Source: Macrostomum lignano (lineage: Eukaryota). From it: a DNA stretch of 64,000 nt. Shown here one piece after another: positions 1-64,000 of this stretch. The stretch is taken from the NCBI GenBank assembly GCA_002269645.1, contig NIVC01002598.1:1-64000 (forward strand), given 5' to 3'. The notes under the pieces were generated by a model. It was given only the letters and a program-made list of their open reading frames with translations, made no database searches and was not told the DNA's origin. The position numbers were made by a program, and so were the translations under genes. Numbering within the stretch: the stretch's first letter is position 1; each line of letters starts with the position of its first letter.

Positions 1-476
1 TTGCTTTGGATGGGCTGTTTTGTCCATAAGGTTGTAGAACTCATTGATGAAAGGTCTTTTTCTCCCCGTTTGTAGCTCTCCCTCAGTGTTGCTGGGCATT
101 GCGGCAGTCCGTTTCTCGATCTTCTGATCGCCCATTGGACTTGGAGATGTCGCCGTTGCTGTTCAGTGGCGGCGCTGTTCCTAATGTTCATCTCCTTCCG
201 ACTGCCTTGCTTGGTTCTGCCGATGTAAACAGTGGCTTGACTAATGTGTAGGTCGTGAGCGGCTCATCGATGGTGCAATCATCCACTGTGTCTAGCTCCG
301 TCGAATACATCTGATCATCCGAAGGGTGGGTTGAATATTTGTGAGTGATTAAATAGTGGCTGCTTACGAGTAGTGCAAAAATATATTCTAAATATCAGAG
401 CGCACACCAACAGAGGAATGAATATTGTTTAAAATGAAAATTGTCCGTCTACTTCCTCCCTCCTTGACTTCAAATG

Positions 477-833
477 TCAAGGAAGTTTCACTTTGCTCCT
501 CAGATTGTATTTTTCGAGCTGTGTCGGCCTGCGCGTCCAGCTCTCTGCCTGCACGCTCACTTCCTTTGTGAATCGCTGCCTTGGCTGTCGCTGGTGGCGC
601 TGTGGGTCGCTCGGTCTGAGGTCAGGAAGCATCACATGTGGTGTTGATGTGGCCATTGGTTTCAGCCTGTCGGTGTGCACTTGAAAGGACTCCTGATTTG
701 GATCGTCGATTTTCCGGATTGTGACTGAAGTCTGACTGCTCCTCTTCACAATCTCATAGGGTCCTGTAAATTTAGCTTGGTGCTTTCCCTGTCTCATAGG
801 AATTTGCAACATAACTCTACTCCCTACTTCCAA
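477..833 (-). CDS. Integrase C-terminal GPY/F region (third frameshifted piece)
   Basis: VGSRVML..KFTGPYEIV..VHTDRLKP motif typical of gypsy integrase ends. Confidence 0.85.
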   Translation of the reverse strand: MEVGSRVMLQIPMRQGKHQAKFTGPYEIVKRSSQTSVTIRKIDDPNQESFQVHTDRLKPMATSTPHVMLPDLRPSDPQRHQRQPRQRFTKEVSVQAESWTRRPTQLEKYNLRSKVKLP

Positions 834-2425
834 TGTAGTCGGTTTGCGGTTTTCATTTGCTTTTCCGGTATTCTTTCTTGTGCGACCTGTAGGTGGTGCC
901 TCGCTATCTCTCTGGCTAGTGTTACAGCTTCTTTCATTCTAGCTGCAAATGATGGTTCATCCATGTACTTTACCAAGTTCAACTGAGTAGTAAGTTGAGT
1001 AGGCATCAGAGGTCGTCGGGCGAAAACTAACTCGAATGGCGAGTAGGTCGATGATGCTTGCTTTGCCGTGTTATATGCAAACATTGTCGCCTGCAGGTAC
1101 TTATGCCACTGGTCTGGATTCTCGGCTGTGTAGTGGCGTAACATGTTGTGCAGTGTGGAGTGTAACCGTTCCACATGATTCGCTCGAGGATTATATGGAG
1201 ATGTCAAAATATGTTTGATCCCCAATATCTCTAAGGCTTCGGCTAGTAGAGTCGCTGTGAAGTTCTTTCCATTGTCCGTGGACATCTCAATCGGGATCCC
1301 AAAAGTACAGAACACTGTGAATAGTGTCTCTGCCGTCGTTTCAGCTGTAAGATCTGGGATCGGAATGGCGAATGCGAATTTCGAAAAGCAACAAAGAATT
1401 GTAAGAATGTGTGTTACTGTTTCATTTCTCACTTTAGTGGGCACCATTGGACCCACTATGTCGACTGACAATTTGTCCATTGGTCGCATTGGGATCTCCG
1501 AAAACTGAATCAGTCCCTTATGGGTTTTTCCTGATTTGTTCCTGGCGCACTCTATGCAGTTATTGCAGAATCCTCGGATGTCGGATATCATGGTAATCCA
1601 GAAGTAGTGTCTGCGGATTCTCTCTAGGGTTTTCTCAAATCCCAAATGTGCCGCTAATGGCAATGCGTGTAGTGAATGGCAAATGGTCTCACGATACTGA
1701 AATGGTAGGATGATCTGTTGTGTCTGATCCGCTGTTCTGTGTAAAACTCCTCCAATCTCCGCGTAGTCCGCCATGTGTCTATCGATGTGGCGTCTGTACT
1801 TCGGGGCCAGTGATTCCACTGCAGATTCTCCGTTCCACATCGCTCGGATTTGTTGGCAGAACGGGTCTTCCGCCTGGGCGTCCTTGAGTGCTTGTAAGTG
1901 TGGGATTGGATGTGATATTGTGACATAATTGACTTGGTCCATTGGTTTCTCGTCGTATAACCTTGAGAGTGCGTCCGGTACCGCATGTGTGACTGATGCT
2001 CCTGGTACATATTCGATCTGTATTTGAAACTGCTGTAAGTATAGTAACCATCGCAAAATTTGGTTGTTCTGCAGTATTCTGCCTGTGAGTAAGCCTCTGA
2101 GTGGAGCATGATCTACTCTCAGTAGTGTAGGTATGGGAGCGGCGTATAAGAACTGTTCAAAGTTTCTGAATGCATGGTAGACTGCTAAAAGTTCGAGATG
2201 AGTGATTCCGTATCTCGTTTCGGCGTCTCTGAGTTGTCTACTCGTGAATGCTATCGGTCTCTCCCGTCCCATCTCATCTTTCTGCGAAAGCATCGCTCCT
2301 ATTCCCTTAGTTGAGGCGTCACTCGAAACGATGAACTGCTTACTGAAATCCGGGTGTGCTAACCTGAGGTCCTCGCTATCCATTTCTTCATAGCCTCGAA
2401 AGTGTAGTTCGCTTCCTCGGTCCAC
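824..2425 (-). CDS. Gypsy RNase H and integrase (frameshifted continuation)
   Basis: LAHPDFSKQFIVSSDAS, ELLAVY, VDHAPL, DALSR; H-x6-H..C-x2-C zinc finger; VDIVGP, TDNGKNF, VERLH. Confidence 0.93.
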   Translation of the reverse strand: MDRGSELHFRGYEEMDSEDLRLAHPDFSKQFIVSSDASTKGIGAMLSQKDEMGRERPIAFTSRQLRDAETRYGITHLELLAVYHAFRNFEQFLYAAPIPTLLRVDHAPLRGLLTGRILQNNQILRWLLYLQQFQIQIEYVPGASVTHAVPDALSRLYDEKPMDQVNYVTISHPIPHLQALKDAQAEDPFCQQIRAMWNGESAVESLAPKYRRHIDRHMADYAEIGGVLHRTADQTQQIILPFQYRETICHSLHALPLAAHLGFEKTLERIRRHYFWITMISDIRGFCNNCIECARNKSGKTHKGLIQFSEIPMRPMDKLSVDIVGPMVPTKVRNETVTHILTILCCFSKFAFAIPIPDLTAETTAETLFTVFCTFGIPIEMSTDNGKNFTATLLAEALEILGIKHILTSPYNPRANHVERLHSTLHNMLRHYTAENPDQWHKYLQATMFAYNTAKQASSTYSPFELVFARRPLMPTQLTTQLNLVKYMDEPSFAARMKEAVTLAREIARHHLQVAQERIPEKQMKTANRLHWK

Positions 2426-3036
2426 TTTAGGTTGGTCTTCGTTGCTTGTCCTTTTGAGGTCGGTGCCCCTTTGAGCATATCCGTTAGCGGTTGTACTTTC
2501 TTGGCGTATTGTGGGACATGCTTCCTAAAAAAATTGCATAGTCCGAGGAATGCCCTTAACTGAGTCACATTGTCCGGCTTGGATACCTTTTGTACTTTAT
2601 CCACCAAGGTACGATCTATCTGGATGCCGTTCTGGTCAATCTTGTGTCCCAGGAAGGTAATGCTGGGTTGCGCAAAACGACATTTCTGGAGTTTCAGCTT
2701 TAATCCGTGCTTTTTCAAGGCTTCCAGAGTACTTTTGAGTGTCTTTAGGTGGTGTTCGAAATTTTCCGTGAATACTAGCAAATCGTCCACATATGTCGAG
2801 ACTCTTTCGATGTCTTTGAGGATGATGCTAGCCGCTCTAGACAGGGCGGCTGGGCTCGACTGTAATCCCATCGGTGCCCTTAAGAAGACTAGAGTTTCTC
2901 CGTCCGGTGTAGAAATCCCGCAGTATTTTCTACTGTCCTCGTGTAGGGCCACTTGAAAGAATGCCTGGGCCATGTCTAGAGTCGTGAAGTACTTTGATCC
3001 TTTGAGTTTGGCCAGCAGATCTGGAATCCTGGGCAT
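2359..3036 (-). CDS. Gypsy reverse transcriptase core (frameshifted continuation)
   Basis: MPRIPDLL..FTTLDMAQAFFQ..PMGLQSSP..YVDDLLV..FLGH..RAFLGLCNFFRKHV. Confidence 0.93.
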   Translation of the reverse strand: MPRIPDLLAKLKGSKYFTTLDMAQAFFQVALHEDSRKYCGISTPDGETLVFLRAPMGLQSSPAALSRAASIILKDIERVSTYVDDLLVFTENFEHHLKTLKSTLEALKKHGLKLKLQKCRFAQPSITFLGHKIDQNGIQIDRTLVDKVQKVSKPDNVTQLRAFLGLCNFFRKHVPQYAKKVQPLTDMLKGAPTSKGQATKTNLKWTEEANYTFEAMKKWIARTSG

Positions 3037-6000
3037 ACACTGCCTCTCGGGACCAACAATCGTTTAAGTCCCTGAAGTCCACACACAGGCGATACACTGG
3101 TTTAGCTTCCGGTGACTCCGATTTTTTCTTGACTAGGAGAATTGGTGAAATATACGGTGTCGGTGCTTTCATGAGAATCCCTTGCATCTCCATTCTGTCT
3201 ATCACCTTCTTCAGTTCTCCTGTCAGCTGGTGTGGAATAGGATATCTCTTGTTCAGCTTCACCTCCACATTCGGTTTTATGTGGAGTTCGTGTTTCGCTA
3301 CTTCTGTAAATCCTATCTCGTCATCTGAGAGACAAAATGCTTCCTTGTTCTCCCAGAGGATTTCTCTTAGTTGTTCTTTCTGCTCCTCTGTTATCTCGGC
3401 TCCCTGCAGATTAATCGCATCTCTAAATTCTGTCTCTGACATTGCCGGTGCCTGTTCCTGATTCGCGGCTATTTCATATGTCTCTATCTCTGTCTCATAT
3501 GAACCTATGGCTGTATCCGGGTACAGAGTGATCGGTCTGGCTGATTCGTTGGATATAAGAACCTGTACTTCTCCCTTCTCGTCCGGATGTACTATCTCCT
3601 GAGTCATTCCTATCGCCTTCTTCTCGGTGATGCGCCTATCTGGCTCGAAAAGTACCGTGTCAGGCAGTTCCTCCTTTGAGTCGGTTCTGGCTGTAATTTG
3701 AGCTGTTTCCCATGGATTCAGGTTTACCACGGAGACTAGTCTGATCTTATTTGTGGCTTCTTGGGCGGCGACTGTCATGATTTCATACGATCTGCCATTT
3801 AACTGCATCTGTTGCTGTTGGTAATTAATAGACATACCCTTCTGCAACTGACTTAAGTAATCAATTCCCAAGAGTGCATGATATCTCCCAGAACTCAGAT
3901 TAGGAATGACGTGAAACTTAACGTTGGCGATTGCGTCTCCTGCTTCGACTGGTAACGTGATCATCCCGGATTGCGTGAGTTTTCCTCCGTGTACTCCTTG
4001 CAGTTCTGTCGTCGGCTTCTCGAAGCTGTCACTGTATCGGCGCGCCGTCGCTTCGTCTATCAGCGACCTCTCTGCTCCGCTGTCTATCAGTGCTCTGCAG
4101 ACTCGCGTGCCTATCTTCAGTCGCGTCACCGTGTACTTCTGGCAGTTCGTAATTGCTGCCACTATCGGCGGTGGCCATGAGCTGATCGTCGGATAAATTG
4201 ATGAAGCCAGTGGAGCAGACGGAATCATCGGTTGATGCTGTTCCTTATTTGTGGCTGGTGCCTCTGGTGCTGGGCGGCGTGGGCCCGTGTGTCTGTAGTT
4301 AGTGTCCGTGCTTGGCTGTACTAACAATTCGTGTTGTTCTCGCGTCGCCTTTATCCGTCTTTGAATTGCCCGAATTCCTGGTCGCTCGTACTTTTTCCGA
4401 TAGAGCCTGTGACAAGCTATTATGGTTTTGAGTATGATGCAGAAGTATACCCAGAGAGCGGCAGCTCCAACGGCTATGTTGAAAATATTGAGTTTTATGC
4501 CTATCCACGGCATCCAAGATGCGAAGTCATAAGTTTTGAGGGCTATGTTTGCTTCCAATGGTGGGAGGTCGAGCGTCTGTGAAGTCTTCTGCTTTGGTAG
4601 TTTAAATACCGTTCTCAGAAATTCTCTCTGGTCCTTCATCTGCGTGTACAGATCGTGCACTGTAATTGGCCTTCGGATTTCTTCTATTTTAATATCTGTT
4701 TCTGGTGTAAAGATAATCCGTTTGATATTAGGTAATTTCATAGCCTCTATTCCCCAATCTTCGTTCTTCAATTTCTTTACCTGTATAAGTTCGAAGCTGG
4801 TGAAATTTGAGTCGACCTTGTACACTTTGTCCTCTTTGGGTAACAGGTATCCAGTTCGATTCGAACAATCCTGAAAAGTGGGGTGTTCCGTCTCAATTTC
4901 CATGGTTCTTACGTCCAAAAATCCTGTACGGTTGGTCTCCGCTACTTTGTACTTCAGCGGAGGTTTGGAGAAACATCGGCTTTGATTCCAGTATGGTTGA
5001 TGGAATTCGAAGTCGGTCACTGGGATGCATTTGAAGATGACAACATGCTGAGCTATCGTTCTGGCCTTGAGGTGCTCGTCTTTGAACAGTGTCCTCACCG
5101 CTAGTGTTGGTTGCATCCTTATAAAGTCTTTAATGTATCTAAAAATGGTCTGTTGGAGTCGGCATTGCTGAAGGATTACATGACGAGTCAGATCACCAAT
5201 TCTATTTTCCATTGTAAGTTCAACACTCTGTAATTTCACTGCTAGAGTTTCCTGTGATACCACGTCTCTCTTTGCCCTCTTTGCTGTGCTCGAGTTATTA
5301 AAATTACCTTGTACTATCGATAAGAATTCTGCTTCGGATCCTTCTAGTTTAACCAACTTTCCTTGTTCTGACCTGAATAGTTTAGTTGTCGTTCCTCCGC
5401 ATTTCAGCTCCATTGAGTGTGGTGGGTGTTTAAAAGTCAAAGCGTAGGTAGCGTCCTTGGACATGAACCATCCTGTGTGTATGGTTCCTTCAATTCGCCT
5501 GTCTTCCTGGTACGGGCAGTCAATTGCGGCGCTGGGTGTCCAGGCATATCTGTACTGGCGTTCTCCAGCGACCTTGAATTGTGTGTCGTAGTATCTCAGA
5601 GCTTCCCATAGTTTGTTGGGTACTTGTCTCTCCAACGGTGCATCCTTCTCGGCCTGTAGAGTGGACTCGTGAAGACATTTTCCTATGGTGTAATTGCAAT
5701 GTCCTAGTGGGATATATAGCGATGACATTTTCTTATTCTCCACGAAGAACGGAATTTTCGTTATCAGCGTGGACGCGGATTTCGTATATCTAGTTTGGGT
5801 ACTAGCCGTTGGGTCGAATTCCTCTGTTGTCCAGATGTGAGTAGTAAAGCGTTCAGCTTTGTTCGGGGCTTTCCCATCTTCTTCAAGGATGCCATCTGGA
5901 GTTCGGTAACCTTCCTCCCAGGACTCACAATCTTCCTCTGAAACTAGATGTTTCTGCACCGTAACAGTCATTTCTGGTCTTATCACTTTAGCGGCAATCG

Positions 6001-7852
6001 TTTTTAGTGCTACGCTGGTGAAGACATACGTTTCTCGGTAACAGATCTTGAGTGTTGATCGGTGAGTGACCTGGTTTGGTCTAAAGATTGTCAGGTTGAT
6101 CGGCTGTCGGTGCTGCTGTATGCTGCTAGGCATCTTGCACTCGATGTCCGGTGGCAGCTTGAAGATCTGTGGCCTGGAGGGCTCCGGACAGTACATCGGT
6201 GTGTCCACCCAGTTCTGGTGTCTTGGGTTTATCGTCTCCGCCGTGGTGCAGAGCAATGCGAAGAGTAGTATTTTTAGCAGGAGTGCGCATATCGGTCCGG
6301 CTGGTGCCTTCCAGCCATCACTAGCCTTTCTAGCCCTGTGCTCTCGCTTTCGTCCTTCGAGCTGTGGAGCGGTCTGAACTAGGGCGATTGTCGCCGTCTT
6401 GTTCTTCCTGTTCTGTCGTCTTGCTTGTATGACGTCGCTTCTTGTCCTTGTCGGCGTTGTCTCTTCCGACGTGCTGACTGCCAAGATATGTGCTGTCTGG
6501 CTAGACTCACTCGCCAGTTGGGCTGGCTGCGGACTGGGGTCCTGGACCGTGACTTCAGCGATCCGCTTTGGCTGCTGCCATTGCTGTTGATGCCGTCCTT
6601 GATCACCCTGGCGTTGTCGGCCGCATTCCGTTGTCCAATGGTTGTGCATGTTACAGTTCTTGCAATATCGCTGGCCTCTGCACTCCTTTGCAAAGTGGCC
6701 TCTCTTTCCGCATTTGTTGCACTTAATGTTACCTCGATCTTGTCTGCCCTGTGACTGCACTTGGCCCCCGGTATTCTTACCGAGGTTCCCGTTCCTTTGG
6801 TAGCACTTGTTGGCTGTGTGGCCTATCTTGTCACAGAGTTGGCATGTCGGCCTCGGATTGCCGTCTGGGTACTTGGTTGCGGTTTCCTTCTGTGGCTGTT
6901 GAGCTCGATCTTGGGTGCGCCGGTCCGCTTGCCTGATTGTAGTCTCCATCTGTGCTACCATGGCTGTCAGCTTGCGTACGTCGTTGGAGTCCTGTTCCAA
7001 CTCTCGCAATGCTTGCCATTGAAGTGCTTCGCGCACCATCTCCGGGACTGTCTGGTAACGTCCTCTGGCTAGATATAGTCGCAATGCCGGTGTGGCATTC
7101 TGTTGCACGTGCAGCATAATGTGGTCCTGGACTATGCGTTTGTTGCGGTTGATTCTTGCGCCTCTGTCGTTCTCATTCTCACCCTCCGGCGCTGGTTCTT
7201 GGAACACTGAGTTCTCGACTAGTTGTGTGATGTCGGCGATGAACTTGTTAACATCCTCTCCTGGATGCATCCTCCTCATGGAAAGTTGGAGTACTGCCGT
7301 GGGTCGGTCCATCGCTCCAGTGTCATACAGCTCTCGGAGTTGCGTTCGCACCCGTCCGTAATCCTCTCGGACGGCTTGTGGGAGTCCTGCGTATTGATTA
7401 CGTGCGTTAGGGCGCAACATAAGTGGTAGTAGTCGGCACTTCTCTTCGTCCGTTAGACCATATGTCGCTGTCTGGAGCTCGAATTCAGTCAGCCATTTGA
7501 CAAATGGCTGTCCCATCTCGTAGTCTCCTGCCGATAACTTGAGAGCCTGGACAATGGCTGGTAGGTCCCTGCCATGTACCATGGCGAGACGCTGCTGTAG
7601 TTCTCGGACTTGGTTCTGGAGATCTTCCATTGTGTTGTCCTCGTTGTCCGAGTCTGATGAATGCTCGTTGTTGTCTTCCCACTCGTCGTTGTGGTCTTCT
7701 GGCTGATCTAACTGGTCGTGTGACAGTTGTTGCTGATCGGCGTCTCCGGGTTCTGGAGTTCTGTTAGTACCTGTTTGAATGTCTTGGTTTAGATCTCCGT
7801 TATTCATATGCTGATATTCCGGTCTATTAGTTCTTTGCGGAGTTGGCCGCAA
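2930..7852 (-). CDS. Gag-Env-protease-RT(N-terminal) polyprotein, 1640 codons open (first ATG at 7807)
   Basis: ORF track. Gag has three CCHC knuckles (about 6803-6844, 6680-6721, 6623-6664); Env about 6295-4411; protease DSG about 4073-4081; RT start PYISPILLVKK..RLCVDFRDLN. Frameshifts out near 3040. Confidence 0.93.
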   Translation of the reverse strand: MRPTPQRTNRPEYQHMNNGDLNQDIQTGTNRTPEPGDADQQQLSHDQLDQPEDHNDEWEDNNEHSSDSDNEDNTMEDLQNQVRELQQRLAMVHGRDLPAIVQALKLSAGDYEMGQPFVKWLTEFELQTATYGLTDEEKCRLLPLMLRPNARNQYAGLPQAVREDYGRVRTQLRELYDTGAMDRPTAVLQLSMRRMHPGEDVNKFIADITQLVENSVFQEPAPEGENENDRGARINRNKRIVQDHIMLHVQQNATPALRLYLARGRYQTVPEMVREALQWQALRELEQDSNDVRKLTAMVAQMETTIRQADRRTQDRAQQPQKETATKYPDGNPRPTCQLCDKIGHTANKCYQRNGNLGKNTGGQVQSQGRQDRGNIKCNKCGKRGHFAKECRGQRYCKNCNMHNHWTTECGRQRQGDQGRHQQQWQQPKRIAEVTVQDPSPQPAQLASESSQTAHILAVSTSEETTPTRTRSDVIQARRQNRKNKTATIALVQTAPQLEGRKREHRARKASDGWKAPAGPICALLLKILLFALLCTTAETINPRHQNWVDTPMYCPEPSRPQIFKLPPDIECKMPSSIQQHRQPINLTIFRPNQVTHRSTLKICYRETYVFTSVALKTIAAKVIRPEMTVTVQKHLVSEEDCESWEEGYRTPDGILEEDGKAPNKAERFTTHIWTTEEFDPTASTQTRYTKSASTLITKIPFFVENKKMSSLYIPLGHCNYTIGKCLHESTLQAEKDAPLERQVPNKLWEALRYYDTQFKVAGERQYRYAWTPSAAIDCPYQEDRRIEGTIHTGWFMSKDATYALTFKHPPHSMELKCGGTTTKLFRSEQGKLVKLEGSEAEFLSIVQGNFNNSSTAKRAKRDVVSQETLAVKLQSVELTMENRIGDLTRHVILQQCRLQQTIFRYIKDFIRMQPTLAVRTLFKDEHLKARTIAQHVVIFKCIPVTDFEFHQPYWNQSRCFSKPPLKYKVAETNRTGFLDVRTMEIETEHPTFQDCSNRTGYLLPKEDKVYKVDSNFTSFELIQVKKLKNEDWGIEAMKLPNIKRIIFTPETDIKIEEIRRPITVHDLYTQMKDQREFLRTVFKLPKQKTSQTLDLPPLEANIALKTYDFASWMPWIGIKLNIFNIAVGAAALWVYFCIILKTIIACHRLYRKKYERPGIRAIQRRIKATREQHELLVQPSTDTNYRHTGPRRPAPEAPATNKEQHQPMIPSAPLASSIYPTISSWPPPIVAAITNCQKYTVTRLKIGTRVCRALIDSGAERSLIDEATARRYSDSFEKPTTELQGVHGGKLTQSGMITLPVEAGDAIANVKFHVIPNLSSGRYHALLGIDYLSQLQKGMSINYQQQQMQLNGRSYEIMTVAAQEATNKIRLVSVVNLNPWETAQITARTDSKEELPDTVLFEPDRRITEKKAIGMTQEIVHPDEKGEVQVLISNESARPITLYPDTAIGSYETEIETYEIAANQEQAPAMSETEFRDAINLQGAEITEEQKEQLREILWENKEAFCLSDDEIGFTEVAKHELHIKPNVEVKLNKRYPIPHQLTGELKKVIDRMEMQGILMKAPTPYISPILLVKKKSESPEAKPVYRLCVDFRDLNDCWSREAVYAQDSRSAGQTQRIKVLHDSRHGPGILSSGPTRGQ
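4411..6295 (-). CDS. env: Envelope glycoprotein segment, class III fusion protein (herpes gB/chuvirus G-like), embedded in the polyprotein
   Basis: Internal signal sequence ICALLLKILLFALLCTTAE, about 12 Cys, several NxS/T sequons, furin site RAKR (about 5268-5284), gB-like QQCRLQQ..RMQPT..CIPV..CFSKPP..GFL..DC, and TM segment IFNIAVGAAALWVYFCIILKTIIAC. Confidence 0.85.
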
Positions 7853-10057
7853 ATGATATGAATGTAAATGATGCGTATTTAATCAGCTTGACTTCAACAA
7901 AGTAGTTTGTCAGTGTGTGCTCTGATCTATCTAAGATCTCACAAAGTTTTAATTGGAATTCAAATATGAGAAAAGGGGTAGAGGTGTCGGATACGTTTCC
8001 GGCCAGGTGGTGCAGTCAATATGTAAATTTTCTTGCTTTTTGCAAATAAATGAGTGCATTTTTGTCTCGCTTGTCGTAGATATGCGCGAGGCTAAATAAT
8101 ATGGTTGCAGCATTTTATACACATGCACTCTTAGCGACCAAGCATTTTGCTTTTCCGCTTTCCGCCTTATTGGCTAGTTGGGCTATGCATTTCAATCTGC
8201 TTTAAGAAATGCCTCGAGGTTGTCTCATGGACTGGCTACCTAGGTTGGGGGCACAAATACTTACCCTGCCACGCTGTGTAGTAGATCATCAGCGCTATGG
8301 GCGGGCTGTCACGTTTGCTGGGGAGCTAAGTCAGATAGACGCAATGCATAGTGCCTAAGTGAGTTCTTCCCCCCTCTGTGTCCGCGCAGTCCTTAGTGCC
8401 AAGAGTATAACTCTCCTCAGAAGGTCTACTATCCTACTGAGCCTATTGAAGCGCGCTATAACAATGAAAAGCCCTATACGGTGTACTTTTAATGCTGCAA
8501 TTCACTTGACAGGTCCTTTACCTGTGATGAGTCGGCCGGCTCCTGCAAACGCTCCTTTAGAGCATAAGCTTTAATATGTGATAATGCTGGTCAGCGCTGC
8601 CTGAATTCTTTAAATGAGTACACCTTTCATGATAATTCGACCATGGTCCTATTAAAACAACTTCCTGGTAGCCCCTCGCTATTGATGTGCGGCCTTGGTG
8701 ATTTGCTTCACCAGCCGCTAAATATTTCTCTTCTAAGGAAAATCATACCGTAACTTTGTACATAACTATTCTACTTTTTTTGTTTGTTTTTAGAATTTTA
8801 TCGAATTTTTTTGAGCTTTTTCAATGAGAAACGCACATGTCCTCTTACGACACGATGTATAGTTTACTTAGTAGAGAAACAATTGTATGACAGCACTCAT
8901 CCTGGCCTTCCGCGTTCCTTCCTCCACCGTCGGAAATTACTCAGCCATTACTGGTCGATGTCGTCAGGTTGAAAAGTGTAGACTGCTCGATAGATGACTC
9001 GTAGGTCTGGGAACCACGTATAGCGCTTCAAGTTTTGATGGTTCTTGTCTTTACTTATATTTTTCGTATAATTGGTCTAGCGGATTATTGCAGTCTAGAT
9101 GTCTTGAAGGCTATAACTCCCTAACGACTATCGACACTCAGTATACTGGCTGGCTGTGATGATCTCTCGGGATCCTTATCTTAGATTCTACTCAAGAAAT
9201 AACACAAACACTATGAGTTTTCTAATGTGTTTAACGTAACGGAATTCAAATAGAATCTCTAACTGACTCGCGCGGCGATTCTTTTTCCGCGCTCCGCTCC
9301 GATATATATAATGTCTTTAAAACCCTCGATCCGAGGGGAAGAAAATACCATAGCAACAGTACGCATGGGAATTTGGGGTGAGTGAGGTCGCAGCCTCGAG
9401 TCTAGTACCGTTATTGTCATTAAACTAGTTGGTTGGCAGGCACGCCAACCCCTTTTCTTTCATCGATCCCGCCTTCTTGTGCGGACTCGGCCTCCTCTCG
9501 ATCTCGTTCCCGATCGGGTCCGGGCGGCTCCAGTTTCTGCTGGGTTGGGTCGATGCAGGCAGCTGCAGGTCGGGGTAGGCCGGGTTGATTCCGGGAGCTC
9601 CACGTCAGCACAGCTGCGGGTCCGGTCTCAGGCGGTTCCACGTCAGCGCCTCTGCGGATCCGGTGTCAGGCAGCTCCACGTCGGCACAGCTGCTGTCATG
9701 CCGAACCGGGCCTGCGCTGAAATGAATAGTTGATCTCTGGGGGCGGATTTTGTCTAATCATTCTCCTTTTCGCTTGCTCGCACTTTCTGCTGTTGCTATT
9801 TTTGGTTTTTAGCTTTCTGCTAGCGAACTCTTAAATTCCGTTCAGATTTCTAAGTCTTATAATTTTTACCTATTGACTTAAGAAACTTTAAATCATATAG
9901 CCTTTAACAAAAATTGTAACTATTTATTGCTTTTTTAAATCTAATTCTAGTTCTAAATCTAAAATCATATTTATTCTACCAGTTAGTCAATAATTTTATA
10001 ATTTCTTCTTTTTAAAGGTTAAAGCACAAGGACTATCAAAATTTATTCACAAGGCAA

Positions 10058-10776
10058 ATGAATCAAATCAAATGTCTTCCATGCTTTCAGTTGTCTCCAA
10101 TGCTTTCAACATCTGTGCCAGCAACTCATGCCAGTCTGCAGCAGCGCTCGCAGCAGCTGCAGCAGGAGAAGCAGCGCCTGATGCAGATGCTTGATGAGCG
10201 ACTCACTGGTCTGTTAGACATCCTTGGCAACGACTCTGACAGCCAATCCCACCCAGTGCAGCAGCCGTCTCCATCGTCAGACGATTCGCCAAAGCAGTCA
10301 GCGGCAGCAGAAGCCAGCAAGGCTCGGCAGGATCTGCCAGAGAAAGAGTTCCGCCAGCGTTGCAGTCTGCTCACCGAATTATTCGAACTGTCCCATTTTC
10401 GCACCCTTCAAAACGTATTTATTGCCTTGATGTCGCTCTACGGTTTGAGCACTCTGATCTGCGACACCATGGACGGCAAGTCCCTTGTTGACACCCTGTC
10501 GCTGCCGTTGCTGCGCTGGGCGTTCGGCCGTCTGCCCGATGCCATCGCAATCTGGATGGCGATGCACGCGGCGGTGCTGCTGGCAGCCTACCCAGCCTAC
10601 CATCACTATGCCGCCGCGCCACCTGCCTCCAGGCGCTGGCGACTCGCCTGGTTGGCTTCGTACATCGCTTTTCAGGTGGGTCGTTTGTGTCAAATCCATG
10701 AAGTTAGTTAGTTAGTTAGTTAGTTAGTTAGGCAGTTAGTTAGCTAGCTAGCTAGCTAGTTAGTTAGTTAGTTAGT

Positions 10777-10820
<44 letters not shown>

Positions 10821-10851
10821 CCAGTTAGTTAGTTAGTTAGTTAGTTAGTTG

Positions 10852-10929
<78 letters not shown>

Positions 10930-10958
10930 CAGTTAGTTAGTTAGTTAGTCAGTTAGCC

Positions 10959-10989
<31 letters not shown>

Positions 10990-10994
10990 CAGTC

Positions 10995-11026
<32 letters not shown>

Positions 11027-11027
11027 G

Positions 11028-11072
<45 letters not shown>

Positions 11073-11073
11073 G

Positions 11074-11108
<35 letters not shown>

Positions 11109-11123
11109 GTAGTTAGTTAGTTG

Positions 11124-11196
<73 letters not shown>

Positions 11197-11197
11197 G

Positions 11198-11229
<32 letters not shown>

Positions 11230-11230
11230 C

Positions 11231-11264
<34 letters not shown>

Positions 11265-11303
11265 CTAGTTAGTTAGTCAGTTAGTTAGTTAGTTAGTTAG
11301 TTG

Positions 11304-11345
<42 letters not shown>

Positions 11346-11346
11346 C

Positions 11347-11385
<39 letters not shown>

Positions 11386-11442
11386 CAGTCAGTTAGTTAG
11401 TTAGTTAGTCAGTTAGCCAGTTAGTTAGTTAGTTAGTTAGTC

Positions 11443-11474
<32 letters not shown>

Positions 11475-11497
11475 GGTTAGTTAGTTGGTTAGTTAGT

Positions 11498-11548
<51 letters not shown>

Positions 11549-11549
11549 G

Positions 11550-11580
<31 letters not shown>

Positions 11581-11629
11581 GTAGGTAGTTAGTTAGTTGG
11601 TTAGTTAGTTAGTTAGTTAGTTAGTTAGG

Positions 11630-11681
<52 letters not shown>

Positions 11682-11682
11682 C

Positions 11683-11732
<50 letters not shown>

Positions 11733-11778
11733 CTGATTAGTTAGTTAGTTAGTTAGTCAGTTAGTTAGTTAGTTAGTC

Positions 11779-11836
<58 letters not shown>

Positions 11837-11849
11837 GTAGTTAGTTAGG

Positions 11850-11880
<31 letters not shown>

Positions 11881-11885
11881 CTAGC

Positions 11886-11917
<32 letters not shown>

Positions 11918-11968
11918 AGTTAGTTAGTTAGGTAGTTAGTTAGTTAGTTAGTTAGTTAGCTAGCTAGC

Positions 11969-12007
<39 letters not shown>

Positions 12008-12011
12008 CTGA

Positions 12012-12048
<37 letters not shown>

Positions 12049-12049
12049 C

Positions 12050-12087
<38 letters not shown>

Positions 12088-12092
12088 CTAGC

Positions 12093-12124
<32 letters not shown>

Positions 12125-12175
12125 AGTTAGTTAGTTAGGTAGTTAGTTAGTTAGTTAGTTAGTTAGCTAGCTAGC

Positions 12176-12214
<39 letters not shown>

Positions 12215-12218
12215 CTGA

Positions 12219-12255
<37 letters not shown>

Positions 12256-12256
12256 C

Positions 12257-12353
<97 letters not shown>

Positions 12354-14714
12354 ATGTAACCTGTCCATACTTTTACTGCTGAGCAGCTCCGCTCCCAAAC
12401 GATCTCGTAATAATCAAGTTTTCTTGCAACCAAACCGATGTGCTTTTGTTAATATATTATTGTAAATATTATAACATATATTATTATTCTATTACAAACC
12501 TGAGCGTGGCACCGGTTTTGTTTTCGTCGTTGTAAGTGACCTTTAAAATGCTAGTTGCGCTACTGTGGGCAGTAGCGTATTCAGAAAATGCGCAATTAAA
12601 GCTTTTGGGAAAGTGCTTTGACGATACAAGCAAACTCTGCAATACTTTATTGTGAACTCTCCCACACTTGCAAAAAATTGCAGCTTGGCTTCCTCGTGCT
12701 GCCGCTGCGCTCCCTGCTCGCCGTCCAGCTGCCTCCGGCCTCCGCCATCATTGTGCTCACCGAACAGAGTCGCCTAATGATGAAGCTGCACGCGTTCGTG
12801 TGGGAGAGCGCCAGCCGGGGCGGACCATGTCCGAGCTTTGGTCGCTTTCTCTACTTCCTGTTCGCGCCCACGCTGGTGTACAGGGATGCTTATCCGCAGG
12901 ACAGGCCAACCAGGTGAGATGGCTGTTTAAGATGCTGTGTACAGGATTCCGCAGCCAGCAGGAAGTTAACGCAAACCCCTATCAGGAAAATAAAAATCAT
13001 AGTATGTCCTAGACAATGCATGACTCTAACAGCCCGGCGCGGTCGTCAACTGCTGTTTTAATACACAAAAACATTTCTCTTCAGCTTCTGTCCAACAAAT
13101 AATTATCCTGATGTTTTTGGTGACCAGTCGTATTAACGACTCAGCAACTGTTGAAAAGGCTTTGATAATTCGTCAATAGTGCGACGTGACCATTCAATGG
13201 CTGCTTCTATCTCTTCGTCATCCATGGTGATGCCTTGCAATGTCCTAAGCCGCTGAAGGACTTATTTCAAACGTATGCTATGCTCTTCTAATGTCCTTCC
13301 CATCACAATGATATCATCGAGATAACGAGCCAGCTTCCCCTGTCAATCATTGCAGTACACTGTGCATTACATACTGGAAGGTCTTGAAGCAATGAAGAAA
13401 ATTGTGACGCTTTTTTCGGTCGACTCAAGACCATTTCAAACGAATGTTCTAACGAAATCAACAAAACAATCTGTTTCAAGGAGAGGATTTTGATGGATTT
13501 CCGTTTAACGGAGAGGATTTTTATGGATACCTCTATTTCACGGAGAGGATTTAAAAAATATCTGTTTCACGAGGAGTCTAATATGGAGGAATTAGAATAA
13601 GTCTAATAGGAGTCTAATATGGGCCAGCTAACAAAGGTCTCATTATCATCAATTTGAATAGAATTCTTAATAAATGCCTACTGTTGGGCTTCTATCACAT
13701 TTATCCCATGTTTATGCCTATCCCGTCCAGGTGGCGCTACGTTGCCTCTAACCTGGGCCAGGTGGCCGGCTGCGCCCTGTTCGCCCACCTGCTGCTGGTC
13801 CGCTACTGCCTGCCTGTGTTCTCACACTGGCGCCGGCCCAGCCTCGCACACTTCATCCACACAGTGTTCCAGTCTGCTTTGCCGGGCGGCCTAGTCCTGC
13901 TACTAGCCTTCTTCGCCGTGCTGCACTCCTGGTTGAATGCGTTCGCCGAGATGTTGCGCTTCGGCGATCGGCAGTTCTATCGCGACTGGTGGAATGTCAC
14001 CTCGTTTCGCAGCTGGTACAGGTGAGACAGCTGTTTGGCGGGTGTCAGTTATATCTCAGGTGAGACAGCTGTTTGGCGGGTGTCAGTTATATCTCAGGTG
14101 AGACAGCTGTTTGGCGGGGGTCAGTTATATCTCAGGTGAGACAGCTGTTTGGCGGGTGTCAGTTATATCTCAGGTGAGACAGCTGTTTGGCGGGTGTCAG
14201 TTATATCTCAGGTGAGACAGCTGTTTGGCGGGTGTCAGTCAGTCTCAGGTGTCAGGTGCTAGTACGAGCAGCTACTATCGCAACTATGAAGGCCAACTCT
14301 ATGGCCCAACCCCCCCCCCGCAGAACCTGGAACACAGTAGTGCATGATTGGCTGTACGCCTACGTGTACAGAGAGCTGTGCCTCCGCTTCGGCAAGCGGT
14401 CCAGTTCCCTAGCAACCGGCTGCGTGTTCCTGCTCTCCTCCCTATTCCATGAGTACATTTTGGCATTCAGCTTGGGCTTCTTCTTTCCGGCTCTGTTTGT
14501 CTTCTTCTGCGGCGCCGGGTTCGGTTTGATGTTCGCCAACGGGCGCTCCCGGTTCTGGTCCGTGTTCGTGTGGGCCAGCCTGTTCCTTGGCATGGGCGCT
14601 CTCATGTGCCTGTACAGCATGGAGTGGTTCGCCAGAAGGAACTGCCCCACAGCTTATCCTGGTCGGCCCGTTCTGGACTTCCTGGTGCCGCGATCGTTCA
14701 CGTGTCCCATGTGA
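10058..14714 (+). CDS. SOAT: Sterol O-acyltransferase (ACAT/SOAT, MBOAT family), about 509 aa
   Basis: Phase-consistent GT-AG exons 10058-10675, 12684-12913, 13731-14021, 14324-14714. Motifs FLFAPTLVYRD, FYRDWWN, RTWNTVVHDWLY and catalytic HEY. Exact start uncertain (10058 vs 10100, or an upstream exon). Confidence 0.93.
10703..12353. repeat. (GTTA)n tetranucleotide microsatellite, about 1.65 kb, in SOAT intron 1
   Basis: Direct reading; occasional GTCA/GCTA/GGTA variants. Confidence 0.99.
13110..13450 (-). pseudogene. Decayed gypsy RT fragment in SOAT intron 2
   Basis: Minus strand reads LARYLDDIIVMGRTLEEHSIRLK*VLQRLR around 13240-13340. Confidence 0.65.
14019..14246 (+). repeat. 38-bp tandem repeat (about 6 copies); each unit contains CAG|GTGAG, the SOAT exon 3 donor
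   Basis: Unit caggtgagacagctgtttggcgggtgtcagttatatct starting at 14019, 14057, 14095 and onward. Confidence 0.95.
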
Positions 14715-14779
14715 CAGGGCTGCTCTGCGTGACTTTGATCCCAAATGTGTAGTTTGAAATCCCAAATCAGTAGCTTGAA

Positions 14780-15240
14780 ATCCTTAATCTATAGAAATCC
14801 CCAATCAGTAGAAATCCCCAATCAGTAGAAATCCCCAATCAGTAGAAATCCCAAATCAGTAGAAATCCCAAATCAGTAGAAACCCCAAATCAGTAGAAAC
14901 CCCAAATCAGTAGAAATCCCAAATCAGTAGAAACCCCAAATCAGTAGAAATCCCAAATCAGTAGAAATCCCCAATCAGTAGAAATCCCCAACAATCAGAA
15001 ATCCCCAATCGTTAGAAATCCCCAACAACTAGAAGTCCACAATCAGTAGAAATCCTCAATCAGTAGAAATCCCCAACTACCAGAAATTTCCAATCATTAG
15101 AAATCTCCAACAACCAGAAATCCCCAACAACTAGAAATCCACAATCAGTAGAAATCCCCAATCAGTAGAAATACTCAATCAGTAGAAATTCCTAACAACT
15201 AGTCTAGAAATCCACAATCATTAGAAATCCCCAATCAGTA
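14780..15240. repeat. Minisatellite (about 16 bp, aatcagtagaaatccc) just 3' of the SOAT stop
   Basis: Direct reading. Confidence 0.92.
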
Positions 15241-15973
15241 AAAAATGCCAATAATTGGAAATCGCAAATCTGTGAATTGAAGAATCGCATTATTATATCT
15301 AATTATTTGCTACCGATTTACTTATTCAAGTACTATTTTATAGCTAATTAATTGCGTTATTTTTCTTAAACTAGATAATTATATACCAATGTGCTTATTT
15401 GTCTACTCTTAAAGTAGCTGGCAGTAGTAGATAGTATTCGTTTCTGTTGGCTCTTGCCATGAGTTTTTGTATTGTCTACATGTCGGTATTGTGTTGTAAT
15501 TATTCGTATAGTCCCTCTGTGCGAACTTATCACGCAATCAGAAGTATTTTATTGATTTACTTTGTACTCAATAATTCAATATTTTATTGTCATTTCTTAA
15601 CACTTCTTCAATTCCAAAAATGACATATCTACCGCTATACTATTGATAAGAATAACTTGAAGTCACTCGCAACAATGTGGTTATCTACATTTTTTCAGTA
15701 GTAAAATTAGCGTTTTTTTGCCTTTTAGGCTCAACAATTGCCTTGGCTTTCTACAAGCAGACCCATTAAAGTTGCATCTTCATCTCGTTTTACCGACTTT
15801 TCAGACTGCCTCAGACTCGAAATTATTCAGAAAAAATTGAAGGAAAACTTCAAAACCCTAAATCCAGTGCGTGTGCGTAGCGATCAAGAGAAAAGGGGTG
15901 GCGCCCCAGCCCTAAGCCAGGCCGATAAACAGTTTGGCTTTATTCCCCTTGCCCGCTTATGTCTAACTTTAAC

Positions 15974-16190
15974 CTCTCTCCCTACTGCTCTCTCATTGGC
16001 TGAGCAAGATTGGGCCTGCCCCTAGACTGAGTTTCGTCCGCCTAACTTTGACCTCTCTCCCTACTGCTCTCTCATTGGCTGAGCAAGATTGGGCCTGCCC
16101 CTAGACTGAGTTTCGTCCGCCTAACTTTGACCTCTCTCCCTACTGCTCTCTCATTGGCTGAGCTAGATTGGGCATTGAGTTTCGTCCGTC
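15974..16190. repeat. 79-bp tandem repeat, about 2.7 copies
   Basis: ctctctccctactgctctctcattggctgagc.. at 15974, 16053, 16132. Confidence 0.9.
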
Positions 16191-17008
16191 TTGCGTTGTG
16201 TACATCACAACGTCATCACATTCACTTGTGTACATCAAGTTAAATGCTTGTTCATTCTTAACCCCTTATGCTCATGAGGCCGCAAACTCCGATCCAAGTA
16301 AAAGGAAAGTAAATTTTAGCTGCCACATTAAATTTAAGTGACACAGTGTAGAAAAACTACTGAATAAAGAGTAGATACAACTTTTTCAACCTTTCATTGC
16401 GAGTAGCATCTCTAGTTACTCTGTCTGTGACGTGGACTGTATTATACTATACAATAAAGCGACATTAGTAATGCTAATTGTGTTTGCAAATTTTATTATG
16501 TTAATTCTTTAAACTTTTGAATTGCCTTTTTTCTTTTAAAACTTTTACAAGAAGTTTTGCTAAGCCTCTTTATTTCGAATACTAAATAATTTATGATTAT
16601 TAAGATTAATCGTATTATACTATACGGTTTTTTCTTTTTCTAGGTAAGGGAGACTTAATAACAATTTAATTTGTTCTAAGCGTAAAGCTCAATTAGCCCT
16701 TATTGTCAGGAGTAAACTGTACAATTGTACTCATTAACCCTGCTGAAGCAAAAAATAGCAACAAAAAATTAAAGCCAAAAAGACAGCCAGCCTTCTTTGA
16801 GTTGACAATTCACGGCCAGCTGTATATTTCTAGCGCGCATATTTAGTCTGTATATTTAGTTAGATAGATGAAGCTGCTGCACTGGTCCGTTGAAATTCAG
16901 ACAGTCTTTGTCGAGCTTCCAGGCAACAGGAATGAGCCGTGGGAAAGGTCAGTTAAAGGTCACTTGAAGCCTTGGGGGGGACTTAGATTCGGTCTCTGTG
17001 TTTTCACC

Positions 17009-17506
17009 TTATTTGCCCCAGCCAGGGGCGGGAGCACGCTTACCCCATCCGGGAGCGCGCTTACCCCATCCGGGAGCGCGCTTACCCCATCCGGGAGCGC
17101 GCTTACCCCATCCGGGAGCGCGCTTACCCCATCCGGGAGCGCGCTTACCCCATCCGAGAGCGCGCTTACCCCATCCGGGAGCGCGCTTACCCCATCCGGG
17201 AGCGCGCTTACCCCATCCGGGAGCGCGCTTACCCCATCCGGGAGCGCGCTTACCCCATCCGGGAGCGCGCTTACCCCATCCGGGAGCGCGCTTACCCCAT
17301 CCGGGAGCGCGCTTATCCCAGTAGGCAGCATCGCTATCATCCTCAACGGCATCATCTTCGTCCATCGACTTGTCGGCTATCATGGATTCCAAGTCGTCGT
17401 CGAGTTTGCGTTCTCGATCTGGGTTCTCGGCGCCAGCAGCTGCAACAATGACAGCGACCGAGACAATCAGCAATAGCAGCAATCGACTGGTTGCAAAGGC
17501 CGTCAT
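17009..17506 (-). CDS. APGWamide neuropeptide precursor (165 aa)
   Basis: Signal peptide MTAFATSRLLLLLIVSVAVIVAAAGA, acidic spacer, 12x APGWGKR, 1x ALGWGKR and terminal APAPGWGK. Likely 5'-UTR intron 17551-17626. Confidence 0.95.
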   Translation of the reverse strand: MTAFATSRLLLLLIVSVAVIVAAAGAENPDRERKLDDDLESMIADKSMDEDDAVEDDSDAAYWDKRAPGWGKRAPGWGKRAPGWGKRAPGWGKRAPGWGKRAPGWGKRAPGWGKRALGWGKRAPGWGKRAPGWGKRAPGWGKRAPGWGKRAPGWGKRAPAPGWGK

Positions 17507-19525
17507 TGTCTGAAGCACAACTCTTCCTTTACTTGTGCTTGTATTGTTTGCTGCAACAAGGTATAAAAACAAACTTTTACTATTTCAGTCGCAGCAAGAA
17601 TAAGTTTTCTCAAAATAGACTCTCACCTTTCCTTATTTACTTGCGGCAGAGCAGATTCGGGTTGCTTAGAGTTCTTGGCCGCTGTTCACTAAATGCCGGG
17701 GCTTTCAAGTCTGCAGTGTAGCGTGGGGAGAACAGTTGGCGAAATGCTCCAGCTTATTTATACTGGAAAGAGGGAGAGTTTCTTTGGAACTCAGCGTCGG
17801 AACTCGGATTCATCTGTTTCGAACCAGACTGTGTGTCGCCTGTCAGAGCGGCTTGGCTTTAATCTTCATCTCGTTCCTGTTCTGTCAGCGGGGGTCCTTA
17901 CTCTTGGGATTTTGCGCGCCTTGCTTATCCTCTTATAGTCACTTTAAGATTCCTGCAGCCAATTCTGAAACATTTTCCGAGATTAAAAACGCCAAAAAGC
18001 AGATTAAGGATTAACAAACATGACTTTATGGGGAGTTTATTTAGTCATGATTAAACTCCCAACTCAAATTTGGCTGACAAATACCTGCCAAGGTTGTCGG
18101 ATCAGTTTGACGTGCTGACCTCACCTACCGGCTAAGCCAGTGTCGCATGGAGCATGGAGCTGATGAATGTCTCTTCTTTTTTGGGCGCTAGTTCTTATCT
18201 AATCAAAGCATTGGCAAACTTGTCTCCTAAATTTAATGTTGGATTCATCCATGGCTGCCGCGCGTTTTAACACCGGATAGTTCTGTCTACGGATTTGAGT
18301 GCAGGACGTCTGTTCCTGCATCGCACAGCTTCCTTCACCCCGTTTAGGCGCAACTGCAAAACTCCGATACTATCGGCGATTCCTTTTGGATAATCGGAAC
18401 ACTTTTTTGGCAGTATTGAACATCGGTAAACTTTCGATAAAATTTTTCATTTTTTTACCGATGAGTCAGATAATGCGTTGAATTAAAAAGTTAACGGACG
18501 CTTTGTACGCGGTAAAAAGTTATTATGAAACAAGAAGGCATATTATTAAAATATTGGTACCGTTATTACTGCCAGTGTCATTGACTCATTAAATTATCAT
18601 TACAAAAACCCTATGTATTTATCAATTATCATATTTCATGCTACAAGCTCTGCAACACTGTCAGTCCCTAATTGTAGATTGATTCTAAATGTTTTTTATT
18701 CATACGAGAAAATTCTTTGAGTCTTTGAGCATGAGCATTTGCTTCAACTTGAGAATATTCTCCGAGTGCGAGAAAATCCTCAGCCACTTTAAACCATAGA
18801 CAAGACGTCTTCCCACTTGATTCCATTGACCTTTGCGGGCATCTGAAGCTTATACACCAATTATAGACTGGCTTGTGAGAAGGGAAACAGAAAGAGAAAG
18901 AAAAAGCAAGGCATTTCTAACAAGAGAAAAAATGGAAACGCAGTGACTTTTACCTTTTTTACTTTTACTTAGCTTTACTGACTGAGACTTTTACTGGCTT
19001 TTACGAGCTACCTCACTTTTTCTTGAGCAAATCTAGCTTCGCAATTTAGTTTATGGTGCGGTTTTTATTCATACTAGCAGAAGTAAATGCTCAGACGTTG
19101 AGAATATTCAACGTCTCATGAACGAATGCTCATGAGCTCTTGCTCACTTTATTCATGCAGACCAGAGTCGATGCTTGAGCTTGAGCAACTGCTCACTTTA
19201 TTCATACGGCCTATTGTCTCTGCAAAATGCTTATTATCAGTTACTTTTATTCACAAAATCTTTCACTCTGGAGTGCTGGTGTGCAAAAGCGCCCCGCCCC
19301 TTTGATTAGCGCCCCCTTGACCCACTTGATTCTGACTTTGTCTTCTGTCTTCTGACTTTGCCATAGACATTTTCAGCGGGCCGTGAAACTGACTGAATAC
19401 ATTGGAGTAAGTGGGATTTTACCATAGACAGTCTCAGCGGGCCGTGCTACGCGCCTCGGCATTATAGCTCGTTTCTGCCCTCTGCAGCCCATCAACATTG
19501 GTATACGGTACCTTCTAGCCATTTT

Positions 19526-19696
19526 GGTTTGGGCCATAGACTACTTTGACTAGGCAAAGCCACGGGTTCCGTGTCAACTTTTGAAAGCCCCAATAGGAAA
19601 ATTGACTGCAAAACGCGTTAATCTACACATATGAAGGTTCAAGCTTGATTCATAGGCTCTTTCTTTACCAGTGAAATGGCTGTCTATGGCCAAACC
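19526..19696. mobile_element. Putative MITE, about 170 bp, with TIR ggttt(g)ggccatagac
   Basis: ggtttgggccatagac (19526-19541) vs gtctatggccaaacc (19682-19696); no clear TSD. Confidence 0.5.
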
Positions 19697-20951
19697 TCGC
19701 TAAGAAAGGAAGCCTGAGAACTCGAATGAGGTCAATTAACCAATTCATAGGCCTGAAAACGAGGCCAGTAAACTTTGCTTTGTTTAAACAAATTCGATAG
19801 GTAACAAACTCAGTAACGGAAATCGGCGAATCATATTACATTGTCCATTCGGTTAATTGTACATAAGGTAACCCGAAGGTCACTCCGTTAACACCGTCTC
19901 ACCGTTGACCGTCATACTCTTCTTCTTAGCGGGGACACTGATCTTCTCAGACTCGGGATTCAATGTAGGCTCAATGGATGCCACGGGTCCAGGCTCAATG
20001 GACTGCGCCCATCCATACCCCCACTTATGTGGGGCTTCCGATATCAAGGACGACTCAGGTAGAAGGACGGGAAACCTCGTTTCTTGGAAACTTTAGGAGC
20101 CAGGTTTTCCGAAAGAATACACTACGGAGATAGGAAATTTTCATTTTTCAGCACAAAAATTGTTATTGCTTTCGATGGGAGGCGGATCCAGTGTTCATCT
20201 TTTGATATCTTGTGCCGTTCTTACAGCTCTATTCATATTCATAAATTTTTTTGTTCAGAAAATTAGGATTCCATGTTAATTATTTATTCTACGTACATTC
20301 CCTGCGCCTAAAAACCATTAAAATGGCACGGCTCGGTTCATTGGTTTTTATGTATTTTCTCGTATTTTATCATTCTTAGCTGACTGTGTAACAATATGTG
20401 TAACAGAGATCATAAAATAGATTCATAAAACCAATGAGCCCAGCTGTGCCATGCATTTGAAAAGCTAATCGAATTGGGGTATCGGAATATCGCATTCAAC
20501 CGATACTTTCATGTATCGCGTCTAACATTTATTTCTGTTTCAGAGAATTGAAGCCCAATTGTTTTGTCAATGTGGATATTAAAATTTAACCACATTCAAA
20601 GTTCCAAAGCTACGTCTACTGACAATATTTTTTGCTAGTAATTATGTTTAACAGTATAAACTCTCAGCTCAGCTAAAAGCAGTAGTAAATAGTAGTTATT
20701 CTCATAAGAAACAACGCAATCTTAAAGATTCCTCATAAAAGATGGTTGACATTCGGTTATTTTAAGAAACAATAAATAGTCATGCCCCAGGTCTCATTGC
20801 GCCGACCTGCGGAGACCTGATGCGGGCTAGGCGTCGAAAGTTATTAGGGGGTCCAACTGAGTGCAAATTAAACTGTCTAGTTTATTTGTTTAACACGACA
20901 CATCTGTCATTTCTAATGCTGGTTCACGGTAGCGCAGATATTGCGTCTCTC

Positions 20952-21659
20952 TCAGGCGTTGTCAAACTCGACGCCCGCTCGGTCTTCGGAGGCGGTCGGT
21001 TCCGCAAAAATGGGACGAATCTCCCATTGGGAATAGCCGGCGTAGTCTGCGGCCGATTCGCCGCCGTACCGCCGCTTGCCCCAGCCGATGGAACGGTGCG
21101 GCCGCTGCCGATGATGAAGCCGCTCGAGATGCTGGGCGACGGACCGGATAGTCACCGGAGTGCCTGAAGTTCAGAGAAGCTCAGAGGTTGGCCCGTTCGA
21201 CTCACAGCGCGTTGTGCCTGCCTGCAGTCAAAGTGCCCCCCCCCCCGAGTTCCAATTCGTGCTCAGCTACATTGATTTGGAGCTCGTGCATGAAAACTCT
21301 CATTTAAATAAAGACCAATCGACAAGGCACAGAGAGTGAAATACGCGGGGGGCTACTGTGCTAGTCCATATACTAAAATACACAGGGGGCTACTGTGCTA
21401 GTCCATATACTAAAATACACAGAGGGCTACTGTGCTAGTTCATATACTAAAATACACAGGGGGGCTATACAGGCTTGACGATGAAGTAGTCAGGGCGGCT
21501 GTACACCCTGTGTGAGCGTGTGCATGTGTGTTTTTCCATGTGCATGCTCCCTGTGGTAAATTTTTTTATTCAACCTGAAGAATACTCACCTTCGCAGTCG
21601 GCGGCCAAAGCCAGGACCGCTGCCGCCAGCAGCAGCAGGAGGAGACTGATCTTCGACAT
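20952..21659 (-). CDS. Second neuropeptide precursor (93 aa) yielding a ..SIGW-amide peptide
   Basis: Exons 21659-21590 (MSKISLLLLLLAAAVLALAADCE, signal peptide) and 21163-20952 join in phase 1; HRQRPHRSIGW-G-KRR amidation/cleavage site. Confidence 0.8.
21340..21468. repeat. About 37-bp tandem repeat in the neuropeptide intron
   Basis: aaaatacacagggggctactgtgctagtccatatact, about 3.5 copies. Confidence 0.85.
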
Positions 21660-22302
21660 CGTTCCGGTCACTCAGAGAAGCTTTCAGGAGCGGTTACGGA
21701 CTGTAGAAGGAGGTCGAACACCTTCGATATTTCTGATAAGCTCTGGCGCGAACCGATTACGACCCGAGTTTTATATCCCAATTTATCCCCGACACGAGAC
21801 CGGAAATTGGGATGATGAGGCGCGGCAAGTTGCAGCGCCCCTGTGCGGGTCCAGGATCTGGTTCATCATCCTGGAGTAAACTAACTGGGAGATAAGCGCA
21901 TCGCTCTCACCTTATCCCCGGCTCCCTGCGCGTCTCAGTCGGGCACGCGAAAAACCTGGCAGTGTAAAAACAGCTACATCAATTACCTGCTCAGCTCTCA
22001 CTTTCTGAAACAATTTCTAGCTTGAAGTAATTTTTCATCGGCTAGTAGCGGAGTTCGCTTTTCCGGTTGCCGAGGAGGGGCGTAATGTCTATTTGTTGTC
22101 ATTAAGGCTGTAATTTACCAATATGCTACATGCAGTGTTAACTGATGGAACAGGAGCCTTTTCAATTTCATGGTGTTGTGCCGGTCTCAGTGTAGCTGTT
22201 CACGATCCAGCTCATTAAATTGTTGCAGAAACTCCCATTATTTAGAGTTTCCAACGCGCAGGACATCAATGGGACATTGACTTGGATTTGTTGACACTGT
22301 AA

Positions 22303-22535
<233 letters not shown>

Positions 22536-23339
22536 TAAGACACTAAGACACTAAGACATTAAGTACAGACCATGGTCTATCCTATCGTTCTAATCACTAG
22601 CTTTTCTCTCAACCCAGCCTTCACTCCCCTGTTTCCTTAATTAACCACGTGAATACCCTCGTAAAGCAATTAGCCTAGCCGAGCAGCAGGTGTTCTAAAA
22701 TTAGCATCAGCAGCGCGGGGCAGAAGTTGCCATTCTCTACAATACTAGCTGATGCTTGATTATTTAAATTTTACCGCCACGTAATTGATTTTAAATCGGT
22801 AAGAAAATGGGGTTGAAATCATTTGTTTGGTTAAATAAATTCAGCAGTTATTATTTAAATTATTCTTATTCCTAAGCACATCTGCAAAACAGAAGGAATT
22901 TTGGCTGTTTCTAAAAATGAATTTTACTCTCTCTCGAGAGAACTTTGTTATCAGAATGCAATGATTACATTTCTGATAGCTAATGACGTAGGCAAGTTCA
23001 TAGTGCCTTTCTAATTATATTCCACCATATACCTTACTAACTGGGTGGGTCCAGAAGTCCTGGGAGGCTTGGTGGTATTAAACTGCCTGTAGATCAACCT
23101 GCATGGCCCACATTTTTATGCTGAATCATTGAGATTCTGCGCTTTGGTACTTAATTACAGGATTTATTGTTTAGCAGGGGAATTTCAGCCGTCTCTCTAT
23201 TAGGTAAGTTATCGATCATTTTTACCTGAGCTTGTCAATGCTGATCATGCTACTGATTTGAGTTGTCACTTACTAAATTCACTGTGCTCAAGGATGTTTC
23301 TCATTCTGAGTATACTCATGATACTGAGTACTGTACGAG

Positions 23340-24853
23340 CATAATGATGATTAGATCAATTTGAGTGATTCTCTATGTGAGTGTGGTGATGATTAGACCC
23401 ATTCGAGTGATTATCTATCGGAGTATGATAATGATTAAATCAATTTGAGTGATTTTCTGAGTATGATGATGATTAGATCAATTTGAGTGATTTTCTGAGT
23501 ATGATAATGATTAGATTAATCTGAGTGATTTTCTGAGTATGATGATGATTAGATCAATTTGAGTGATTTTCTAAGTATGATGATGATTAGATCAATTTGA
23601 GTGATTTTCTGAGTATGATGATGATTAGATCAATTTGAGTGACAGATCAATTTGAGTGATTCTCTATCTGATTGTGATGATGATTAGATCAATTTAAGAG
23701 ATTCTCTATCGGAGTATGATAATGATTAGATTAATCTGAGTGATTTTCTGAGTATGATGATGATTAGATCAATTTGAGTGATTATCTATCTATCTAGATA
23801 TGATGATTAGATCAATTTGAGTGACAGATCAATTTGAGTGATTCTCTATCTGCGTGTGCTGATGATTGGATCGATTTAAGAGATTCTCTATCGGAGTCTG
23901 ATAATGATTCAATTTGAGTGATTTTCTGAGTATGATGATGATTAGATCAATTTGAGTGATTATCTGAGTATGATGATGATTAGATCAATTTGAGTGATTT
24001 TCTAAGTATGATGATGATTAGATCAATTTGAGTGATTATCTATCTATCTAGGTATGATGATTAGATCAATTTCAGTGATTTTCTGAGTATGATGATGATT
24101 AGATCAATTTGAGTGATTTTCTGAGTATGATAATGATTAGATTAATTTGAGTGATTTTCTGAGTATGATAATGATTAGATTAATCTGAGTGATTTTCTGA
24201 GTATGATGATGATTAGATCAATTTGAGTGATTTTCTGAGTATGATAATGATTAGATTAATCTGAGTGATTTTCTGAGTATGATAATGATTAGATTAATCT
24301 GAGTGATTTTCTGAGTATGATGATGATTAGATCAATTTGAGTGATTTTCTGAGTATGATGATGATTAGATCAATTTGAGTGATTATCTGAGTATGATGAT
24401 GATTAGATCAATTTGAGTGATTTTCTGAGTATGATGATGATTAGATCAATTTGAGTGATTTTCTGAGTATGATGATGATTAGATCAATTTGAGTGATTAT
24501 CTATCTATCTAGGTATGATGATTAGATCAATTTCAGTGATTTTCTGAGTATGATGATGATTAGATCAATTTGAGTGATTTTCTGAGTATGATAATGATTA
24601 GATTAATTTGAGTGATTTTCTGAGTATGATAATGATTAAATCAATTTGAGTGATTTTCTGAGTATGATGATGATTAGATCAATTTGAGTGATTTTCTGAG
24701 TATGATGATGATTAGATCAATCTGAGTGATTTTCTGAGTATGATGATGATTAGATCAATTTGAGTGATTTTCTGAGTATGATGATGATTAGATCAATTTG
24801 AGTGATTATCTATCTATCTAGGTATGATGATTAGATCAATTTGAGTGATTCTA
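23340..24853. repeat. 38-bp satellite, about 1.5 kb
   Basis: Unit gagtatgatgatgattagatcaatttgagtgattttct with variant units. Confidence 0.97.
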
Positions 24854-27800
24854 ATTTCCGGTTATCCTGTTGATTATAGATTATTTTAGGGATTCTCATT
24901 CTTAATATAGCTCTGGTATCACATTGTCAGCTTATTTATGCTAGTAATAATGCTATCCATTGGAGTGCTACTGTGATCATGTGATTATAGTGCGATGCTC
25001 CTGCACAAGGCACCGACAAAGTTGTCTATATTTTGTGGAAAAAGATTTCACCGCATGGTATCCAAGTTGCATGAAAATATTTATTAAAGTACTTTTATAT
25101 AAAAAATAAGAACTTTGGCTTGATAATTTGGCCAACTGGTCAAGCTCTTAGCCAGCAGGCAAATGAAGAATACACAAGTCTGTTGTTTTTTTCAAAATTA
25201 ACGACACACTTGCTCTGAACTCTGAACTCAGGCTGAAGTGAGCACTCAGACAGCAACTAGGCTATTGGCTGAAGTTGAAATTTTAAAGAAAAAATCTTTT
25301 TTAAGAAATAAACTTCGTTTAGAAAGACAGGAAAGATGGTGAGGGAATATGGAAAGCGAAGTTCGGAAAAGGTGGCGTGACGAACTCGAATTGCAGTGGC
25401 GCAGCTCAAGTTGGTGGTCGAAAAAATATTTTCAAAGGCTTTTTTTTGAGAGTAGCAACGTTCGGAGGGGTTTAGCGTTTGACGCAAACTTGTTTTCATG
25501 ACGCAAGATTTAACAAAAATAGCGTTTTCTCGAATGAACTTGCGACTAGCGAACTGACTATTAATCCCGACGCCTAATCCTGACCAAAAGCAAGGTGTGC
25601 CTCAATTGAGGATCTTTTTCCCTTTTGTGTCGTAGCTGCACCCGCCATCTTCTCAGCCTCGCCATTTATCTTAATGTTTTTCCAAGGACAACTTAAGTAG
25701 AAGGACGCAACACTCGAAATCTATGGTAAATGTTTTGAAGGCAACTTTCGCCGAAAAATACACTACAGAGATAGGAGGATATGTTACTTAAGTAGTCCTT
25801 GTGTTTTTCCTGTTCTAGTAAGTAAATATATACATAACATGAAGGACAGGGGGGGGGCAATTAAAAATTGCCCCCCCCCAATTTTTTTTTAACGCATTTA
25901 AAAAATTATGTAGCATGAAAAAACTCGTTGCTGTCGAGAATTCGGAGTTCAGCATCACAAACTCAAAACGAACTGTCTCGATGACAGAAAAATTTTATTA
26001 CTTTTGATGAAATATTTTTTTACAAATGTACAGCAGATGCTTTTATTACGTTTATGAAGTTCAGAATAACAGCTTGAGAGTGCTGTATTTTCAACAAAAT
26101 TTTATTGGCTATTGTCTGCAATGCATTTAAACTGCGCGTGTTCAAAGAAAAACAAAGGCTACAGAAAAGTGCAAAAAACAAGTTTGAAAGAAAGTTCATT
26201 TTCAACTTGAGTTGCTTTTTTGCTTGGCCCAAAAGCGAACTTTGCTAGCTGGAGATGGGCTTATACAGAGCCACGTGGGGTAGATATGCTGCACAAGTAC
26301 AAGTAATAGCCTATTGCCAGAGAGGTTGAATTCACTTATTCTAGGCTCTTTCAATCTTGCATCTTAATTTTGTTAATATGTTCACCTGACCAGTGCGATG
26401 CTGGTTTAAAATATAATCTGTAAATGACAATTACAATACATGCCGGATATTCATATGTTGGTAGGTAGGCCATCAAAAAACGTTGGAAAAATTATTCCTG
26501 TACTTATGCAACCCGTACTGCATTTCCAGGAAAGTTATTATTTTCTTACTTCGTTTGCAGAACTCAAGGCTTGACTCAGCTCGATGGGCCAGCTGGAGTC
26601 GCCGCCGACGTCTCAATGCCTCTCGGCATCGGCAAAAAGCGACTTATGACAGCAGACTCGACCAAAACATCTCTTTTATCAATCATCAAGTGAGCACTGT
26701 TGCTGTTGCCGTTGCTATTTACTCAGCACATGGACTGCTTCAGAAGATGCACTGTCGGAATCTACGTCACGGATCTTTCTTACCAGCAGCATCCAGCAGA
26801 ATTAGTGGGGGACTTCCAACCAACGTGTATGTATGTTACCGCGGTAAGTCCGTGACGTGCTGGTGAGGTAAAGCTCAGATTCTTTTATGTTGCAAGTGCT
26901 GAAGTTGAGAAGTTAGGATAAGCAGCACTGAAGTTGGCCTAATATGCAATTTTCGTGTATAGAAAGTTCCTCGAAGGTTCGTTTTTAGACTGGATAGCTA
27001 GCTCGTAAAATAATGATAATTATAGCTAGCTAGAGACCAATATTAACAAAGTCAAATGTCATTCACACGTACTCTGTTACGTTGAAAAGACTACAGCGTT
27101 TCAAATTTCGTCTTATTGTAAGACAAGAGCTCAACCTTTTAATGACACTTTTCCTGCACCCAGCTGCTGCTTGATGCTCATCCTTGAAAGCTGTCTCAGA
27201 ATTTTGTTAGTATGCTTGTGCTCTATATTAATTGAATATCCTTTGTATTAGTCAATGTGCAAATTTCAATGACAATATTCTTCATACATGTAATTAGTTG
27301 TTCATTTGGTTGGTTTCTTGTTTCATAGATACCGGTAGGCGTTCTAATTGTGTCTTGATCATTATCTGTGCTGCAGGACAATTGAAAAGTTGTCCAAACC
27401 AATAATCACACTATTCTTTGGTTCCCAACTCAAAATTAAATTTAGCACAGTCTCGCAAATCTACGAGCTAGCAAAATTTGCTAACGCTTTCGTCGCTTGC
27501 TTCAGATGGATGCTTTAGGTCCGGCACTAGTCGAACAACAGCAACAATGAAGACTTGTTTGTCGTTATACAGGTCGAACATTCATCGTTATGTTACATCA
27601 ACATAAATATACAGGTAGATCATTTTACGTCGTCGTTACGCTTTGGTCAAAGCATGTCGACGCAGCTGCAACAACAAGTCGAAACAGCAATGATAAGCGA
27701 ATCCTATATAGCAACGCCAAAATCATTACGGAATAGACTCTCAAGCATTTAAATGTCTAGATGGAGTGGTTGCATCCGCAAAAACGATACTCGAACAAGA

Positions 27801-27899
27801 ACAACAGGAACAACTAAAGACGCATCCCAGAGGTCCTTAGTTCAGGGTGAAGTGTCAGACGACGCGCTGCGGCGCCAATGAGCGAACGAATTCAGCCCA

Positions 27900-28850
27900 G
27901 TTGACGGTGTAAAGTGCTCAGAATACAGTCCACATACTGTATAACTCCTGGAGTTGTCTTGAAGAAGTCGAGGCAGTTTCGATCTCGGCCAGTGCAATGT
28001 GAACTCTCTTGTACAGGGCCTCGGTCCGGACGCTCTCGTCCATTTGGGAAGGCCGCACGGAACAGCCCTAGAGAGCGCCTAGTCAAGCTGTCGCTTCAGC
28101 GTTGCCATCACCTGCCACAGCCAAGCCGCTCTAGGAGTCAGCTTTGGGCTGGCTGCCTAGGCAAGTTGATGTCCTCTTTTACTATAGGCGCCAGGCCGTT
28201 GAAAAATCAACGCGTCAGTTTGGCCTAATACGAGTACAGGGAGTCCCATATGAAGTGCCAGGTTTAAATTTTTTCTCTGAAATGAAATTTAATCACAAGA
28301 TGGGCACATATCTGTATATACGATTTGATTGTCTGAAGTTTCATCAAAATCGGCTTAAATTCAGTTCAGTTGTCACTTCAGCATGGCCTCCATTTTTCTC
28401 GATAGGCTGCTCTAAGCGCCCGCGACATGCCAGAGAAGTTTTCTTACACATTTCAAGTGTTATCAATTCAAAAGGGTCAGTATAAACCTGTCCTTCAATT
28501 CTTCAATTGTCCTAGGTCGCGTTGTATACACTTTCGACTTAATAAATCCCCGCATAAAAATCGCAAGGAGTAAGGTCCGGCGAACATGGCGGCCAGGGCA
28601 TGTTTGGTGAACCGCGCCCCACCTGTCACTGTGGAATTTTTGCACTCAGCCTTGCGGCACAACAATAGAGTAGGTAAAGTTTCAATAGAACTTATTGCTG
28701 GAGACAAAATAATTCCACTTGGAAATCTGGCACAACAGTTTGGCACCACCTCGACCAGCTGGTCTATCTGGCATTGAGCGCCTTCAACAGACGAGGGTAG
28801 GAGGGCCAAGCGCGGCACTCAGGCCATCCAGTCCAGGAACGGGACATGGC
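27900..28850 (-). pseudogene. Heavily decayed gypsy RT relic, interrupted by a mariner relic
   Basis: QIDQLVEV..PSG (28680-28800), LAPIVK (about 28180), GLFR..FP and PGVIQYVDCIL (27920-28080) resemble successive RT motifs. Confidence 0.45.
28236..28645 (-). mobile_element. Tc1/mariner transposon 3' relic
   Basis: PDLTPCDF../GFIKSKVYTTRPRTIEELK transposase C-terminus; terminal TA-CAGGGAGTCCCA TIR-like end near 28237. Confidence 0.7.
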
Positions 28851-29261
28851 GTCACCAAAGCGCTCGTATCATGATAGAGTCACGCCAACCGTCATTTTAG
28901 AAAGAAAAATGAAGTCTCATCGACGACAAGGCACTTCAGAGCACTTTTCATCTGATAGATCTTCCAAGCAGAGGCATCTGCAGAAAGGACTCCTTCAAAA
29001 CCTTTACCCAATCAATGTTTGCATGAGCATGCGTTGGTAGTAATTCAGGACATTTCAAAGCGCAGCAATTGAACGCAAGCTAAGCTACCTGCCCGGCAAT
29101 CTCGCTGATTTGCGAGTAGACAATACTTAACAGCAGATGTCGCATCTGTCGTCCAGAGTTTCGCATAAAAAGTTTTCTCCAGATCACAGGTCTATCTAGT
29201 TATTTTTAACGCTTGTCAAAATTGCATTCATTGATACTCCTTCTTAGCCGTGCATCCTCTT

Positions 29262-29350
29262 TCAGCCGCGTATCAATCCTCCTTCAGCCGTGTATCAATC
29301 CTCTTTCAGCCGCGTATCAATCCTCCTTCAGCCGTGTATCAATCCTTTTT
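29262..29350. repeat. About 22-bp tandem repeat (cagccgcgtatcaatcctcctt)
   Basis: About 4 copies. Confidence 0.8.
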
Positions 29351-30004
29351 TAGCCGCGCCCCAGCTATCTGTTTCTGAATGAGCTCCCTTTTTAGCTTCA
29401 ATTTTTGCGAAGGTTATAAGTCTTGGTCAGTCAAGAAGGTTGCATGACAACTTTTTAAAGAAGAACGGCTAAAATTCGATAAGTCTAGCTTTTTAATAGT
29501 AATAAATCTTTCCAATTTCTGTACAAAAATTAAAAAATTTCTGTACAAAACATAAATAAAGAGGGGAAGTATGCTCGTGTTGATAATTATTTTGAAAAAA
29601 ACCCTATCAGTGGAAGATTCTATCTGCCTGTCTAAAAATAGCAACAATCCAGTCTGTTAAATACCATGCCAACCCCAACCCCTAAACAGAAGCCGGAATT
29701 ATATGAGCCACCCTAAGCATTTCGAGATCAAGATTTTGTTTCCAAAAATAACGACAATTCCATTAAGCATCAGCAAATCGGAGGCCTTCGGTGCAACCCC
29801 CTCCAGCCACCCCTGGCGACCGTCTTGTCTATATAAACCCGATCAAATTCTATATAAAATTAGCATCGCTTTTCTTTCTACCAGGAGGTAAGAAGCTGTG
29901 GTTGGCGGATTGTTTAGCTACCTCGTTTCTTCGCTAAGGCTCATCTTGTTGCTAAAATTAGCACCTGCGTACATACTTGACCGGCTTTTTCTAACCGAAA
30001 AGAG

Positions 30005-32314
<2,310 letters not shown>

Positions 32315-32939
32315 CTGTACAGGCAGCTCTGCTTTCTCTTCTCACCCGATGCACTGCTGCGTACTGTAGGGAACTGAGTGGCTTGGAAGACTCACCGGTC
32401 ATATTTTCTACAATTTCTACGCTTTCTTACACTGTATATTCCTTTCATCAACCATTTGCAGCAGACTCAACACTTGCGTTCAGGAAAGTCAGGAAGTAGG
32501 ATTTTTGCCTCGGGCAGCTTGATGCATGTCTTCCCGATCCCTACCCTCTGATGCCGCCGGTGCCCTCCTTCGCTGCATGTCTGGCAGTTCGCACTAAACA
32601 GATTCAACATTCATATTATTTTTTGATTTAAAGTTTATGAGTTAGTTAGCTTTACCAAGATATTTTGTATCATGCTCTGATTAATAGTATTTTTTCTACA
32701 TTCTTCCTTAACCTTTTTCAACAAAAAACTTTACTCCACAAATTTTAGTTATTGAACTATCTAAAAAATTCAATCAACTTTTTACTGATATCATTAAAAC
32801 TCTGTAAGTTGTCAATTTAAAATTGGCTGCTGCAAGCACTTAGTGCCATGTAAATAAACACCTGATGATGGACAGGTAGCGCATCAAGTCTTGATAATTC
32901 TAGCATGAACTATCTAATGGCTAAGTGAGACTAAAATAA

Positions 32940-33625
<686 letters not shown>

Positions 33626-33873
33626 GTGATCAATTCTGATTACGTGTGCGTCTTGCAAGAAAGCAGGAATGCAAGTAATTAAAAGCTATTTGTCTTGTCA
33701 AGCAACTACGACCGGTGTGTAACTGTAAACATCTTCCTGTCGACGCCCTAAACAGTGTAAATAGAGACTAGTTTCAATATAGGCTTCACCCCCACACCCC
33801 ATTCCCCCTTCCCACTCGGATCCTGATGGACCAATTAAGTTAGCTGGAAGTGAAAAAAACATGATAATGGGGG

Positions 33874-33975
33874 GTTAACTGGAAGAGAGAACTCCAGGCA
33901 ACGGCCAAAGCCACGAGCGGCGCTAGCCGCGAGTGGAAATTTGGCCGTTGCCTGGAGTTCTCTCTTCCAATTAAC
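33874..33975. repeat. Near-perfect hairpin: 36-bp inverted arms (35/36) around a partly palindromic 30-bp loop
   Basis: gttaactggaagagagaactccaggcaacggccaaa (33874-33909) / tttggccgttgcctggagttctctcttccaattaac (33940-33975). Confidence 0.95.
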
Positions 33976-34216
33976 TTCATTGCAGGAAATATCTATGGCA
34001 CGAATCGAAGTGGCCCAGAAGGAGGAGGCACAAACGTCTATGGCACGAAAGCCAAAAGGCGTGGAGAGTTCATGGCAATGACAATCCTATTGATTGAATG
34101 GAGGGTTGAAATGTCTATGGCAAAACTTTCAGTGGGGGTGAAGGGGTTTGTGTGAGGGATTCCCAGGCAGTAAGTAGTCTGTCCAAACCTGTTGATTCAA
34201 GAGTTTTCTGTCCATC

Positions 34217-35673
34217 ATGAGCGACCCGATAATACATTATATTAATTGGGGTAACCTCCCGTGTGAGGACCTCGGCAACATCACGCAGGATGAACTGAAC
34301 TTCCTCTCGGAATCCTCTGCCGTTGATCGGCACGACGAAGATTTCGATGCGTTCCTGAAGTATGTCCAAAATGGTCCAGCTGATACTGGGCTGCCAATGA
34401 TCGATGGAGATGAAAAGATAGACGTTTCCGAGATGGACAGAATCGAGATCGAGAGTCTGCCTGAGGATACTCGGAAGCAGATGTACCAGCATGGCCAACG
34501 TTTTCGAGACTTCCTGGAAGGGGAGAATCTGCGCAACATTCAGCATGTCAACAATCCTACATTGAACCAATATCTTCGGTACTTCTACTTCAAGCTGAAG
34601 AAACAGGATGGCTCGTTCTACTCGCCGGCCTCTCTCATCTGTATCCGGGCTGGAATTCAGCGTTTCCTACGCATGGTTCTGAAGCTGCCTGTCGATATAA
34701 TCGGTGGTGAGGAATTCAATTCCTGCAACGAGATGCTGCGTGTCAAGGTTCGTGATTTCCATCGAGATGGTGGCTGCACCAGGCAGTATGAACCAATTGA
34801 AGAAGGCGACATGCAGAAGTTGCGGTGCTACTTTGAAGGGACTACGGCTGAAATCGAGCAGGCTAAATTTCTGTTCTATGTTCTTTACTCCTTTGGAGAG
34901 CGTGGCCAGGAGCATCTGAAGTTCCTGAGACAAAGGGACTCGCTTGAATTGCACACGGATTCTGACGGCAAGGAGTACTACTGTCTTCCTGCTCTGCCAA
35001 CGAAGAATAAGTCAGCCGATCCTGTGAAGGCGAAGGCCAGGCCGGACAACAAACAAGCTCGGATCTACGACACGGCCAAAGTGAGGAGATATCTACAACT
35101 GCTACCTCCAACAACCAAGGACAACCATCTGTTCCCGCGTCCACTATCCAACACGGATTCCAATGGACAGCCTATGTTCTCAACAAAGCAGAATCGCGGG
35201 GAGAACTACTTCCTGCGTTTCATGCGAAACTTGAGCGAGAAGGCCGGTTTGTCCAAGATGTACACGAATCATTGCATTCGGTAAGCCTTTTTCTTCATAT
35301 TGCTTTAAACCAGTTGCATATTTTCTATGCAATACTTTATTTCTGTTGTAGAGTGAGCAGGATTGCTGATCTAGAGGCTGCTGGGTACAACCTGGCTGAC
35401 ATCATGTCGATAACCGGTCAGGTTTCTGAGAGGACAACTCGCCGTTACCTGTCCAAGCGCCGTGATCGCTCGCTGCAGTCTACCAGTGAGGCTGTTTCTA
35501 TGGCACTTGATTTGAATGGTTCTTCACAAGCTGTTGCGACTCCATTGCGTGAGAGTTCACCGGTGCCAGTACCTGTGTCGTCTTCCGTGCAGATCACCGG
35601 CATCAGTCATGACAATCCGTCGGTCAGGTACAGTTTCCACAACTGTTCATTCAATGGTTGCAAATTTGAGTAA
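34217..35673 (+). CDS. Tyrosine recombinase of Crypton/DUF3504 type, 2 exons, 461 aa
   Basis: Exons 34217-35280 and 35352-35673 (71-nt GT-AG intron). YSPASL..IRAGIQRFL, FGERGQEH (R), TKN (K), YTNHCIR (HxxR), ITGQVS (Q in place of H), RRY (Y). Confidence 0.85.
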
Positions 35674-37808
35674 TGGACTCAACCGTCGTATTTTCTGGAC
35701 TTTCTCCTGCTGTCGTGATGAGAACATGACCATAGGTTAGACTTGCACTCAATTGACTAAGCAGTGTTATTGTTGGAACATTTTTTGTTGGACTTCAATA
35801 AATATAAGAATTTCACGCTTCGTGTTACTTTTTTCGCCTATGGTATTGTTGTCCAGTCTTGTTTTTTTACCTCCAGAAAATGGCCGGTCATTGTCCGGAG
35901 GTCATTGCCATGAACAAATATTTCGGGCAATGTCTGTGTAATAGGATTTCGGTTCGGTACGGATATCGTATTAGTTGTTGTCGTTGGTGGTGGCACATTA
36001 TATAATAAATAAATAAAAAACAATCGAGACATTCATATAATTACATTTCATGTTTTACGTTTCGATTGCTCGATTGCTTGTTTCTGGTTACTGACTTAAT
36101 AAGTCAGGCGGTCTTGTGCTACACATTTGAGTAATAGTCTATGGCTACTTATGTTTCTGCATCGGATTAGTAGTTTGTACGCATCTATAATTCTACGCAG
36201 TTTAATTTCATAAAATCGCTGTTTGAGCATTCTGAGTAAGTTCTGTGGTTTTAACCTATTATTTGACTATTTAGTTGCTATTTTAGCCAAAAGCTAGAGT
36301 GCCGCAATTTATAGCTATTGGTAAATATTTAACTGAAAGGCAGCTTAAATGTCGATAACATCGATTTCTCTATAAAGAGCTGAGGCTAGATTTAACATGG
36401 GACTCCCATAATCTGTTCGCTCTCTGTTTCACAATTATTTTGACTACTGCTAAATCTGCAGCTAAATTGTACCTAGATTAGTGTATTAGAAACAACATAC
36501 GCTCGTAAAAAGGTTTTAGGTCAAAAAGGTTTAATTATCGATAACTTGCTCGAAGGCAGCGAGTTATGGTAAGATAAATAAAATCAGAGCTTTCTCACCT
36601 TGCTGTGTTGGCTACAAGTCAACAGACTAGGACTTGGGAAGATCTTTATTAAATTTACAGAAACTGACTGCGATATTTCACTCTGGGTGGAGTGGTCGGT
36701 GGGTACGCGGTTGGGATGGAGATGAATGCTAGAGAGACTCGATTTTTTAGAGTACATATAAATAGCGTCAGCCTGCCTATTCCGATTGTTATAGTCTATG
36801 GCTCTTCTTGCTTTGGTGAAGTTTAGAGGGAATGGACGGAACTGAAAGCTGATTGGCTACTGGATTTTCCTTTCCCTTTCAATTTCTTAGGGAGAGGAGT
36901 AACGGGGGAGAGGGGTAAAGGGGGAGAGGGGTAAGGGGGAGAGAGTTCAATCGATCGGAGGCTCGTCGCTTAACTAATGTGGGGTTGGCTGGTGGCGAGG
37001 AGAGGGGTAAATGGTCTTACGCTTGTAATGCTAAATGTTAATGACATTTACATTAAAAATTAATAGTCTATGGTCTCTGAAATTGACTTGAAAATCAGCG
37101 CTGTGAGAGAAAGCAGACAGACAGACGAATACACGCACAAATAAAGTTAAAATCACGAACCAGTAGTGCAATAAAATGGAAATAATGCATGTGTAAGTGC
37201 AGCAAAGTGCTCATGACATAATATAGCGCGCACTGAAGAAATGTAATATATTTATGGATCTGAAAATGAAATAGAACACAAAACAGTTAATGTCTTTTTT
37301 AATTGTAGAGAACAACAGTTAAAATGCTAATATTATAAAAACTATTCGCTTTACAAGCAACTGTCTATGGCTAAAGCTGGTGAGTTTTTACGGTTCGGGC
37401 GAGTAAAAATATAAATACATGGATACATGGTTGTGCATTCAAACAGTTGCATTTCTATGGCATAAAGTATGCATCGTAGAGTAAGCAGGATTGTGCCCAT
37501 GAACGGCGATTCTGCCCATTGCGCTGACTCCTGGGCACATTCAAGCGCGTCAATACTGTACGCAGGCACTCACTCATGCACACGCTCACACAGGGTGTAC
37601 AGCGGCCCTGACTTTATATTCATCAGGCAATGTACACTCTCTGTGCCTTAGGGGGGTTTGAATCGCCCGGCAACCCCGGCCAAGTTTTGTACATAGGCCC
37701 AAATTTATGACCGCACAGGGAATCAAACGGGGGGGGGGTCGCGGTGCGAGATTCAGACGCGTTTACCGCTAAGCTTCTCTGCCCCCAGTTTGCGTCCAGT
37801 CAAGTTAA

Positions 37809-38290
37809 CATAGCCATGAGTACATGGCTTTGAGTACATAGCGATGAGTACATAGCCATGAGTACAAAGCCATGAATACATAGCCATGAGTGCATAGCCA
37901 TGAGAGTACATAGCCATGAGTGCATAGCCATGAGTGCATAGCCATGAGAGTACATAGCCATGAGTACATAGCCATGAGTACAAAACCATGAATACATAGC
38001 CATGAATACATAGCCATGAGTACATAGCCATGAGTACAAAGCCATGAATACATAGCCATGAATACATAGCCATGAGTACATAGCCATGAGTACAAAACCA
38101 TGAATACATAGCCATGAGTGCATAGCCATGAGTACAAAGCCATGAATACATAGCCATGAATACATAGCCATGAGTACATAGCCATGAGTACAAAGCCATG
38201 AATACATAGCCATGAATACATAGCCATGAGTGCATAGCCATGAGTACATAGCCATGAGTACATAGCCATGAGTACACAGCCATGAGTACT
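37809..38290. repeat. Minisatellite based on 14-bp catagccatgagta
   Basis: Direct reading. Confidence 0.95.
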
Positions 38291-38427
38291 GCACAAACCC
38301 AGCGCTAGGGTCATAATTGATTTCTAAAACAAATCTCTAGAGTATGGTAGTATACATGATCTATTTTGTCAAGAAACAATATTTGCAGCTGCCGCAGATG
38401 CATCTACTGTTGTCACTGTCTGGTTGC

Positions 38428-41400
38428 TCACATAGGGTTCTGCAGGTAGTAGCGATAGGCGGTCAGCGAACTGGACGAACTCGATCCGTGCCCGGGAAAC
38501 GGCAGCGGCTGCTGATAATGCTGAGCATGCTGCTGCTGGTACTGCTGCAACCGTTGAGACTGGGACAGATATTGATGCGGCTGCTGCTGAAGCCTGGACT
38601 GCTCGGCGGCTGAGGCTGCGTCTGTTGAAAGCAGCGGAGATGCCTCGTAACCGGCGGAGTCTCCCAGCTGACGGCGATAGATCGACGCATGCCGCAGCTG
38701 CGGCGGCGGTGGTGGCGGATGCTGCTGTGTCAGCGACATTGGAGTTGCCCGTTCTCTAGCGGGTGCGGGAGATAGCTGCTGCTGCTGCTGCTGCTGCTGC
38801 TGCGGATGCTGCATCAGCTGCCGCTCCATCCGACTAAGCTGGTCGAGCTCGCGCATCAGGGCGTCACCGTAGCTGCTACCCAATCCATAGTCAAAGACTG
38901 GCTGCGGCGGGCGCTGATAATTGCTTAGGCCGTAGCCGTAGCCGTAGCCATAGCCGTAGCCCTCGTAGATGTGACCAGCCACTCCAGAAATTCCGCCTCC
39001 GCCGCCTCTGAAAGTCACAGCGGCTCCGCTGGGGCCGTTCTCCCGGACTGGATGGACAACCGGGGGCAGTGTAGCAACACTCAGTTGGTTTTGCTGCTGC
39101 TGGTGACGCTGATAGGGCTGGTGGCGGCCAACAGTGGCTGTCCGGTTACCATGGTTACTGCTGCGAGCCGTTTCTTCCGTTAGTGTTGAAGCGTCAGCGA
39201 CGTTCCGACGCCCGGAAGCGGCGGCAGCGGCTGCAGCTGGACCGTCAACCAGGACGGCTGCTGATCGGTTTGCCGAGGGCTGGGCCGCCCTGCCGTGCGG
39301 TAGGCCGTCTGACAGGAATCGAACCTGCACCTCCTGCAACGAATAGGAGCACAGCACTGGCCTTTCCCGCCTGAATAAAACATAGTTAACGCGTTTCGCA
39401 TAGTTTTTGCTACTTTAAGTAGAGCAGTGCATGGTTTTAACTTTTCAGCTAGTTTTAACCTAGTCTTGACCTCGGGGGGGGGGGGGTACAGTGCTGAATA
39501 GCAACCTATCTACAGATCTCCGACCTTGACTATGTATGATTATTATCAGCTGACCAGGTGACAACAAATACAAACCTTATTCGAAGTGCTATCAGCTTGT
39601 CTTCGCCTGCCTTTTCTGTAGTCCAACCTTCTGCGTCTGAAGTTAAAACATCGGAGAGAACTGTTGATACACCAGCAAATCTGGAATGCTGGAATGCAAG
39701 CGACTTTTGTCTATGGTGCAATCGTATCACAATGCAGAAATTGTGCGGTGAATTAAAATAGCGTGCAGTAATGTAGAGATGACGTACGATCCGTGGAACG
39801 ATTCAACCATGGGCCTCTTGCGTCTCATGGATTCTTTGCCAGGCATTGCTACCTCCAGGGAAAAAAGAAAAATCCGCATCTTGAACAATGTTCATTCCGA
39901 TGAACATTCACCAGATCAGATCGACTTCATCTGTGAATACTCAGGACAGGCTCACCTACCTCGGCCCAAACCCGAGCCTCTCTAACGTTTTTAGGCCCGA
40001 GAGTCTCTGCCAGCTCGTCCGCTACCTAAGGGCTACCTGGCGAGCAACCATCTACCTCCTGTGGACTCTCTGGAGTGGGACCGCCGCTGCGGACACCAGC
40101 ACCACCGGATCTCCCTGCGCGACATAGCAGCATCAGCTGCCCATGGTCGTCAGGGGCTGTATCCGGCTGCCCGGAACCCCCTGCAGCTGAGTCAAAGCAA
40201 GTCAAAGTCAGTCGATGTCTCGAGAAATTCAACGCTCGACATCCAGTCGAAGCTACCAACTGGGTCATAATCGCTGAGCATCACTGAATCACCCTTTTGA
40301 TTGACTGTTGTTTTAGGAATCGCTCCATGGATTGCTGTTGAAGCGCAAAAATCAATTTGCTGATGACGATGCTCCAGATAAATCTTCGCCAGGCAATGTG
40401 ACATTCAATTTGACATTCAATAAATGATTTGTACGTGAAGGGCCACTGAGCTTCGAGTTTCGCTTCCTGCAGAACGAACCGACCACAGATGATCTATTTG
40501 GTAACGCCCTGCGTTCTTAATTCGTCATTGGTTCCGCATTGCCGTAAATAACAAATCATATTCAAATTTTCCTTACTACTTACTATACGCTTAAATAGTT
40601 CCCATTTTTCCTTATCGCTTTCTTCCCTCGACTGCGCGGCCTCTATAATGTGAGAAAAATTCATCAAACCAAGAGAGGAACCAAATCGATTTCTTGGCCT
40701 TGGACGCCTGCAGTCTGACATCAGTTCCGCACTTATCGCACGCGCCCAATATTGTTCCATTAAGTTAAATAAGAGCTTAACTGCAAGTTTCCAGCGTGCA
40801 TGCAATAATAAATTCATAGCAAAGAACAGTTTTCAAGCCAACAAGCACAGTAGAGAGTAAAGAAGGACAGAAAGTTTGCCCAAAACAACAAGCAGTTGAC
40901 AACAATTTAAAGTAAAAATTATAAAATAAAACTGTATAAACCGAATTTACAGCCGCGCCGAGACGGCCCAGGTGCAATAAAGCGAATGATTGAAGCCTGG
41001 GCACCACAAGATCCGGGATGAGTTGCTGGGAGGTGGGAACCAGCCAGACAGGCGCACTGTCCTGCATAATTAAACTCTTAGCTGGGACCCTCACCTGGCC
41101 AGGAACCAGGGGAGAGGCCCAAACCGCCTCAAGGACGTTCTCTCACCCCAACACTCTTCAATGCTATTCCTTTCTTTCTGTCTTCTCTCTCGCTGCTCGG
41201 TCGATTGGAGAGGCCGCCCGTTGGAGCCAGCGTTGCAGGGAGATTCTCAAAACTTTCCATCAAGCCTTTCTTACCTATCAGGTCACTCCTATCTATCTGG
41301 CCTTCGATTTCTTTTCCTATCCAGATATAAAAGTACAAATTGCAACCAAATCTGAGACCCACCCAACCAGCTGATTGTGCAGCCATTGCAGCGGTTGGAA

Positions 41401-44400
41401 TGAAGTGTAAGACTTTGAGTCCAGAGAAGATTCAGTCAGACATGAACTAAGCAGACTCACATGCTGCAGGTCAGGTAGCAGATAGCTATGAGCAGGCCAA
41501 TAACGATGAGCAGAGCAATGATCATGGCCACTATTAGGCCCGTGTTCGATCGCGAAATTGCGCTAGCGGACGCCAGACTTTTCACGTAGTCTGCAAAACA
41601 ATTCATTAACTATGATTGGTGCAAACCGCGGCGCAATTAAAAATGAAAACACAAAGCAGAATAATGCAAAACAACACCGACAATTTAAGTTGGTTATTAA
41701 ACCGAAACAACAGAATAAGATTGAATAGAAACAAAGGAAACAACATCCAGGATGATCCCGCACAGATCAGAGCGGCAGTCCCGCAGCCTTACTTAGCCAG
41801 ATACCATGACAGTATGAGCATGAGAGCTATGACTACCGCTATGACCCCTATGGTCATGCGGGTCAGGACTCGGTCCACAGCCCGGGCCGCCGTGCTGCTC
41901 AGCAGCTCTGCAAACAGTTCCAGTGCGGATGCCTAATGCCAGCCTAATGATTCTAACTGGATGCCTAATGCCAGCCTAATGATTCTAACTGGATGCCTAA
42001 TGCCAGCCTAATGATTCTAACTGGATGCCTAATGCCAGCCTAATGATTCTAACTGGATGCCTAATGCCAGCCTAAATATTCTAACTGGATGCCTAATGCC
42101 AGCTTAATGATTCTAACTGGATGCCTAATGCCAGCCTAATGATTCTAACTGGATGCCTAATGCCAGCTTAATGATTTTAACGGGATGCCTAATGCCAGCC
42201 TAATGATTCTCACTGGATGCCTAATGCCAGCTTAATGATTTTAACGGGATGCCTAATGCCAGCCTAATGATTCTCACTGGATGCCTAATGCCAGCTTGTA
42301 GATTCGAACCTCAATTTGTACTTTCCCTTTTCTAGGTTGGGTTTCTCCCTCCCCGCAGTCACTCTCTCCCTATCTCTCTCCCGTCCCATTTCCGTACTGC
42401 ACTACAAAAATCAGCCGAGTCCCGTTTTGGATCGAACTCCCGCATCGACCCGCCCAGCTGCTAAACACTGCTCTCACAGGGCGGAGGGAATCCTAGTGGG
42501 TTGAGGATAACTTCTTGGCTTATTTTCCCCACCAGAAGGCGCTCGGCAAAGAGACTGACAGGAATTTCTGGATCCACTGGACCGGAAAGTGCAAGCAGAA
42601 GCCCGTGTACTTGGGTGCAGGGGCGAGAGAGTTCGGGCTAAGGAGAGACATCACTGAGGCCGTAAATGGGCAGATTTTAAGCGAGGATTTTCAGTGGACC
42701 GAGTCGCAGGCAGTCTCCGGGTAATGAGGATGCACCACTAAGCGGACTGGGAAGGGTAGGCGGGCGGCTATTCAAGCTGTTTGTTTCTGGTCATCTGGGG
42801 GTGCGGTTCTAGTTATGCTGAATTCTGGTAAACATCTAAATGCATTTCTCCTCAGATATTTCCCAAGTGACTTTTCTTATTTCTCATTTTGAACTCCCGA
42901 TTTCTCATTCTGAGTTTCCAATTTTTCATTCTGAACTTCAGATTTCTCGTTCTGAACTCCAGATTTCGCATTCTGAACTCCAGATTTCTCATTCTGAACT
43001 CCAGATTTCTCATTCTGAACTCCAGATTTCTCATTCTGAACTCCAGATTTCTCATTCTGAACTCCAGATTTCTCATTCTGAACTCCAGATTTCTCATTCT
43101 GAACTTCAGATTTCTCGTTCTGAACTTCAGATTTCTCGTTCTGAACTCCAGATTTCTCATTCTGAACTCCAGATTTCTCATTCTGAACTCCAGATTTCTC
43201 ATTCTGAACTCCAGATTTCTCATTCTGAACTTCAGATTTCTCGTTCTGAACTTCAGATTTCTCGTTCTGAACTCCAGATTTCTCATTCTGAACTCCAGAT
43301 TTCTCATTCTGAACTCCGAATTTCTCATTCTGAAACAAATATCCTTTTTCTAATTCAGAATAATTTCTTTAAAATAATTAATTTTCCCAACTACGGTCTT
43401 TCCCTATCCTGAAATCCCTTCAAAGTCGCTCAGATCCCCCGGCCTGATAATTACGCTGGAATTCAACGCAATTCCCATGGTGACGAGCCGCCTCCGCAGC
43501 CGTGGTGAGGCACCTGTAATTAAAAGCATGATTCGATAGGGTGAAGTGACGTGTCATCTGGCTTAGCCTGTTTCATTAATTATAAAAAGATTAGCAAATG
43601 TTAGTTGAAAATATTATATCAGCAAAGCAGTTATACATTTAGCTTGTAAAACAAACTCTTTAGTAGTCATACTTGACTTTGTCTAGATTTATTGTCAAGA
43701 AGTTGACCTCAACTTGTGTGAAAGGAGTTAAGAAAATCAATTTTGATTCAGTAGCAGCAATAAAATTTTGTTTTGAGTTATCGTGTTATTTAAAACCAGC
43801 AGAAACGCCAATTTGACAATCGTTTTAACAAACATAGGCTGGTCGAAACTATGACTCATATGACTCACTCTGCTCAAAAGCGTCATCATCAAATTTTTCG
43901 CAAATGAGACCAGTGTACGGGCTCGGGCATCTGGAATCAAATCGTCATTTTAAGCAAAACAAAAAAATTAATGAAAATTATTCAACTACGAGCGTAATTG
44001 TGATTTAAAAAATTTCCGGATTTTGGCGCGAATTTAAATTGCAATGAGTAGACGAACGGTTTATATTCAACAGATAATGCAGGAGGGCTGTGGAGACTCC
44101 AGCACAATGCACAACCAGCTGTACGCGGATACTGTACGCACGACAACCCCCAGCCCAGTTTTCGCGCACAAGCCCCAGATGAGCTTGGAGTCTGCGCAAG
44201 GTATCAAACCAAAGGGGTCGCTGCCCGAGATTCAGACACGTTTAACGGCTGAGCTGCCCTGCCCCCTAATTGAGCACTTTAGTCCCCGCTTTCTCATGCT
44301 GTACTTTTAGAACAGCGCCTTAGCATAAAAGAGAGCAGAGAGTGGGGGGGGGTCAGAGAAAGTCCAGAACTGAGACAGGAACAGAAGTGCCTCGATATGT

Positions 44401-47400
44401 GACTGCCCGGCCAAATTGCAGGCTAAATTGGTCCCCAAGGGCCCAGCAGGGAGCGGCCTGTGATGAATAAAAAAATCTGCGTCGCTGAAAATCAGCGCAA
44501 TATTCGCCTGTTAACAACGCTCTCTGGCGCGCACTGCAGCCAGGGGAATTCCGTTGGGAGTGGGGAGTAGGGTAAGGAGGCGAGGGGGGCGATTAATCAG
44601 ATCCTGCGACAGGATTCGAAATGAATTCGAGTGATGGCTGGGGAAGGGAGAAGGCGGCTAGTTAGGGCGACTATTGGGGATTTTGGGACTTCTTGGCGGG
44701 ATTGGATAATGATGCTCCAGTGCGCTATGAAGGCGGGAAAACTGATAGACTTGGAGGGCACTCGCGCGACTGAGTGGCAGAAGCTTTGGGAGAGAAGCTG
44801 GTAGAGAGAGAGTTGGTGTGTGCGTCACAGGGGATTCAATGAGAATAGAAGAGAGGAGAATATGAGACATACCATGGTATATTGGTTGGAGGCTGAGGGA
44901 AGCGGAGAGGGGCAGCGGAGAAGGACAAGCGGTGAGGGCCAGGCGGTGAGGGCCAGGCGGTGAGGGGCAGGCGATTAGGGGGCAGGCGGGGAGGGACAGG
45001 CGGTGAGGGGCAGGCGATTAGGGGGCAGGCGGGGAGGGGAAGGCGGTGAGGGGCAGGCAGTGAGGGGCAGGCGGTGAGGGCCAGGCAAAATGAGCAATCG
45101 AGCTCGGCCGAGAATGGGAGAGACTGCGCGCTGAGATGAGGCTTAGCGGGCAACCGCAAGAGGCCAAATAGCAGCTGATGCACTCTCCACCTCTCTCTGA
45201 TTGATTGATCGGCGATGAGGTGCGCAGGCTAGTCCAGACTCGCGGAACTTTGATGAAGATAAAAACTGGATGCGAAAGTCTCCAAAGCGCAGGCTTAAGC
45301 GCGGGTTTAAACATTTGAGAACAGGAAAATCAAGCTAGCAAGGAGAGGTCTGTTTGCTCTGCAGAACAAGCTCCAATTTTCATGGCTGAATTCCTATCCA
45401 GTGTTTGCTCTGCCCGCCAATCTCAGTTAGTCCATCTTGTGCTTTAAAAAATCGGAAATATAAATCGCTGTGGAGTACGAGAGGAGCCAGTCGATCTGAC
45501 ACCACACGCTGGGTGCAGGAAAACCTATGCTTGTTCCTTGAGCCTGCCTGTCTTAAGGAAGTGGGAGCAATCGCCAATATGGATTTCTGAGTACTCGTGT
45601 CCCTTCAGCAATCAGGTCCCGTCTCTCTGCCCCGGTTACTTCAGGATGCGAGGTGAACTCCTGCCGAATAGACCTATGCTTTTGACAAAATTGTTTTCGC
45701 TACAGATAGGTGGAAATTAACTTTGCTAGCTTATCCAGCTTAGCCAACAAAGTTATCAACACTACATATCGGTAGAAATCAACTTTTCCAACTTGAATCT
45801 TGAGCCAATAAAGTTATTAACAATACAAATCGGTAGAAATCAACTCTTCCAACTTGAATCTTGAGCCAATAAAGTTGTCGAATAGACAATAAACTAATAG
45901 AACGAGATTTAAGTGGTGCAGAAAGGAAGAGAGAGAGGTGAAGGGCCTAAGCCGCCAGATTAACTTGTATTTATACTAACAGAATGAACAGGTTAGTTGT
46001 ATAATCTATGGTGAATTAACGATTGAGATTGTCTGTGGGGAAGAGCATGGTAGACGAAGGGAGTCGGCTAACTGAAAAGTACAAGGCTGAATTGCAAAAC
46101 AGAAAGTACAAATAATTGGAGGATGGAAATCCGACAGGCTCGGGGGCCAACAGGTAACGATAAATAGCGGGGATTTTGAACGGTAAAACGGTAGAATTAT
46201 TAACTTGTGACTGTGAGTATTCGGTTATGTAGTTCAGTTCAGGCGTCAAAAATGCCGTCACGGATTTTTTGCCGGCGTATGGCGCGCTTGTCGCGGGGTG
46301 ATTGGCCAGTCGGCGGGCGGACAGGTGGACCGGCAGGCGGGCCGGCAGGCGGGCCGGCAGGCGGGCCGGCAGGCGGGCCGGCAAGCGGGCCGTTGATGTC
46401 ACACTCGAGGGGTACGAGGTGTCCAATGGATCGCCGGACATCGTGGCCAGATACGGTGCGGATGGTCACATACCGGACGACACCGGTTGGGTCCGGATGC
46501 AGCTGCAGAATCCGGCACACTTTCCATGTCGCTCGAGGCGTAGGTTCAGCCAGCAGACAGGCTTGGCCGGGTTGAAAGCTGATGCCGTCGCTGGTGTGCT
46601 GTCTGTGGCGATGCCGTTCTTGTAGATGGACTGACCGGAGATGGCTGAGGTACTCCTGTCTCCACCGGCCCCAGAACTCGTTAAGGATGGCGTCGCGGCG
46701 GCGATGAAGAGCTCGGAGGCGGTCAGCAGTGGAAGTACCGGCAGGCAGGAAGGCGTCGTGGTGGCCCGGAAGTAACAGGTGAGGGCCAACCCCGAGGAGG
46801 TGAGCCGGAGTCAGCGGTGACGGATCGGCCGGGTCGTTGGAGACAGTGGTCAGCGGCCGGCAATTGAGGATGGCCTCGATTTTGACGAGGAGAGTGTGTA
46901 GTTCCTCATCGGAGATGCGTTTGCGCCAGAGGGCGGGACGAAGACTGGACTTTGTGAGGGCGACGAGGCGCTCGACCGCGCCTTGGTGCCAGGGGGCTCG
47001 GGCTGGCGCGAACTTGAACACCAGGGGTCGCGAGGCGGCGAGTGGTCCGAGGTTGTTGTGGAGCTTTTTCTGGAAGTCGGTGGCGATGTGGTTCTCGATG
47101 AACTTTCCTGCGGCTTGGAAGGCGGTGGCCTGGTCAAGGTAGACAGTGCATTTGGTGAGACCGCGGCGGCACCAGAAGCGCTCGAATGCGTGAAGGACGG
47201 CGTCAGCGGAGTAGTCGTAGAGGATCTCGATGTGGAGGGCTCTTGAAGTGCAGCACGTGATGAGCAGGGCCCAGCGCTTGGTGGAGACTCTGAGCTTATG
47301 GTCGTAGGTGAAGACGGGCCCGAGCTGGTCGACGAGTACGGAGGCGAAGGGACCAGCTTCGGCGTCTAGGCGCTCCTTGGGCAGTTGGCCATGTGCGGGC

Positions 47401-50400
47401 GGCGCGCGAGTTGAGCCTTTGGCGAGGCGGCACTGGATGCAGTCGGAGAGCGCATCACGGACGGTTAGGAGGCCCTTGGGCACCCAGTATTTGTCGCGGA
47501 GAATGGCGAGAACAGTGGAGGCACCAGCGTGGCTGTTCTGACGATGGATGAGCAGGATGAGCAGCCGGGTCAGGCGATGGCCGGGCGGCAGCAGGAGCGG
47601 GTACTTGCTGTCCTCATCCATGGAAGCGTTGGCGAAGCGGCTGCCGAGGCGGATGAAACCGTCACAGAGATGAAGATCCAGTTGGGTGATGATCTTCTCA
47701 GATTTGGGCCGGCCGCACTCGAGGGCTTGGATGACGGTTCCGTAGCACTCAGTTTGGGCTACTCGGATCCACAGGAGAAGGGCCGTCTGGCGTTCGGCAT
47801 GAGAAGGCGGGAAGTCTTTCGAGAATTGGCGTCGCTGGATGTAGGCCTTCAGTCGGATGAGGTAGCAGGTGACGCCGAGGATGTGTTCAAGGCGGTTGGA
47901 GCGCTCGAGGCTCAGGTGGCCAGGCGTGGCACAGGCAGCAGATCCAGTAGCGATTAGAGTAGCCCCGAGTGTTGTAGGCTTCTTCCTAGCAGGGACACCT
48001 TTCAAAAGGCAAGGGTCAGGCGCTGAAGCGGTCCAGGAAGGCCAATCGAGAAACGGCCGCTTGAGGAAGGCGGGGCCCTCGTAGAAGCTGGACTGCTGCA
48101 GTTGAGCTAAGCTGAGTGGCTTCGTGCAGTGGTCGGCGGGGTTCTCGGCTGTAGGTACGTAACGATAGTCACGTGTAACATCGGAGTCAAGGATCTGTTG
48201 AACGCGACGCGACTCGTAATCACGGAGTTTGGCACCGTTGGCAAGCCAGTGAAGGACGATCTGGCTGTCAATAAAGTGAGTGACGCCTTCGAACTTGAGG
48301 TGATCTCGCAGGGCGTCGAGAATTACAGATGCGGCGCGGGTGGCGATGAGAGCTGACCAGAGCTCGAGGCGTGGGACGGTGACGAGGAGGCCCTTCTTGG
48401 CGGCAGGAGCAAGACGGGTCTTGGCGAAGACGAGGCGGCAGGTGATGCTGGAGCCGAGGCTCTGCCAGATGTAGATGGTGAAGCCATAGGCACCCGGAGC
48501 ACCGTCGGAGAAGATGACGAGGCGGACTGGCTGACCCGCATCCTGGGCGACGAAGCGAGGGACGTTGATCTCATCGAGGCGGAGGAGGTCTGGCAGGAGC
48601 TTAGCCCAGGCGTCGCGGATCTCGGGTCTGGCCGCTTCATCCCAGGAGTCGGAGGCTTGGAAAGCCTGGCGATATAGAAGGCGACCGCTGAGGATGAGTG
48701 GAGCGGCGTAACCGGCTGGGTCGTAGGGGGTGTGGACACCTTGGCATAGCCTTCGGCGGGTGAGTTCCTCTGGGCGTGGCAGGTTGGGCTTCTTGAGAGC
48801 GATGCGGTCTGCGCTGGTGTCCCAAGTGAGACCCAGAAGGCCGACTTTGTGACTGCGGATGCAATCCTCACTGGGAATCGTGGAAAGGCAGTTGGGCAGA
48901 TTGGTGGCAAACTCGCGAAGATGAAAACAGGCTCGCCGGAAGAGCTCGCGAAGTCCACGGACTAGTCGGGCGGCGTCCTCCTCAGTGTCGGTTCCGACGA
49001 TTAGATTGTCGACGTAGAGACCACCTATGACGCGTTCGAGCTCCGTACGAGTCAGACATGTTTCTCCGGAGTTAAGAGCGTCGAAACAAATCTTGTGCAG
49101 AACTGCGAGAAGGATCCACGGGCTGGGAGAAGCACCCATGACGATACGGGTGAAGCGCCATATTTCAAAGTTGCCGTCGATGAGGGGTTGAGAGATGTCT
49201 CTTGGGAGAATGATACGGAGAGCGTCTCGATGGCGTTCATTGACCCCGATCTGATAGAACGCAGCTTGGAAGTCGGACGAGATGGCGAAGCGGTGGGCGC
49301 GATGGACTAAAAGGACTTGGAGTAGAGAGGTCAACAGGTTTGGTCCAGGCTCCAGAAAATCATTAAGCGTAGCGCCGGAAAGAGAGGTCTGTGCTGATGC
49401 GTCGACAACGGGGCGAATTTTTGTGGTGTTTGAGCTTTCCTTGATGACAGGGAAGTGCGGTAGAACGTGAAGGATCTGCCCGTTGTTGTCTCGCTTGGGG
49501 TCGACTCGCTCTAAGACTCCTTCGGCTTTCCGTTTTTCGAATTCGGCGTAGTAGGCCTCGCGCTCGGGAAGGCTGAGGCGGCGGTGGGTGGCTTGAGCAC
49601 GACCGAAGGCCTGGCCAAAGTTGGAAGGTAGGAGCTCGGCACCAGGCTTGAATGGCAGGTCGACGGAGATGCGACCGTCAGGGCCGCGGGTGGAGGAGTC
49701 GAGGAGGCGCTGAGTGGGTCCGTCGTCCTGCAGGCATGGCTTTCCGGCACCCTTATCGATGCCCAGAACCTCGAGATTGGACATGCGGTCCAGGAGTCGG
49801 TCGAGGTGAAGGCTTTCGTTGTTGATATTGAGGTAGGTGTTAGCGACGAGAACCTGGGAGGAGCCGAGGAAGCCGTTGATGCGCCGGGTGCTCGTGCTGT
49901 CGAGGGAGCCGTTGAGAATTGCGCCGAAGGGTGTCAGGTATGCGGTGAGGGTTGGTCGCAGAGCCAGGGCAGGAACGGCGGGGCCGATCAGGAGCTGGTT
50001 GACGTCGCCGCCGAGAATGAGGTCGAGTGAGATGTCTTTGTCACGGGCAGGTGGAAGGTTGCAGACGCCGTTTGGGACGCTCTGGAGGGTGTTGAGGACG
50101 TCCTTTGGAAGATCGACGGCGGGCATGTAGATCGGAGCTGCCAGCTGTTCAGACGCGAGGGCGGTGATTGGCCAGCGGCGGCCATCCGGAGCCTGGAGGT
50201 CGAAGCTTACAAGATCCGCGGTGACAGGGCGCCTGGACTCTGCATGAAAGGTAGATGTGGCAATCGTAAGCTTCCTGGCGGCCTTGAGTCCAAGCTTGCG
50301 AGCGACGGCGCCGTCGAGGTGAGAGTAGGAGCACCCTGAGTCGAGAAGGATGTTGCAATCGACAGTGCGGCCGTCCTTTGGGTTGACGGCAGTTGCTCGA

Positions 50401-53400
50401 AGGGTCGCCATGATGGTCGGAGCGAGGCCTCCGTCCGCTGAGGCAGAGACGAGAGAGTTGACTGTTCCCTTGGAGTTCGAATCTCCAACGGCAGCGTTAA
50501 GGTTGGCGTTTGAACGAGGAATCGCCGAACGTTGATTAGAACTCGCGAAGGTGGCTCCGTGGAGAGTCGTGTGGTGCAGCCCGTTGCACTCGCGGCATCG
50601 TCGAGTGTCATGGCAGTCCCGGGTGTGGTGGCTGTGGAGGCAGTTGCGGCAGAGGTTTTTCTCTCGGACGATCTTGAGGCGGTCATCGGGCTTCCGCACC
50701 TCGCTGCAGAACATGGCGATGTGGTCGGAGCTGTCGCAGTAGAGGCAGCTGCGCCTAGGCTTCTGTTGTTGGCTGACAGAAGGGACGAGTGACGCTGATG
50801 GGCGAGGCGCAGCATTGGTGCGAGGAGCTCGGTGTCCGCCTGGGCTGCGATTGGATGGCGGCCGGGACGCAGCGTTGCCCAGAAGACTGGCGGAGGCGAA
50901 TGGCGCAACTGGCACTGTGGCTGAGGCAGCTCTGAGGGTCTTGAGCTTGCAGTCGAGATGGTCCTGGAGCTCCGCCATGGTGGGCATGAGAGGTTGTTTG
51001 TTAGAAGCGCGAAGATTGCGGATCTCGCTCTGGAATTCAAGCGGCAGGCGGTTCCAGAGCGCGTAGACATAGCTGTCTAGGGTGCAGGCAAGCTCGCCAA
51101 GGCGGAGAAGCTGGCCGGTGGCCAGGCGGAGGGCGTCCGTGAATTCCTCGAGCTCACCCAGGTCGGAGGCAGAGTTGCAGTGAAGGGCGAGGAGACGCTG
51201 GAAGGAGGCGTTCTTTTGCTCCTGTGTGTCGGCGTAGTTGGCCTGAAGGACACGACAGGCCTCAGCGTAGGCGTTTGGCTGGCAGGCGTCGAGGGCACCG
51301 AGCTTCTTGAGAGCGGAGCCGGAGAGCAGACCGCGAAGCGCCTCGAATTTGTCCACGTCGTTGAGGCTGGAGCGGTCAACGCGGTAGACGAAGGCGTCCC
51401 AGAAGCCCGGAAATGCAGCAGGGTCCGTACCGTCGAAGGTCGGGAGATGTACGTTCTTGAGAATGGTGGAGCGGATGAGCCCGGCCGGATCGTGAGCATC
51501 TGATGCGGGCGTTGAGGCAGTTGATGTTGAGGCTGGACGGACGGTGGCGGCAAGCTGTTGAATGAGCTGCTGGTTCTGCTGCATCATCGCAGTCATTGAG
51601 GCGATGAGGGCGTTCACGTCGACGGAGGCAGTGGGAGCTGTTGCAGGGATCGGAGCTGAGGACGGAGCAGCGGGAGGAGCGGATGTCGTGGCGGACGAAG
51701 CGGCTGGCAGCGGGTCACTGCTTTCGGCGGGTGGCTGCTCCGCGGCAGTGGTCGCTTCAGCAGAGGCTGAGAGGTGGTCATTCTCCGACTGCTGGGTCTG
51801 GTCGCCAGATTGGTCCGTTGTCGATCGTGTAATGACCATGATAACCACGCTCTGCTACCAAAATTGTCGAATAGACAATAAACTAATAGAACGAGATTTA
51901 AGTGGTGCAGAAAGGAAGAGAGAGAGGTGAAGGGCCTAAGCCGCCAGATTAACTTGTATTTATACTAACAGAATGAACAGGTTAGTTGTATAATCTATGG
52001 TGAATTAACGATTGAGATTGTCTGTGGGGAAGAGCATGGTAGACGAAGGGAGTCGGCTAACTGAAAAGTACAAGGCTGAATTGCAAAACAGAAAGTACAA
52101 ATAATTGGAGGATGGAAATCCGACAAAAGTTATTAACAATACATATCGGTAGAAATCAACTCTTCCAACTTGAATCTTGAGCTAATAAAGTTATTAACAA
52201 TACATATCGGTAGAAATCAACTTCACCAGGTAAAATTTAGAGCTAGCAAAGTTATTGTCGCTACATATCGGTCGAAGAAACTGTATCAGCTTAACTCTAG
52301 TGCTTTTTCGAAAGCTCCTCGCTTCTCTCTCTCTCTCTCTCCCTCACTACGGCTCGTATTCTCTCCCTTATCACCTGTAGGACTTGAGTTCCAGTTGAAT
52401 TGTATTAGCCGTTACTGTAAAAAACAGTGAAGTTACAAAACAGGGCCTTGCCTTTCTTTTATACAGCAGCTGAGCAACTCACATGCAGTAGGGCCGGCTG
52501 TTCAGTTGGTCATAATAGCAGGTGCCGCCGTGCAGGCAGCGGGTCATCGAGCTCGAATCGCACAGGTAGCGAGTCGGCGGGGGCGTTGTGGCCACTGAAC
52601 GGTGAAAGCAAACAGCGCGAGGGTTAAGGTTTCGAGGACTTCTTTGAAATGACTATTTTTGATGACCGATGTTACAATAAAATCGTCAGTTAAGATGAGC
52701 AAACAATTGACGGCAAAATGCTATTGATCTCAATCAACAATTGTTGCCACCATATGTTCAGTGTATTGTTTCTCGATCGAAACTGTCTACGCTGTTTTGT
52801 GTACGAGTGTATCGGTCGAAATCAACTCTTCCAGCTTAACCCATAGAGCTAACAAAGTTATCAACGCTACATATCGGTAGAAATCAAATTTGTCAGCCTA
52901 ACTCTTGAATCAATAGTTATTAACTATCGAGCCTGTACACTTAACAGTGTCAAGGGGGCTGGAGCCTAGTGGTTAGAGCGTCGGACTCACGACTGAAAGG
53001 TCGGGGGTTCGATTCTCGACCCACTCGGGACAATCTGTGTCCTTAAGCAAAGCACTTCACTCTGCATTGCTTCAGTTCACCCAGCTGTAAAATGGGTGCC
53101 AGCATTAGCTGAGGTAATTGAGGCTGTGTGTGGCGACCCCCCAGTCCTTGGACTGAACAGCTGTACGCAGTCTTCAGATGCGCCGCGCAATAGCTGGGGC
53201 TGTCGGTTGCACATCTGCCCATTAGGTTAGGTGTAATCAGTTATTATTGTCATTATTACACTCAGCAACATGTCAAAGTTTCCACCCTCAAACCACTGGT
53301 CAGCAAGTGGCAGTTTTAATTCAACTCTAGCCAAAATTCTCCACTCTCTCTTCACCACGGTTGAGACACGAGGATTGCGTCATTCGGGACTGGGATCTGA

Positions 53401-56400
53401 GAAAAGTTGATCACTGGTTTCGGGGTGGAAACTTGAAAATTTTGCTGAGTGATTTAGTCAAACTATTTTCTAAGAAATTCTATATTGATGAGGCACTCCA
53501 GCATTCACTAATGCATTTATCGGCCGTCTCCGAGGCCCCAAAAGCCCAAGGGTTTAGGCCACAGACATAGTTGCTGTTGCTGCTGTCTATGGTCTTAACC
53601 CCGGGGTTTTTGCGCTGCGGCCAGGCCATAGAGGAAAGAAAAGAATGGGGTGCTAATCTCTTGAATGCCATAGACAGCAGTGTCCATTCCCTTCCAAATA
53701 CGAGCTACGATGCCTAACTAAACCTTTGTTGCAACAGTACAGAGAAGTCACTCACTTGTACGAGTAGTTGACCGCGACTGCCCCATATCGGCGAAAATGT
53801 CGGAAACTGTAATGCAATTTTTATCAGCATAAATAGCGATTGCGGCTTAAGCTAAATCTTCAGCCAAAGCTATGGGTTAAATAAATCTGAAATATTCGAG
53901 CACTGCCCAAAATAAGATCTGCTCTTTTGCGTTTTTTTCTTTCAACATTATATAGTCTTCAACCAGCTGTTGCATTAGTGGCATCTTCTACCGCATTTCA
54001 CTGACCAGCCTTCTCTATCTCCTCTCTCTCTGTCTCCCTGCGTCTGTGCAGCCTCGCTGCCGCAGACAGAGGGACTCTGTGACAATGAGAGACTCGAGTA
54101 CACACACTTCCCCAGGCTCGCCTCAACCTACCCCCCCCCCAGCGGCACAACCTGAGAATGAGATTCCATTGCTAGTGAATGACAGCGAGAGGTATACGAG
54201 CTAGAAACCGCAGCTTGAGTCCAGCCAACCCCCCGCAGTCATCAATTGCAGCGCTTGAGCAAATAAGCGTGGGAGTTTTGAGAACACGAGCTTTAAAATA
54301 TTTACTACTAACTAGTGTGTGTGTGTGTGCCTGTGTATGGAGGGGTCTAGTCTCGCCAAAACCCTGCAATACTTCTCTTGCTAGGACTTGCTGTTCAGTC
54401 AAAGATGGCATAATGCTAGAGATTTGCCTGCGTTGAAGCATTGAATGCGGAAGTGCGAGTGCAGGATGCCCGCAGATTGTGCTAATGAGGTCATACCCTC
54501 GAATCTAACCGCAATGAGGTCATGTCCTCGAATCTAACCGCAATGAGGTCATGTCCTTGAATCAAACCGCAATGAGGTCATGACCTCGAATCTAACCGCA
54601 ATGATGTCATGTCCTTGAATCAAACCGCAATGAGGTCATGACCTCGAATCTAACCGCAATGAGGTCATACTCTCGAATCTAGCCAAAAGGAGGTCATGAC
54701 TTTGGATCTAACTACAAATGAGGTCATGACATAGGATCTAATGACATTGAGGTCATGACCTTGAAGCCTTGAAACCGAACAAATTTTTAAGACAAAAACA
54801 AAAAAAACAAAAAATTCTATGTAAATAGTTGGCAACAGAGGTCGCCCCGGATTTGACCAACTTTGCCTGGCCCTGGCGCTGTTCGGGGCGGCAAGAAATC
54901 CGCTGCTTCCTGAATCCGCTGGCATTTTGTCTTCAGCTAGCAGTTGTTGCAGTCCGGCAGGCAGAAATTCCATGAACAGAATGAGATGATTCCCCTCCCT
55001 CGCACACACTTGGTAATAAATCAAGAATCAGCCGCCACAGCTTATCGAATTCAATGCAATCAATCTTACTGAAGGCTTTGCGCTGATTGGCTGGTAGAAA
55101 TTCTACTATACGGTTTGGAGAAAGTACAGACTACACTACTGCTACTCGGCAGTAGTAGTAGTAGGTTTAATTTAACAAGAATATTTCTGTTTACAAAAGG
55201 TAAATATGCACTTAGTAAATAGAGACTCACCTCTGACAGCAATAGAAGCGCTGGCGTTGCCATAAAGATTGTAGAACTGGCAGCTGAAGTTGCCCACAGC
55301 TGACTGTGTCGGCCGCTTCAGGACCAACCGGCTGGTCACCAGCTGGCCTCTGTGGGGGGATGGAGGAGGATGGACGATGGAGGATGATGGAAGAGGATGG
55401 AGGATGGAGGAGGATGGAGGATGGAGGATGGAGGAGGATGATGGTAGGAGCGGAAGGGGGAGCAGCGGAGGATGTAGAAGAGAAAGCATACAAAGCAAAA
55501 CCGAAAGCGGTACCTTTTCTTGATCCTGGCCACCACCCGGATGTCCCGTCTGCCACCTGCCGAGTCGAAGACATCTCGTCCGTCTTTGAGCCAGCGAGCT
55601 CGAGGCGGCGGGCTGCCCTCGGCGCTGCAGGACAGGCGCAGGCTCGACAGCTTCTGTGGGCGTCGACGTCCGCGTCGATTTCTCCGCCGGGGCCGTCGCC
55701 GCGCCCGACGCTTCCATCGATATCGAATGCGGCCAGTCAACGCTGGCGGGCTCGCTGGGTTGGAGAAGCGTTTGCATGAAGATTAGTAGTACTTTTTGCT
55801 CACAAGTTCATGTGCACTTTTATTTCGGGTACTGATGCACTTTTTGAAAAGTGCACGGGAACTTTCAGTAGCTTGTAGCAAGTGCTGGGGTCTCCAAGAC
55901 GTAGTACGCTCGTACTTTGATTGCAATAAAGAACATCTTGTACTTTTGAAATGCTGTTTTTAGCTCATAATGTAGCTCCGTGAATAAAAAAGAAAATTAT
56001 TTTAGGCATTTATTATCTCATTTCTTCCGCAAATTAAGCGTTTCCGCTTGCACCTACCGGCTCATTTTACTGACTCAGTGGCAGGGGGGGGGGGTAATAC
56101 TAAATAATCACCGCGCGCTGACTGAAGAGCTTTGATTTATAGCTGGGTCTTTTCTCTCGTCCGGCTCGCAATCTTAGCCTGTCTGCCTGTCTGTCTATCT
56201 TAGCCTTACTGTCTGTCTGGTCATCTTACGCTCGTACTTGTCTGTCTGTCTGTCGTTCTTAGTCTATTTGCCTGTCGATCTCATCCTGTCCATCTGTCCA
56301 TTTTAGTCCGTCTGTCTGTCTGTCCATCTCAGCCTCAGTTCAGCGCAAGTCGCTCACCCTGCACCAGCTGCATCTTGACCAGATTGTGCTGAGTGAACCT

Positions 56401-56919
56401 GGCCGGCAGGAAGGCATGCTGGAAGTATTTGCTCAGACCAGTCGGCTTCAGAAACAGGATATAGCCTTTGGCTGAGTATGCACCAGTTCGGTCAGCAGAC
56501 GGAGTGCAGGACAGCCTTTGCAGCCGGCGACGAAATCGGTGGCTGAACTCGCCAACTAGAGTCTCTCTGATCCCGTCAATGTGAGCCTGCAGGCGCGGCG
56601 AGTCAGCCTTGAGCACGGAGTGAACAGTCACCGTCAGGTTGAGCAGCGGCTGGTCACGTTGTCGCAGCGGCGGCGGCGGCGCCCAGCTAGCGCGGACAAT
56701 CAGCGGAGCCAGCAGCCACTTGGACTGCAGGTCGTTGAACTCCTGGCCGCATTCAATCAGTCCGGCGCGCGGCAGTCGGCGCCACTTTCTGCCGGCGCTG
56801 ACGCCTCTGGCTGGATTCGCTTGACTGCTCAAGCTGAGCAGCAACGTCAGGAGAAGAGCGAATCGTGGCCGAGACGTCAAAGCCACGATGCCAGCGGTCG
56901 GTTGCTGTTTAAAGGGCAT
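38428..56919 (-). CDS. Neuregulin/Vein-like EGF-family ligand: signal, N-terminal domain, Ig I-set, EGF, TM, low-complexity cytoplasmic tail (about 716-721 aa)
   Basis: Phase-consistent GT-AG exons 56919-56358, 55754-55514 ([19 protein letters not shown]), 55349-55231 (GNFSC), 52594-52483 ([26 protein letters not shown]), 43513-43455, TM exon 41907-41793 or 41590-41461, and 39370-38428. Confidence 0.75.
41461..41590 (-). CDS. Neuregulin-like alternative stalk+TM exon B (phase 1 to 2)
   Basis: tgttttgcag|AC..AGCAT|gtgagt; [42 protein letters not shown]. Confidence 0.7.
41793..41907 (-). CDS. Neuregulin-like alternative stalk+TM exon A (phase 1 to 2)
   Basis: ctgtttgcag|AG..GCTAA|gtaagg; [37 protein letters not shown]. 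Confidence 0.65.
41928..42297. repeat. 32-bp minisatellite (gatgcctaatgccagcctaatgattctaactg)
   Basis: About 11 copies. Confidence 0.95.
42880..43333. repeat. 21-bp minisatellite (ttctgaactccagatttctca)
   Basis: Direct reading; SELQISH ORFs are artefacts. Confidence 0.95.
44925..45085. repeat. G-rich, about 15-bp degenerate repeat (ggcaggcggtgaggg)
   Basis: Direct reading. Confidence 0.8.
45749..45875. repeat. 61-bp minisatellite, left part, interrupted by the BEL element
   Basis: aaagttattaacaatacatatcggtagaaatcaactcttccaacttgaatcttgagccaat; continues at 52126. Confidence 0.9.
45876..46136 (-). repeat. BEL 3' LTR
   Basis: Direct repeat of 51865-52125. Confidence 0.97.
46239..51839 (-). 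CDS. BEL/Pao Gag-Pol polyprotein (about 1866 aa)
   Basis: DUF1759-like gag (LPTFDG..FWDAF), three Cys/His knuckles, protease [15 protein letters not shown], Pao RNase H FSDG, integrase HHCC and VDQLGP/LDQAT/VERL, DUF5641-like end. Confidence 0.97.
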   Translation of the reverse strand: MVITRSTTDQSGDQTQQSENDHLSASAEATTAAEQPPAESSDPLPAASSATTSAPPAAPSSAPIPATAPTASVDVNALIASMTAMMQQNQQLIQQLAATVRPASTSTASTPASDAHDPAGLIRSTILKNVHLPTFDGTDPAAFPGFWDAFVYRVDRSSLNDVDKFEALRGLLSGSALKKLGALDACQPNAYAEACRVLQANYADTQEQKNASFQRLLALHCNSASDLGELEEFTDALRLATGQLLRLGELACTLDSYVYALWNRLPLEFQSEIRNLRASNKQPLMPTMAELQDHLDCKLKTLRAASATVPVAPFASASLLGNAASRPPSNRSPGGHRAPRTNAAPRPSASLVPSVSQQQKPRRSCLYCDSSDHIAMFCSEVRKPDDRLKIVREKNLCRNCLHSHHTRDCHDTRRCRECNGLHHTTLHGATFASSNQRSAIPRSNANLNAAVGDSNSKGTVNSLVSASADGGLAPTIMATLRATAVNPKDGRTVDCNILLDSGCSYSHLDGAVARKLGLKAARKLTIATSTFHAESRRPVTADLVSFDLQAPDGRRWPITALASEQLAAPIYMPAVDLPKDVLNTLQSVPNGVCNLPPARDKDISLDLILGGDVNQLLIGPAVPALALRPTLTAYLTPFGAILNGSLDSTSTRRINGFLGSSQVLVANTYLNINNESLHLDRLLDRMSNLEVLGIDKGAGKPCLQDDGPTQRLLDSSTRGPDGRISVDLPFKPGAELLPSNFGQAFGRAQATHRRLSLPEREAYYAEFEKRKAEGVLERVDPKRDNNGQILHVLPHFPVIKESSNTTKIRPVVDASAQTSLSGATLNDFLEPGPNLLTSLLQVLLVHRAHRFAISSDFQAAFYQIGVNERHRDALRIILPRDISQPLIDGNFEIWRFTRIVMGASPSPWILLAVLHKICFDALNSGETCLTRTELERVIGGLYVDNLIVGTDTEEDAARLVRGLRELFRRACFHLREFATNLPNCLSTIPSEDCIRSHKVGLLGLTWDTSADRIALKKPNLPRPEELTRRRLCQGVHTPYDPAGYAAPLILSGRLLYRQAFQASDSWDEAARPEIRDAWAKLLPDLLRLDEINVPRFVAQDAGQPVRLVIFSDGAPGAYGFTIYIWQSLGSSITCRLVFAKTRLAPAAKKGLLVTVPRLELWSALIATRAASVILDALRDHLKFEGVTHFIDSQIVLHWLANGAKLRDYESRRVQQILDSDVTRDYRYVPTAENPADHCTKPLSLAQLQQSSFYEGPAFLKRPFLDWPSWTASAPDPCLLKGVPARKKPTTLGATLIATGSAACATPGHLSLERSNRLEHILGVTCYLIRLKAYIQRRQFSKDFPPSHAERQTALLLWIRVAQTECYGTVIQALECGRPKSEKIITQLDLHLCDGFIRLGSRFANASMDEDSKYPLLLPPGHRLTRLLILLIHRQNSHAGASTVLAILRDKYWVPKGLLTVRDALSDCIQCRLAKGSTRAPPAHGQLPKERLDAEAGPFASVLVDQLGPVFTYDHKLRVSTKRWALLITCCTSRALHIEILYDYSADAVLHAFERFWCRRGLTKCTVYLDQATAFQAAGKFIENHIATDFQKKLHNNLGPLAASRPLVFKFAPARAPWHQGAVERLVALTKSSLRPALWRKRISDEELHTLLVKIEAILNCRPLTTVSNDPADPSPLTPAHLLGVGPHLLLPGHHDAFLPAGTSTADRLRALHRRRDAILNEFWGRWRQEYLSHLRSVHLQERHRHRQHTSDGISFQPGQACLLAEPTPRATWKVCRILQLHPDPTGVVRYVTIRTVSGHDVRRSIGHLVPLECDINGPLAGPPAGPPAGPPAGPPAGPPVRPPTGQSPRDKRAIRRQKIRDGIFDA
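51843..51860 (-). promoter_or_regulatory. Primer-binding site complementary to initiator tRNA-Met
   Basis: TGGTAGCAGAGCGTGGTT, 4 nt after the 5' LTR. Confidence 0.9.
51865..52125 (-). repeat. BEL 5' LTR
   Basis: Direct repeat of 45876-46136. Confidence 0.97.
52126..52270. repeat. 61-bp minisatellite, right part (further degenerate copies about 52810-52925)
   Basis: Same unit as 45749-45875. Confidence 0.88.
52955..53220 (+). mobile_element. tRNA-derived SINE with CORE-like central domain
   Basis: A box (ggagcctagtggttag) and B box (ggttcgattc), then gtgtccttaagcaaagcacttcac..cagttcacccagctgtaaaatggg, resembling the MIR/CORE consensus. Confidence 0.8.
53580..53680. repeat. 13-bp perfect inverted repeat pair (MITE-like)
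   Basis: ctgctgtctatgg (53580-53592) / ccatagacagcag (53668-53680). Confidence 0.6.
54484..54760. repeat. 29-bp minisatellite (aatgaggtcatgtcctcgaatctaaccgc)
   Basis: Direct reading. Confidence 0.92.
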
Positions 56920-57589
56920 TTCATGACTATTAAATAGAGGGAACTCTGTGCAACTGAGTTGAGAGCGGAGTCGCTCGCTGCAAGAATTTAATCAAGAGAA
57001 ATGGCAGAGAGGGGAGGAGAGTCAGCGTACACAAACCGCAGTGGGTCAACGTGTGTTGACAGAACTGGCTAGCGGAGCAGCGGAGCTAAGAGGTGAAGGC
57101 AGAAGCTGAAGAGCCACGTGCAGTAGAAATAAGTATTAGAATGCTAAGCATGAGCAAAGCAGTAAGCTTTTAGCTTAGCTACTGCTCTGTCGCTGAACAC
57201 ATGAATACTTTGTTTGCTTATTAGCTACTAGCAGTAGCGATAAATAAATAAAACATGATTATTATCCAACGAAAAGGGACATTTTTCCAAGCAAAAAAAT
57301 TAATGACGCGTTTCTAGCGATTCTGTCAGATGTCTGATTTTTTAAATATATTTCTAGTTTAAGTTGCTCAGAGTGAGAATGCAGCCTTCGCAGTAAGTAC
57401 GCAGTTGAAAATAATAATTAAACTTGAAATTAACGAACAATATTAAAACACAAAACACGATAGTTCTAACAAAATTAGTGATTTCACAAGCTGCTGTGCA
57501 ACAACAATGAGGTGGCTCACAAAGAAAGCAGTGGCGGATCCAGGGCAGTTGGTGAATTTCCTGTATCTGCCATTGGTTTCTGGAGAAGG

Positions 57590-58030
57590 GAGGAGGAGGA
57601 TGGAAGAGGATGGAGGATAATAGAGGATGACGGGGAGGATGGAGGATGATGGAGGATGATGGAGGATGGAGGAGGGAGAATGGAGGATGGAGGAGGGAGG
57701 AGGATGGAGATTGGAGATAATGGAGGATGAGAACGATGGAGAGGATGGAGAATGGAGGAGGATGGGGGATGTAAGATGATGGAGGATGGAGGATGAGGAG
57801 GATGGATGATGGAGGATGGAGGAGGGAGGCTGAGGAAAGAGAATGGAGGATGGAGGATTTAGGATGATGGAGAGGATGGAGAATGGAGGAGGAGGGAGAA
57901 TGGATAATGGAGGAGGATGGAGGATGTAGGATGATGGAGGATTGAGGAGGGAGGATGGAGGATGAGGATGGAGATGATGGAGGAGGGAGGCTTGAGAATG
58001 GAAGAGGATGGAGGCTGGAGGAGGAAGATG
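57590..58030. repeat. Purine-rich GGA/GGAT low-complexity tract (smaller copy at 55369-55445)
   Basis: Direct reading. Confidence 0.9.
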
Positions 58031-58760
58031 GATCCGGGTCAGAATTGGCGAGATGAATTGGTGGATCAGCCATTGATTTGTTTTTATTGTTCAATAACCA
58101 ATGATTTAAAGTTTTTACTCCACCCTGTGGAGGGGTGCAGCCGCTAGTCTAATATACTAAATAATACGCTCGTACAATACACAAAAACTGAGCAAAAACA
58201 GCTACGGCAATGATGCAGTGCTAGACTATGCTGTATAGAAATTTAAAATACACACACAGTATGCCACTTTTCTGGCAGCTCAAGCTGGTTAGATTTCTAG
58301 TGAAACCGGAAAGTTTGCAACATACTACTTTTAGCAACTTTTCTAACCTAAATAAGTATGAAGAGAACTTGTTTTTATTAGAAAATTTAAGAGATTACAC
58401 CAATAAATAAAATTTCAAGCTGTGCGATACAAAGGTCCAGATTCTATTAGTCATTAACGAATTCTCAGCAGGGGGCAAGCAGCAGTTTAATATGGCCGTT
58501 AGGCACAACTTGCTAACTGACTACTACTAATTATTAGCATATATAAAAGCTAGCTAAGATTAAGAAAACAGAATAAAATGTTTAGCCAACAAATTTTTCA
58601 AGGAAAAAGCAACAGGTTAAAACTGACAAAAACGATTTTAAACACGAGCCTGACATACCGGTTGGTTAGGTCAGCAACACATGAAAACATATTTTGGTTA
58701 TTATCTTGTCTGCCTTCTTAAACAGTATTAAATCGAAAATCACTCATCCAGCCAGGCTCA

Positions 58761-63017
<4,257 letters not shown>

Positions 63018-63444
63018 CTGAAAAAGGGGGACGAGGGTAGCGCCTAATTAGCTCGTGAAGTTCTAATGCCACTTGGGAGCACGAGATTTTATTGTCCCGT
63101 TTAAATGTACATTATTCCGGCATACTGGTAATAAAATCTAAGAGTCACGTGATCTAATCAAAGATAAGACCAATCTAGCCAGTTCAGATGCATTTGAAAT
63201 AGAACAAAATCTAGCAAGCTCTAGTTAGTTACAGTTCCGCAGAGGGCCCGAGAGAGGCGACAATCAACCCGCAACCAGAGAGCAGACAAGCAGCCAGCCA
63301 TGCTAATAATACTGTTGACCCCTGAGCAGGAGAGCACGCTCACGCACACGGAGATACGTAGGCAGGCACAACGCTCATACAGGGTGTACAGCGGCCCTGA
63401 CTATCTCATCATCAGGCCTGAACACACTGTGTGCTTTGGGGTTG

Positions 63445-64000
63445 AAACAGACAATCAGACAGACAGACAAACACTAAGACAGGCAAACAGACAGAGAGAC
63501 TGAAAGGCAGGCAGGCAGGTAGACAGACAGATAGAAACTAAGACAGACAGACAGACAGACAGATAGACACTAAGACAGACACGCAAGCAGACAGACAGAT
63601 ACTAAGACAGGCAGACACTAAGACAGGCAGACAGGCAGATACTAAGACAGGCAGACACTAAGACAGGCAGACAGGCAGATACTAAGACAGGCAGACACTA
63701 AGACAGGCAGACAGGCAGACACTAAGACAGGCAGGCAAGCAGACAGACAGATACTAAGACAGGCAGACACTAAGACAGGCAGACAGACAGATACTAAGAC
63801 AGGCAGACACTAAGACAGGCAGACAGGCAGACACTAAGACAGGCAGACAGACAGATACTAAGACAGGCAGACACTAAGACAGGCAGACAGGCAGACACTA
63901 AGACAGGCAGGCAAGCAGACAGACAGATACTAAGACAGGCAGACAGGCAGACACTAAGACAGGCAGGCAAGCAGACAGACAGATACTAAGACAGGCAGAC
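63445..64000. repeat. AGAC/AGGC/ACTA compound microsatellite running off the window
   Basis: Direct reading. Confidence 0.95.

Follow-up and report, generated by a model that had tools for sequence, protein, structure and literature searches.

Is an envelope gene that lies in frame between gag and the protease a genuine part of the retroelement found in the window (64,000 nucleotides of Macrostomum lignano, contig NIVC01002598.1, positions 1 to 64,000), is such an order new, and how would an element built in this way sort and package its proteins? The features on which the answers depend are listed in Table 1.

Table 1. Features of the element, with positions in the window; aa numbers refer to the 1640-codon frame.
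Feature	Position	Strand	Basis or remark
Start of second ORF, 3' of integrase	1..310	-	Two pieces, cut by contig start
Integrase C-terminal part, fourth frame	477..938	-	PF22938, E 0.0012, below its cut-off
RNase H and integrase, third frame	824..2524	-	PF17917, PF17921, PF00665
Reverse transcriptase core, second frame	2359..3063	-	PF00078, E 3.3e-26
Gag-Env-PR-(RT start) open frame	2930..7852	-	1640 codons up to stop
Aspartic protease, DSG at aa 1257	3839..4129	-	Pfam retroviral aspartyl protease, aa 1242-1338
Putative cytosolic Env tail / linker to protease	4133..4414	-	Read from sequence
PSAP, aa 1211-1214	4211-4222	-	In Env tail, before protease
IYPTI, aa 1219-1223, and WP, aa 1226-1227	within 4133..4414	-	In Env tail, read from sequence
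Env transmembrane segment, aa 1123-1146, then basic residues	4415..4486	-	Hydropathy
Furin-type site RAKR, aa 859-862	5267..5278	-	Also at equivalent place in other families
Env ectodomain, predicted gB-type class III fusion glycoprotein	4523..6238	-	Profile, Foldseek, structural alignment
Internal signal sequence, aa 518-538	6239..6301	-	Hydropathy; putative cleavage site
Nucleocapsid, three CCHC knuckles (aa 337, 378, 397)	6623..6844	-	Pfam and motif reading
Gag capsid domain, aa 95-330	6863..7570	-	Structure model and Foldseek
Primer-binding site, tRNA-Glu	9004..9016	-	12/13 bases pair with host tRNA-Glu 3' end plus CCA
5' LTR, 843 bp, ends TATA...TATA	9019..9861	-	Aligns with the 5' and 3' LTRs of sister copies
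Target-site duplication, 5 bp, one side	9862..9866	.	Compared with empty allelic loci

The first-pass annotation had described a single frame of 1640 codons leading from Gag through a signal and an Env with furin site and transmembrane (TM) segment to the protease and the start of RT, and the ORF, Pfam and hydropathy analyses agree with this description. The first ATG, which is the likely start, is codon 16 (window 7807). Hydropathy in a 19-aa window exceeds 1.6 at two peaks only, aa 518 and aa 1123, and the internal signal has a hydrophobic core preceded by basic residues, with small residues at -3/-1. The segment aa 541-1110 of Env has 14 Cys and 7 sequons for N-glycosylation. The Gag of the window copy gave no match in Pfam and no useful match in a profile search of solved structures. 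The model of its capsid (pLDDT 82.7) recovered retroviral, Arc or PNMA2 capsids throughout the Foldseek matches listed, the best at an E of only 0.014. The open frame departs from RT near aa 1598, its final ~40 codons being off-frame, and pol continues in three other frames, one each for RT, RNase H-integrase and the integrase C-terminal part; the window copy is thus broken in pol as assembled. The second ORF is 253 aa long in a near-identical copy, and the Pfam search found no family for it. A Peptidase_C48-like identity was not accepted for this ORF; the atlas matches of 0.90 came with low recognition (Peptidase_C48 makes up 17-28% of cluster members) and included other clusters.

The pol order, PR-RT-RNase H-integrase, is that of Ty3/Gypsy elements (Metaviridae). 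With the twin copy as query, RT matched among solved structures Ty3 RT (E 7e-54) before foamy virus (5e-37) and MLV (4e-23), and BEL/Pao RT was absent among the matches listed. The Ty3/Gypsy identity proposed at first reading is supported, and the element is an env-bearing Ty3/Gypsy element, which may be called an endogenous retrovirus-like 'errantivirus' if the term is taken broadly. Of the features of BEL/Pao elements with gB-like env, the Pao-type protease/RNase H region (Peptidase_A17) had no match in the frames of the window or in three full-length relatives, where Ty3-type RNase H and integrase models matched; in the search for a Pao-type Gag, DUF1759 matched weakly (E 0.0016) in 2/7 Gag pieces.

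The window contains the 5' LTR only, the 3' LTR being ~1.9 kb outside it; the polypurine tract was read in sister copies, beyond the window. Seven full-length matches to the 5' LTR, itself counted, are present at 99-100% within the same genome, and LTR pairs are 99.1-99.9% identical in all six copies compared. Two of three allelic loci are empty, and the 5-mer of the target site occurs there once, joined to the flank downstream of copy G000:C4628. The element is a young, recent insertion. This copy, G000:C4628, was not counted as independent.

Ten copies, picked for long frames and for spread over families, were fetched. All ten have the order gag-env-PR-RT-RH-IN at Env identities of 24-100%, and in six a single frame spans the knuckles, Env and integrase. 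Therefore, the order is neither an artefact nor a nested insertion, and the independent copies that the first-pass annotation called for do exist, deeply diverged ones among them. The M. lignano genome holds 72 Env matches, of which 13 lie within stop-free frames of 2370-2538 codons, so that the open frame is not due to chance. The window's own family comprises three copies, each broken somewhere as assembled. Compared with the nearest other family, Env is 61% identical in protein and 65-66% in DNA, unbroken across 610 codons. Signal-like and TM segments, as judged by hydropathy, flank Env in every family, bearing out the signal and TM proposed earlier, which are conserved; a segment equivalent to the internal signal is present in nine other copies besides the twin of the window's family. 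The linker from nucleocapsid to signal differs in length by >100 residues among four families and carries an in-frame duplication in one, yet is always open, which fits ribosomes reading through it. The frame is also open from TM into protease in every family read. Outside the genome, 15 of 24 proteins scanned have a protease or RT match on one chain with the Env match and after it; the 24 were the longer ones among 66 matches. The gag-env-pol order is also present in named nematode proteins of Globodera, Caenorhabditis and Meloidogyne, all of them Env matches.

Env is, by its modelled fold, a gB-type, class III fusion glycoprotein. Pfam placed a Monjiviricetes fusion glycoprotein at aa 873-1014 (E 3.5e-8), and the profile search matched EBV gB (E 2.4e-12). 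The Env model, of middling quality (pLDDT 67.9, pTM 0.42; TM-scores 0.27-0.38), matched HCMV gB in Foldseek (E 2.9e-19) and aligned with prefusion HCMV gB at Z 10.1 and an rmsd of 7.6 over 394 residues; its top viral match was a Nyavirus glycoprotein. A single-sequence search of solved structures with Env returned nothing below E 0.6, gB being found by profile and fold only. Families that are 25% identical retain the whole gB fold, the furin site and the cysteines. The fusion-protein fold anticipated for this segment is thus supported by profile, Foldseek and structural alignment.

The order itself is not new, a possibility that the first-pass annotation had allowed for. GAG-ENV-POL elements with an HSV/gB-type Env are published for Platyhelminthes, Nematoda and Bryozoa, according to the accessible part of the survey of Chary and Hayashi (eLife 2026, PMC13524379). 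Similar to these, the window element possesses a Ty3/Gypsy pol, a gB-type Env with its ectodomain between signal and TM (by hydropathy only), the GAG-ENV-POL order, a flatworm host and recent multi-copy insertions. The element forms no new class, and since the layout is already in print, interest resting on its novelty falls. The accessible text of PMC13524379 has no occurrence of in-frame polyprotein, topology, Env tail or late domains, and calls the transmission route of such elements unknown; the value of the present set is that it is young, spans multiple families and resides in a tractable animal. Platyhelminthes_Rhabditophora_Mlig_errantivirus_2 is the sole Macrostomum element among 9 Platyhelminthes rows in the supplementary table as accessible (PMC13524379). 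Its listed 12-nt PBS equals that of our L036 family, the LTRs are about 863 and 855 bp, and both elements are about 10.6 kb; from this agreement it is probably L036, a sister family with the same layout. The window family differs from Mlig_errantivirus_2 in Env (27% identical) and RT-RNase H (38-39%), in the number of knuckles (three against one), in its PBS for tRNA-Glu, in its LTR ends (TATA...TATA against TG...CA), in its TSD (5 bp against 4 bp) and in its second ORF.

The nematode NERVs are also similar to the window family. As Sacco et al. 2022 (J Gen Virol) are said to have defined them, NERVs have gag-env-pro-pol in one continuous ORF, encode a nyamivirus-like glycoprotein and carry a further ORF. 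The continuous ORF is shared, and the reported glycoprotein agrees with the Nyavirus fold match of the window Env, whose identity to theirs is 25-27% over part of the length. In the way it works, the window element resembles a NERV, yet it is not classed as one, its host being a flatworm and not a nematode. Its best relative in the database carries the label Macrostomum lignano, and one locus of the same genome agrees with that relative nearly letter by letter when compared by eye.

The observations as a whole are best explained, and rather probably so, by one Gag-Env-PR-RT-RH-IN polyprotein threaded into the ER, with Gag and Env-tail-Pol cytosolic and budding driven by Env. Gag would be translated first, in the cytosol, until the internal signal directs the ribosome to the ER, into which the ectodomain would pass, to be glycosylated and later cleaved by furin. 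TM and its basic flank would halt transfer and leave the tail and the entire Pol cytosolic, attached to the Env tail. Signal peptidase would free Gag or leave it membrane-held via the signal stub. Gag and Env trimers could then assemble at one membrane, Pol being packaged as Env cargo and not as Gag-Pol. For budding, the tail would recruit host ESCRT through its P(S/T)AP and YPx(I/L) motifs, PR, RT and IN would then be released by the protease, and the gB-type Env would take the particle into another cell, presumably germline-ward. Processing by signal peptidase with a tethered Pol is consistent with all observations. The frame kept open through a variable linker and Env into Pol argues for the one-polyprotein explanation. 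Retroviruses require an excess of Gag. Unlike in retroviruses, a single frame yields Gag:Env:Pol at 1:1:1, which is a point against it. In alphaviruses and flaviviruses, membrane insertion sorts a structural polyprotein that holds the capsid, an internal signal, the glycoprotein and cytosolic enzymes in a single chain. The likeness to these viruses drawn in the first-pass annotation holds for the polyprotein strategy but not for the class of Env, since the proteins are unrelated and the viral fusogens belong to class II, whereas the present one is of class III, gB/nyamivirus-like.

The motifs of the Env tail, which may be late domains, recur among families. P(S/T)AP is present between TM and protease in six of seven families, three of the six examined after the late-domain idea arose, and the seventh has PPAP; (L/I)YPx(I/L) is present in the tail of 5/7. 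The motifs are short, were scored by eye and lie within a proline-rich stretch, and the seven families are related, representing three deep lineages. Neither P(S/T)AP nor YPx(I/L) occurs in the tails of the seven outside gag-env-pol homologues read, so that the motifs are not required for the layout itself. Their presence is hinting at ESCRT recruitment by Env and not by Gag. Such motifs in an Env tail were not found in print in the literature searched, and the possible budding signal may be new. We tentatively suggest, as a possibility still short of probable, that Pol enters the particle on the Env tail, that this tail instead of Gag bears the ESCRT late domains, and that it may be an old p6-like Gag end, severed by the insertion that put env between nucleocapsid and protease. 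If so, this would be an enveloped retro-element, currently active in a laboratory flatworm, with budding and enzyme loading both bound to its glycoprotein. Working late domains would offer a clue to the budding and enzyme packing of one-frame gag-env-pol elements, a subject not found addressed in the literature searched.

Three other ways of using the same genes were considered. Splicing of env out of some RNA would give an ordinary cytosolic Gag-Pol, with Env made from unspliced RNA. The ratio problem would then vanish, an open frame over env would be needed here too, and functional splice sites are retained in the single-ORF element Cer1, according to the accessible part of PMC10309623. Nonetheless, splicing does not demand the open stretch from TM to protease, the conserved motifs of the tail count against it as well, and we regard it as unlikely. 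Leaky targeting, in which the signal is often missed, would make Gag and Pol capsids from a cytosolic full-length precursor and Env from the targeted fraction alone. The signal lies deep in the chain (aa 600-660 in other families), and two protein pools could come from one RNA with splicing unnecessary. However, every family has a strong hydrophobic core in the signal (means of 2.4-3.6 over 13 residues) and a 14-Cys ectodomain left in the cytosol would be expected to misfold, making leaky targeting a doubtful, distinctly unlikely account. Processing could also proceed as in the polyprotein explanation with budding into internal membranes, the element being confined to the cell or syncytium and Env serving no cell-to-cell spread. 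This would suit the transmission route called unknown in the survey and the dependence of herpes gB on partner proteins, as stated in its accessible part (PMC13524379), but the retention of an entire gB fold, furin site and cysteines at 25% identity makes it quite improbable.

That an unrelated insertion nested in an ordinary gag-pol element, or a chimera made in assembly, accounts for Env is hardly credible: local assembly errors do occur (7 small indels and 4 substitutions between the window copy and its twin, whose two ends derive from different insertion sites), but diverged copies and nematode proteins with the same order refute it, the 8 closest RT matches covering most of the query all adjoin an Env match, and three close RT matches without Env are 5'-truncated fragments that lack Gag as well. 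A search of the close matches to RT, Gag and ORF2 for autonomous relatives without Env yielded nothing but copies that are truncated or have internal deletions, apart from a gag-pol element with two knuckles, which is distant. Of 24 sequencing runs listed, 18, from 7 studies, contain at least half of the words of window positions 3100-9000; no RNA run was among the holders listed.

On the minus strand of the window, the element carries a 1640-codon frame with three CCHC knuckles, hydrophobic peaks in the signal and transmembrane (TM) regions, a RAKR site and a DSG motif, as the first-pass annotation had claimed for a frame from Gag to the start of RT. The identities assigned there to Gag, a Cys-rich glycoprotein and a protease were borne out by Pfam, profile search and fold models. 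The frame departs from RT near aa 1598, and three further frames of the window copy then hold RT, RNase H-integrase and the integrase tail. Over 7383 columns, the window copy differs from its near-identical twin, G000:C4628 (pieces L043 and L044), by 4 substitutions and 7 small indels, each 1-2 bases long. Because indels exceed substitutions, the comparison suggests assembly error as their cause.

Positions of the element's features (aa along the 1640-codon frame; L, loci of the same genome)
Feature	Position	Strand	Source
1640-codon frame	window 2930-7852	minus	frame reading
CCHC knuckles (3)	aa 337, 378, 397		frame scan
Hydrophobic peaks (2)	aa 518, 1123		frame scan
RAKR	aa 859		frame scan
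Protease motif DSG	aa 1257		frame scan
Monjiviricetes fusion glycoprotein	aa 873-1014		Pfam
Aspartyl protease	aa 1242-1338		Pfam
5' LTR	window 9019-9861		match to LTRs of sister copies
Second ORF, 3' of integrase, family-specific	window 1-310	minus	
Second ORF, other loci	L044:769-1530; L050:4543-5325; L047:8508-8942; L079:8606-9610		

The genome of M. lignano holds 72 Env matches out of 251 candidates, thirteen of them within stop-free frames of 2370-2538 codons. Ten copies, picked for long frames and family spread, were fetched. All ten have the order gag-env-PR-RT-RH-IN at Env identities of 24-100%, which upholds Env between Gag and protease as the architecture of the element, and six keep a single frame from the knuckles through integrase. 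The gag-env-pol order is, as judged from these copies, a family trait. The three copies of the window's own family are all broken somewhere, yet no junction is out of frame in more than one of them. Env is flanked by a signal-like segment and a TM in every family. The linker from NC to the signal stays open over a length range of more than 100 residues between families, and bears an in-frame duplication in one. A search for Env-less close relatives found truncated or deleted copies only. One continuous gag-env-pro-pol ORF was reportedly described in nematode elements by Sacco et al. in 2022. In one lineage (L040, L076, L077, L080 and the protein P0002), Env also possesses a mucin-like Thr-rich insert of 200-270 aa between two furin-type sites.

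Outside proteins matching Env numbered 66, the named ones belonging to Macrostomum lignano, Globodera, Caenorhabditis and Meloidogyne. By eye, one locus of the genome is nearly letter-for-letter like the M. lignano protein. Among 24 long outside proteins scanned, a protease or RT match lies downstream of the Env match in 15 (with protease matches on both sides in one), and neither was detected in nine.

Env is a class III fusogen. A structure check on the fusion-protein fold had been proposed, and a gB fold was found. As a single sequence Env had no match among solved structures; a 20-sequence profile matched EBV gB (E 2.4e-12), and herpesvirus gB filled 46 of the 47 rows of that search. For the Env model (pLDDT 67.9, pTM 0.42), Foldseek gave gB matches with E 2.9e-19 and TM-scores of 0.27-0.38, and VIA-align superposed 394 residues on prefusion HCMV gB with Z 10.1 and an rmsd of 7.6; the model's top match among viral entries was a Nyavirus glycoprotein. 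The model of Gag aa 95-330 (pLDDT 82.7) matched retroviral, Arc or PNMA2 capsids in all matches listed, the best E being only 0.014. The nearest solved structure to the twin's RT-RNase H is Ty3 (E 7e-54).

The frame, with one internal signal and one TM with a basic flank, is the basis of a topology model whose steps follow standard membrane-protein biogenesis. Gag would remain in the cytosol and the Env ectodomain would enter the ER, while the Env tail and Pol would stay cytosolic and attached to Env. Signal peptidase, furin and the element's own protease would make the cuts, and Pol would get into particles together with Env. The model leaves a Gag:Env:Pol ratio of 1:1:1 unexplained. As a whole, including tail motifs for budding, we consider it fairly probable. 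Splicing of env out of the RNA is an unlikely alternative for this element; the single-ORF element Cer1 undergoes splicing, according to an excerpt of PMC10309623. Leaky targeting is slightly less likely again, budding without spread is improbable, and an artefact is very nearly dismissed.

The tail between TM and protease comprises 90-110 residues. PSAP or PTAP is present in six of the seven families compared (window, L035/L036, L038, P0002/L076, L077 and L040/L080), L033 having PPAP instead; (L/I)YPx(I/L) occurs in five and is missing in L077 and L040. These motifs were scored visually and with no shuffled sequences as a control; the stretch is rich in proline, and the families are related to each other. 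Three families were examined only once the late-domain idea had formed, and all three have PSAP. P(S/T)AP and LYPxL are sequence patterns of late domains that bind TSG101 and ALIX, respectively, and the tail motifs are candidate examples. By eye, neither P(S/T)AP nor (L/I)YPx(I/L) was detected between TM and protease in seven outside gag-env-pol proteins. The motifs sharpen the proposed model of Env-borne Pol. The boldest proposal, in which the Env tail would bring Pol into particles and also recruit ESCRT, is tentative and rather doubtful; if true, the element would merit greater attention.

A Trp-Pro pair near the tail end (window aa 1226-1227) was seen by eye in all seven families and in five of seven outside homologues (P0015, P0039, P0043, P0058, P0061), a hint that the Env-protease junctions go back to one origin, despite a published pol tree that is not monophyletic. 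The Globodera protein P0039 shows, by eye, two extra hydrophobic stretches between Env TM and protease; their even count would leave the protease cytosolic.

According to Chary and Hayashi (eLife 2026, PMC13524379), elements of Nematoda, Bryozoa and Platyhelminthes have solely Env of the gB type, are arranged GAG-ENV-POL and do not form a monophyletic group, the nematode elements being credited to Sacco et al. 2022. The unusual architecture noted in the first-pass annotation is real and rightly read, and not novel in kind. The table of that paper contains nine flatworm elements, one from Macrostomum. The latter is probably the diverged sister family L036, because the two have the same PBS and are similar in the lengths of LTR and whole element. 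Env of L036 is 27% identical to that of the window's family, which possesses three knuckles, a tRNA-Glu primer, TATA ends and its own second ORF. The window's family looks to be missing from the published table and new among gB-type GAG-ENV-POL elements. The accessible text is silent on polyprotein, single ORF, late domain, ESCRT, PTAP and cytoplasmic tail, on which its figures and repository files may bear. Searches with thin coverage of subscription literature found no paper joining late domain, ESCRT, gypsy and LTR retrotransposon, and none on envelope-bearing Macrostomum LTR elements.

The window element is a young LTR insertion. Its 3' LTR falls beyond the contig start; LTR pairs are 99.1-99.9% identical in all six copies compared. 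The primer-binding site (PBS) fits tRNA-Glu of the host, with 12 of 13 bases matching. Two of the three loci with the element's flank are without the element and have the 5-bp target once. The downstream flank of twin G000:C4628 comes from the window insertion site (window 9862) and its upstream flank does not; therefore the twin is not an independent witness, and it was rejected as an independent copy. Its mixed flanks may reflect either an assembly join or recombination between two near-identical insertions.

The window's family and the nearest other family (61% Env identity) have TATA at both LTR ends and 5-bp TSDs, not TG...CA (window 9019-9861; L041-L046, L049-L052). LTRs of the L036 family have TG...CA ends and a 4-bp TSD. 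Compared with window 477-7852, copy G000:C1674 (L031) shows 98% identity in env DNA but about 94.5% across the coding region as a whole, and its LTR is 86% identical; these values suggest a recent exchange of env between subfamilies.

The second ORF is of one type with 253-260 aa, no known family, 43% identity between two families and 28 genome matches; another, of 144 aa, is rich in Cys and matches RING weakly (E 0.0016), and a third is a 334-aa protein without family. An internally deleted derivative, L070:5798-8893 (also L072), spans ~5.96 kb repeat to repeat with an open 1031-codon frame. In this frame the integrase tail directly follows Gag, the signal and the half of Env that ends at the furin site. 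This frame length recurs in five Gag matches, not necessarily separate insertions, and L075, of another family, has a similar fusion. The derivative could be either a non-autonomous rider or a source of a secreted Env half.

The window element neighbours a host MBOAT gene (window 10016-14025, plus strand), presumably SOAT-like by motif, with an exon-like frame of this gene ~150 bp away. PF03062 of this gene was found in a later exon, and the insertion is missing from two other alleles. Long simple and minisatellite arrays are numerous in window 10700-64000.

What the first reader, a model, noticed from the sequence alone, without database searches (positions are those of the whole stretch)
4411..6295. 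The embedded Env looks like a class III (herpes gB/chuvirus G-type) fusogen
Seen: after RAKR the sequence reads VILQQCRLQQ..RMQPTLAVRTLF..KARTIAQHVVIFKCIPV..SRCFSKPPLKYK..GFL..EI..QDCS. By recall, this parallels the gB core (WC.xQ..KINP..AIY..PV.A...GD....C..V..CYSRPLV.F..GQL..NE...EPC). Sequons NLT, NYT, NNS/NSS, NQS, NRT (twice) and NFT cluster here. Inference: capture from a gB-like viral glycoprotein, not an F-type errantivirus env.
Basis: partly seen in the sequence, partly recalled or inferred. Interest (0 to 1): 0.7.

Follow-up and report, generated by a model that had tools for sequence, protein, structure and literature searches.

The report
Herpes-gB-type envelope in gag-env-pol retrotransposon
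A jumping gene in this animal genome carries, between its capsid and enzyme genes, a membrane-fusion protein built like the herpesvirus entry protein gB; the finding is real, but elements of this kind have already been described in worms and other invertebrates.

Summary
The fold call is right, and the kind of element is already published. Window 6295-4412 (minus strand) is an unbroken env inside one reading frame running gag - env - protease - RT of a Ty3/gypsy element. It has an internal signal, 8 sequons, an RAKR site and one C-terminal anchor. Pfam gives Monjiviricetes_fusion above its cut-off. A profile of 55 related sequences hits herpesvirus gB in 54 of 54 PDB rows, best E 4e-21. An AlphaFold2 model (pLDDT 78) matches gB best (Z 11-12), Chandipura G and Bourbon/Thogoto GP weakly, and nyamivirus G best among viral models. 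It is not F-type. "Capture" is only partly supported. The closest relatives include many other gag-env-pol retroelement envs (31 of 67 hits), viral proteins are 10-17% identical, and no donor can be named. Chary and Hayashi (PMC13524379) already report gB-type GAG-ENV-POL elements in flatworms, nematodes and bryozoans. This copy has a broken pol and no LTR pair in the window. It is divergent (best full-length relative 31%), with a domain I insertion and atypical fusion loops. Trimer and fusion activity were not tested.

The parts
6296..7807 (-). gag, in frame with env; three CCHC zinc knuckles at 6844-6803, 6721-6680 and 6664-6623; first ATG at 7807 (next at 7630)
   Evidence: zf-CCHC; similar to the gag of P0002 at E 5e-24
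6239..6295 (-). internal signal / first hydrophobic segment (aa 530-548), preceded by a basic stretch; signal-peptidase site after ...TTA inferred
   Evidence: one of only two hydrophobic segments in the 1650-aa frame; net charge +5 before it, -2 after
4493..6238 (-). class III (gB-type) Env ectodomain, 582 aa, 12 cysteines, 8 sequons
5540..6064 (-). domain I (beta-rich fusion domain), approximate limits from the model
   Evidence: secondary structure; gB alignment; domain naming from established gB knowledge
5972..6028 (-). candidate fusion loop 1: long and aliphatic, tip at lower model confidence
   Evidence: amphipathic-helix idea not supported
5801..5839 (-). candidate fusion loop 2: has Trp and Phe but also three acidic residues, unlike the aromatic-rich loops of most relatives
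5564..5665 (-). about 35-aa helical insertion late in domain I; present in P0002 and P0006, a short (8-aa) one in P0032 and P0064, absent in 9 of 13 relatives aligned
5267..5278 (-). RAKR furin-type site between domains II and III, in a low-confidence loop; not followed by a hydrophobic fusion peptide
   Evidence: gammaherpesvirus gB has its basic site at the matching place
5114..5251 (-). domain III central helix (46 residues in the model), the trimer core in gB
   Evidence: VIA match to PRV gB domain IV: Z 11.1, rmsd 3.5, 164 residues aligned; Z 11.4, rmsd 3.8, 169 residues
4412..4486 (-). C-terminal transmembrane anchor (aa 1133-1157), followed by a basic stretch
   Evidence: net charge +7 after it
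4130..4411 (-). cytoplasmic linker joining Env to the protease, with no stop codon
3839..4129 (-). aspartic protease (DSG at 4084)
   Evidence: RVP, E 1e-6
477..3838 (-). RT - RNase H - integrase of Ty3/gypsy order, in four reading-frame pieces (the long frame to 2930, then 3063-2359, 2524-824 and 938-477): broken by three frame changes
452..465 (-). purine run just after the pol stop, a possible polypurine tract; no matching LTR pair found in the window

Best explanation
This is the envelope gene of a Ty3/gypsy (Metaviridae-type) element of the GAG-ENV-POL kind, and it encodes a class III fusion protein of the gB / Monjiviricetes-G branch. Shown: the order of domains in one frame, the two hydrophobic segments, the sequon enrichment, and the gB-like fold of the monomer model. 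Inferred mechanism: the element is translated as one polyprotein. Gag stays in the cytosol. The first hydrophobic segment acts as an internal signal that threads the ectodomain into the ER, where it is glycosylated and disulfide-bonded, and signal peptidase frees its N-terminus. The second hydrophobic segment stops transfer, so protease-RT-RNase H-integrase return to the cytosol attached to Env's tail until the element's protease cuts them free. Furin cuts at RAKR. Trimeric Env on budded particles inserts its domain I loops into a target membrane and refolds into the postfusion hairpin, carrying the element between cells, probably soma to germ line or stem cells. The env has been inherited with this retroelement lineage for a long time. 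This particular copy has a broken pol as assembled and is unlikely to move on its own.
For: Pfam PF24664 at 33.6 bits, cut-off 27, the only family at E up to 1. At least 40 of 67 relatives hit PF24664 or Glycoprotein_B at E up to 0.01 (lists were cut to five families for 7 polyproteins). The profile hits gB in 54 of 54 PDB rows, in both N- and C-terminal halves. Model pLDDT 77.8; Foldseek PDB best E 3.6e-18, all 34 rows shown are gB; the Foldseek-independent search of 48,161 chains puts gB at ranks 1-6, Chandipura G at 7, Bourbon GP at 9, with PH domains matching domain II. All 12 ectodomain cysteines are conserved in at least 94% of ungapped relatives. 31 of 67 hits carry an upstream CCHC and/or a downstream protease or RT motif in the same protein, 13 of 67 both. 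9 of those 13 show both hydrophobic segments and an R-x-K/R-R site between them. In a 10-row test the RT and env trees share both strongly supported pairs; Mantel rho 0.43, p 0.011. PMC13524379 (sections 5, 6, 9 part 1, 11; supplement rows) reports the same order and env type in Nematoda, Bryozoa and Platyhelminthes.
Against: Whole-chain superposition is poor (TM 0.27-0.31, rmsd 12-19 A to postfusion gB; pTM 0.54), so the domain arrangement in the model is uncertain. The fusion loops are atypical. 36 of 67 hits show no gag or pol motif, many being fragments, and their origin is unnamed. 4 of 13 polyproteins missed one hydrophobic segment at my threshold. The tree test is small, mostly unresolved (5 and 4 of 7 inner branches open), flagged for long branches, and kin share distances, so it does not prove co-evolution. 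No processing, particle or fusion step was observed; PMC13524379 itself says the entry mechanism of gB-type elements is unknown.
Confidence: 0.8

Rival explanations
1. Recent capture of a viral glycoprotein (nyamivirus-, chuvirus- or herpesvirus-like) by this element or its immediate family.
For: The top viral fold match is Nyavirus midwayense G (E 1.4e-24), with chu-like and xinmo-like G also listed. Env GC is lower than gag (0.454 vs 0.535). The title of Sacco et al. 2022 claims RNA-virus glycoprotein capture for nematode elements (reference list of PMC13524379; paper not held).
Against: Viral matches are 10-17% identical, against 22-38% for retroelement relatives. Env GC is close to protease and pol (0.467-0.478). 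Relatives share the same position in the polyprotein. The window pairs with P0002 in both the RT and env trees.
Confidence: 0.08
2. The class III fold is kept but this sub-lineage's Env no longer fuses membranes by itself: it serves as a membrane anchor, assembly scaffold or receptor binder, or needs a partner as herpes gB needs gH/gL.
For: Loop 2 is acidic and loop 1 lacks the usual aromatic tip; there is a lineage-specific insertion. P0002 carries about 200 extra Thr-rich residues before the furin site. The element encodes no recognisable accessory glycoprotein in the window.
Against: All 12 cysteines, the furin site, central helix and anchor are retained. Loop 1 is still hydrophobic on average (mean hydropathy about 1.2). 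Rhabdovirus G and gp64 fuse without partners (established knowledge).
Confidence: 0.1
3. F-type (class I) errantivirus env, or a cellular protein matched by chance.
For: One relative, P0004, has a below-cut-off Baculo_F match in its membrane-proximal part (E 2.8e-4). The phmmer PDB rows were TRPM5 at E 0.64 or worse.
Against: No Baculo_F match for the window protein at E up to 1. No hydrophobic peptide after RAKR. The profile and fold searches go to class III. The best cellular fold is a PH domain (Z 5.7, 79 residues), which is a known part of class III proteins.
Confidence: 0.01

Closest known systems
HSV/gB-type GAG-ENV-POL errantiviruses of Platyhelminthes, Nematoda and Bryozoa (Chary and Hayashi 2026, PMC13524379)
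   Same: Ty3/gypsy pol, gag-env-pol order, gB-type ectodomain between hydrophobic segments. The six-cysteine pattern of domains I-II matches by eye the Nematoda_C1 rows of supplement file 2. The paper lists 9 flatworm elements, one from Macrostomum lignano with 16 copies.
   Different: This copy has a broken pol and no LTR pair in view. The primer-binding site listed for the Macrostomum element has no match at a 5' position on the element's strand, so identity with a catalogued element is not shown. It has a domain I insertion, absent from the six Schmidtea rows shown, although those rows have a 39-column gap at a similar place. The paper's main text has no hit for 'fused', 'single ORF', 'frameshift', 'readthrough' or 'splic', so polyprotein processing is not treated under those words.
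Nematode endogenous retroviruses (NERVs), Sacco et al. 2022, PMID 35550022
   Same: Flipped env-pol order (as cited in PMC13524379). A continuous gag-env-pro-pol frame and a Nyamiviridae-like glycoprotein (recalled), which agrees with the top viral match here.
   Different: Paper not held, so not compared. Described as nematode-restricted (recalled); the window's host is not established.
Herpesvirus glycoprotein B (EBV gp110, HCMV, HSV, PRV gB)
   Same: Domains I-IV, central helix, cysteine skeleton, basic cleavage site before domain III.
   Different: 9-17% identity; shorter; no evidence of gH/gL partners; embedded in a polyprotein.
Monjiviricetes G proteins (nyami-, chu-, xinmo-, bornaviruses; PF24664) and Anakin BEL/Pao env (Dezordi et al. 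2020, PMC7642597, abstract read)
   Same: Same Pfam family and fold.
   Different: Anakin is a BEL/Pao element of mosquitoes. This pol is gypsy-type and lacks the Pao domains that the neighbouring Pao element does hit. No closer tie to chuvirus G than to nyamivirus G or gB.
Rhabdovirus G and Thogoto/Bourbon GP (gp64-like)
   Same: Class III fold; partial matches: Chandipura G Z 6.0, Bourbon GP Z 5.3, Thogoto GP Z 4.9, rabies G Z 4.5.
   Different: Clearly weaker than gB (Z 11-12) and covering about 150-200 residues.

Membership tests
Class III viral fusion proteins | beta-rich fusion domain I, PH-like domain II, long central helix III, beta domain IV | tested here: met
   gB Z 11.6 over 401 residues (rmsd 13.1); domain IV Z 11.1, rmsd 3.5 over 164; PH domains match model 42-315
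Class III viral fusion proteins | sequence homology to gB or G by profile | tested here: met
   PF24664 above cut-off; 54 of 54 PDB rows are gB, best E 4.3e-21
Class III viral fusion proteins | conserved disulfide skeleton | tested here: met
   12 of 12 cysteines conserved among relatives; 7 fall on gB cysteines in the profile alignment; bond geometry not measured
Class III viral fusion proteins | type I membrane glycoprotein (signal, glycosylated ectodomain, C-terminal anchor) | tested here: met
   hydropathy, charge bias and sequon enrichment; predicted, not observed
Class III viral fusion proteins | hydrophobic internal fusion loops at the tip of domain I | tested here: inconclusive
   two hairpin tips present; loop 1 aliphatic, loop 2 partly acidic
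Class III viral fusion proteins | homotrimer | not testable with these tools
Class III viral fusion proteins | drives membrane fusion | not testable with these tools
   needs a bench assay
HSV/gB-type GAG-ENV-POL Ty3/gypsy elements | pol with PR-RT-RH-IN order and gypsy-type domains | tested here: met
   (RVP, RVT_1, RT_RNaseH, Integrase_H2C2, rve, in that order)
HSV/gB-type GAG-ENV-POL Ty3/gypsy elements | gB-type env located between gag and pol | tested here: met
HSV/gB-type GAG-ENV-POL Ty3/gypsy elements | flanking LTRs and tRNA primer-binding site | tested here: inconclusive
   no repeat pair found; the window ends 476 nt after the pol stop, so the 3' LTR may lie outside
HSV/gB-type GAG-ENV-POL Ty3/gypsy elements | placement in one of the paper's POL clades | not tested
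Intact, multicopy errantivirus copies (the paper's catalogue criterion) | uninterrupted gag, env and pol | tested here: not met
   pol lies in four frame pieces; not filed as an intact copy
F-type (class I) errantivirus env | Baculo_F homology and a hydrophobic fusion peptide directly after the furin site | tested here: not met
Anakin (BEL/Pao with chuvirus G) | BEL/Pao gag-pol (Peptidase_A17, DUF1759, DUF5641) | tested here: not met
   absent from this element, present in the separate Pao element at 46239-51854

The most novel reading that the evidence does not exclude
The window, with P0002 and P0006, marks a deep sub-lineage of gB-type envs with rebuilt fusion machinery: a helical insertion in domain I and an acidic second loop that may act as a different trigger or receptor-binding module. 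It is made as a flavivirus/alphavirus-style membrane-threaded polyprotein, in which Gag ends in a membrane anchor and Pol is packaged by being tethered to Env's tail at 1:1:1. That would be a way of assembling an enveloped retroelement particle that needs neither env splicing nor a gag-pol frameshift, and a stand-alone minimal gB.
Probability: 0.3. Interest if true: 0.55.

Novelty: new member of a known kind. Interest (0 to 1): 0.3.

Why it matters
It confirms by independent profile and fold evidence that gag-env-pol gypsy elements carry gB-type fusogens, and it adds a divergent member (31% to its best full-length relative). No gB-type retroelement env has a known entry mechanism according to PMC13524379, so an intact 630-codon env is a usable test object for whether a gB-like protein fuses without gH/gL and how a single membrane-threaded gag-env-pol polyprotein is processed. 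As a discovery it is not new.

Tried and rejected
Single-sequence AlphaFold2 gave a useless model (pLDDT 30.8) and was not searched. phmmer of the single sequence against PDB found only chance rows. Three word-seeded homologue searches found nothing: 0 of 4187, 0 of 6978 and 0 of 4453 candidates; this reflects their sensitivity, since the full HMMER scan found 67. The cluster look-up for names and sources of ten hits could not be made, so all relatives are unnamed and their hosts unknown. The idea that fusion loop 1 is an amphipathic helix was not supported (best 13-mer at the 84th percentile of the ectodomain). LTR search: no repeat between 1-480 and 7881-10700, nor between 1-10700 and the rest of the window. 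The primer-binding site listed for the Macrostomum element gave 6 matches with up to 2 mismatches against 4.8 expected, none at the element's 5' end on its strand. Baculovirus gp64 was not among the rows shown; that is not an exclusion, and the Atlas's top cluster carried Baculo_gp64 on 55% of members (recognition score low, lead only). Two 'RT before env' regex matches (P0005, P0045) lie in gag and were discounted. For the fold, 13 of 67 hits were left out of alignment A2 (long polyproteins, and partial or misaligned rows). The tree used the 9 of 67 hits that contain an RT core with its YxDD motif and enough flanking sequence (P0068 ends too soon after the motif). Sacco et al. 2022 is not held and a term search did not find a copy. 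A search for Macrostomum + LTR retrotransposon + envelope + gypsy found 0 papers; 'gag-env-pol' + 'retrotransposon' found only the eLife paper. The viral and metagenome contig collections stayed unchecked and the genome collection is prokaryotic, so other copies, copy number and DNA context of relatives were not examined. Figures of PMC13524379 (cysteine-bridge classes, trees) could not be seen and may place this subtype.

Full report
Observation. The finding lies on the minus strand inside one stop-free frame, 7882-2930, of 1650 codons. All quoted motifs and sequons are present. The ectodomain has 8 sequons in 582 residues, against 2.6 expected by shuffling (0.2% of 5000 shuffles reach 8). 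The 1650-aa frame has exactly two hydrophobic segments, aa 531-547 and 1141-1157, which bracket the finding's coordinates; basic residues lie before the first and after the second.

The element. Upstream in the same frame is a gag with three CCHC knuckles. Downstream, without a stop, come an aspartic protease and the start of RT. RT, RNase H and integrase continue in three further frame pieces down to 477. The order is that of Ty3/gypsy; Pao domains are absent here and present in a separate element at 46239-51854. Pol is therefore broken three times as assembled, while gag-env-protease is unbroken. No LTR pair was found, but the window ends 476 nt after the pol stop. The host is a metazoan-type, repeat-rich genome with intron-split SOAT and carnitine-acyltransferase genes; its identity is not established.

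Fold, by sequence. Pfam gives one family for the env, Monjiviricetes_fusion, at 33.6 bits against a cut-off of 27. A single-sequence PDB search found nothing real, and three word-seeded searches found no relatives. The exhaustive HMMER scan found 67 relatives at 22-38% identity; at least 40 of 67 hit PF24664 or Glycoprotein_B. A profile of the window plus 54 of these hit herpesvirus gB in 54 of 54 PDB rows, best E 4.3e-21. All 12 ectodomain cysteines are conserved in at least 94% of ungapped relatives. The Atlas search pointed the same way but had a low recognition value and counts as a lead only.

Fold, by structure. With the alignment, AlphaFold2 gave pLDDT 77.8 and pTM 0.54: long beta hairpins, a disordered loop at the RAKR site, a 46-residue central helix and a beta-rich domain after it. 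Foldseek against PDB returned gB in all 34 rows shown, best E 3.6e-18, though with TM about 0.3. VIA-align gave Z 11-12 to gB, and rmsd 3.5-3.8 over 164-169 residues for domain IV alone. In the Foldseek-independent search gB took ranks 1-6, Chandipura G followed at Z 6.0 and Bourbon GP at 5.3, and PH domains matched domain II. Among predicted viral structures the best were nyamivirus G (E 1.4e-24), Beihai rhabdo-like virus 3, entomopoxvirus proteins, herpesvirus gB and chu-like G, at 10-17% identity in the leading rows. The large whole-chain rmsd means the relative placement of domains is uncertain, as is usual for a monomer model of a protein with two conformations. The trimer could not be modelled.

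Not F-type. There is no Baculo_F match and no hydrophobic peptide after RAKR. One relative has a weak, below-cut-off Baculo_F match near its anchor.

Origin. Of 67 relatives, 22 have a CCHC upstream, 22 a protease or RT motif downstream, 31 either and 13 both; the other 36 include many fragments. Nine of the 13 show both hydrophobic segments and a furin-type site. In 10-row trees, RT and env share their two strongly supported pairs, including window + P0002; Mantel rho is 0.43, p 0.011. Most branches are open and long branches were flagged, so this is weak support. Env GC matches protease and pol, not gag. Together these favour long inheritance in a retroelement lineage over recent capture. 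A viral source at some remote time is likely but cannot be named, and its direction is not shown.

Mechanism (inferred). One polyprotein is threaded through the ER membrane twice: Gag cytosolic, Env luminal and glycosylated, Pol cytosolic and hanging from Env's tail, 108 residues from the anchor to the protease motif. Signal peptidase, furin and the element's protease would separate the parts, and trimeric Env would fuse particle and target membranes as class III proteins do (established knowledge). I put this at 0.8 for the lineage; the fold itself is near certain. The main doubt is the fusion loops: loop 1 is long and aliphatic, loop 2 carries three acidic residues, and domain I has an insertion of about 35 residues shared with P0002 and P0006 and absent from 9 of 13 aligned relatives. 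An amphipathic-helix reading of loop 1 failed.

What is known. Chary and Hayashi 2026 (PMC13524379; I read the abstract, part 1 of section 5, all of section 6, part 1 of section 9, section 11, term passages and rows of three supplements) report gB-type envs as widespread in Ty3/gypsy elements. They state that nematode, bryozoan and flatworm elements have only this type, in GAG-ENV-POL order, and argue for an ancient origin with an unknown entry mechanism. They cite Sacco et al. 2022 for the flipped order in nematodes (not held; its single-frame description is recalled). Dezordi et al. 2020 (PMC7642597, abstract) describe chuvirus-type glycoproteins in mosquito BEL/Pao elements. The primer-binding site of the one Macrostomum element in the catalogue is not found at this element's 5' end, so I cannot say this family is catalogued.

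Verdict. A real class III, gB-type env in a gag-env-pol gypsy element: a new, divergent member of a known kind, in a copy whose pol is broken. Interest 0.3. The most novel open reading, remodelled fusion loops plus membrane-tethered Pol packaging, has probability about 0.3 and would merit about 0.55.

Noticed in passing
window 45871-52125 (minus): Apparently young BEL/Pao element: one intact 1871-aa frame (51854-46239), terminal repeats 45871-46136 and 51860-52125 at 99.6% identity, no env domain by Pfam.
   Followed up: partly
window 10016-14711 (plus): Exons of a sterol O-acyltransferase (SOAT/ACAT, MBOAT family) gene, with a long (TTAG)n array inside an intron; it begins about 2.2 kb upstream of the gag start, on the other strand.
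   Followed up: partly
window 59096-60550 (minus): Exons of a choline/carnitine acyltransferase gene.
   Followed up: no
window 1-394 (minus): Coding-looking short frames 3' of pol, two of which run off the window edge; no Pfam match. Could be an extra 3' gene of the element or LTR sequence.
   Followed up: partly
window 7883-9800: About 2 kb upstream of gag with no long frame and no copy of the 3' end; unclear whether it is a long leader, an LTR whose partner lies outside the window, or host DNA.
   Followed up: partly
P0002 about 1000-1200: The closest full-length relative has about 200 extra Thr/Ser/Pro-rich, mucin-like residues before the furin site, which the window's Env lacks.
   Followed up: no
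P0032, P0037, P0064: Three relatives show two protease-like D-S/T-G motifs after env; Pfam finds two aspartyl-protease stretches in P0032.
   Followed up: no
P0053 5-144: A NADAR domain sits upstream of the env-like region in one relative.
   Followed up: no
fold search: Several uncharacterised entomopoxvirus proteins (W6JPK9, Q9YVZ3, A0A916KPE9) rank among the top structural matches, i.e. they look like gB-type glycoproteins.
   Followed up: no
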